A stretch of 38,700 nucleotides of DNA from a virus (taxonomy: Duplodnaviria > Caudoviricetes), in the IMG/VR virus record IMGVR_UViG_3300037423_002015, positions 1 to 38,700 of that record, one strand, 5' to 3'. Below are positions 1 through 38,700 of this stretch, one piece after another; position 1 is the first letter of the stretch; every line of letters begins with the position of its first letter. The translations under genes were made by a program, and so were the position numbers. A model generated the notes under the pieces. The model made no database searches, was not told the DNA's origin, and saw only the letters and a program-made list of their open reading frames with translations.

Positions 1-45
1 GACCGTAGCCTCAAGTCTGCAGGCGCTGCGATTGAGGCGGCGGAG
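1..45 (+). repeat. Terminal overlap, copy 1 (circular assembly)
   Basis: GACCGTAGCC...GGCGGCGGAG is identical to 38656-38700. Confidence 0.97.
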
Positions 46-65
46 AAGGGGAAGGAGCGAGACGT

Positions 66-266
66 ATGAAAAAGCCCAGACATTTGAAATACACAGACAT
101 TGTTATTGAGCCAGAAACCGATTCTTATCCGATAGGTTTGCCCGGAATGCCAGTTTATCTCACGGTTCGGTCAGCAAAGGCGGTTGGAAAATGGCTACTT
201 AATGCTGCCCAATATGTTGAGTCGAGGAAAAAGAAACTTGCGATAACTAACATTAACGAAAGCTGA
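66..266 (+). CDS. Hypothetical phage protein
   Basis: AAGGAG SD upstream. ATGA overlap with the ORF that crosses the circular junction. Confidence 0.7.
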   Translation: MKKPRHLKYTDIVIEPETDSYPIGLPGMPVYLTVRSAKAVGKWLLNAAQYVESRKKKLAITNINES

Positions 267-269
267 TTT

Positions 270-602
270 ATGAACGATCTAGAGAAACTATTGGCGCCGA
301 TTGAGAAACGCTCGTTAAAGGCGCACAGAGAAATCTGTGATTTAGCCGCGAGCAGTGGACGGGAGCGCTGGCGCATGACCATACCAGTTGATTACAGCCG
401 CGACTCTGACATGGTTTTGCAGGCGCCATTGGACGACATCACTCGCCTGCTGGCAGCAATTAGGCACTTGGATGAGGCGCTGGAGAAATATGAGACAATT
501 CCTCCGGCACCGGATTCATTTATTGAAATGGCAATGGCTGCCATGAGGAAAGAGGCTAAAACGGCCCGCGCCGAAGTTTTGGCGATTTTGAAGGGGGAAT
601 GA
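270..602 (+). CDS. Hypothetical phage protein
   Basis: 110-aa ORF packed in the operon, with an ATGA overlap to the next ORF. Confidence 0.7.
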   Translation: MNDLEKLLAPIEKRSLKAHREICDLAASSGRERWRMTIPVDYSRDSDMVLQAPLDDITRLLAAIRHLDEALEKYETIPPAPDSFIEMAMAAMRKEAKTARAEVLAILKGE

Positions 603-1105
603 GTGAGCGATTTACAGTTTTGGACGATAGTTTATTTAGCGATTGGAATGTATGCCGGCCACGGCGATATTTTTTCACCGCGCGAGAAAGTCTATCTCAT
701 GTTTTTTTGGCCGCGATTTATTCTTGGGTCGTGGCTCAAATGACCAACCTACCGCCGTCGATAGCCGAACATATCGAGTGCCTTTGTGAGGGAGATCCCG
801 TCTTCATGAATGGCGCCGAAGCGCTCTTCAACCACCTCCTTGAGTTGGCGCCGGAGTTTGATGACGATGCTGCACATGATTATTATTCTGCTTTGCCTGA
901 TTTCGACGAAGAGGACCCTGTCGACAATCGGATGAATGCCATTGCACTTGCCCGCTGGCAACACCAGCAATCATCCGCTCAAATCGCTGCGCTGAAGGCT
1001 GAGCTGGAAGATCTAAAGGCAGATCATTCCGCACTCAGAGTGAAACTGGCGCAAAGAGATTCGGAACTGGATCACATAGCAAATCGATTGTGCGCGAAAT
1101 CATAA
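599..1105 (+). CDS. Hypothetical protein with C-terminal coiled coil
   Basis: GGGGG SD and ATGA coupling. Heptad pattern IAALKAELEDLKADHSALRVKL. Confidence 0.6.
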   Translation: MSERFTVLDDSLFSDWNVCRPRRYFFTARESLSHVFLAAIYSWVVAQMTNLPPSIAEHIECLCEGDPVFMNGAEALFNHLLELAPEFDDDAAHDYYSALPDFDEEDPVDNRMNAIALARWQHQQSSAQIAALKAELEDLKADHSALRVKLAQRDSELDHIANRLCAKS

Positions 1106-1170
1106 CAATAATTTCGATTGAACAATTCAATGGACAGCGGAAAGCTGAGATTTTTCAGAGGTAACTTCAC

Positions 1171-2160
1171 TTGATCTTGAATAATGTCGCCCGTCGCGAA
1201 GGAGAGTATCTCGACAAGATGTTTGTCGTGACAGTGATCTCAAATGCCTGCCGCTATAAGCGGCGCCCAGAACTTTACAGGCGATTCGCGAAAATGTGCG
1301 CGCGAGCTGGCATCAATCTAATCACGGTTGAGCTCGCATTCGGCCAGCGCAAACACGAGGTCACGCATCACGATCATCCATTGCACTTGCAATTGCGCTC
1401 AGATGAAGAATTTTGGCATAAAGAGAATTTGGGTAATATCGGGATCGCGCATGGCAGAAGACTTTTCCCTGATGCCGATAGTGTATGCTGGATAGACGCA
1501 GATTGCCATCCGGCTAGAGATCCGCGCGATTGGTTCGAAGAAACATGGCACGAACTTCAGCACAATAAATTCGTTCAGATGTGGGAGTGGCTTCAGCCGC
1601 TTGACTACAACCAATCACCATTATGTGCACCAAATCCGAGCTTCATGGCTAATTACGTGAAATTTGGGACACCCTACCCGAAAGCTGCCAACGGATATCC
1701 CCAAAGCTGGGGTTCACCAGGACTTGCCTGGGCTGCGCATTTATCAGCCCTTGACGAGATTGGCGGGATACCTGACGTTGCTATCCTTGGTGCAGGTGAC
1801 TGGTACTTAGCACACATGCTGATATCTGATTTGGAGATTCCAGATATGGCTAAGCAGGGCTACTCGCCTGGCTATCGCGACTATTGGGCGCACAAACAAA
1901 AGCTTTGCAACAGGCATATTAAGCGTGACGTTGGTTACGTGAAGGGCCTCGTGAACCATGACTGGCATGGAAAGACTATCAATCGCGGCTACAATACCAG
2001 GGAGCGTATTCTAATCGAAGGCCAATACGACCCGCGCTACGATATTAAGCGGGACGGTCAGGGCGTTTACCAAATGGAGACTGAAGAACCTAGACAAATT
2101 CAAATGTACGATCGCATTCGCGCATATTTCAGGGCCCGATCAGAAGACGAAATTTCCTAA
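1171..2160 (+). CDS. Putative GT-A fold glycosyltransferase-like protein
   Basis: HKENLGNIG followed by VCWIDAD (DxD motif), GG..D...G.GD and a late H-x-W-H, the typical GT2-like motif order. TTG start with GAGGT SD. Confidence 0.6.
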   Translation: MILNNVARREGEYLDKMFVVTVISNACRYKRRPELYRRFAKMCARAGINLITVELAFGQRKHEVTHHDHPLHLQLRSDEEFWHKENLGNIGIAHGRRLFPDADSVCWIDADCHPARDPRDWFEETWHELQHNKFVQMWEWLQPLDYNQSPLCAPNPSFMANYVKFGTPYPKAANGYPQSWGSPGLAWAAHLSALDEIGGIPDVAILGAGDWYLAHMLISDLEIPDMAKQGYSPGYRDYWAHKQKLCNRHIKRDVGYVKGLVNHDWHGKTINRGYNTRERILIEGQYDPRYDIKRDGQGVYQMETEEPRQIQMYDRIRAYFRARSEDEIS

Positions 2161-2173
2161 ACACGGAGGACAT

Positions 2174-2383
2174 ATGAAAATTCAACTGACTCAGACAAAT
2201 GGCAAGCCCCTGATTGTTGATTCGAACGACTGGCTTTTTCTAGAGCCCGGCGATGACGGAGTAACTACCCACATCGTGTTCGGAGCAGAATTTGTGCGCG
2301 TTGTGAAAGAGCCGATTGGCGCGATCACAGCGCTGACAGGCATCGAACATCCAGCAGTTGTGCCACTCGCGGCAGCACCTTAG
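2174..2383 (+). CDS. Small protein resembling the FlbD/SwrD family
   Basis: Strong GGAGG SD. MKIQLTQTNGKPLIVDS...T.I.F...VRVVKEPI resembles the FlbD pattern MI.LT..NG......N..I......T.I......V.ES. Confidence 0.5.
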   Translation: MKIQLTQTNGKPLIVDSNDWLFLEPGDDGVTTHIVFGAEFVRVVKEPIGAITALTGIEHPAVVPLAAAP

Positions 2384-2585
2384 GCATTTCTTAACGGCAC
2401 AATTTTTAGGACAAATTCACAAGTGTAGAGGTCCGAAATACGTCCGGTCTGGCCGGACGCGGGCCTCAGAACGCATATAGAGCATTTGCGGCGCCAATTC
2501 TTGTGCACGAGAATTGGAATGGCAGAGCTTTGTGAAATGGCTTAGGATTGCGCTGATTTTGAGCGCGCTTATTTTGAGGATTCCT

Positions 2586-2924
2586 ATGGGCGGAAAACGA
2601 CGCGATCCAGATACATATATATTCAAACCGCCGCCAGTAGATTCGCCAAAGGTGAAGGCAGAACCGCGAAAACGGGTTTTGCAGGGTGATCTCGAAGAGG
2701 CGGCATTTGGGAGAAAAATGTTTCACGTTTCAATCGTCAAAAAAGATGGCACTCGCGAGCGTGCAAAAACAGATGGCGGCCAAGATGAGTTTAGCAAGAA
2801 AAAGGATGCAATCGAATTCGGAGGCAAGATTGCAAATCAAGCTAAAGAGAATTCAATTGCTCTCATTCAAATTTTCCAGGGTGGAGTCGCAAATCCTATT
2901 TGGTCATGGTCTGCGCAATTATAG
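2586..2924 (+). CDS. Hypothetical protein
   Basis: GAGGA SD before ATG 2586, which is preferred over the longer ORF start at 2514. Confidence 0.65.
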   Translation: MGGKRRDPDTYIFKPPPVDSPKVKAEPRKRVLQGDLEEAAFGRKMFHVSIVKKDGTRERAKTDGGQDEFSKKKDAIEFGGKIANQAKENSIALIQIFQGGVANPIWSWSAQL

Positions 2925-2933
2925 CGTTGGTGC

Positions 2934-3146
2934 TCAGTGTTCTCGCTCGTCAGCATCCATAATCTCGAGCTCGTGCCTAATCTGTGCCGAGAGCATTTCG
3001 AGACCCGCCAGAATTTTCAGCAGATTCATTTCTGTTTTTGAAGATAATCGAATATCAACTTGATTTCGACGCTTTGATGGCAAAACCTGCGGTGTCACAT
3101 CAGAGGCATCGAAGATTTCATGATCTGGTCTCGATTTCTTTTCCAC
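2934..3146 (-). CDS. Hypothetical protein
   Basis: 70-aa ORF filling the gap between + strand genes. No motif recognised. Confidence 0.35.
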   Translation of the reverse strand: MEKKSRPDHEIFDASDVTPQVLPSKRRNQVDIRLSSKTEMNLLKILAGLEMLSAQIRHELEIMDADEREH

Positions 3147-3229
3147 AAGCTGAAGCTTAGCGGTCCCGGTATATCTATGAAAAGTCTAGGTCGTCGCTTT
3201 TCACCAGCCTCTGTTTTATACTTCAGCTC

Positions 3230-4102
3230 ATGGCAGAACTATTAAAGGTAGAGGCTGATTTTACGCCGTTTATCAATCAGCTCCAGGAATTGGCTCCAGC
3301 AAAGTGGGCGGGAGTACTCGCACAGGCGTTGAACGAAAGCGGCTACTACGCTCTGAACAAATACAAGGCAACAATGCCAAGTTATTTCGATCGTCCAACT
3401 CCATACACGGTCAACTCGATGTATCTTAAGAAAGCAACGAGCACGGATCTGAACGCAAGTGTGCAGTGGAAGACTTCATCTACCGGCGGCTCCGCTGGAA
3501 AATATCTTCAACCAGAAGTGTTTGGAGGCAAGCGGCCGACCAAAGGTTTCGAACGCGCATTGCAGTCCGCTGGACTCATGCCAAAAGGTTATGTCGCTGT
3601 ACCTACTGACGAGGCACCGAAAGATTCTTTCGGCAATGTGCCGGCTTCGTTTCAACAAACGATTCTGAAATATTTGAAAGCCAATCCAGTGAGACAAGCC
3701 AGCAAACAATTCACGAGTCTCAAAGCGATGGGATTCAGTAGGCTAGTTGTTGGGGTTGCTAAAACTGCAATGAACTACGAGCGGAAGGCGGCAAACGAAT
3801 CCCGGGCATTCGCCCGCAATCAGCGCTACTTCACCATTCAGCCAGATGATAAGTCTCGATTGCCAATAGGAATCTATGAACGAACGTCATCAAGCGCAGG
3901 CGCTGCGCTGCCCATCGGCAATCAAGGTGCAGCCGGTGGTGGAGCGCTTGGAATACGTAAGCTATTTAGCTTCGTGTCGAGCGCAACATACAAGGTCAGT
4001 TATCCATTCGAACAGATTGGTAAGGACGCCGTGCAATCGAAGTTCGCCGATAAACTTAGCGCCGCAATTGCTGCCTCAGTAGAAAAGGCTAAGGCTAAGT
4101 AG
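3230..4102 (+). CDS. Conserved phage protein upstream of terminase, probable gpZ/HK97-gp10-like tail completion protein
   Basis: ALN...FDRPTPYT.NS...YL.P.V.GG.R..K.FE..L...G..P.G...VP motifs. No other gpZ-like gene is seen in the neck region. Confidence 0.55.
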   Translation: MAELLKVEADFTPFINQLQELAPAKWAGVLAQALNESGYYALNKYKATMPSYFDRPTPYTVNSMYLKKATSTDLNASVQWKTSSTGGSAGKYLQPEVFGGKRPTKGFERALQSAGLMPKGYVAVPTDEAPKDSFGNVPASFQQTILKYLKANPVRQASKQFTSLKAMGFSRLVVGVAKTAMNYERKAANESRAFARNQRYFTIQPDDKSRLPIGIYERTSSSAGAALPIGNQGAAGGGALGIRKLFSFVSSATYKVSYPFEQIGKDAVQSKFADKLSAAIAASVEKAKAK

Positions 4103-4313
4103 GTTTCACCGGCTTGTCTGGATTAAGTAGTGCGCGGTCGATTCTAATTCCTGATTGTGTCTCAAGATGCTCGAGCATCTTAGATGCTACGAAGACACGC
4201 TCAACACCATCCAGGTTTAGCTCGTCAAGCGCTCTTAGCAATCTGTTAACACAGACTTCGAGCGTCCGCGTGTGCATATCTGCTTTGATTTGATCAGCCA
4301 TGTGTGAACTCAT
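4095..4313 (-). CDS. Hypothetical protein
   Basis: 72-aa helical-looking ORF convergent with 3230..4102. Confidence 0.35.
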   Translation of the reverse strand: MSSHMADQIKADMHTRTLEVCVNRLLRALDELNLDGVERVFVASKMLEHLETQSGIRIDRALLNPDKPVKPT

Positions 4314-4372
4314 AGCGACCTTGGGCTTGCATATGCAATCGGAATTGCGCGCGCGACGCTATAGGAAATGCC

Positions 4373-4472
4373 GGGTCCTTCCCAGCCCTTGGCTCGCGGG
4401 TGTGTTCGCACCGCGCCTTATATCTAGGCGTGAGAATTTTTTCTGTGTTAACCGGCAGTTGCGACGGTTAAC
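4373..4472 (+). other. Putative lambda-type cos packaging site (cosQ-cosN-cosB)
   Basis: GGGTCCT at 4373-4379 is identical to lambda cosQ. An imperfect dyad CGCGGGTG-TGTTCG-CACCGCG follows at 4395-4415, then a perfect inverted repeat GTTAACCG/CGGTTAAC at 4447-4472, directly upstream of terS. Confidence 0.7.
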
Positions 4473-4539
4473 CCGGATATGCTCTTTTCGATAGTATGTG
4501 GCGCGTTGAAAACCTTTACCTATTGAAAGAATCTTGACG

Positions 4540-5109
4540 ATGGCGCTGATGTCGTTTGCCGAATATGCGAAGCATCGCGGAGTCTCGAAAGCGGCGGTTA
4601 CGAAGGCCGTGCAGGCCGGTCGAATTTCCACTGAGGTCGACGAAACTGGCAAGCGGAAAATCAATCCGGAAGTGGCCGATCGTGAATGGAAGGACCATAC
4701 GCAGGCGGATAAGCTGCATATTCCGACTCAGCGGGAACGCAAGGAACTGACCGCGAAGGTCGTCGAAGAAAGCGGATCGACCCAAGAAAATTACGACGAT
4801 AATGAATTGTCGCCCGATGATCCTGATTTCAATCCATTCACGAGTTTTACAAAAAGCCGTGCACTCAAGGAGCATTATAACGCCAATCTTGCACGGTTGG
4901 AGTACGAGGAGAAGATCGGGAAGCTGGTAAGTGCCGAGGAGGTCAAAAATGCGGCGTTCAAACGCGCGCGCGCGGTAAGGGACGGATTGCTAGCATTGCC
5001 AGACCGCCTCTCTGCGGAAATGGCTGCCGAGACCAATCAGTTTCGCGTTCATGCACGGCTCACCGAGGAAATCCGCAAAGTGCTCCGCTCGCTGGATGAT
5101 AATGGATGA
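4540..5109 (+). CDS. terS: Terminase small subunit (Nu1-like)
   Basis: N-terminal wHTH (SFAEYAKHRGVSKAAVTKAV..GRI), ARLEYEEKIGKLV and LLALPDRL. Precedes terL. Confidence 0.9.
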   Translation: MALMSFAEYAKHRGVSKAAVTKAVQAGRISTEVDETGKRKINPEVADREWKDHTQADKLHIPTQRERKELTAKVVEESGSTQENYDDNELSPDDPDFNPFTSFTKSRALKEHYNANLARLEYEEKIGKLVSAEEVKNAAFKRARAVRDGLLALPDRLSAEMAAETNQFRVHARLTEEIRKVLRSLDDNG

Positions 5110-7030
5110 TCGCACGGAAGAAACGCTCGACGATGAACTGAGTGCAGCGGCAGTTTCAGCGCACAAGTGCTATGCGGAGGCCTTCAATTCGGGCCTTCAG
5201 CCGGATCCAGATCTATCTGTTGGTGAGTGGGCAAACCAGCACCGCATTCTGAGTGGGAAAGCATCAGCTGAGCCCGGACCCTATAGAATTGAACGCACCC
5301 CATATCTCAAGGAGATTGCCGACTGCTTATCTCCTGGTTCGCCAGTCCAGCGCATTGTCTTCATAAAGAGCGCACAGGTAGGCGCATCAGAACTCGGCTT
5401 CAATTGGATCGGCTACATCATGCATGCCAGTCCTGGCCCTGTGATGATGGTTCAGCCAACGATCGAACTGGCCGAAAAGGTTTCCAAACAGCGAATTGCG
5501 CCAATGATAGAGGAAACGCGTGTTCTCTCGGAACTCATCTCGGCGAAGTCGAGAGATTCCGGAAACACCGTCCTACTCAAGGAATTCAGAGGCGGTATTC
5601 TCGCCATGACCGGTGCAAACTCCGGTGTCGGACTTCGTAGCATGCCGGTGCGATTTCTGTTTTTAGACGAAGTGGATGGCTATCCGCATGACATTGATGA
5701 TGAGGGCTCTCCGATATCGTTGGCGGAGAAGCGCACTCAAACTTTTGGCGTGCGGAAAAAAATCTTCATGCCAAGCACTCCGACAGTTAAGGACGCGTCC
5801 GTGATCGAGAGTGAATACCTGGCGAGCGACCAGCGTCGCTATTTTGTGCCATGCGCTCATTGCGGTGTAATGGATTGGCTCAAGTGGAAGCAGATTCGAT
5901 GGGACGACAAAGATCCGGCCACTACGCGCTACGTCTGTGAACATTGTGGCGGAGAGATGCGTGAACATCATAAGACAGAGATGCTTCGACAAGGCGAATG
6001 GCGCGCGACTGCTCCCGGCTCGTTAACGGCTGGCTTCCACATCAGTGCCCTATACTCACCAGTGGGATGGACCTCTTGGTCCGACATCGTGGCGGAATTT
6101 CTCAAGGCGCAAGGTGATCCGCCGGCGCTGAAAACCTTCACCAACACAATCCTCGGCGAAACCTGGGAGGAGGAATACTCCAACAGATTGGGGCCAGATG
6201 ATCTCATGTCGCGCGCTGAACCCTTGGAAGTGATGCCTGAAAATGCTTGGGTTGCCACCGCCGGTATCGATGTGCAGGACAACCGTTTGGCCATTAAGAT
6301 TGATTGTTGGGGACGAGACGAAGAGTCCTGGGTTGCGCTCTACCAGGAAATAAGCGGAGATCCCGCGAAGCCAGAGGTATGGGCGCAGCTTGAGAATCTT
6401 CTGCTTCAACCGATCCCAAGAAAGAATGGTGATTTAAGAATTTCCGCGGCCGCAATCGATTCAGGCGGTCACCACACCCATGAGGTCTATCAGTTCACGC
6501 GTCGCCATCGCGCGAAAAACTGGATAGCGGTGAAAGGATCAAGCCAACGAAACAAGCCAGCGATCTCAAAGCCGACGAAGGTGGATATGAACTTCAAAGG
6601 CAAGTCAGTTCGGCGTGGCGCGGAAGTTTATATGGTCGGAACTGACACGATAAAAAGCGTGATCTATTCACGAATAAAATTTAACCAGCCAGGGCCCGGG
6701 TACATTCATTTTGGACTTGAGCTCACGCCGGAATTCTTCGAGCAATTGACTTCGGAACGTCAGGTCACCCGGTACGTCAAAGGATTTCCAATCAAGGATT
6801 GGAAGAAGAAGGACAACCAGCGCAACGAAGCGTTGGACTGTGCGGTTTACAGCTATGCCGCTTTTCAGCTCCATATGAGCAAATACAACCGAAAAACCTA
6901 TTGGGATCAGATGGAAAAACTGGCCAGCAAACTAGCCCAAACAAGCCCAAATAACGATCAGGCTGGACAGATTAAACCCGAAAAACCCAGAATTACGCCT
7001 AAACGGACCAATTTTGTGAACAATTGGTGA
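5102..7030 (+). CDS. terL: Terminase large subunit, lambda gpA family
   Basis: RTPY adenine-binding motif, Walker A KSAQVGASE, Walker B LFLDEVD, STPT, CxxC...CxxC, GIDVQD, NEALDCAVY. Confidence 0.97.
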   Translation: MDDRTEETLDDELSAAAVSAHKCYAEAFNSGLQPDPDLSVGEWANQHRILSGKASAEPGPYRIERTPYLKEIADCLSPGSPVQRIVFIKSAQVGASELGFNWIGYIMHASPGPVMMVQPTIELAEKVSKQRIAPMIEETRVLSELISAKSRDSGNTVLLKEFRGGILAMTGANSGVGLRSMPVRFLFLDEVDGYPHDIDDEGSPISLAEKRTQTFGVRKKIFMPSTPTVKDASVIESEYLASDQRRYFVPCAHCGVMDWLKWKQIRWDDKDPATTRYVCEHCGGEMREHHKTEMLRQGEWRATAPGSLTAGFHISALYSPVGWTSWSDIVAEFLKAQGDPPALKTFTNTILGETWEEEYSNRLGPDDLMSRAEPLEVMPENAWVATAGIDVQDNRLAIKIDCWGRDEESWVALYQEISGDPAKPEVWAQLENLLLQPIPRKNGDLRISAAAIDSGGHHTHEVYQFTRRHRAKNWIAVKGSSQRNKPAISKPTKVDMNFKGKSVRRGAEVYMVGTDTIKSVIYSRIKFNQPGPGYIHFGLELTPEFFEQLTSERQVTRYVKGFPIKDWKKKDNQRNEALDCAVYSYAAFQLHMSKYNRKTYWDQMEKLASKLAQTSPNNDQAGQIKPEKPRITPKRTNFVNNW

Positions 7031-7048
7031 CCTTTCATTGGAGGCAGA

Positions 7049-7603
7049 GTGAAAATCCCAAATGTCCTGGTTCAGGGCGACTCTCTGACTTGGAAAGATT
7101 GTTCAACTTGGGACAATGCGCGCAATCCGATCACGTCTGATATATGGACACTTACTTACGTCATTCGTGGGCCATCCGTCCTCGATTTAACCGCGGGCGC
7201 TGACGGATCTGGGTGGGCAACCTCGATTACCTCCAGCCAAAGTTCGGGGCTGACTCCCGGCGCATATTTTTGGCAGGCCTTTGCAACCAATGCTCAACAA
7301 CGGATAACTCTCGGTAGCGGGCAGCTTACGGTAGAGGCCAACTTAAGTTCACAGACCGCGCCATACGATGGCCGCTCCCAAACCCAGAAAGATCTTGAAG
7401 CGGTGCAAGCCGCGATGCGCGCCATAGTCACAGGAGGTGGAGTCCAGCGTTATTCAATCGGCAATCGAAGCGTCGAGAAAATGTCGATGGCAGATCTGAT
7501 CGCAATTGAGTCTAAACTCAAATATCGTTTGGCGCTCGAGCGAAGAAAAGAATCCATTGAAAATGGAAACGGCGATCCTACTAAACTCCTGGTGAGGTTC
7601 TAA
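7049..7603 (+). CDS. Head-to-tail joining protein (gpW-like C-terminus with N-terminal extension)
   Basis: Lies between terL and portal. C-terminal GGVQRYSIGNRSVEK..MADL. GGAGG SD and GTG start. Confidence 0.75.
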   Translation: MKIPNVLVQGDSLTWKDCSTWDNARNPITSDIWTLTYVIRGPSVLDLTAGADGSGWATSITSSQSSGLTPGAYFWQAFATNAQQRITLGSGQLTVEANLSSQTAPYDGRSQTQKDLEAVQAAMRAIVTGGGVQRYSIGNRSVEKMSMADLIAIESKLKYRLALERRKESIENGNGDPTKLLVRF

Positions 7604-7604
7604 A

Positions 7605-9113
7605 GTGAAAATTTGGCCGTGGTCGAGAAAACAGCCGATTAAGAAAGCAGCTCAGCGAGCCTTCGCTGGCGCCATGTATGGCCGATTAGTTACGGATTGG
7701 ATTGCAGCCTCGACCTCGGTCGATTCCGAAATTAAAGGATCTCTCCGCGCGCTACGCAATCGTAGTCGTCAGCTGGGTCGGGACAACGATTACGTGAAAG
7801 GCTTCTTACGAGAAGCTCAGAACAACATTGTCGGAGAAGGAATTCCCTTTCAGGCGCAGGTAAAAAAACAGCGCGGTGGCAGACTTCACGACGACATCAA
7901 TGATACCATCCATTTGAAGTTTGATCGTTGGGCGAGGAAGGAATACTGCCATACTGGTGGAACGCTTGCCTGGGAAGACATTCAACGTGTTTGCATTCGC
8001 AGTGCCGCTGAAGGTGGAGAGATATTTGCTCGCCTTGTTCGTCAATCCTTCGGCGGTTCGAAGATACCTCTCGCCATCGAACTAATTGAGGCGGATCAAC
8101 TCGACGAGACTTTGACCGGAACGTGGGAAAATGGAAACGAAATCCGGATGGGGGTCGAAGTTGATCAGTGGCAACGTCCCGTTGCATATCACTTCTGGCA
8201 GCGCCACCCCGGTGATTTTCAGTTTACTGGCTCGCAGCAAGTTCCAAACAGCCACAATCGAATACGTGTTCCTGCATCCGAGGTCATTGCGCTTCAGATG
8301 TTCGACCGCCCTGGCCAAACTCGATCTGTACCATGGTTGGCTAGCGCGATCATGCGCCTACATCAGGTTGGTGGATTCGAGGAAGCAGAAGTCATTGCTG
8401 CGCGCGCGGGCGCCGCTCTCATGGGGATCATCGAGACACCCGAGGGAGATGCTCCCGCCGAGGAAACAATGGACGGCGATCAGGTTACCGAATTCGCGCC
8501 GGGGTTAATAAAAAAACTAGGCCCTGGCGAGAAGTTCACGGTTCCTGACATGCATCGACCAAATGGACAGTTCGTCCCCTTCACTAGTGCAATGCTTCGC
8601 GCAGTCGCGGCCGGCGCCGGGACTTCATATGCGACAATGTCGCGCGACTATTCTGCCTCCAATTTTAGCTCGAGCAGAATGGACATGTTGAGCGAGCGCG
8701 ACAACTGGAGAATTTTGCAGAAATGGACGATTCGCAATTTCCATCAGCGCGTCTTCGAGGCCTGGCTAGATATGGCCGTTCTCGCCGGAGAGCTCGATCT
8801 TCCGGGCTACGAAACTCAGCCCGAAAGATACCAAAATGTGAAATGGATGCCGCGCGGTTGGGCTTGGATTGATCCTGTGAAGGAAGTCACCGCGGCAAAA
8901 GAGGCAATTCTTGGCGGTCTTTCAACTCAGAGTCAGGTCTTGGCGCAGCAGGGCGAAGACATCGAAGAATTGCTCACTCAGCGCGCGCGCGAAGTGGAGT
9001 TGGCCAAGAAGAACAACCTCGTCTTCGATACTGATTTCGCCAATGACAAGCCGGTCGCGCCCAAAGGCGGGCCGCTCGCGAATGAGGATGGTGGGGACGC
9101 CCAGGCCGGCTAG
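7605..9113 (+). CDS. Portal protein, lambda family
   Basis: LRNRSRQL.RDN, GVEVD.WQRPVAY, RPGQTRSVP, DYS..NFSSSR, WIDP.KE. Confidence 0.96.
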   Translation: MKIWPWSRKQPIKKAAQRAFAGAMYGRLVTDWIAASTSVDSEIKGSLRALRNRSRQLGRDNDYVKGFLREAQNNIVGEGIPFQAQVKKQRGGRLHDDINDTIHLKFDRWARKEYCHTGGTLAWEDIQRVCIRSAAEGGEIFARLVRQSFGGSKIPLAIELIEADQLDETLTGTWENGNEIRMGVEVDQWQRPVAYHFWQRHPGDFQFTGSQQVPNSHNRIRVPASEVIALQMFDRPGQTRSVPWLASAIMRLHQVGGFEEAEVIAARAGAALMGIIETPEGDAPAEETMDGDQVTEFAPGLIKKLGPGEKFTVPDMHRPNGQFVPFTSAMLRAVAAGAGTSYATMSRDYSASNFSSSRMDMLSERDNWRILQKWTIRNFHQRVFEAWLDMAVLAGELDLPGYETQPERYQNVKWMPRGWAWIDPVKEVTAAKEAILGGLSTQSQVLAQQGEDIEELLTQRAREVELAKKNNLVFDTDFANDKPVAPKGGPLANEDGGDAQAG

Positions 9114-9185
9114 AAATTTGGGTGATCTGGTCCAGCCTAAAAATATTTCTTGCGGTGCTCTCCCCGAAAAAGTCACGTTTTTCAC

Positions 9186-11108
9186 ATGCAGCGCCTAAAG
9201 ATCGGCAGACAGTTACGTGGTTACGCGGCTTCGGCTAAGGACATGAAGCTCGATCCCGAAACTCGCATGATCACTTTTCCGTTCTCTTCCGAACTACCGG
9301 TGGAGAGGTGGTTCGGAAATGAGATTCTTTCGCACGCTAATGGAGCGTGTGATCTCAGTCGATTCTCCGACGGCGCGCAAATGCTTTTCAATCACGGCAT
9401 GAATCAGTACATCGGCGTGATCGAGAAGTCATGGATTGGCGACGATAAGCGTGGCTGGGTGACGGTTCGTTTCTCCAAAGCTGGTCTGGGCGACCAGATC
9501 ATGAAAGACGTTGAAGATGGGATCATTCGCAACGTCAGCTTTGGCTACATCATCCGGGAAATGGATCTGACCACAAAGCGCGATGACGGACCAAGCGATT
9601 ACACCGCGACGGATTGGGAGCCATATGAAGTCAGCTTCGTAACGGTTCCTGCAGACCCAACCGTCGGCGTTGGGCGCTCCATCGATGATGGAATCGAGAT
9701 CGCCGACACGCTGGTTCGCAATCTTGAACAAAAAATAGAAACACCGGCCCCCACGGCCGATTCAAAGGGAGCACGAAAAATGGAAACACAAACGGTTGAG
9801 CAGGTGGACAAACAGGCCGTGGCGTTGGAAGCTGCCAAAGCCGAACGCGAGCGCGCCGCTGCGATCTCCGCTTTGGGAGACAAATATGGAAAACGCGACT
9901 TGGCACAGAAGCTGATCGCTGACGGTGCTGACCTTGGGTCCGCCCGCGGAGCTTTCCTTGAGGCGCTGGGCGCTAAAGCGGTTCCGGTTGCACAGGACAA
10001 CGGTGTTCTGGATCTCTCCGAAAAGGAAAAGCGCTCGTACAGCGTGATTCGCGCTTTAAACGCGTCAGTTTCCGGCGACTGGTCGAAAGCTGGCTTCGAG
10101 CGTGAGTGCTCGCTGGAAATTGCGAAACGGGCCGGTAAAGAGACCCAAGGCTTCTTCCTGCCGACGAATATTAACATGGGCGGCCAGCGCTCGGCCTATA
10201 ACGCCACGGGAGGCACGGCGAACCAAGGTGCGAACATCGTTGCAACCAACCTGATGGCTGGTGACTTCATCGAATTGCTCCGCAACAAGATGGTGGTCCT
10301 GCAGCTCGGCGCGAAAATGTTGTCCGGCCTGGTTGGCAACGTTGCGATCCCGAAGCAAACTGCGCAGACGGTTGCTTACTGGGTGACTGAAGGTTCGGCC
10401 GTGACTGAGGACGAAAGCATGACCTTCGGACTCGTGACCTTGTCTCCGAAAACCATCGGTGCTCGCTCGCAGATCACCCGTCAAATGCTGCTTCAATCAA
10501 CGCCCGACATCGAAATGCTGGTCCGTAACGACCTCGCCACGGTGCTTGCATTGGGCATCGACAAAGCTTGCATCAACGGCTCGGGCTCCAGCGGTCAACC
10601 CACTGGGATCCTGAACCAAAGCGGAATCGGTTCAGTGGTCGGTGGCACGAACGGTGCCAACGTCTCGATCAACAACTTCATCGACCTGGAAACTGCAGTG
10701 GCGGTTGCGAACGCAGATGTCGCGAACCTCGCGTACCTCACCAATCCGAAAGTCATCGGTTCGACCAAGAAATTGGTCAGCACGACCGGTCAGTTCTTGT
10801 GGACGCAAGACCCCGTGGGCGGCCGAAGCGCTACGCCGGGTTCGATCAATGGTTATCCTGTTGCTCGTACGAACCAAGTGCCCTCCAACCTTACCAAGGG
10901 TACCAGCTCGGGCGTTTGCTCGGCGATCATCTTCGGTAACTGGAGCGACTTGCTTATCGGTGAGTGGGGCGTCCTCGAGATCCTGCCCAACCCGTATGGC
11001 GCTGGATTCACCGCCGGTTCTCTTGATATCCGTGCCCTCCAAAGCCTGGATATCCAAGTCCGCCACGCGGAAAGCTTCGCCGCGATGACCGACGCGTTGA
11101 CGCCCTAA
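9186..11108 (+). CDS. Fused prohead protease-scaffold-major capsid protein (HK97 fold)
   Basis: N-terminal protease motifs (FSSE.PV.R, LFNH, VSFGY, EVSFVTVPAD.TVGVGR), an Ala-rich linker, then a capsid domain (YWV.EG, LSPKTIG, G.G...QPTGILN, IFGNWS). Confidence 0.93.
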   Translation: MQRLKIGRQLRGYAASAKDMKLDPETRMITFPFSSELPVERWFGNEILSHANGACDLSRFSDGAQMLFNHGMNQYIGVIEKSWIGDDKRGWVTVRFSKAGLGDQIMKDVEDGIIRNVSFGYIIREMDLTTKRDDGPSDYTATDWEPYEVSFVTVPADPTVGVGRSIDDGIEIADTLVRNLEQKIETPAPTADSKGARKMETQTVEQVDKQAVALEAAKAERERAAAISALGDKYGKRDLAQKLIADGADLGSARGAFLEALGAKAVPVAQDNGVLDLSEKEKRSYSVIRALNASVSGDWSKAGFERECSLEIAKRAGKETQGFFLPTNINMGGQRSAYNATGGTANQGANIVATNLMAGDFIELLRNKMVVLQLGAKMLSGLVGNVAIPKQTAQTVAYWVTEGSAVTEDESMTFGLVTLSPKTIGARSQITRQMLLQSTPDIEMLVRNDLATVLALGIDKACINGSGSSGQPTGILNQSGIGSVVGGTNGANVSINNFIDLETAVAVANADVANLAYLTNPKVIGSTKKLVSTTGQFLWTQDPVGGRSATPGSINGYPVARTNQVPSNLTKGTSSGVCSAIIFGNWSDLLIGEWGVLEILPNPYGAGFTAGSLDIRALQSLDIQVRHAESFAAMTDALTP

Positions 11109-11131
11109 TAGGGCGTTGATTCCTGAATCCC

Positions 11132-11163
11132 AAAAGGGGGAGGGTATTGCCCCTCCCTTTTTT
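11132..11163 (+). terminator. Rho-independent terminator after the capsid gene
   Basis: GGGAGGG-TATTGC-CCCTCCC stem-loop followed by TTTTTT and preceded by AAAA. Confidence 0.85.
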
Positions 11164-11185
11164 ATTTAAGGCAAAGGAGCCTGGC

Positions 11186-11461
11186 ATGAAGAAGAAATAT
11201 CTATTGCGCGAGGGTTTTAGCGCAAAGCTCGGCAAAGATGTGCATCTTGGCCCGAAGGAACTTGAGCTCGACACAAACGAATTCAAGGCGCACCAGCACA
11301 AACTCGAACTCATCGGCGGCGATGGCGATTTAATGAGCAACGAAGATGCTCAGGAACTGGTCGATTCTGGGGAAGCTGAGATTCCGGGGGACGCCGTGGT
11401 GGATGGAGATGGAGTAGAGCTTGAAAAAGGCGGAAAGAAAAAGAAGGGCAACCGGGCATAG
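11186..11461 (+). CDS. Small head-associated protein (gpFI position)
   Basis: AAGGAG SD before ATG 11186. Immediately follows the capsid gene. Confidence 0.6.
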   Translation: MKKKYLLREGFSAKLGKDVHLGPKELELDTNEFKAHQHKLELIGGDGDLMSNEDAQELVDSGEAEIPGDAVVDGDGVELEKGGKKKKGNRA

Positions 11462-11743
11462 ATGGCTGAGGATTTGACAGTATTTTTTCAGGACGATCTG
11501 ATCACGGTCTCTGTCACCTTCAATGGTGTGGATACCCGTGGCATATTGGATGAACCGGATTCGTTCATCGCGAACAACACCGTCGAGTCGACTGATTATA
11601 CACTACTCATTCCTACGGGCGCCTTCACGTCCGCCCCGAAGTTTGGCGACACGATCACCGTCGATGGCGACATTTACACGGTAAACACGAACGCAAAGAT
11701 TGATGACGGGAAGCTTTCACGGCTGGGGTTAAGTAAGACATGA
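11462..11743 (+). CDS. Head-tail joining protein (gpFII-like)
   Basis: Size, position and the GDTITVDG..YTV.....DDG beta-rich pattern. Confidence 0.8.
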   Translation: MAEDLTVFFQDDLITVSVTFNGVDTRGILDEPDSFIANNTVESTDYTLLIPTGAFTSAPKFGDTITVDGDIYTVNTNAKIDDGKLSRLGLSKT

Positions 11744-12165
11744 GCACGAAACGTGAACAAATCATGTTGGCGCTGAAAGCTAAGCTGGATTCGATGTCAC
11801 CAGCCCCAGCCGGCGGAGTTTCGCGCACTCGCGTTTATGCGTTTGACCGGGCAAGCCTTCCCGCCGTCACGATTGAACCAATCTCTGACGACCCCAGTGA
11901 GGGCCCGATTCCATATGTCGACTGGGACCTTCTCGTGCGGATCGCCGTCGTGGTTCGTGGCAATGCGCCCGACTCTTTGGCCGATCCAATCGCAGAACAG
12001 GTGCACGCGGCCGTGATGTCCGATCAAACGCTTGGGGGACTCGCGATGGACGTGGAACCAGCGTCGGCAAAGTTTGAGTTTCACCCTGGGGATTTGCCCA
12101 CTGCGATCGTTTCCCTTGGTTTTCGGATTTCGTATCGGACTTTGAATACTGATTTGAGTCAATAA
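11740..12165 (+). CDS. Tail terminator (gpU-like)
   Basis: REQI..AL, LPAV.I, D.TLGGLA and terminal ISYRT. Precedes the tail tube gene. Confidence 0.8.
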   Translation: MSTKREQIMLALKAKLDSMSPAPAGGVSRTRVYAFDRASLPAVTIEPISDDPSEGPIPYVDWDLLVRIAVVVRGNAPDSLADPIAEQVHAAVMSDQTLGGLAMDVEPASAKFEFHPGDLPTAIVSLGFRISYRTLNTDLSQ

Positions 12166-12182
12166 ATTTACAGGAGTTCCAA

Positions 12183-13322
12183 ATGTCACTTTTAACTCGC
12201 AAACGCACAGTCCTCGCAAAGATCGAATCTGTCTACGGTACCGATCCGACTCCTACCGGTTCCGCAAACGCGATGCTGGTGACGAACTTGAACTTTAACC
12301 CGGTGCAGGCATCGCAGGTCTCGCGCGACCTGATTCGGCCCTACCTTGGTAACTCCGAATCGCTCCTGGCGGAAAAATACGTCCAGGTATCTTTCGAAGT
12401 CGAAATGGCGGGAGCCGGCGCAGCGGGATCTATTCCGGCCTACGATTGTCTTCTGCGCGCCTGCGCGATGACCAAAGCGGTAAACACTGCCGCAATCACC
12501 TCGCTTACCCAAACCGGCGGCGTGGCCACAGCAGCTTTGACGGCGCATGGTTACAACGTTGGCGACAAAGTCCTAATTTCAGGCGCTTCTGTCTCGGCTT
12601 ATAACGGCGTGCAGACGATCACTGCGAAAACGACGAACACCTTTAGCTTCACGGTGCCGGGCGGAACGACCACGCCAGATGCTGGTACTCCCGTGGTCAA
12701 CACATCGGTGGTTTATTCGCCGGTCAGCTCATCCTTTGAGTCGGTCACGATCTATTACAATGTGGATGGCGTACTCCATAAAATGGTTGGCGCAATGGGA
12801 AATGTCGAACTCAATCTGGCAGTGAAGAACATCCCCCGCTTCAAGTTCACATTCACTGGTCTCTATGTTTCGCCGGCCGATGTCGTAGCGCCGTCGGTTG
12901 ATTATTCCGCCTTCCAAATTCCGTTTGTGGCGAACACCCAGAATACCCCTGGCTTCTCGCTTTTCAGTTACAGCGGAAACATGGAATCGATGGCGCTTCA
13001 GATCGCCAATGATGTGCAATACATCCCGCTGATTGGAACGGAGAGCGTCAAGATTTTAGATCGTAAACCGGCGGGCACTCTGGTTTTCGAGGCCCCCACT
13101 ATCACGTCGAAGGACTTTTTTAGCCTCGTTGCGAACCAGACGAAAGGTGCCGTGCAAATCAAACACGGAACAGTCGCGGGTCAAATGGTGCAATTCGACG
13201 CGCCTGCGGCGTTGTTAGGCAACCCCACCTATCAGGATTCGAACGGCGTGCAGATGCTGTCGACTCCGTTCACCTTGAACCCGGTTTCTGGGAACGATGA
13301 ATTTACGATCACGATCAAGTAA
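12183..13322 (+). CDS. Major tail tube protein with inserted beta domain
   Basis: LAKIES.YGTDP.P, RDLIRPYLG, LLRAC and C-terminal GNDEFTI. CAGGAG SD. Confidence 0.9.
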   Translation: MSLLTRKRTVLAKIESVYGTDPTPTGSANAMLVTNLNFNPVQASQVSRDLIRPYLGNSESLLAEKYVQVSFEVEMAGAGAAGSIPAYDCLLRACAMTKAVNTAAITSLTQTGGVATAALTAHGYNVGDKVLISGASVSAYNGVQTITAKTTNTFSFTVPGGTTTPDAGTPVVNTSVVYSPVSSSFESVTIYYNVDGVLHKMVGAMGNVELNLAVKNIPRFKFTFTGLYVSPADVVAPSVDYSAFQIPFVANTQNTPGFSLFSYSGNMESMALQIANDVQYIPLIGTESVKILDRKPAGTLVFEAPTITSKDFFSLVANQTKGAVQIKHGTVAGQMVQFDAPAALLGNPTYQDSNGVQMLSTPFTLNPVSGNDEFTITIK

Positions 13323-13373
13323 TTGACGGCCGCGCCGCCGAGCTGGTGCGCGGCCATTGAATTGGAGGGAGCT

Positions 13374-13709
13374 TTGGCGTTTGTTTTAAAAAAGGGCGGC
13401 ACGTTTGTATGGCCGGTCAAAATTGAGATTCCTGTCTCGGGCGGAAAATTTGAGAAGTCGACCTTTGACGCCGAATTTAAGCGTCTCGAGAATTCGCGCG
13501 TGCGTGAAATGCTCGAGGACAAGAACATGACCGATTCTGGTTTTGCAAACGATGTCCTCGTTGGTTGGACGGGAATCAAGGATGAGGCTGGCGACGATGT
13601 CGCGTATAGCGAACAGGCAAAGCGAGATGTTTTGGAAGTCCCGGGCTTGGCGAAGGTTGTGGTACTGGCGTTCTTGGATGCGATTGCGGGGGCGAAGGCA
13701 AAAAACTGA
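13374..13709 (+). CDS. Tail assembly chaperone gpG
   Basis: GGAGGGA SD with TTG start. FDAEFKRL, LVGWTGIKD; ends AKN-stop on a slippery site. Confidence 0.85.
   Translation: MAFVLKKGGTFVWPVKIEIPVSGGKFEKSTFDAEFKRLENSRVREMLEDKNMTDSGFANDVLVGWTGIKDEAGDDVAYSEQAKRDVLEVPGLAKVVVLAFLDAIAGAKAKN
13700..13706 (+). other. Programmed -1 ribosomal frameshift site (A AAA AAC) producing gpGT
   Basis: X XXY YYZ heptamer at the end of gpG. The -1 frame reads LIEAAKAWVTGDHG... continuously into ORF 13766..14050. Confidence 0.85.
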
Positions 13710-14050
13710 TTGAGGCCGCCAAGGCATGGGTAACTGGCGATCACGGTAAGCCCGATGATACCCAGTTGTCAGAAGATTTGGCGGTCCTAGGCCTTCCAGC
13801 AGAGATTATGCCTGAGACCGAAGTGAAAAACTTCGAAGTTTTTGAGGAAAACTGGGCCACCGTTGAAATCTTCTGTCGGTTGGCGACCCAGTGGAATTGG
13901 GGAGCAGTGGGAGGATGCTTGGGGCTCAATTATCAGTCTGTCGAGTTCGTTATGAATCTCTACAAACCGGACGAACCTAAAAGCGTTTTTAAAGACCTTC
14001 AGATCATGGAATCCGCGGCTCTTGAGATTTTCAACGAGAAAAAGGCGTAA
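13706..14050 (+). CDS. gpT portion of the G-T chaperone fusion (DUF1799-like)
   Basis: ENW.TV..F..L.TQW...GLNY..V...DLQIME..AL. Reached by frameshift. Confidence 0.8.
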   Translation: MIEAAKAWVTGDHGKPDDTQLSEDLAVLGLPAEIMPETEVKNFEVFEENWATVEIFCRLATQWNWGAVGGCLGLNYQSVEFVMNLYKPDEPKSVFKDLQIMESAALEIFNEKKA

Positions 14051-14053
14051 AGA

Positions 14054-16273
14054 ATGGGTGTCAGTACCTCAGACTTACAATTTCGAGTTCTGGCGAGTGT
14101 CGTCGGCGCGCAGGCGCTAGATCAGCTCAACGGACAAATGAAGAACCTCCAGAATGCGTCGAATTCTCTTTCGAGCGGCCTAAAACTCATCGCCACCTAT
14201 TTCAGCGGGCAACAGGCGGTCGCGTACGGAAAGAGCATATTGGACACCGCCGACACGTATCAGAAGCTCTCCGAAAAAACTGGCCTGGCGGTCTCAACAA
14301 TCGCAGAGTTCGCCGGCGGCGCTGAGGCGGCCGACGTGCCGCTTGAAGGCCTGGCAAAAGGATTAAACCGACTGGGCCTCAATATCGTTGAGGCGGCGAA
14401 TGGAAACAAGGAGCTAGCCGGGACATTTGCAGGCCTTGGGATTACCCTCAAGGATTCGAACGGCAATCTGAAGAACGCTGGCGACGTGACGAAAGATTTG
14501 GCCGATAAGTTTTCTCGGCTGCGCGATGGTCCCGAGAAATCCGCAATCGCGATCAAGCTTTTCGGCAAAGCTGGAGCCGACCTAATTCCGTTCCTCGATC
14601 AGGGCTCTGAGTCGGTCGAACGATTTTCACTCGCGATCGACCAGGATTTTGCATCCAGAGCCGAAGAATTCAACGACACGATCAAGGCCATTGGAGTTAA
14701 CCTGAAGAACGGAACCATCAGCTCTCTAAGAGAGCTACTTCCGCCGCTTCAGGAAATTGGCTCGGCCCTCGAGGAGTTCACAAAATCCGGGGGTGAATCC
14801 ACTGGATTCATGGAAGGCTTGGGTGAAGCCGCGCGCATTCTCGCGCTTGGTTTTGTTACCTCCTTCACTGCAATCAAGGAATCAATCGACGCCGCGATAA
14901 CTGGATTTCGAGAGGCAAAAGCATTTCTCTCGGGCAATAGCTCCGATGTAACTAAACTCGATGCGGACCTTCGCGCCAGGATTCAGGCGTCTGACGCAGC
15001 TGAGGCCAAATTTGCAGGTCGCCTGAGAAAGAACTCTCTACTTTTCGGAGCTGGAAGCGCATCGCAGATCCAGCAGCGTCAGGCAATTGAAACGCAGGCG
15101 GCAAACCGCAACCGTGGAGGCACGGCCAATACGGATGCGATCGGTGAGAATGCGAAAACACTTCAGGCCATGGACGAGCGGATCGCAAAGGTCAAGGCAG
15201 AGACACTGGCCGTGGATCAGTCAAATCAGCAGCGGCAGGCTGCGGCCCTAATTAGCGAGCTTGAGTCTAAGGGTATTAACGAGTCATCGAAATACTATGA
15301 AATTTACAAAAATAAGATCATAGACGCGTACACTGCGCTCGCGACCGCACAAGAGAGAGTGCAGGCTGACGACTTCCGTCGTCAACAGCGCGAGACCCTA
15401 GACGTCCAAATGCTGCAGCTGCAGAACTATGATATGTCCGCGGACGCTCTCCAGAAGTTGGTCGAAGCCAAGACTCTCGACAATCAGGCAACCGAGGCAT
15501 CTCGGAAGTTTACAGATGAGGGCCGCCAGGCGTACCTGGATGCGGCCGAAGCTGTAAAGCAGCAGAAGCTTGCACTGATTGATCTAAACCAGCAGCAAAA
15601 AGAGACGTGGTCCGTTGGTGCCAAGCAGGCATTCAGGGACTACCTCGACAACGCGAGAGACGTGGCGGCTCAAACCAAATCGCTTTTCACGGATGCATTT
15701 TCGAATATGGAAGATGCGTTGGTTAGTTTTGTCAAAACCGGCAAATTGAGTTTCACCCAATTCGCGGACGGCGTGGTCACTGACATCATTCGCATTCAGG
15801 TCCGAGCACTCCTTGCCCAAGCGGTTACCGGGGCGACCAACCTCTTTGCCGGCTTTATGGGAGGAATTTCGACGACTCCTGGTGGAACTGTCGCGGGTGG
15901 CGCAGGAGATGCTGGTGCCGCTGCAGGGGCCGTCTATTCCGCTAACGGCAACGTGGTCGGCCCCGGCGGCGCGTGGCCCTTGCGCAAATATGCCTCAGGT
16001 GGAATCGCCAGTTCGCCCCAAGTGTCGATATTTGGAGAGGGCTCTAAGCCCGAAGCCTATGTCCCACTGCAAGACGGTCGTACCATTCCCGTAACGGTCA
16101 AGGGTGCTGGCGGTGGCGATAGCACTTCAGTCTCTGTCACCGTGAACGTGGAGAAGGGGACAACCCAGACCCAATCCGATTCGGCGGTCGGCGCACAATT
16201 GGGCAAAAGCATTTCGGCCGCAGTCAGACAGGAATTGATCAATCAGAAGAGACCTGGAGGGCTGCTCGCGTGA
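14054..16273 (+). CDS. Tail tape measure protein, lambda type
   Basis: Long Ala-rich helical ORF with AIKLFGKAGADLIP, AF..MEDAL..FV.TGKL.F, FGE...EA..PL and terminal KRPGGLLA. Confidence 0.95.
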   Translation: MGVSTSDLQFRVLASVVGAQALDQLNGQMKNLQNASNSLSSGLKLIATYFSGQQAVAYGKSILDTADTYQKLSEKTGLAVSTIAEFAGGAEAADVPLEGLAKGLNRLGLNIVEAANGNKELAGTFAGLGITLKDSNGNLKNAGDVTKDLADKFSRLRDGPEKSAIAIKLFGKAGADLIPFLDQGSESVERFSLAIDQDFASRAEEFNDTIKAIGVNLKNGTISSLRELLPPLQEIGSALEEFTKSGGESTGFMEGLGEAARILALGFVTSFTAIKESIDAAITGFREAKAFLSGNSSDVTKLDADLRARIQASDAAEAKFAGRLRKNSLLFGAGSASQIQQRQAIETQAANRNRGGTANTDAIGENAKTLQAMDERIAKVKAETLAVDQSNQQRQAAALISELESKGINESSKYYEIYKNKIIDAYTALATAQERVQADDFRRQQRETLDVQMLQLQNYDMSADALQKLVEAKTLDNQATEASRKFTDEGRQAYLDAAEAVKQQKLALIDLNQQQKETWSVGAKQAFRDYLDNARDVAAQTKSLFTDAFSNMEDALVSFVKTGKLSFTQFADGVVTDIIRIQVRALLAQAVTGATNLFAGFMGGISTTPGGTVAGGAGDAGAAAGAVYSANGNVVGPGGAWPLRKYASGGIASSPQVSIFGEGSKPEAYVPLQDGRTIPVTVKGAGGGDSTSVSVTVNVEKGTTQTQSDSAVGAQLGKSISAAVRQELINQKRPGGLLA

Positions 16274-16614
16274 ATACATTTACGTGGATTCCCGATTTCG
16301 GATCCCCAAAATCAATCAAACCAAACGTCTCTACCATAAAGTTTGGCGATGGTTACGAACAGCGGCAGGCAAAAGGAATAAACTCTACACCGCAATCTTG
16401 GAAGCTTACCTTTTCCAATCGTGATGCGACTGAATCTGCGGCGATAAATTCGTTTCTGACGGGGCTTGGGGGAGTTTCTGCTTTCTTCTGGACTCCGCCA
16501 GGAGAATCAAACCCACTTGTATTCAAGTGTGCACTCGATGATTACACATACACCCCCCAAAGCGCTGCATATACGACTATCACAGCAACCTTCGACCAGG
16601 TGTTTGAATCATGA
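16270..16614 (+). CDS. Distal tail protein, lambda gpM-like
   Basis: FGDGYEQR...GIN, AFFWTPP, ATFDQVF. Confidence 0.93.
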   Translation: MNTFTWIPDFGSPKSIKPNVSTIKFGDGYEQRQAKGINSTPQSWKLTFSNRDATESAAINSFLTGLGGVSAFFWTPPGESNPLVFKCALDDYTYTPQSAAYTTITATFDQVFES

Positions 16615-17315
16615 GCACTATGCCGGAGTCCATTGCGTCTGAGATACAAAAGCTTGAGCCCAGTGCAATCATTACGCTCTTCGTGCTAGATGCAACCAAT
16701 GTCGGCGGGAGCGTGTTTAACTTCCATGCGGGCACAAATCAGCTGAATGGTAATGTGATCTGGCAGGGCGTTGAATATCAGCGTTTTCCGGTAGAGGCTT
16801 CCGGGTTCGATAAAAACGGCGGCGGACAGCTTCCGCGGCCGAAGTTTCGAGCAAGTAATTACCTATCGTCGATCTCGGCTTTACTAATCGAATACGGAGA
16901 TCTTTTGGGCGCGAAGGTAACGCGCAAGCGCACGCTCATGAAATATCTCGATGCCGTGAACTTTGTCGGGGGGGTAAATCCCACCGCGGATCCCACAGCA
17001 AGCTTCCCTGATGACATTTATTTTATCGATCAGAAAACGGCCGAAAATCGCGACGTGGTCGAATTTGAATTAGCAGCTGCGATCGACCTTGCGGGCGTTC
17101 AGTTGCCTCGAAGGCAGGTTGTTCAAAACGTTTGCCCTTGGATCTATCGTGGCTCTGATTGTGGGTATACGGGAACAGCCATGTACGACGCGAACGACAA
17201 GGCCACGACTAATTCGGCCAATGATAAATGCGGCAAACGTCTGGCAAGTTGCAAGGCGAGGTTCGGTTCTGGTGAACTCCCATTCGGAGGCTTCCCAGGG
17301 GCGGATCTGTATTGA
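16611..17315 (+). CDS. Minor tail protein gpL-like (Fe-S)
   Basis: WQG.EY..FP, KVTR.RT..KYLD and C-terminal C.W.YR...CGY...D.C.KRL..C..RF...FGGFP. Confidence 0.95.
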   Translation: MSTMPESIASEIQKLEPSAIITLFVLDATNVGGSVFNFHAGTNQLNGNVIWQGVEYQRFPVEASGFDKNGGGQLPRPKFRASNYLSSISALLIEYGDLLGAKVTRKRTLMKYLDAVNFVGGVNPTADPTASFPDDIYFIDQKTAENRDVVEFELAAAIDLAGVQLPRRQVVQNVCPWIYRGSDCGYTGTAMYDANDKATTNSANDKCGKRLASCKARFGSGELPFGGFPGADLY

Positions 17316-18025
17316 TGGAAGCCCGAAACCGAGAAATTTTTCTGGCGCACGCGATGAAGGCACTCCCAATGGAGGCCTGTGGCCTTCTCGTGGTTCTGCA
17401 TGGCAAGGAGCATCTCGTCTTGTGTCACAACCTTTCTGATCGTCGGGGTGAGTTTACAATCGACCCCAAAGACTATCGAAGTGCGGCTGAGCTGGGCGAC
17501 ATTATTGGCGTGGTTCATTCGCATTGCTTCACGCCGCCCACGCCGAGTGATGCTGATTTGGCGGCATGTGAGGCCACAAACGTACCTTGGGTCATTTGCT
17601 CGGTTCCAAACGCAACCTGGTTTGAGTTCAACCCATCCGGCTATCGCGCTCCATTGGTCGGCCGCAGTTGGGCACACGGGGTACATGATTGTTACAATCT
17701 CGCCTGTGATTATTATCGAGAGAAATTTGGGGCTGAGCTTCCCCATTTTCATCGTGAATATGAGTGGTTCAAAAAGGGCTTCGATCTATATTGCCGCGAG
17801 AACTGGGAACGGGCGGGTTTTACTGAAATTGATCTCAGTGATCTCCAAGAGCACGATGCAATCTTGATGCAGATGCATTCGCCGGTGATCAATCACGTCG
17901 GAATTTATCTGGGAAATAATCTGATGTTACATCAGATGACCCATCGCCTTTCGACTCGAGATATATACTCTGGATATTTCCAGCGTCACACTGTACGCGC
18001 ATTGCGGTTTGGAGGTGTGAAGTGA
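17312..18025 (+). CDS. Tail assembly protein gpK-like (JAB + NlpC/P60)
   Basis: P.EACG, VHSH....PS..D, G..DCY, NHVGIYLG...LH. Confidence 0.95.
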   Translation: MMEARNREIFLAHAMKALPMEACGLLVVLHGKEHLVLCHNLSDRRGEFTIDPKDYRSAAELGDIIGVVHSHCFTPPTPSDADLAACEATNVPWVICSVPNATWFEFNPSGYRAPLVGRSWAHGVHDCYNLACDYYREKFGAELPHFHREYEWFKKGFDLYCRENWERAGFTEIDLSDLQEHDAILMQMHSPVINHVGIYLGNNLMLHQMTHRLSTRDIYSGYFQRHTVRALRFGGVK

Positions 18026-18687
18026 GGACCATCAAACTACATGGCGAGCTTGGCCGAATGTTCGGTGAGATTCACCGATTCAATATAAGTTCACCCGCTG
18101 AAGCAGTACGAGCGCTATGCGCGAATTTTCCAAAGTTCAGATCATATTTACTTGGCAGCCACCTAAAGCAAATCGGTTTTCAGGTGCTAGTAGACGATGT
18201 GGCCATTGATCAGCCTGAACTCGCGCATCCGTTTAGCCGAACAATTGAATTTGTTCCGATAATAATTGGGGCCGATTCGGCGGGCACAAAAACTCTGATC
18301 GGTGCCGTATTAATCGCTGCGGCGGTAGTAATCGGAGTGGGCTCTGGTGGTGCTGCCGGCACGGTCGCTGGGGTACTGTTGAACGTTGGCGTGGGATTCA
18401 TCGCGGGCGGCATACTTCAGGCGATGACCCCTGTGCCTCACTCAGCCGATGCGCCACAGGAGGATTCACGAAATACACCTAGCTATGTCTTCAGTGGGCC
18501 CGTAAATACGACGGCCCAGCGGCAACCGATTCCGGTTGGCTACGGGCGCATGATCGTAGGCTCGGCCGTTATCTCTGCGGGCATATCCACTGAAGATATC
18601 ACGGCGTCAACGCTAATCACGCCCGAACTATTTACTGCCGCTGACGACACGCAATCAGACTATTCGCCAGGATCGGACCGCACATGA
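18022..18687 (+). CDS. Tail assembly protein gpI-like
   Basis: I.L.G.LG..FG, SPAEAVRAL, SY.FSGPVNT..Q..PIPV.YG...VGS.VIS. Confidence 0.93.
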   Translation: MRTIKLHGELGRMFGEIHRFNISSPAEAVRALCANFPKFRSYLLGSHLKQIGFQVLVDDVAIDQPELAHPFSRTIEFVPIIIGADSAGTKTLIGAVLIAAAVVIGVGSGGAAGTVAGVLLNVGVGFIAGGILQAMTPVPHSADAPQEDSRNTPSYVFSGPVNTTAQRQPIPVGYGRMIVGSAVISAGISTEDITASTLITPELFTAADDTQSDYSPGSDRT

Positions 18688-21600
18688 AGCGAATGCCATT
18701 AAAGACAATTTCAGGCCGCGGTTTCGAGGGCACCATCAATTTGGACGGCTCACTACTCGCGCGCGCAATTGCTATGGAAGCGACGGTCCAGTCCGCTGCG
18801 TACGCGCGCATTATTGATCTCGTGTCGGAAGGTGAGATCGAGGGTTTAGTCGATGGCATGCGCTCGATTTACCTAGACGGTACGCCGCTACAGAATCAGG
18901 ACGGCACGTTCAATTTTCAGGGCATTCAAATCGATGTCCGCAACGGAACGCCTTTTCAGCCATACGTTCCTCACCTACCCGGGACTGAAAATACCGTTAC
19001 TGTGGGCGCCGAGGTTAAGGCGTCTTCGCCAATCGTGCGTACCATCAGCAATCCTGATGTGGACCACGCGAGAATAACCATTAGCTTGCCCTCTCTATGC
19101 ATAACGGACCAAACCACTGGAGCATTGAACGGCTATTTTGCTGACATTCGAATTGATGTACAGTCGAACGGTGGTGGATTTCAGACCGTAGTCGCTGATG
19201 AGATTCTAGGTAAGTCGACATCAAAATATCAGCGGAGCTATACAATTCCTCTGACCGGTGGCGCACCCTACGACGTACGGGTGGTGAGAGTTTCGCCAGA
19301 TGAAACCAGCCAATACATAAGCAATCGGACGTTCTGGGAATCGTATACTGAAATCGAGCAGGTCAAGCTTCGCTATCCGAACTCAGCAATCGTCTCAGTA
19401 ATTGCTCAGGCCGCGCAGTTTAGCCAAATCCCTTCGCGCGCCTATGACATGAAACTTTTGCGCATCCAGGTTCCAACGAACTACGATCCCGTTGCCAAAA
19501 CCTACACGGGAACTTGGGACGGAACATTTAATGTTGCCTGGTCGGACAATCCGGCCTGGGTGTTCTACGACTTGATGACGAACAAGCGCTATGGTCTCGG
19601 CGCGTATTTGTCGTCGGACCAAGTCGATAAATGGTCTCTTTATTCGATCGGCCAATATTGTGACGAATTGGTGGATGATGGCTTTGGAGGTAGCGAACCG
19701 CGCTTTACCTGCAATCTTTATCTCCAGAGTCGCGCCGAAGCATTCAAAGTGATGAACGATCTCGCCTCAATTTTCCGCGGGATGATTTATTGGTCAGGTG
19801 GCCAACTGGCGGCCGTCCAAGATAGTCCGAGTGATCCAGTTTATTTATTTTCTCCGGCAAATGTGGTCGATGGGCTGTTCACATATCAAGGGGCGAGCCA
19901 AAAGGCGCGCCATACCGTAGCGCTAGTGACTTGGAATGACCCAGCCTATCTCTATTCACAAAAGGTTGAATATGTCGAGGATGCGGATGCAGTAGCCCAG
20001 TTTGGAATCATAGAAACACAGATCACGGCGATGGGATGCACGTCGCGCGGCCAAGCTCATCGTCTGGGACGTTATACTCTTCTAACTGAGCGTTACCAGT
20101 CGGAAACGTGCACTTTCTCCACAGGACTTGAAGGCGCCATGCTAGCGCCTGGACATGTGATTCAGATCTCCGATCCTGTGCGCGCGGGCAAGAGAATGGG
20201 GGGTAGGATCGCCGCTGTCGATTCGCTTTCACTGACGGCAGATTCAGATTTGGCAATTTCTTTTGATCCCACCGCTCAGATAGCGGTCATGCTTCCTGAT
20301 GGAACCATGCAATCGGTGCAGGTCACCAATATTATTGGAAGACAGGTTTTTGTGGCAGCATGGCCCACTCAGCCAGTAGTAGGGGCAATCTGGCTGCTGT
20401 CGATCATTTCGCTGGAGCCTCAGCTATTCAAGGTGCTCCAGTCCGTTGAGCAAGATAATGGAACCTACCAGGTCACCGCGATTGCGCACAATCCTTCCAA
20501 ATACGACGCGATTGATTTTGGTACAGTTCTCGAGACAAGAGCCACTACTCAGCTTCGTATAGTGCCCGACGCGCCGATTGATCTTCTCGTCACCGAAACG
20601 TTGTATGCGGTTGGCAAAGACGTTCGTGTGAAGGTGACTTGCAGCTGGGCCAGTGTGCCGGCCGCAATCAGCTACCTTGTCTCCTATAAGGTCGACAATA
20701 ACAACACTGTTTCCCTGAGCGTCGATAGCAACGAAATCGAAGTTTTGAACGCTGAGCCCGGAGAATACACATTCTATGTAACGTCGCTCAGTGCGATTGG
20801 CATTAGGTCGCCCGTCGCCACGGTGACAAAGAAAATACTGGGAAAGGCGGCTCCTCCGGCTGATGTGCAGAACTTTAGTTTGATTCCAAGCAACGGGTTC
20901 GCTCTTCTGAGTTGGGATCAATCTACTGATCTCGACGTGTTGATTGGCGGATCTGTTCGCATTCGTTACACGCCCGATACACTTACGCCTCTTTGGCGAA
21001 ATGCTGTGGATATTTGCCCTGGCCTTGCCGGTACCGCGACAAGCGCTCAAGCGCCATTATTGAGCGGAACGTACATGGCAAAGTTCGTTGATGCGGATTC
21101 CAACTCGTCCCTCGACGAAGCTATTCTCATCACGACCGTTCCGGCCGCACTAGCGCCGAATCAGATTGTCACGCTGACCGAAAGTCCAACATTCGCCGGC
21201 ACCCGAATAGCAATGGAATATCGCCCCGATTTAGGTGGATTGGCGCTCTCCGCGACCACCCTTGTCGATTCATTGCCCGACATCGATTCTGTTCCTAGCT
21301 GGGACTATGCTGGGGGAGTAAGCGCGACTGGTGAATATGATTTTGCGACCGTCGTTGATCTAGGGGCGTCCTTTACGTCGCGCGTGACGGCCGCGATTGC
21401 TGCATCGACCTTTGATGTATCTGATACCGTCGACTTCAGGCTTTCCAACATAGATGACTGGCAAGATATTGATGGTGCGCTGATCGATGATGCAAACGCT
21501 ACGTTATATGTGCGTACGACAGATGACGACCCGGCTGGAGTCTCGCCAAATTGGTCCGCGTGGAAGCCCTTTATGGTTGCCGACTATAAGGCGCGCGGCC

Positions 21601-21926
21601 TCCAATTCAAAATCATCGTTACGACAGAATCAGCGTACCACAATATGTCGATCACTCAGCTCGCGGTTACGGTCGATATGCCGGATCGCACGATCAATAT
21701 GCCTGGCCTTGTGTCTGGAACTTCTTCCTACGGGGTAGTGTACGAAGCGCCATTTTATGCCGTCCCGGCGATTGGCATTACGATCCACAACGCGGCATCA
21801 GGCGATTATTACGCCATTAGCTCCAAGACCAATTCTGGCTTCACGATCACATTTTACAATTCATCGGGAACTATCGTGAATCGAACATTTGACGTGCTCT
21901 CCAAGGGTTATGGACGATCGGCGTAA
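18684..21926 (+). CDS. Central tail tip / host specificity protein gpJ-like
   Basis: DL.SEGEIEGL, IYLDGTP, YPNSA, WSDNPAW..YD, EPRF.CN, GCTSRGQA.R.G and FN3-like segments. Confidence 0.96.
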   Translation: MKRMPLKTISGRGFEGTINLDGSLLARAIAMEATVQSAAYARIIDLVSEGEIEGLVDGMRSIYLDGTPLQNQDGTFNFQGIQIDVRNGTPFQPYVPHLPGTENTVTVGAEVKASSPIVRTISNPDVDHARITISLPSLCITDQTTGALNGYFADIRIDVQSNGGGFQTVVADEILGKSTSKYQRSYTIPLTGGAPYDVRVVRVSPDETSQYISNRTFWESYTEIEQVKLRYPNSAIVSVIAQAAQFSQIPSRAYDMKLLRIQVPTNYDPVAKTYTGTWDGTFNVAWSDNPAWVFYDLMTNKRYGLGAYLSSDQVDKWSLYSIGQYCDELVDDGFGGSEPRFTCNLYLQSRAEAFKVMNDLASIFRGMIYWSGGQLAAVQDSPSDPVYLFSPANVVDGLFTYQGASQKARHTVALVTWNDPAYLYSQKVEYVEDADAVAQFGIIETQITAMGCTSRGQAHRLGRYTLLTERYQSETCTFSTGLEGAMLAPGHVIQISDPVRAGKRMGGRIAAVDSLSLTADSDLAISFDPTAQIAVMLPDGTMQSVQVTNIIGRQVFVAAWPTQPVVGAIWLLSIISLEPQLFKVLQSVEQDNGTYQVTAIAHNPSKYDAIDFGTVLETRATTQLRIVPDAPIDLLVTETLYAVGKDVRVKVTCSWASVPAAISYLVSYKVDNNNTVSLSVDSNEIEVLNAEPGEYTFYVTSLSAIGIRSPVATVTKKILGKAAPPADVQNFSLIPSNGFALLSWDQSTDLDVLIGGSVRIRYTPDTLTPLWRNAVDICPGLAGTATSAQAPLLSGTYMAKFVDADSNSSLDEAILITTVPAALAPNQIVTLTESPTFAGTRIAMEYRPDLGGLALSATTLVDSLPDIDSVPSWDYAGGVSATGEYDFATVVDLGASFTSRVTAAIAASTFDVSDTVDFRLSNIDDWQDIDGALIDDANATLYVRTTDDDPAGVSPNWSAWKPFMVADYKARGLQFKIIVTTESAYHNMSITQLAVTVDMPDRTINMPGLVSGTSSYGVVYEAPFYAVPAIGITIHNAASGDYYAISSKTNSGFTITFYNSSGTIVNRTFDVLSKGYGRSA

Positions 21927-21938
21927 GAAGGGGAAATA

Positions 21939-22847
21939 ATGAGCCAAAGCGCACTCAATATTCCAAACGAATCAGGCGCGTCTTTTCGTGCCGACGTAAA
22001 CACTGCTCTGCAAGCGCTCGCTTCGTTGTCGAGTGGCAATACCGCTCCTTCGACGACCTATGCTTACCAATTTTGGGTGGATACCAGCGGGGCGAATCCG
22101 ATTCTTAAGATTCGTAACGGAGCAAATAGCGCTTGGGTCACGGTCGGGCGAGTCGATCTGACAAATATGGGGTTTCTGACTCTCGCGGCGGGCGGGGTCA
22201 TAGCTGCAGCGGTGAGCTTTTCGAACACAGACTATTTTGGCATTCCCATTGGTACAACAGCTCAGCGACCCGGGTCACCGTCAGCGGGAATGATGCGATA
22301 CAATACTGATCTTTCTGTATTTGAAGGCTACAGGGCAGGTGCATGGAATACACTCGGTGGAGGCGGAGGCGGCGGTTCGCTTCGGTGGATTTCAAAAGAC
22401 AATGCCCCCATTCCTTCTGTCGATTCCTATGGAAATGAAATTCAGTCATTTACGCTGGGCCTAGGTCAGCAGCTCTATACCCTCGTCAAAGTTCCGCATG
22501 GGTATACCGCCGGATCCCAAGTGAAACTTTATCTTCCCTTTTATTCGCCAGATAGCTCGGGCACGGCATTGCTTCAAACGGTCGCAACCCTAATTCGTCC
22601 CGGCACGACCGTCATTAGCTCGACGACCAATCAAAGGACCTCGACGAATTCGGCAGTTACTCTCGGCTCCGGCACCGTCAATATCCCGCAAATGGTAACT
22701 TTCGATTTGAGTGATTCGACGGGAAAGATCAACGGCGTTAGCATACAGGCCGACGACATTATTGCCGTCGCGTTGACTCGAGGCTCAGATACCGGGGCCT
22801 CGGATCTTGCGGCTCTAATAAATTCGGCTGAAACGACGTTCAATTAA
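21939..22847 (+). CDS. Tail fibre-like protein
   Basis: Follows J. FRADVN.AL.AL, IPIGTTAQRP...GMMRYNTD...FEGY....W, poly-Gly hinge. Confidence 0.75.
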   Translation: MSQSALNIPNESGASFRADVNTALQALASLSSGNTAPSTTYAYQFWVDTSGANPILKIRNGANSAWVTVGRVDLTNMGFLTLAAGGVIAAAVSFSNTDYFGIPIGTTAQRPGSPSAGMMRYNTDLSVFEGYRAGAWNTLGGGGGGGSLRWISKDNAPIPSVDSYGNEIQSFTLGLGQQLYTLVKVPHGYTAGSQVKLYLPFYSPDSSGTALLQTVATLIRPGTTVISSTTNQRTSTNSAVTLGSGTVNIPQMVTFDLSDSTGKINGVSIQADDIIAVALTRGSDTGASDLAALINSAETTFN

Positions 22848-22871
22848 GAGACAATTCCTAAGGGGACTAAA

Positions 22872-24629
22872 ATGAAGATATTTAGAGTAATTTTAGCCGC
22901 TGTCTTGATGATGACGGTGGCCGTTCCAAATATGGGTTTTGCATTAAGCGATCAGGACCGGGCCGAATTCGCCTTTCAAAACTATTTAGCTGGAAAAAAC
23001 CCAGGATTTGAAAACGGAAAAGCAGGCTGGACGGCTTCGGGCGGAACATTTTCGACCGCAACAAGCGGCTCGAATTATATGGGCATCGGCCGAGCTAGCG
23101 GAACATGGGATTCATCCTCCGCCGGTCAAACACTCACCTCGCCAGCGTTCACGGTAACTAACGGCGCCGCTGGGAATAATGCGCTTGCTCGATGCAAGGT
23201 CATGACCCCATCAGGAACCGCCACTCACACGATGGGCCTTTGGGACGGGACCAATTTAACGAATACGATTTCCATTCCCTCCAGCACAACCGCACAATAC
23301 GTCGAAATACCTTTTCCGATGGGAGCCGCGGCCTCGACCGTCGCTATTCGGTTTACATCCGTCGCATCAAATGAACCGCTGATCTCGATTGACGATTGTT
23401 ACATTGGACCAAACTTCAACCTTTCAAACGGCCAACCAATTACGGATTGGGCGAGCTTTACTCCAACGGGAACCTGGACCGCCAATAGCACGTATACGGG
23501 AAAATGGCGCCGAGTTGGTGACGTTGCGGAATATCAGGTTACCATCACGGCTTCCGGCGCACCGACTGCCACTCAGCTTTACATCAATTTGCCGACTGGC
23601 CATGTGATTGATACGGCGAAGCTTGCATCGACCGCAAACAATCCCCCGCTCGGGTTTGGTATGGCGACGGATTCGGGAGTTTCAAATTACCCTGTCCGCG
23701 TTGACTATGATTCGACGACTCGCGTTTCAGTTACGGCCGTGGGCACAGCATCAACCTATGCGTCTACATCCGGACTAACTGCAACGATTCCCTTTACTTT
23801 CGGAAACGCCGATTCAGTCGATGTCCTTTTCCGTGTTCCTATTGCGACATGGGGAGCTCAATCGGCCATCCGCGCAGATAATTCGGATTTTGATTGGACC
23901 AGCTATACACCAACGTATGTGGGTCTTGGTTCACCCACCGGAACTGCATATTATCGTCGCGTCGGTGATTCGGTAGAGGTGCAATTTAATTTCACTGCGG
24001 GCACAGTTACGAGCTCAGCTGCATCAATTTCTCTTCCGTCAGGTCTTACGATCAATTCGTCAAAGTTTAATAGTACTGGCATGGCTGGATATTGGACGGC
24101 CAATAGCTTCGGCGCAACGGTTTCAACTCATTTAATTGCCGACTCGGGAACATCGGTCATTAATTTCGGCTTAATTGTCGGATCTAGTAACGGTTTTACA
24201 AAGGCATTGGGAACAAGTATTGGAACCGGAGCAATAGTAACGGGCCATACTTTTCTAATTCCAGTCACAGGTTGGACTACGAGCCAGCGCGCCCCATTAT
24301 TAGTGGGTTCGGTAACTTCTAATACGACAGGATTAGAGCGTGTGGAAAGAGCAACCATTTCTTCTTCTACGCCATCAGTTAGTTCGCAATCGGGCTCGTG
24401 GATTTCTAGTGTTTCTCGTCCGGCGACAGGTCAATTTACCCTGACATTAGCGAGTGGAATTTTTTCGGGCATTCCTTCTTGTGTCGCTAACGTTTCGAAC
24501 GGTGGGGCTGGAAATAACTTTGTCGCTCAGACTTCGCCTGGATCAACGACGTCGGTAAACGTTGCCGTCGCCAACGCCGGCACTGCAACGAATGCGGATT
24601 TTCAGGTAATTTGCATGGGGCCGAGATAG
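22872..24629 (+). CDS. Ser/Thr/Gly-rich fibre/adhesin-like protein with apparent N-terminal signal peptide
   Basis: MKIFRVILAAVLMMTVAVPNMGFA leader, NPGFE.G..GW carbohydrate-binding-like start, and two DW.S(F/Y)TPT...(W/Y)RRVGD repeats. Confidence 0.65.
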   Translation: MKIFRVILAAVLMMTVAVPNMGFALSDQDRAEFAFQNYLAGKNPGFENGKAGWTASGGTFSTATSGSNYMGIGRASGTWDSSSAGQTLTSPAFTVTNGAAGNNALARCKVMTPSGTATHTMGLWDGTNLTNTISIPSSTTAQYVEIPFPMGAAASTVAIRFTSVASNEPLISIDDCYIGPNFNLSNGQPITDWASFTPTGTWTANSTYTGKWRRVGDVAEYQVTITASGAPTATQLYINLPTGHVIDTAKLASTANNPPLGFGMATDSGVSNYPVRVDYDSTTRVSVTAVGTASTYASTSGLTATIPFTFGNADSVDVLFRVPIATWGAQSAIRADNSDFDWTSYTPTYVGLGSPTGTAYYRRVGDSVEVQFNFTAGTVTSSAASISLPSGLTINSSKFNSTGMAGYWTANSFGATVSTHLIADSGTSVINFGLIVGSSNGFTKALGTSIGTGAIVTGHTFLIPVTGWTTSQRAPLLVGSVTSNTTGLERVERATISSSTPSVSSQSGSWISSVSRPATGQFTLTLASGIFSGIPSCVANVSNGGAGNNFVAQTSPGSTTSVNVAVANAGTATNADFQVICMGPR

Positions 24630-24710
24630 GGAAGGTAAGAAATTTTGAATTCTTTAGTCCAAATTTCAGAGTCGCCAAATGACAATAGCTAAACGGGAGG
24701 GCAACTAACT

Positions 24711-25070
24711 GTGGACGATTTGCAGCCCAACCACGAGCGCAAAGCGGGCGGCGGAGTATGGCTGACGCATAAACATCTCGCATATAGTGGGATAGTCAGT
24801 GCCGTTCTTTTTGCCATTCAGCCGACCTTGACCCATTTCAGCACCAAAGATGAGACCAATGCGCATCTCGAAACTGTTCAAGTTCAATTGACCGCTCAAG
24901 CCAAGCAATTGGACGACATTCAGCAGCTGGTCAAAGACCTGAATCTGAGCATTCAAGATCGTGAAAAGCAGTCTGAGGCCCGTCAGCGCTTTATCGATGA
25001 CCGCCAAGATCGTCAGATTGAATCGCTTGAAGCAAGTCGCCTCTCAGGCCGAAAAACAAGCAACAATTGA
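24711..25070 (+). CDS. Membrane-anchored coiled-coil protein in the lysis region
   Basis: GGGAGG SD, GTG start, hydrophobic LAYSGIVSAVLFAI then heptad repeats. Confidence 0.65.
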   Translation: MDDLQPNHERKAGGGVWLTHKHLAYSGIVSAVLFAIQPTLTHFSTKDETNAHLETVQVQLTAQAKQLDDIQQLVKDLNLSIQDREKQSEARQRFIDDRQDRQIESLEASRLSGRKTSNN

Positions 25071-25087
25071 TCCAGGGAGGACGAAGA

Positions 25088-25225
25088 GTGAAAGACTGGA
25101 CCGGTGCCATTCTCGCTGCGGCTTTGTGGATTGAGTACCAGCTTACAAGGTCCGGACTCGCGCCGCTTCTTTTGGCCTTGCTCTTCTTTCTAGCGTTTTG
25201 GTTGTCTGTTTCTAACGTGCCCTAA
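25088..25225 (+). CDS. 45-aa hydrophobic protein, holin candidate (not in the ORF track)
   Basis: GGAGG SD 7 nt before GTG. Translates MKDWTGAILAAALWIEYQLTRSGLAPLLLALLFFLAFWLSVSNVP. Confidence 0.55.
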   Translation: MKDWTGAILAAALWIEYQLTRSGLAPLLLALLFFLAFWLSVSNVP

Positions 25226-25249
25226 GATGGGCGTAACAATGGAGCAAGA

Positions 25250-25495
25250 ATGAAGACGATTTACGAGCATTCGATCGGTGGCGATGGTGCAGTGGCTGGC
25301 CTTTACGTCGACGGCGATTTTGTTATTGAACAGGTGAAATACCCGTTGGCCAAAGCGCTCGATCCGGCTGACAAATTCATCGACAGTGCGATCGATGGCC
25401 TTGAAGCGAAGATTCCTGGCGACTGGGATAAGGCTCTCCTTGAGCCTGCCCGTGTAGCCGCCCATGCCGAGCTCCAGAAGCTAGTCGGTGGCTAA
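25250..25495 (+). CDS. Hypothetical protein
   Basis: GGAG SD. Overlaps the next gene. Confidence 0.7.
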   Translation: MKTIYEHSIGGDGAVAGLYVDGDFVIEQVKYPLAKALDPADKFIDSAIDGLEAKIPGDWDKALLEPARVAAHAELQKLVGG

Positions 25496-25862
25496 CGCGG
25501 ATACGGTCGACATTACAGACCTGGTTGAAAAAACCAGGTCTGCCTTTGTCGATTGGGCAGTTGCTTATGTCTATGGCGTAGAGGTCGCGATTCCTGAATT
25601 GGGACCGATCATCGAACTGCCAGTTATCAAAGAGGCCGATCAGGAAATCATCCGCCTCGTTGTCGATAGTCTTTCGAAATCCGCGATCATGCTGGCGTTT
25701 TTTACGAACACAGTTCTTCGAAAGGCTACGCAGGCAGACGATTTCGTGAAAGCCGTGAACGCAAAGTTCAACCTCCCGGGAGATGCGTCCAATGACGACA
25801 TTCAAAAAGCTGAAGCTGCACAGATGGTTGCCTTTCGCAATTTCGTCGTTCTGGTTAATTAG
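25488..25862 (+). CDS. Hypothetical protein
   Basis: 124-aa ORF coupled within the operon. Confidence 0.65.
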   Translation: MANADTVDITDLVEKTRSAFVDWAVAYVYGVEVAIPELGPIIELPVIKEADQEIIRLVVDSLSKSAIMLAFFTNTVLRKATQADDFVKAVNAKFNLPGDASNDDIQKAEAAQMVAFRNFVVLVN

Positions 25863-26307
25863 CTGTGCATCTCCCCCTCCTGCAATATTTGCGTTTGAGC
25901 ACCTGCCCCAGACAATCACAACTGATCCCGTGACTGGACACATGCTTCTGAGGCCAAGCCCGACCTGCATGCTCTTTCTTAAGGAATCGGAGTGCGGACA
26001 TGGTGTGAATATCATGACGAAGCAGGAAATATTTGTGGGGGAAAACTCGTTCGCGGCATCGTGGCTGGTCAACGGAAAGAATGAAATCACAAATCTTCCT
26101 TTAAAGGATTCTCACTATCCTTTTGGGGTCAAGCCTTGGTCCCAACTTCGGCGTGAATCTGTCTACTTGCCGGCTGTTGAGAGCTATGCGCCGCTGAGTT
26201 CTTACATCATTAACCAATGCGACAAGGCAAAATGTTCTGCCGACGTCGACCGTTTCAAGGTGCGACTCGACGAGCTCAAAAGCATTGGCTCAATTATTAA
26301 ACCGTAG
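25792..26307 (+). CDS. Lipoprotein, possibly o-spanin-like
   Basis: Basic N-terminus, hydrophobic stretch and lipobox LIS-C followed by ASPPP. Its 5' end overlaps the previous gene in another frame. Confidence 0.55.
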   Translation: MTTFKKLKLHRWLPFAISSFWLISCASPPPAIFAFEHLPQTITTDPVTGHMLLRPSPTCMLFLKESECGHGVNIMTKQEIFVGENSFAASWLVNGKNEITNLPLKDSHYPFGVKPWSQLRRESVYLPAVESYAPLSSYIINQCDKAKCSADVDRFKVRLDELKSIGSIIKP

Positions 26308-26316
26308 GAGTTTACA

Positions 26317-26967
26317 ATGAAACGAGTTCCTGTGTCAGGCCCGGTTACTCTCTGCTACGATGTCTCCCACTGGCAGCAAGACCTGCATCTGCACGCGCAT
26401 ATGCGATTGCTCGGTGCAAAGGTCTGCATGATTAAAGCGACCGAAAGTCTTGCCATCCAGGATGACATGTTCAGGAAACATGTAGCTGAAGCGAAGACAC
26501 AGGGTATGATCGTGGGATTCTATCATTTCAATCGGGCCAACCGCGATCCAATCGCACAAGCGAGGAACTATGAACAGGTGATCGGTTCACTGGGCCAGAA
26601 CGATCTGGGCCCAATTTTAGACTTAGAGACCTTCGACGGACTGGATATTCCCCACGTTCGCGATGAGGCATTGACGATCATTCGTGAATTGCATTCTCAC
26701 TTCGGCCGGACGGTCGTGTTGTACGGGGGACCATCGAAGCTCGAAAGCTTGAACTTACCCCCGGAGGTTGCGCGATTATGCGTACTCTGGGTTGCGCACT
26801 ACGGCCCGCAGCCTTCAACGGGGCCATTGGTCCCAGCCCCGTTCAACAAATGGGCTTTTTGGCAGTTTACGGATGGTAAGGTTGGCTTTAGCAAAGGTGG
26901 CGCATTCATCAAATGCGATTTCAGCTATTTTTGGGGCGAGCTAACGGATTTGAAGAGCGTCGGCTAG
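26317..26967 (+). CDS. Endolysin, GH25 muramidase
   Basis: DVSHWQ, IKATE, GFYHF, LDLE (DxE), LWVAHY, FWQFTD. AGGAG SD. Confidence 0.93.
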   Translation: MKRVPVSGPVTLCYDVSHWQQDLHLHAHMRLLGAKVCMIKATESLAIQDDMFRKHVAEAKTQGMIVGFYHFNRANRDPIAQARNYEQVIGSLGQNDLGPILDLETFDGLDIPHVRDEALTIIRELHSHFGRTVVLYGGPSKLESLNLPPEVARLCVLWVAHYGPQPSTGPLVPAPFNKWAFWQFTDGKVGFSKGGAFIKCDFSYFWGELTDLKSVG

Positions 26968-26968
26968 G

Positions 26969-27394
26969 TTAAGGCTGTACTTCCATAGTGCGTTGGAGGT
27001 GTGGACCTCTCGGCCCGTTGAAAGGGTCCGCGCTGATTCTGAAATAGGCCGTATCGCCAGCTTTCAAGATTGATTCTGTCTCTTCTGGGCTATCGCCCCC
27101 GACATGCACGGCCAAAACGTGGCTTCCTTCATTGAGCTCACATGCATACTTTTCGCTCCGTCCAATATCGGCCACGTCTACACCATCGATTTTGAGCGTT
27201 GCAAATCGTGCTCCCGCTCGAGTCATTGATCCAGAGTCCCTGACTACGATGAGCTTCGCTTTGGGCGCATCATTAATCTTCGGATTTGCAAGGATGCGAT
27301 TTGCGGGTACGTCTGTTGCGTCTGACACTTTAACTGCCTCGCTCGCACAGGCGGTTAGAATTGAACATACAATCGCCGCGAATATTATTTTCAT
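26969..27394 (-). CDS. Lipoprotein (moron; possible superinfection-exclusion factor)
   Basis: MKIIFAAIVCSILTA-C lipobox and L.VVRDSG......ID G..VA.I...E......G.H beta-sandwich pattern. Antisense to the late operon. Confidence 0.75.
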   Translation of the reverse strand: MKIIFAAIVCSILTACASEAVKVSDATDVPANRILANPKINDAPKAKLIVVRDSGSMTRAGARFATLKIDGVDVADIGRSEKYACELNEGSHVLAVHVGGDSPEETESILKAGDTAYFRISADPFNGPRGPHLQRTMEVQP

Positions 27395-27522
27395 GACTAC
27401 CATATCGGAGTTGTTTGATCAGACCTTTAGTCATGTCTCATATCAAGGCAACCGCTCGGACTTGGGTAAACAAAAGCTAAATTATTCCGATAAATATTAT
27501 GCCCATATTAGAGGGGGGACCG

Positions 27523-28188
27523 ATGACATCTCAGAAAATCGTTTCGGAAATAGATGCTCAGGTTAAGGCGGCGGACCGCTATATTAAATCCGCTCCGTGG
27601 GCGGATAAGGCATTCTATGCTGCCTGGTGCGTTCAGACCTTCAAATATGTGTCTCACTCAGCGCCATTGATTAAGCTTTGCGCTGACAGGCTTCCCAAGA
27701 GCAATGCGTTCAAGCGTGAAATGGAAAAGCATTATCGCGAGGAGGTTGGCCATGAGCAATTTGCCCTTCGCGACGCTAAGTTTTTCGGAATTGACGCGAA
27801 AATGGAGAGGGAACTGGATGCAACCAAAAGCATCTATGACGCCATTTATGCTGAGATCGAGGCCGATCCAATGGCGATGTTTGGTTATGCCCTAGCACTT
27901 GAGAATATCTCGAAGCATTATGGACCATGGATTGCGGAAACAGTCTGTTACTCCTACGGAATCGACCCAAAAAAGGCCTTTAAAGACAATGTGCCGGCTT
28001 CATTTCTGACCCTTCATGCTCACGTCGACCAGGATCATGCTGATTCAGGTCTGACAGCTTTGGAAAAGGTCCCACCCAACTCATACGAGACCGTTTATAG
28101 AGTGATGATGAAGACCTTCAGGGCCTATCAGCAATTTTTGGAGGCTATCGAGCGTGAATCCGTTAAAAACGGCAAGTCTGCGGCATAG
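27523..28188 (+). CDS. Heme-oxygenase-like diiron oxidase (HDO; CADD/PqqC/TenA superfamily)
   Basis: H..EE.GHE (HYREEVGHEQ), Y..ALE and FL.LH..VD.DH metal-ligand motifs. GAGGGGG SD before ATG 27523. Confidence 0.85.
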   Translation: MTSQKIVSEIDAQVKAADRYIKSAPWADKAFYAAWCVQTFKYVSHSAPLIKLCADRLPKSNAFKREMEKHYREEVGHEQFALRDAKFFGIDAKMERELDATKSIYDAIYAEIEADPMAMFGYALALENISKHYGPWIAETVCYSYGIDPKKAFKDNVPASFLTLHAHVDQDHADSGLTALEKVPPNSYETVYRVMMKTFRAYQQFLEAIERESVKNGKSAA

Positions 28189-28837
28189 TGATTCGCCAGA
28201 AATATTGCGCCCGGTATATCAGTTTTGGAAGGAAAACTGGAACCGTGAGTTTCGCGATCAAGGTTTACATGGAATCACTTCCGACAATTCTGACGATTTT
28301 TGGTCGGCGGATTCAATTCGGGTCGTTTATTTGAACGGCATGGTTGTTTCCCTAATGATCGAGAGCCAGTTCGATCTGGGCCTGGAATGGGATCGCGCAC
28401 ATTCCTATTTTAATGGATATCCTCCGGAGCTTTTCGATGGTGGCCCGCGAAAGGTTACCGCTTTGAGGTATTTTGTAGTGGCGCCGGAGTTCAGAAAAGA
28501 CAGCGAACTTCAGGTTGGATCTACCACTCTTGCGCTTTGCTTCGATGCATTTATGCGCTCGGATTCAAAGCATTTAATTGGAATGACATTAAGGCGGCTC
28601 GGGGCTCACAATCTCTGCATGAAGTTTGGAATGCAAATCATTGGCTCTGGGAGGGAAAGCAAGCATGGTGTCGGCGTAGCCTACGTCATTGTCGATAAGG
28701 AGCGACTAAACCATTTGATGATTAGTAGATTGATTAAGGGCATCTCAAATCAGTTCGAGTCTCGGCCTACTCTCGAAAGGGGCAGCAAAGATCTGCTCGG
28801 TGCGATGGCTTACAAAAAAACCGGCAAGGCCGGATGA
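28154..28837 (+). CDS. GNAT-fold acyltransferase (LuxI / N-acyl amino acid synthase-like)
   Basis: LRYFVVAPEFRK..ELQVG (motif A) and AHNLCMKFGMQ (motif B), with an N-terminal helix then SDDF. Overlaps the HDO gene. Confidence 0.65.
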   Translation: MNPLKTASLRHSDSPEILRPVYQFWKENWNREFRDQGLHGITSDNSDDFWSADSIRVVYLNGMVVSLMIESQFDLGLEWDRAHSYFNGYPPELFDGGPRKVTALRYFVVAPEFRKDSELQVGSTTLALCFDAFMRSDSKHLIGMTLRRLGAHNLCMKFGMQIIGSGRESKHGVGVAYVIVDKERLNHLMISRLIKGISNQFESRPTLERGSKDLLGAMAYKKTGKAG

Positions 28838-29383
28838 CATCCAGTTATAGACTGGCGCCGCGATTCCAAGTTTCATGTTCCAGTAAGTATTGATTTTTTT
28901 CGATTCCAATTTCTCCCAGACTTTATGAGCAGGGACAGAAAACTTGATCGTCTTCCGTTGGGCGAGGACGGGAGCAATCTGTTCCTGAACCAAGGGAATG
29001 TAGTCAGATTCACGCTCATAGAGCTCGAAGTTCGACTGCATCATCAATCTGACAAGGCTATAGGTTTTGAAGCGCAAGAACGAGGCCGAGCGATAGAGTT
29101 GGGAGAAGTCGGCACTATAAATTTCAAACACGTTGTCTTGGCCAGAAAAAGCCTCGTCCAGGGTGTCCTGGTCGATTCGGAAATTATTTAGATCAAGGAA
29201 CCTTTCGAGCATAAATCGCTCAGTCTTAAGTGACATGTCGCCTTGATCTAGTTCCGAATAAATTTTGAAATAAAGCTCAATTTGTTTGCCCAGCTCGGGG
29301 GTGATCTCGGTCAAATGTTCGGCAGGTTTGTCAAACGCCCGAGATAGACGCTCAAACATCAAAGCATAATTTAAGCTTGTCAT
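28745..29383 (-). CDS. Stand-alone PAS/MEKHLA-like sensor protein
   Basis: VFEIYSADFSQLYRSASFLRFKTYSLVRLMMQSNFELYE...LVQEQIAPVL follows the PAS pattern i.i.d..g.i.y.N.af....Gys..el.g....el. AAGG SD. Confidence 0.55.
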   Translation of the reverse strand: MTSLNYALMFERLSRAFDKPAEHLTEITPELGKQIELYFKIYSELDQGDMSLKTERFMLERFLDLNNFRIDQDTLDEAFSGQDNVFEIYSADFSQLYRSASFLRFKTYSLVRLMMQSNFELYERESDYIPLVQEQIAPVLAQRKTIKFSVPAHKVWEKLESKKINTYWNMKLGIAAPVYNWMSSGLAGFFVSHRTEQIFAAPFESRPRLELI

Positions 29384-29446
29384 AGGACCTTCTTTGCCTT
29401 AGCTACTAAATAAACAACGCGAGAGGGCCAACTAAGGTTTACCACC

Positions 29447-29707
29447 ATGGACCATGCATTTAAAGAATCAGTGATGAAGCGTGAATATTTGATAATGTTG
29501 GCCAATGAGTTTTCAGTTTTTGCGGGGGCCCAGGCCTTCAATGTGGCTGGCGGAACTGCTGATGATGTTGCTCATTTGCTTGAAATGGATGAAGCCAAGA
29601 TCGATGAGGTCATTAGCCAATTTCAGAAAATGCTACTTGTCCTCCAACAGACCTACATGCCGTATTCGAAGTTTAAAACCACCGCTTTAGGTATCGCGGA
29701 AGATTAG
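29447..29707 (+). CDS. Small hypothetical protein between the PAS-like gene and the repressor
   Basis: 86-aa ORF divergent from the PAS-like gene, with a 4-nt stop overlap with cI. Confidence 0.55.
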   Translation: MDHAFKESVMKREYLIMLANEFSVFAGAQAFNVAGGTADDVAHLLEMDEAKIDEVISQFQKMLLVLQQTYMPYSKFKTTALGIAED

Positions 29708-30267
29708 CGCGATTTCTTTGAAACCTTCGGCTTCGGAGTCATCGGAATCTTAGGTCTCTGAGAAGCCGGCATTTTTTCATAATGTTTGGTGAATGTGTCG
29801 GTGCGAAGTGCATGCAGGGCGATTTTGAAATGGTCGCGCATTACGGCCGGCAATTTCGGATGATAGGTTGCTAAATTTTCGAAATTCTTCGTTTCTTCCA
29901 TAAGAAGGTTGAGCCGTTCAATCTCAGCGTTTAGGCGATCGATTTCGGCGGTTAGATTTTTGACCTCACTTGTTGCCCCTGCGGCAGGAAGTCGTTCTTC
30001 GAGAATTTGAAGAATTTTAGACTCGTTCCTTGCCAGATCCGAAAGCGTTATTTTGTCGGGCGCGGGCGCCCCCAAAAACATGCTTGGTTCAACTTGGAGC
30101 TTTGCGGCGATTTCAAAGAGCTTGGTGGTGCTGATCTCTGATTCGCCTGCTTCGATCCTCTGCAACTGGCGAGAAGAGAGTCCAATATCACGCGCAAATT
30201 CCGGCTGTTTTATACCAGCGGCCTCTCTAAGCGTTTGAATTCTCTGGCCAACTTCTCGCGCGCTCAT
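29704..30267 (-). CDS. cI: CI-like repressor (XRE HTH), no S24 peptidase domain
   Basis: VGQRIQTLREAAGIKQPEFARDIGLSSRQLQRIEAGE...LFEIAAKLQV. The C-terminus is coiled coil. Divergent from cro. Confidence 0.88.
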   Translation of the reverse strand: MSAREVGQRIQTLREAAGIKQPEFARDIGLSSRQLQRIEAGESEISTTKLFEIAAKLQVEPSMFLGAPAPDKITLSDLARNESKILQILEERLPAAGATSEVKNLTAEIDRLNAEIERLNLLMEETKNFENLATYHPKLPAVMRDHFKIALHALRTDTFTKHYEKMPASQRPKIPMTPKPKVSKKSR

Positions 30268-30274
30268 AAACTCC

Positions 30275-30303
30275 ATTTTGCCCGACATGCAATGTCGGAT
30301 AAA
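30275..30303 (-). promoter_or_regulatory. PRM-like weak promoter for cI
   Basis: On the minus strand TTTATC-17 nt-CAAAAT, with operator 1 in the spacer. ATG lies 7 nt downstream. Confidence 0.5.
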
Positions 30304-30350
30304 CGACATCCGACGTCGTATTTCGCTTGAAATGCGACATAAAATGTCGT
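30282..30350. promoter_or_regulatory. Three operator palindromes CGACAT-N3-ATGTCG
   Basis: CCGACAT-GCA-ATGTCGG (30282-30298), ACGACAT-CCG-ACGTCGT (30303-30319), GCGACAT-AAA-ATGTCGT (30334-30350). Confidence 0.9.
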
Positions 30351-30355
30351 ACGTT
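30327..30355 (+). promoter_or_regulatory. PR-like sigma70 promoter for cro
   Basis: TTGAAA-17 nt-TACGTT, with operator 3 filling the spacer. Confidence 0.7.
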
Positions 30356-30361
30356 GTGCAA

Positions 30362-30604
30362 ATGAAGAGACGACTCGACCGCAAGACGATGATTGCTTGG
30401 AAGGAAAAGGTTGGCGGCGACGCTGAGGCAACGAAACTCGTAATGAGCTGCCTCAAATGTTCACCGTCCAAAGCAGCCAAGGTCGCCTCTGGACATTACC
30501 CAAGCTCTCCTAGGCCGCTTGAGCGCGAAGCCTTGGCGAGATTAGTGGGCGTTGAGGAATCTGAGCTTTTCCCGGTGGCAGCCGGTAAGAGCCGAGCTTC
30601 CTAA
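30362..30604 (+). CDS. cro: Cro-like HTH regulator
   Basis: 80 aa, divergent from cI. CSPSKAAKVASG..P......ALARLVGVEESELF HTH pattern. Confidence 0.8.
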   Translation: MKRRLDRKTMIAWKEKVGGDAEATKLVMSCLKCSPSKAAKVASGHYPSSPRPLEREALARLVGVEESELFPVAAGKSRAS

Positions 30605-30631
30605 TAAATTAATGTTGTTTGCTTAATATAT

Positions 30632-30895
30632 GTGCAACGCGAGAATTGCAACGCGCAAGGCAGATGTGCGTCTTTTTTACAGGAGTTGACTGTGACCGCC
30701 GCATTCAAACTGTGGAATCCTCTTGGCTGGTTTGTGCGAATCCCCCGCAAGGCCAGACGGCGCACCCGTCGCGAAATTCTAGTAGATATACATCGTGTTA
30801 TTGCGAAGGCACAGATTCGATCGGGTGATCCGGTTGCTCAGGCATGCGCGCTCTCGAGTATCGCTTCGATTGTCCGGGCGGAGTTGGGAAGATGA
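30632..30895 (+). CDS. Hypothetical protein
   Basis: ORF after cro. Start uncertain. Confidence 0.4.
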   Translation: MQRENCNAQGRCASFLQELTVTAAFKLWNPLGWFVRIPRKARRRTRREILVDIHRVIAKAQIRSGDPVAQACALSSIASIVRAELGR

Positions 30896-30947
30896 AGAGG
30901 CAATTCGACACTGGGGCGGGTTGAAGATGTTCAACAGGGGGAAATAC

Positions 30948-31190
30948 ATGAAGGTAATGACTGAGGCGGTCTTTGATCTGCACCTCAATATTGTGGGTAG
31001 CTGCCAGCTCATTGACGGCAGAATCGAGTGCGACATCGAAAGCGTCCAGGCGCTTGGCCAACCGATCGAACTTAGCGCTCTTCCGAGCGAAGCGCATAAA
31101 GCGATCAAACAGCGCCTGTGGAGCGTAGCGCTCTGCCAGCGCCGCCCAGATGGAGACGGCGAAAGCGCTGTGACAACGGGGGAGCCGTGA
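30948..31190 (+). CDS. Hypothetical protein
   Basis: AGGGGG SD before ATG 30948. Confidence 0.6.
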   Translation: MKVMTEAVFDLHLNIVGSCQLIDGRIECDIESVQALGQPIELSALPSEAHKAIKQRLWSVALCQRRPDGDGESAVTTGEP

Positions 31191-31235
31191 GCACACGCCT
31201 TTTCGCATGGGTTTTGAAACGTTGAATGATTAAAG

Positions 31236-31386
31236 CCCGACCGCTCTTGCGTGTGACCCCATGGCCAAACCTACCAATGGCCACGGGCGCGTGAGAGCGG
31301 CGGGAGAGTGTTTTCCCGGCGGCGGGCGCCTTATGAGAACGGCAGCGCTGGACAAGAGCGCTGTTGCCTTGCCACCGCCGTCGGGA
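31236..31386 (+). ncRNA. Candidate structured RNA (two long tandem hairpins) upstream of xis
   Basis: Outer stems 31236-31304 and 31314-31386 pair extensively, and the apparent mismatches are G-U wobbles on the + strand. Confidence 0.5.
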
Positions 31387-31417
31387 CGTCTATATGAAGG
31401 GGAATTGGGGGAGGCAT

Positions 31418-31612
31418 ATGGCCGAGAAGAAATTGCCCATGCTGCTCACGACAAGATCGTTCCAGGAGCACATCATCAATTGGTCGGACGACACGATTCG
31501 GCGTCGAATCCAGCATGAAGGATTGCCAGGCAAGCGCGATGGCAAGAGCTACATTTTTTGCACCAACGAAGTGCTCGAATGGTTCGCGCGGAAGGGTTTG
31601 AAAGTCGGATGA
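31418..31612 (+). CDS. xis: Excisionase (HTH_17/MerR-like)
   Basis: WSDDTIRRRIQHEGLPGKRDGKSYIF...EVLEWF. GGAGG SD and ATGA overlap with int. Confidence 0.82.
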   Translation: MAEKKLPMLLTTRSFQEHIINWSDDTIRRRIQHEGLPGKRDGKSYIFCTNEVLEWFARKGLKVG

Positions 31613-32727
31613 GTCAGCGACTCAAGCAACTCATTAATGAACAGGGCGGTCGTGAGGCTGACCTTTGGGTCGACGAGAAGACTAAGGTGATCTATTTCCT
31701 GAAGTCGATCGAGGGCAAGAAGGTCAAGTTCTCCACAAAAGTAAAGGCCCCCGATGTTCGTAAGGCCCGGCGTGAGGCGAATCGTCTCCTCGCAAAACGG
31801 ATCAACAAATCTAAGGAGCAGGAAGTCACCCTCATCAAGGATGAGCTGGCACACTGGCTTGTCGTTAAAGAAAACGAAGGCCTTGCATACGACACTTTGA
31901 ACAACGTCAAACGTGCGAAGCGCCAAATCGAAGCCTATTGGGGAATAAAGCAAATTCACGAGTTGAACACTGACGGAATGCCGAAGTGGTATCAATGGTG
32001 GCGCGAGAATAACCCAGAGATCGAGATGGAAAACGCCGTAAAATATTTGCGGAATTTCTGCGACTACCTTGCTTCCAAAATCGTCGACGATAAACCTTTG
32101 CTTGCGATTGTGCCGAAGATCTCTGACCCGAACTACAAAAAGACTCGTCGTGCCCGAAAGAAGAAGAAAGAGAGAATTATAACACCGGCCGAGCTAAAGA
32201 CGATTGTCGAGAAGGCCGCCAACGAAGATGAGGCCACGGTGATTTTGATCATGTACACAATGGCTACGCGAATCACCGAGACCCTCACAATGTCGTTTGG
32301 CCAAGAGATTGTGCTCGATAAGGATACACCGATCTATCGTTGGGCCGACGGACAGAATAAAGCTGATCACGATGGCTACCACGCGCTTCATCCGATACTA
32401 GTTCCGCGACTTCGCCGGCTTCGCGATCGCAGAATGGACGAGGGAACAACCCGTCTCTTCCCGCAGCAAAGAGATAATCAGGCTCCCCTTAAAGAGCAAC
32501 AGATTGACTGGGCTGGTTGGCGCAAGCGCGCTGATCTTGGCTGGCACTGGACCCCGCACACGTTCCGTCACACATGTCTTTCGAACCTTTTCAATAACGA
32601 GAAGAATCCGCAGGCGCTGATCCTCAAGCTTTACCGCGTGAGTCTCGCCGTCGCGCTCGAAACCTATGTGAAGCCCACCCAGTCAGGCATCGAGAAAATG
32701 AGAACTGCAATTGAGGTTGAGCTATGA
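31609..32727 (+). CDS. int: Tyrosine integrase
   Basis: Catalytic R (MATRITE), K (QNK), HxxR (PHTFRHT) and Y (LETYVK). Confidence 0.92.
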   Translation: MSQRLKQLINEQGGREADLWVDEKTKVIYFLKSIEGKKVKFSTKVKAPDVRKARREANRLLAKRINKSKEQEVTLIKDELAHWLVVKENEGLAYDTLNNVKRAKRQIEAYWGIKQIHELNTDGMPKWYQWWRENNPEIEMENAVKYLRNFCDYLASKIVDDKPLLAIVPKISDPNYKKTRRARKKKKERIITPAELKTIVEKAANEDEATVILIMYTMATRITETLTMSFGQEIVLDKDTPIYRWADGQNKADHDGYHALHPILVPRLRRLRDRRMDEGTTRLFPQQRDNQAPLKEQQIDWAGWRKRADLGWHWTPHTFRHTCLSNLFNNEKNPQALILKLYRVSLAVALETYVKPTQSGIEKMRTAIEVEL

Positions 32728-32736
32728 ATTTTAATA

Positions 32737-32985
32737 GTTGCGAATTCGTTACGGCTGAAAATTCAAATCGACAAAAGTCTGGTTGGTTTCAGGAAGTTAA
32801 GAAAATGTGTGGCGTCCCCTACGAGATTTTTCGCATTTGGGATGCGCACGGGAGAATTGTTTCTAAGCTATCAGAATCTTTCCGGTTTCTAGTGAGACCT
32901 ACTAGATTCTGCATCAAACCTCAAAAACAACTGAACGCAATAGAACGCAAACGCCGCGCATGGTGGGTTGCGAATTCGTTACGGC
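32737..32985. other. attP region: tRNA-derived core flanked by arm-type repeats
   Basis: Core 32810-32829, reverse complement AAATCTCGTAGGGGACGCCA. A 19-bp direct repeat GTTGCGAATTCGTTACGGC lies at 32737-32755 and 32967-32985. Confidence 0.85.
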
Positions 32986-33086
32986 CTCGCCTGCTGCACG
33001 CCGGGTCCTCGCCTTGAATCGCTGAACTTTGATTATAGCACCACAACGTCAGATCGCAACAGTGAAGCCAGTCCGGGGGGAAAACA

Positions 33087-33971
33087 ATGGCACGCACAAA
33101 CATCGAAGAAGAAGCACATCGTCGCGTTTCCAAATTGGCGCAGCTGATGCAGTGTTCGGACCGTGAGGCTCTGGGCACCGTCAGCTTTCTATGGACGGAC
33201 AGCCAGGACATCTTGGCGACCCATGGCACTCGAGATCAGATCTTGGAATGGGCTCATCTATTCAACGCCTCAGATGAGCTTTGTGAAAAATGGTTGTCTG
33301 CCCTCCAAAAATCCAGGTTCATTTCGGCCCCGCAAAATGGCGAATTTGAAATTCACGGGAACAAGACGCAAATCGAGAACAGGATTGTCTACTCATCGCG
33401 CGCAGCTAAGGGTGGGAAAGCTCTAAAGAAAAAATGGAAGGAAAAGAAGAAGCTAGAAGCAGGCTTGAAGCAAGCCTCAAGCTCACGTAAGAGGGGCCGC
33501 AAGCCCTCGCCAAGCTCCTCAAAGCAAGGCAGTGCAATCCAGGGCAATTCAGAGCAAGAAAAACCTGTAGAAGAGGCCGCTGCTGGGAGTCCTCCAGCTG
33601 GGGAAGGGGCGGCACATTCCGTAATCGTTCACACCTTCCAAAACTCTCTCATTGAGTCGGTTCTCCGATTCGTCCCTGAAGCGATTCAACAAGGCTGGGT
33701 GGACGAGTATGAACCTTCCTGGCTCAAATCCGTTCTTTTGAAGGGTATTCAGCGCAAGATTGCCGACGCTGGCGCCCACACACCCTGCCAGGTTTCGGAT
33801 TGGCCCTCCAAGCTTGTTACGTGGGTGGCAAACGAAAAAGACCCTCTGCGCCGAAAGCAGGAATCCCCGCGCGTAATGGAGCCCAAAAGAGAATGGGATC
33901 CAAGCGCAAAAGAGCGCGCCCTGCAAGATCCCGAAGTCGCCGCTAATCTCGCCAAGCTGAGGATCATGTGA
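33087..33971 (+). CDS. Putative replication initiator
   Basis: N-terminal A.G....LW helical/wHTH-like domain, R..A.KGG....KKW basic helix, low-complexity linker with DNA repeats and a C-terminal ...W....TW domain. Position fits. Confidence 0.65.
   Translation: MARTNIEEEAHRRVSKLAQLMQCSDREALGTVSFLWTDSQDILATHGTRDQILEWAHLFNASDELCEKWLSALQKSRFISAPQNGEFEIHGNKTQIENRIVYSSRAAKGGKALKKKWKEKKKLEAGLKQASSSRKRGRKPSPSSSKQGSAIQGNSEQEKPVEEAAAGSPPAGEGAAHSVIVHTFQNSLIESVLRFVPEAIQQGWVDEYEPSWLKSVLLKGIQRKIADAGAHTPCQVSDWPSKLVTWVANEKDPLRRKQESPRVMEPKREWDPSAKERALQDPEVAANLAKLRIM
33461..33557. repeat. Candidate replication origin repeats within the initiator gene
   Basis: Palindrome AGGCTTG-AAG-CAAGCCT, several CAAGC copies, and GCAA at exact 10-bp spacing (33524, 33534, 33544, 33554). 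Confidence 0.45.
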
Positions 33972-34330
33972 CAGATCAGTTTTTTGAAGATCAATGGGGA
34001 ATCCTCGCGAGCCGTCTTGGGCCCGATCTGACTGATGAGCTCAAGGATCAGGTCCAATACGAGCTTCGCGAAATGGACGATCGCGCGTTCGGGCTCGTCG
34101 TCTCCTTCATCCTTCGCAAGCATTCGAATCTGATGCCTCCGTATTTGTCTGACTTTCTCGAATGCCGCGAGAGCTGGCAACGAAAGAAGGTTCAGTCTAT
34201 GGCGAACGATGCGGTTCGCTCGGCGAATGGAGAATGGTGCAACAAATCGATCTCGGAAATCTTTGGCGGAGAATCGACGACCGCTCTTCAAGCTCTTGAG
34301 AACGCAAAGAAGAAAAGACCCGAAAAATAA
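33968..34330 (+). CDS. Putative helicase loader/replication accessory protein
   Basis: GTGA-coupled to the initiator. L..MDD..F...V..I......MPP.LSDF resembles G39P/P-like proteins. Confidence 0.45.
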   Translation: MTDQFFEDQWGILASRLGPDLTDELKDQVQYELREMDDRAFGLVVSFILRKHSNLMPPYLSDFLECRESWQRKKVQSMANDAVRSANGEWCNKSISEIFGGESTTALQALENAKKKRPEK

Positions 34331-34352
34331 ACAACCACCGTTGGGGGGGGCT

Positions 34353-34679
34353 ATGAATTCTGAAAAAGAACATCTGCAGGGCTACGAAAGCGATCCAGTA
34401 AATCACCCGCATTATTACACAAGCCATCCGTCTGGCCTGGAATGCATCCAGGTCACGCGGCATATGAGCTTTAACCTTGGCAATGTAGTCAAATATCTAT
34501 GGCGCGCCGACCTCAAGGGCGGGACGGAAGATCTGAAAAAGGCCGCTTGGTATCTAAACGACGAAATCGAAAAGCGAGAGCGCGCTGAGCTCGTTGAGCG
34601 AGCATGCTGTTCAGGCTGTGGATACATGCGCGAATACTGCAAATGCATTGGGGAGCGGACGAATGGCGAATTCGCGTAA
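34353..34679 (+). CDS. DUF3310 family protein
   Basis: DPVNHPHYY....LECI......F.LGNVVKYLWRA..KGG.EDLKKA.WYL. Confidence 0.9.
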   Translation: MNSEKEHLQGYESDPVNHPHYYTSHPSGLECIQVTRHMSFNLGNVVKYLWRADLKGGTEDLKKAAWYLNDEIEKRERAELVERACCSGCGYMREYCKCIGERTNGEFA

Positions 34680-34917
34680 CCGAGCTCAATTCGATATTCG
34701 CATGGAGTTTGACTTGGATAGCGGTGACCTTTCTGCAGATCAGCTCGGAGCGCACAAGATTGCGCTGCAAAAAGATCCGATTGAATGGTTCGCCAAGCGA
34801 TGGCACGACCCAGATCTCTTCATGGAAGTGAGATGCAAGATCCGCACGCCGGGCCAACAGAACGAAGACCGAAAACGAAGACAGAAACGAGATCAGAAAT
34901 CATGGAGGAAAGTATGA
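34663..34917 (+). CDS. Hypothetical protein
   Basis: GGGGAG SD. Overlaps both neighbours. Confidence 0.6.
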   Translation: MANSRNRAQFDIRMEFDLDSGDLSADQLGAHKIALQKDPIEWFAKRWHDPDLFMEVRCKIRTPGQQNEDRKRRQKRDQKSWRKV

Positions 34918-35273
34918 ACTATTTGTTGGAGTTCACAATCGACATGCTTCCGAAGATGGAAAACGAACTCACGCGAGCGAGATGGGAAGTACGATCGGGC
35001 TACTATCGCACGTGGCGCAGACGCATCGAGCAGGAATGTTGGCCACAGCGACCGTCGGAGCCGCTTGAAAATGCGCGCATCACATTTACAAGGTTCACAA
35101 GTGTCAAGACCGATCCCGAAGCTCTTCAAGCAAGCTTTAAACCTATCGTTGATGGGCTCGTTCAGGGTGGGATCATTCGCCTCGACGCTCTTGAGGGAAG
35201 CGTTGAATACTTCCATGAGCGTGCGCCACTCGGCAAAGGGTCCATAAGAGTCAAGGTGGTTGGTGTCGCATGA
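34914..35273 (+). CDS. rusA: RusA-like Holliday junction resolvase (divergent)
   Basis: ITFTRF....DPEAL..SFKPIVDGLV..GII..D matches RusA D.DN..K...D.L...G...DD. GGAGG SD. Confidence 0.7.
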   Translation: MNYLLEFTIDMLPKMENELTRARWEVRSGYYRTWRRRIEQECWPQRPSEPLENARITFTRFTSVKTDPEALQASFKPIVDGLVQGGIIRLDALEGSVEYFHERAPLGKGSIRVKVVGVA

Positions 35274-35415
35274 CGGACCTTCAAATCTGCGGCTGGCTGG
35301 TGCTTGTGCTGATCGCATATCTGCTCGGGCATGGGCTAAACAAAACATGAAAATCCATACGCTCACGGAGCATTTTTACAACAAAGGATATGAAATGGAA
35401 AAAGGGGGGAATGAG

Positions 35416-35643
35416 ATGAAAACAGAGGGAGAGAAACGATTCGATTATGTAAAGTACGATGACAAGTCGCTTTTGATTCAAGACGAATTCAAACAAAGAA
35501 CATTTTACTTTGAGCAAGCTATCGAAGTTCACTTGAGTAATGGCAGAGCAAAGGCATTGGCTCTTACAAAGCTTGAAGAATGTTACATGTGGATCGGAAA
35601 AGCGATTCGTGATGATCAACTTGCTTGCGAGGCTAAACCATGA
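35416..35643 (+). CDS. Acb2/Tad1-like helical hairpin protein (putative immune-signal sponge)
   Basis: RFDY...GRAKALALTKLEECYMWIGKAI matches the R..ALA.TKLEEA.MW...AI signature. Confidence 0.7.
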   Translation: MKTEGEKRFDYVKYDDKSLLIQDEFKQRTFYFEQAIEVHLSNGRAKALALTKLEECYMWIGKAIRDDQLACEAKP

Positions 35644-35834
35644 CCCCACCACGCTTCACAATCACCGCCGCCGACAATGGCTGGATAGTGCGAGTACACA
35701 GCTCGGGCCCTTTTAAATATTCGCCGGAAAGATTGAAGGACGTCATCGATTCGCGCCTCCTCGTCTTCGACGACTGGCACAAGCTTTACGAGTGGATGAT
35801 GAGGTTTTGCGGACCGAAAGAGGTGAGGGGATGA
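35640..35834 (+). CDS. Hypothetical protein
   Basis: ATGA-coupled. ITAADNGWIV motif. Confidence 0.65.
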   Translation: MTPPRFTITAADNGWIVRVHSSGPFKYSPERLKDVIDSRLLVFDDWHKLYEWMMRFCGPKEVRG

Positions 35835-36070
35835 GAGAAACAATCGAGCGCGTGTTATTTAATCCGCGCAATGGAGAACTAGCGGTCGGCATCCGTTTGC
35901 GCTTCATGGATAAATACGAACGCCAGGACATGGGGCCCGGCTTTGGGTACACAATTTCATGTGAGCCGAGGGATCACGACGCCTGGGGAATCCAAGATCA
36001 TGGCACCGGCTGGTGGGTTGTCGTCACAGCGGATCTCGCGTCCTTCCTCGAAGATCTGGGGCCTCTATGA
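35831..36070 (+). CDS. Hypothetical protein
   Basis: GAGGTG SD and ATGA-coupled. Confidence 0.65.
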   Translation: MRETIERVLFNPRNGELAVGIRLRFMDKYERQDMGPGFGYTISCEPRDHDAWGIQDHGTGWWVVVTADLASFLEDLGPL

Positions 36071-36399
36071 CCCAATCAGAAAAGCGCATCGAAAACATGA
36101 TCCTTCACTACTTGAACTCGAGACGGATCTTCGCCTGGAAGACACAAACGGTGGGCATTTATGATCAAAAACTTGGACGCTTTCGCAGGGCTGGGGCTTT
36201 ATATACTCGCGGTGTCGCTGACATCATTGGGATTTACAATTCTCGTTTACTCGCAATTGAGGTAAAGAGCGCTCGCGGGGTTTTAAGTGAGGATCAAAAG
36301 ATCTTCCTTCAGAACGTGAAGGAGCATGGCGGGATTGCAATGGTTGCAAGATCAGTTGAAGAAGTTGAAGAGAAACTTAGGCACTGGAGGGCGGCGTGA
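36067..36399 (+). CDS. VRR-NUC domain nuclease
   Basis: SE..IE..I...L, GVADII, AIEVK...G.LS..Q..F......GG...VARS. Confidence 0.9.
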   Translation: MTQSEKRIENMILHYLNSRRIFAWKTQTVGIYDQKLGRFRRAGALYTRGVADIIGIYNSRLLAIEVKSARGVLSEDQKIFLQNVKEHGGIAMVARSVEEVEEKLRHWRAA

Positions 36400-36611
36400 G
36401 AGCTGTCGAAAAACGATTGCGAGAGAGGATCAAGGATCTCGAGGCTAAGTTATCTACCGTCGAAGCTGACCGGCAGGGCTTTCGGGACGCGATCACCAGA
36501 AATATTCGGGAGGCGATTCGAATTCATGGCGAGGGAAAGTACTGGAACATGGCTAGTCTGATTGAAACATTGGCAAAGCAAATTGCGCAGCGTGAAAGGT
36601 GGTATTGGTGA
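36396..36611 (+). CDS. Hypothetical coiled-coil protein
   Basis: GGAGG SD and GTGA coupling. Confidence 0.65.
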   Translation: MRAVEKRLRERIKDLEAKLSTVEADRQGFRDAITRNIREAIRIHGEGKYWNMASLIETLAKQIAQRERWYW

Positions 36612-36985
36612 AGCCGCCAAATATTGCGCCAGCCTATGCATGTCTTTATCCGGGCCTTTGTGAGATTGCTCGGTCTCTCGGATACGCGCTCGCAGTGCAC
36701 GGAAGCATGGTATCCGATTTCGACTTGATCGCTTGCCCATGGCGCGACGAAGTCGCCCCTCCCGAGATGTTGGTCAGCAACTTAATGAAACACATCGGTG
36801 CGTGTAGTTATCCGGAATTGTTAAAGCGCGCAGGATTACCGGAAGAGCACATCGCAGATATAGTTGCTCAACAAAATCAGGGCAAAGATCCGGAGGCAAA
36901 GCCTCATGGTCGCAAAGCTTGGAATTTATATTTAGATCATGGATGTAGAGTCGATCTATCCATTATGCCGAAGGAGCGCCCATGA
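36608..36985 (+). CDS. Hypothetical protein with nucleotidyltransferase-like GS..DxD motif
   Basis: GYALAVHGSMVSDFDLIACPW plus a later VDL strand. GTGA coupling. Confidence 0.6.
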   Translation: MKPPNIAPAYACLYPGLCEIARSLGYALAVHGSMVSDFDLIACPWRDEVAPPEMLVSNLMKHIGACSYPELLKRAGLPEEHIADIVAQQNQGKDPEAKPHGRKAWNLYLDHGCRVDLSIMPKERP

Positions 36986-37593
36986 AAACGCTAGCCGAGA
37001 TTGCTCATGAGATTGCTCATGAAAGCCCGAAATACTCTGGTTATCCATCGCATCTGGAAACCGCACTCGCCGGCGCCAAGGCAGCGCTGAACCACGAGGC
37101 GGTTGAGCAACTGCGGGGTTTTGCTGAGCATAGAGATCATTGCGTATACTGGAACACATTTGCTTGTAACTGTGGGCTTGAGAAAATTGAGAGGGCCTTC
37201 GACGCCCTGATGAAAGAGGTGGGGGGAGTGAGTCACGAATTTAACTTTGAGCCGCGCTTTGGGAACAAGGATCCATTTGATCCAAATCCTCCATTTTACA
37301 ATCATATGATTCACTGGCGGCCATGGGCCGAGCATTTCATGAATCAGGAGGGCGACATTCAGACGTTGGCGCTGATGTTTGCTTCAGCCCTAGAAGAGAT
37401 AAACCGGCTTTGTAATACAGGAATCAAAACACAGAAGGCGCAATCGGAGCTCTTGTTTGCCTATATTGAACTCGTTGAGACGGGAGTGCCGCGACCATTC
37501 GGTGATAGCTCCCTTGGTCCATGGGCCTCCCTTCAAATTCTAAATCAATGGCGAGCTGAGAATAAACTCAACATCAAGATGGTGGATGTATGA
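36982..37593 (+). CDS. Hypothetical protein (possibly two fused modules)
   Basis: AAGGAG SD. Internal H...C......CNCGL motif and an internal in-frame SD+GTG at 37228. Confidence 0.6.
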   Translation: MKTLAEIAHEIAHESPKYSGYPSHLETALAGAKAALNHEAVEQLRGFAEHRDHCVYWNTFACNCGLEKIERAFDALMKEVGGVSHEFNFEPRFGNKDPFDPNPPFYNHMIHWRPWAEHFMNQEGDIQTLALMFASALEEINRLCNTGIKTQKAQSELLFAYIELVETGVPRPFGDSSLGPWASLQILNQWRAENKLNIKMVDV

Positions 37594-37874
37594 CCCAAGA
37601 CCGCCCAAGCGCGCCGAGGGAGTGGTGGGTTGATGATCTAACATCAAGAGTTTGTGCGCCATGGAACCATGAGACGTTGGGTGTTCAAACGATGAAATGG
37701 CCCGATAGCGACAAAGTTATTCATGTCATCGAGAAGTCCGCCTACGACGCGCTCAAGAAGGAGCGGGATCACTGGAGAGACTGCGCCGAAAAGCACGCGG
37801 ACTTCATTAATCGTTTAATCGAAAGGGTGCTTGCACTTGAAAAGGAGTGTGGACGTGAGCCGGGAGATTACTAA
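37590..37874 (+). CDS. Hypothetical protein, paralog 1
   Basis: Shares PSAPREW and IHVIEKS.Y.A..KERD with the next ORF. Confidence 0.7.
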   Translation: MTQDRPSAPREWWVDDLTSRVCAPWNHETLGVQTMKWPDSDKVIHVIEKSAYDALKKERDHWRDCAEKHADFINRLIERVLALEKECGREPGDY

Positions 37875-38277
37875 GCCAAGCGCGCCGAGGGAGTGGTGTA
37901 TTTTAGATAGCGAGTATGAAAACCACAGGCGTGTATACTCCTTTGAACCAAAAGGCCCAGAGGAATATATCCACGTCATCGAGAAGTCAGTTTACGAAGC
38001 TGCCGTGAAGGAGCGCGACGCCCTCAAGGCGCAGTTGGAAGTATTGAGCACCAGTCATTACGAATTGCACAATAGTGCTCATAGGTGGGTAACGCGTGCA
38101 ATAGAGGCGGAGAAACAGTTGGCCGAGCTCCAAGCCCAAGCCGAGATGCTTGCTGAGGCGCTGAAATCGCTAAATATCCAGGCCATAGTAAATGGCCAGC
38201 CCGGTCAGAAACAAGTTGCTGAATGCATCACTGAAGCCCTCTCGCGCTTCACCGCTTGGAAGGAAGGGAAGAAATGA
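37855..38277 (+). CDS. Hypothetical protein, paralog 2
   Basis: AAGGAG SD before GTG 37855. Same motifs plus a coiled coil. Confidence 0.7.
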   Translation: MSREITKPSAPREWCILDSEYENHRRVYSFEPKGPEEYIHVIEKSVYEAAVKERDALKAQLEVLSTSHYELHNSAHRWVTRAIEAEKQLAELQAQAEMLAEALKSLNIQAIVNGQPGQKQVAECITEALSRFTAWKEGKK

Positions 38278-38483
38278 AATTTCCGGATTCACTATATGAA
38301 ATTGGAGATTGTGTTGTTGTCGATCCTCCTTGGGGTTATCTCGAAGCACACAGTGTCTTCACGATTGTGGGCATTATGCTAGAGAAGAAAGACGCCGATG
38401 CTCAGCCAGAGGTCCTTTATGCGATGAAGGAAACGCGTTGGATGATCAAAGAACACAATATACGCAAAAAGGTGAAGCTATGA
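38274..38483 (+). CDS. Hypothetical small beta-rich protein
   Basis: ATGA-coupled. YEIGDCVVV pattern. Confidence 0.65.
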   Translation: MKFPDSLYEIGDCVVVDPPWGYLEAHSVFTIVGIMLEKKDADAQPEVLYAMKETRWMIKEHNIRKKVKL

Positions 38484-38520
38484 CCAACCGCCTCGACAGA
38501 TTGAAGGAGCTAGTGGAGCT

Positions 38521-38700
38521 ATGAGTGAGCAAGCAGTGAAAGCGCTTGGCATCCTTATTGTTGTGTTGTGGTTTCCCTTCAGTATTCCGCTGATGCTGAT
38601 TGGATCATGTGCGCGGTTGGCTAGCGTGTCTTTGCTAAACGGCTGGGACATCACTGACCGTAGCCTCAAGTCTGCAGGCGCTGCGATTGAGGCGGCGGAG
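38521..38700 (+). CDS. 67-aa membrane protein continuing across the circular junction to a stop at 67-69
   Basis: MSEQAVKALGILIVVLWFPFSIPLMLIGSCARLAS...AAEKGKERDV*. GGAG SD; its stop overlaps ATG 66. Confidence 0.7.
   Translation, partial: MSEQAVKALGILIVVLWFPFSIPLMLIGSCARLASVSLLNGWDITDRSLKSAGAAIEAAE
38656..38700 (+). repeat. Terminal overlap, copy 2
   Basis: Identical to 1-45. Confidence 0.97.

What the first reader, a model, noticed from the sequence alone, without database searches (positions are those of the whole stretch)
27523..30604. Candidate phage-encoded small-molecule signalling system (HDO oxidase + acyltransferase + PAS-like receptor) abutting the lysis-lysogeny switch
Seen: a two-gene operon with overlapping ORFs encodes a protein with a full diiron ligand set (EExxH / E / HxxxDxxH) and a GNAT-fold protein. 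It converges on a stand-alone PAS-like gene, followed by an 86-aa ORF and then cI/cro. Established: HDO enzymes (UndA, BesC, SznF, CADD) oxidatively remodel amino acids or fatty acids; LuxI and N-acyl amino acid synthases are GNAT-fold signal synthases; PAS domains bind autoinducers (VqmA, used by phage VP882); phage communication modules such as arbitrium sit beside the lysogeny control genes. Inference: the phage makes its own oxidised N-acyl metabolite and senses it to bias lysis versus lysogeny. That would be a non-peptide analogue of arbitrium, which I do not recognise as described.
Basis: partly seen in the sequence, partly recalled or inferred. Interest (0 to 1): 0.92.

Follow-up and report, generated by a model that had tools for sequence, protein, structure and literature searches.

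The report
Phage metabolite cassette beside lysogeny switch
Two otherwise unrelated temperate phages carry the same three genes (an iron-oxidase-fold enzyme, an acyltransferase-fold enzyme and a predicted ligand-sensor protein) plus a small gene right beside their lysis-lysogeny switch, which likely lets them make an unknown chemical signal and would let that signal steer whether they kill or stay dormant.

Summary
Observation confirmed. The window is a complete lambda-like temperate phage. 27523-28837 encodes a heme-oxygenase-like oxidase (HDO) with all six predicted metal ligands and a GNAT-fold protein. These converge on a stand-alone PAS-like gene. Next come an 86-aa ORF and a cI/cro switch with three palindromic operators. 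A P22-like phage sharing no other detectable protein has the same six genes in the same order, with related cI and cro. The HDO-GNAT-PAS trio also occurs outside phages, with a different small XRE regulator (Bdellovibrio HM001 plasmid, one metagenome locus). This scan noted that host cassette before on other DNA, but not beside a phage switch. Both small ORFs weakly resemble the N-terminal helices of long PAS-family members, and neither cI has an SOS-cleavage domain. Best reading (about 45%): a host-type metabolite synthase-sensor co-opted to control lysogeny. Main rival (about 33%): cargo in the accessory slot. No product, binding or regulation is shown, and only two phages were found. A phage-made non-peptide lysogeny signal is not new: prophage xre-luxR-luxI modules were shown in a 2026 preprint. 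This would be a new variant with different parts.

The parts
27523..28188 (+). Heme-oxygenase-like dimetal oxidase (HDO), 221 aa; predicted ligands E74, H77, E127, H165, D169, H172
   Evidence: PF14518 over cut-off; ligands invariant in 9 of 9; fold match 3DDE TM 0.80, UndA 0.79, CADD 0.72
28154..28837 (+). GNAT-fold putative N-acyltransferase, 227 aa, outside the LuxI and FeeM Pfam models
   Evidence: Foldseek: highest listed TM to RpaI/BjaI 0.59, FeeM 0.57. VIA: arylalkylamine N-acyltransferases and SbzI Z 16-17, FeeM 15.1, TofI 14.9, LasI 14.7. Atlas neighbours include FeeM/GNAT clusters
28745..29383 (-). Stand-alone PAS-like protein, 212 aa: N-terminal helices plus PAS-like domain, no DNA-binding domain detected
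   Evidence: Atlas structure and feature matches; 146 family representatives at E<=0.001; the 11 closest form one clade, support 1.0, in a 62-sequence tree
29447..29707 (+). 86-aa ORF, candidate antirepressor or PAS partner; an 89-aa ORF sits in the same place in the second phage
   Evidence: Both small ORFs are the top two non-PAS hits of 204 ORFs to a long-form PAS-family profile (E 0.0017, 0.018), 0 of 1000 shuffles. Weak by hhalign (probability 7%, E 0.005). Direct pairwise similarity not significant (155 of 1000 shuffles)
29704..30276 (-). cI-like XRE repressor, about 190 aa, no peptidase S24 domain; start could also be 30288 or 30267
   Evidence: HTH_3 E=9e-11, no S24 hit; C-terminal part related to the second phage's repressor, 0 of 2000 shuffles
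30283..30349 (.). Three operator-like palindromes CGACAT-N3-ATGTCG (30283-30297, 30304-30318, 30335-30349) between cI and cro
30362..30604 (+). cro-like gene, 80 aa (start chosen by alignment with the second phage; the frame is open from 30278)
   Evidence: Divergent from cI across the operators; weak match to the second phage's counterpart, 8 of 2000 shuffles; no Pfam or PHROG family
26969..27403 (-). Lipoprotein gene divergent from the HDO; flank, probably not part of the cassette
   Evidence: phrog_890 lipoprotein E=7e-23; the second phage has a lipoprotein-like gene in the same slot that matches only in the signal peptide

Best explanation
This is a Bdellovibrionota-type oxidase-acyltransferase-PAS gene cassette placed directly beside a cI/cro switch in two otherwise unrelated temperate phages, where it likely makes a diffusible oxidised acyl-amide, is predicted to sense it with the PAS-like protein, and would use that signal to control the repressor through the 86-aa protein. 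Shown: folds, metal-ligand set, gene order, operators, recurrence. Inferred: (1) the GNAT acylates an amine, probably an amino acid, with a host acyl-ACP or acyl-CoA; (2) the HDO oxidises the product or a precursor with O2 (UndA-like decarboxylation/desaturation, or hydroxylation); (3) the product diffuses and binds the PAS pocket; (4) having no HTH, the PAS protein acts by protein contact, most likely on the small helical protein, which acts as an antirepressor of a cI that cannot self-cleave; (5) by analogy with arbitrium and the Phaeobacter prophages, high signal favours lysogeny.
For: Same six-gene order, with the same 4-nt small-ORF/cI overlap, in IMGVR_UViG_3300038701_001978. That phage is P22-like (portal and coat) with gene GC of 0.32-0.44 against 0.44-0.56 here. 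HDO, GNAT, PAS and cI are its only BLASTP matches to the window at E<=1e-3. The repressors are related beyond the HTH (0 of 2000 shuffles) and the cro genes weakly (8 of 2000), so cassette and switch seem to travel as one block. Where the cassette lies outside phages it has a different 104-113-aa XRE gene beside the enzymes and, in L002, no small ORF beside the PAS gene. In both phages that XRE is absent from the cassette and small ORF + cI/cro take its place. Both small ORFs match the family's N-terminal helices better than any other non-PAS ORF under the full profile. Neither cI has an S24 domain. The GNAT model resembles amine-acylating small-molecule synthases. HDO and PAS co-occur: 5 of the 8 HDO relatives have a close PAS relative on a contig of identical length. 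Precedent: phage-made autoinducers drive an xre/hth switch.
Against: Only 2 phages: 8 viral-contig scans found one other record and GenBank phages none. The slot between endolysin and repressor is a usual cargo site, and both phages also hold unrelated lipoprotein genes there. The cI operator pattern does not occur upstream of the HDO, PAS or small-ORF genes at up to 3 mismatches. The small-ORF resemblance is weak: hhalign probability 7%; one unrelated 162-aa ORF scored as high with N-terminal-only profiles; the two small ORFs do not align significantly with each other. The GNAT's best VIA matches are general amine acetyltransferases, not signal synthases. HDO-PAS divergence correlates only weakly (r=0.74, 48 of 720 permutations). 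The host is inferred, not observed.
Confidence: 0.45

Rival explanations
1. Lysogenic-conversion cargo. The trio makes and senses a metabolite, as in the host-type cassette, and feeds host regulation or fitness. It sits next to cI only because the region between lysis genes and repressor is the accessory slot expressed in lysogens.
For: The trio occurs outside phages: Bdellovibrio HM001 plasmid (no Terminase_6N match on that plasmid), L002/L003 next to an IS21-like element, and HDO relatives named Bdellovibrionales on contigs up to 2.4 Mb. Unrelated lipoprotein genes share the slot. No cI operator near the cassette genes. Cassette GC is slightly below the virion genes (0.44-0.48 against 0.50-0.56).
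Against: The cassette travels with related cI and cro and an extra small ORF across two virion types while all flanking genes differ. The host-type XRE that would read the signal is missing from the cassette in both phages.
Confidence: 0.33
2. Eavesdropping or jamming. The PAS protein reads mainly the host cassette's metabolite and couples host density to the switch; the phage enzymes alter or mimic that host signal rather than making a private one.
For: Host-type relatives of all three genes exist in Bdellovibrionota. Host-phage autoinducer cross-talk is shown for Phaeobacter prophages, and VP882 senses a host autoinducer (introduction of the same paper).
Against: The phage PAS belongs to a distinct clade of 11 that co-occurs with its own HDO subfamily, which fits a cognate private pair better.
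Confidence: 0.12
3. Defence or toxicity. The enzymes make an antimicrobial or antiphage metabolite, or the GNAT modifies a host protein or tRNA, with the PAS or small protein acting as immunity or trigger.
For: Established knowledge (recalled): GNAT toxins exist, and this genomic slot often carries superinfection-defence genes. Some GNAT toxins are among the many fold matches.
Against: No PADLOC match for HDO, GNAT, PAS or small ORF. Highest listed TM scores are to small-molecule acyltransferases. The stable pairing with an oxidase suggests a biosynthetic pair.
Confidence: 0.1

Closest known systems
Prophage hth / xre-luxR-luxI quorum-sensing switches of Phaeobacter inhibens T5 and Roseobacter phages (bioRxiv 10.64898/2026.07.02.736140; read abstract, parts 1-2 of 9, section 14 and search passages)
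   Same: Phage-encoded GNAT-fold synthase and a ligand sensor beside a divergent XRE/HTH switch, with one layout in unrelated phages and low sequence identity.
   Different: Here the synthase is outside the LuxI model and paired with an HDO oxidase; the sensor is a PAS-only protein with no HTH; the enzymes lie on the strand opposite to cI; there is an extra small ORF; the likely host is Bdellovibrionota; nothing is tested. The paper's main text has no whole-word mention of Bdellovibrio, PAS, oxidase or GNAT.
Transcription factor-small ORF modules and VP882 VqmA (bioRxiv 10.1101/2022.09.16.508337, abstract only; PMC12802170, search listing only; the name Qtip and the PAS domain of VqmA are recalled)
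   Same: A sensor next to a small gene whose product could inactivate the repressor independently of SOS; neither cI here has an S24 domain.
   Different: In those modules a DNA-binding factor activates the small gene and the signal is host-made. Here the sensor has no detected HTH and the phage carries its own synthase genes.
N-acyl amino acid synthase plus oxidase pathways: FeeM (PDB 2g0b); tyz/trz oxazolone clusters and stieleriacines (PMC10404671, PMC12856293, PMC12479983; search listings with abstract starts only)
   Same: An acyltransferase followed by an oxidative tailoring enzyme; FeeM is a close fold match (Z 15.1, rmsd 3.3, 169 aligned).
   Different: The tailoring enzyme here is an HDO, not a flavin enzyme (recalled for tyz); no FeeM Pfam hit; linked to a PAS protein and a phage switch.
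HDO enzymes UndA, CADD, BesC, SznF and the uncharacterised 3DDE (Sden_3740)
   Same: Fold and six-residue carboxylate/histidine ligand set.
   Different: 10-20% identity; substrate unknown; no viral structure match at E<=0.001 in BFVD.
Arbitrium (AimP/AimR) of Bacillus phages (described in the introduction of the 2026 preprint; details recalled)
   Same: Proposed logic: phage-made signal reports lysogen density beside the lysogeny genes.
   Different: No secreted peptide gene or RRNPP receptor identified; different chemistry and parts.

Membership tests
HDO (heme-oxygenase-like dimetal oxidase) superfamily | Heme-oxygenase-like helical fold / PF14518 | tested here: met
HDO superfamily | Conserved ExxH / E / HxxxDxxH metal ligands | tested here: met
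   invariant in 9 of 9; ligand role inferred from family knowledge
HDO superfamily | O2-dependent dimetal catalysis on a defined substrate | not testable with these tools
   needs biochemistry
GNAT superfamily | GNAT fold | tested here: met
   Z 16.9, rmsd 2.6, 171 aligned to 4fd4
LuxI AHL synthases | Match to the Pfam autoinducer-synthase model | tested here: not met
   no such hit for P0002 or 4 relatives at E<=1
LuxI AHL synthases | Structure closer to LuxI enzymes than to other GNATs | tested here: inconclusive
   highest listed Foldseek TM to RpaI/BjaI (0.59), but VIA ranks arylalkylamine transferases and SbzI higher
FeeM-type N-acyl amino acid synthases | Match to PF21926 | tested here: not met
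   Atlas feature neighbours include FeeM clusters at 0.94-0.95
PAS domain proteins | PAS fold | tested here: met
   Atlas model: TM 0.53/0.63 over 138 residues to PAS clusters; ten of ten named feature hits share the family or clan. Predicted models only; no Pfam hit in the query or in 40 relatives
PAS domain proteins | Binds a small-molecule ligand | not testable with these tools
   needs binding assay
LuxR/VqmA-type receptors | Ligand domain fused to a C-terminal HTH | tested here: not met
   no HTH hit; the PAS-like part runs to about residue 199 of 212
Prophage xre-luxR-luxI modules | Divergent xre / hth switch | tested here: met
Prophage xre-luxR-luxI modules | luxR and luxI in one operon with xre | tested here: not met
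   no luxR or luxI hit; enzymes on the strand opposite to cI
Prophage xre-luxR-luxI modules | Phage-made signal promotes lysogeny | not testable with these tools
   needs reporter or host experiments
TF-smORF antirepressor modules | Transcription factor activating the neighbouring small gene | tested here: not met
   the neighbour is the PAS-like gene without a detected HTH
TF-smORF antirepressor modules | Small protein inactivates the repressor | not testable with these tools
   needs experiment
Lambda-type cI/cro switch | Divergent repressor and cro-like genes with three operators | tested here: met
   cro identity rests on position and size
Lambda-type cI/cro switch | RecA-stimulated S24 self-cleavage domain in cI | tested here: not met
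   no S24 hit in either repressor
Arbitrium | RRNPP receptor plus secreted peptide gene | tested here: not met
   only a sub-threshold AimR hit to the cI HTH (11.9 bits against a cut-off of 70); very short peptide ORFs were not searched

The most novel reading that the evidence does not exclude
Phages of predatory Bdellovibrionota run a third class of lysis-lysogeny communication: a two-enzyme GNAT+diiron-oxidase pathway makes a new signal molecule, a PAS-only receptor reads it, and a small protein derived from the receptor family's own N-terminal helices relays it to the repressor by protein contact. The same test would expose the function of the unstudied host cassette, a candidate quorum system of predatory bacteria.
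Probability: 0.35. Interest if true: 0.9.

Novelty: new variant of a known kind. Interest (0 to 1): 0.7.

Why it matters
Phage-made signals that set lysis versus lysogeny are known only as arbitrium peptides and, since 2026, LuxI homoserine lactones, as far as my searches reach. This would add new chemistry (HDO-tailored acyl-amide) and a receptor without a DNA-binding domain. It is also practical. The host cassette of Bdellovibrionota has no known output. Here a compact 3-kb block supplies synthase, sensor, repressor and defined operators, so a reporter in a laboratory strain could test both questions.

Tried and rejected
Complex prediction of cI with the small protein (two-row alignments) gave no verdict, score 0.02; not evidence either way. 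Sequencing runs: no RNA holder listed; laying three DNA runs showed no integration joint within 24000-38700. Wider phage surveys with HDO, GNAT, PAS, cI and cro queries found only one other record; they use short patterns and miss distant relatives. Two genome-contig scans confirmed nothing, so host chromosomes were not surveyed here. GenBank phages: no match. A resemblance between the cI C-terminus and the PAS N-terminus, seen in two cross-phage pairs (3 and 11 of 2000 shuffles), was rejected: within-phage pairs and profiles do not support it. The sigma-70 scan was uninformative: 2 sites against 4.2 expected. PDB sequence searches for GNAT and PAS profiles gave nothing significant. PADLOC: nothing for the cassette genes. 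No clear repeated operator in the second phage's switch region. Literature searches listed no paper whose title or abstract start describes an HDO+GNAT+PAS cassette in phages or Bdellovibrio. The library is open-access only, I read only two of the listed papers, and bioRxiv supplements were not seen; those of the 2026 preprint may hold wider module surveys.
Full report
Setting. The window is a whole virus record of 38,700 bases with direct terminal repeats, estimated complete. PHROG matches give a lambda-like layout: terminase, portal, head, tail, central fibre J, endolysin, repressor, integrase, replication genes. In run X1, which may be the source of this DNA, one 38,685-base contig spans all of 24000-38700, so the laid region is not a join of separate contigs. 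The host is not observed. Bdellovibrionota is inferred from the taxa of the nearest Atlas clusters of the PAS-like and GNAT proteins and from HDO relatives named Bdellovibrionales bacterium (3 of 15 members of one cluster).

The three proteins. The 221-aa product of 27523-28188 passes the PF14518 cut-off. Its model (pLDDT 94) matches 3DDE, UndA and CADD at TM 0.72-0.80. E74, H77, E127, H165, D169 and H172 are invariant in all 9 aligned sequences. The 227-aa product of 28154-28837 has no Pfam hit, nor do 4 relatives. Its model (pLDDT 78) is a GNAT. Foldseek's highest listed TM scores are to the CoA-dependent AHL synthases RpaI and BjaI (0.59) and FeeM (0.57). VIA ranks arylalkylamine N-acyltransferases and SbzI first (Z 16-17), then FeeM 15.1, TofI 14.9 and LasI 14.7. 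So an amine acyltransferase is likely, but the subfamily is open. The 212-aa product of 28745-29383 (-) has an Atlas model that matches PAS proteins over residues 46-199 (TM 0.52-0.54 by query, 0.59-0.63 by target). It belongs to a family of at least 146 representatives that Pfam does not cover. No HTH was detected, so it cannot work like LuxR or VqmA.

The switch. 29704-30276 (-) is an XRE repressor without a peptidase S24 domain. It is divergent from an 80-aa cro-like gene. Between them lie three palindromes CGACAT-N3-ATGTCG at 30283, 30304 and 30335. The only exact matches in the window are two of these three; 200 shuffles of the window gave one in total. The pattern is absent from the cassette's upstream regions at up to 3 mismatches, so direct repression of the cassette by cI has no support.

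Recurrence in a second phage. IMGVR_UViG_3300038701_001978 (G001, 35,292 bases) has, after its endolysin and a lipoprotein-like gene: HDO (+), GNAT (+), PAS (-), an 89-aa ORF (+), repressor (-), cro-like (+). The small ORF overlaps the repressor end by 4 nt in both phages. It is a P22-like temperate phage (portal, coat, integrase). Of the window's ORFs of 70 aa or more, only HDO (50%), GNAT (39%), PAS (37%) and cI (26%) match it at E<=1e-3. The repressors are related in their C-terminal parts (0 of 2000 shuffles) and the cro genes weakly (8 of 2000). The lipoproteins match only in the signal peptide. Third-codon GC of HDO, GNAT and PAS follows each phage (0.51-0.55 against 0.31-0.35), which suggests long residence rather than one recent transfer. 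Against generality: 8 viral-contig scans gave only this record, and GenBank phages none.

Recurrence outside phages. The Bdellovibrio sp. HM001 plasmid carries XRE (-), GNAT (+), HDO (+), PAS (-). Its PAS matches the family profile at E=1e-36 and its GNAT matches ours at 90.6% probability. The plasmid has no Terminase_6N match. Metagenome contigs L003 and L002, which abut inside one HDO gene (same protein as P0007), give XRE, HDO, GNAT, PAS (-), then an IS21-like element. These two XRE proteins are close to each other (score 187) and unlike the phage repressors beyond the HTH. L002 has no small-ORF counterpart. Of the 8 HDO relatives found, the 5 closest each have a close PAS relative on a contig of identical length (6574, 3289, 6213, 3403, 35292). 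This is indirect for the first three; the 6574-bp contig length is also shared by a GNAT relative. The other 3 had no match among the 10 close PAS clusters looked up. HDO and PAS identities across six pairs correlate weakly (r=0.74; 48 of 720 permutations). Five earlier notes of this scan describe the host cassette in other genomes; four further look-ups found no note of it beside a phage switch. I treat those notes as leads; my own direct evidence for non-phage copies is two loci.

The small ORF. A profile of 123 distant PAS-family members (135 hits, 12 dropped by length) ranks the two small ORFs first and second among the non-PAS entries of 204 sequences (E 0.0017 and 0.018). Both align to profile positions 17-74, and no shuffle of 1000 reached either score. 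The window's small ORF scores 13.1 bits on an N-terminal model, about the same as the true N-terminus of the HM001 PAS (12.3). The phage-clade PAS proteins score 5 bits or less on that model. Caveats: one unrelated ORF reached 12-13 bits through two stretches; hhalign gives only 7% probability; amphipathic helices match easily; the two small ORFs do not align significantly with each other. I take it as a lead that the small gene belongs to the cassette and supplies a helical interaction module.

Mechanism. Shown: folds, ligand set, order, operators, recurrence. Inferred: acylation of an amine, oxidation by the HDO, binding to the PAS protein, and relay by protein contact to a repressor that lacks SOS self-cleavage. 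PAS and cI are on the same strand, so co-expression in the lysogen is possible but untested. I put this at 0.45, cargo without a link to the switch at 0.33, eavesdropping or jamming at 0.12, and defence at 0.10.

Known work. Bunsick et al. (bioRxiv 10.64898/2026.07.02.736140; abstract, parts 1-2 of 9, section 14 and search passages read) show that two unrelated prophages use hth / xre-luxR-luxI modules whose homoserine lactones promote lysogeny, and that 53 of 93 Roseobacter prophages carry luxI systems. Silpe et al. (bioRxiv 10.1101/2022.09.16.508337; abstract only) supply the small-protein antirepressor precedent. Membership in either family fails on defining parts (no LuxI, LuxR or transcription-factor sensor), while 'works like' stays open. 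My nine paper searches listed no description of this cassette; the library is open-access only and supplements were not seen.

Verdict. A real, conserved and, in my searches, unpublished module next to a phage switch; function untested; two phages only. New variant of a known kind; interest 0.70.

Noticed in passing
window 30555-30603: A different 34.8-kb contig in runs X1 and X2 shares the last 49 bases of the cro-like gene (7 differences) and similar downstream letters: probably a related phage whose cassette slot would be a useful control.
   Followed up: no
window 26969-27403 (-) and L001:7143-7721 (-): Both phages have a lipoprotein-type gene between endolysin and HDO, divergent from the HDO, but the two proteins match only in the signal peptide; possibly superinfection exclusion (inference).
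   Followed up: partly
L002:2295-4563: An IS21-like transposase/ATPase pair (by reading the translations) lies directly upstream of the PAS gene in the non-phage copy.
   Followed up: no
L007:5953-6594 (-): A second protein that looks GNAT-like by eye lies 3.5 kb from the cassette on the Bdellovibrio HM001 plasmid; annotated hypothetical.
   Followed up: no
L008:2883-7101: Distant HDO relatives (27%) in Pseudoalteromonas sit in another cluster: thermostable hemolysin, AMP-binding protein, HDO, SDR; several other plasmid hits may share it.
   Followed up: no
window 31364-32727: An excisionase-like HTH gene and the integrase lie downstream of cro on the same strand, ahead of the replication genes, unlike lambda.
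   Followed up: no
window 28745-28837; L001:9170-9219; L002:1089-1159; L007:1818-1837: In all four copies the PAS gene overlaps tail-to-tail with the last enzyme gene (93, 50, 71 and 20 nt), which could allow antisense or collision control.
   Followed up: no
window 35087-35104 and 38277-38679: Three single-base differences against the X1 contig, and a short X2 contig that skips parts of 38277-38679 with short sides.
   Followed up: no
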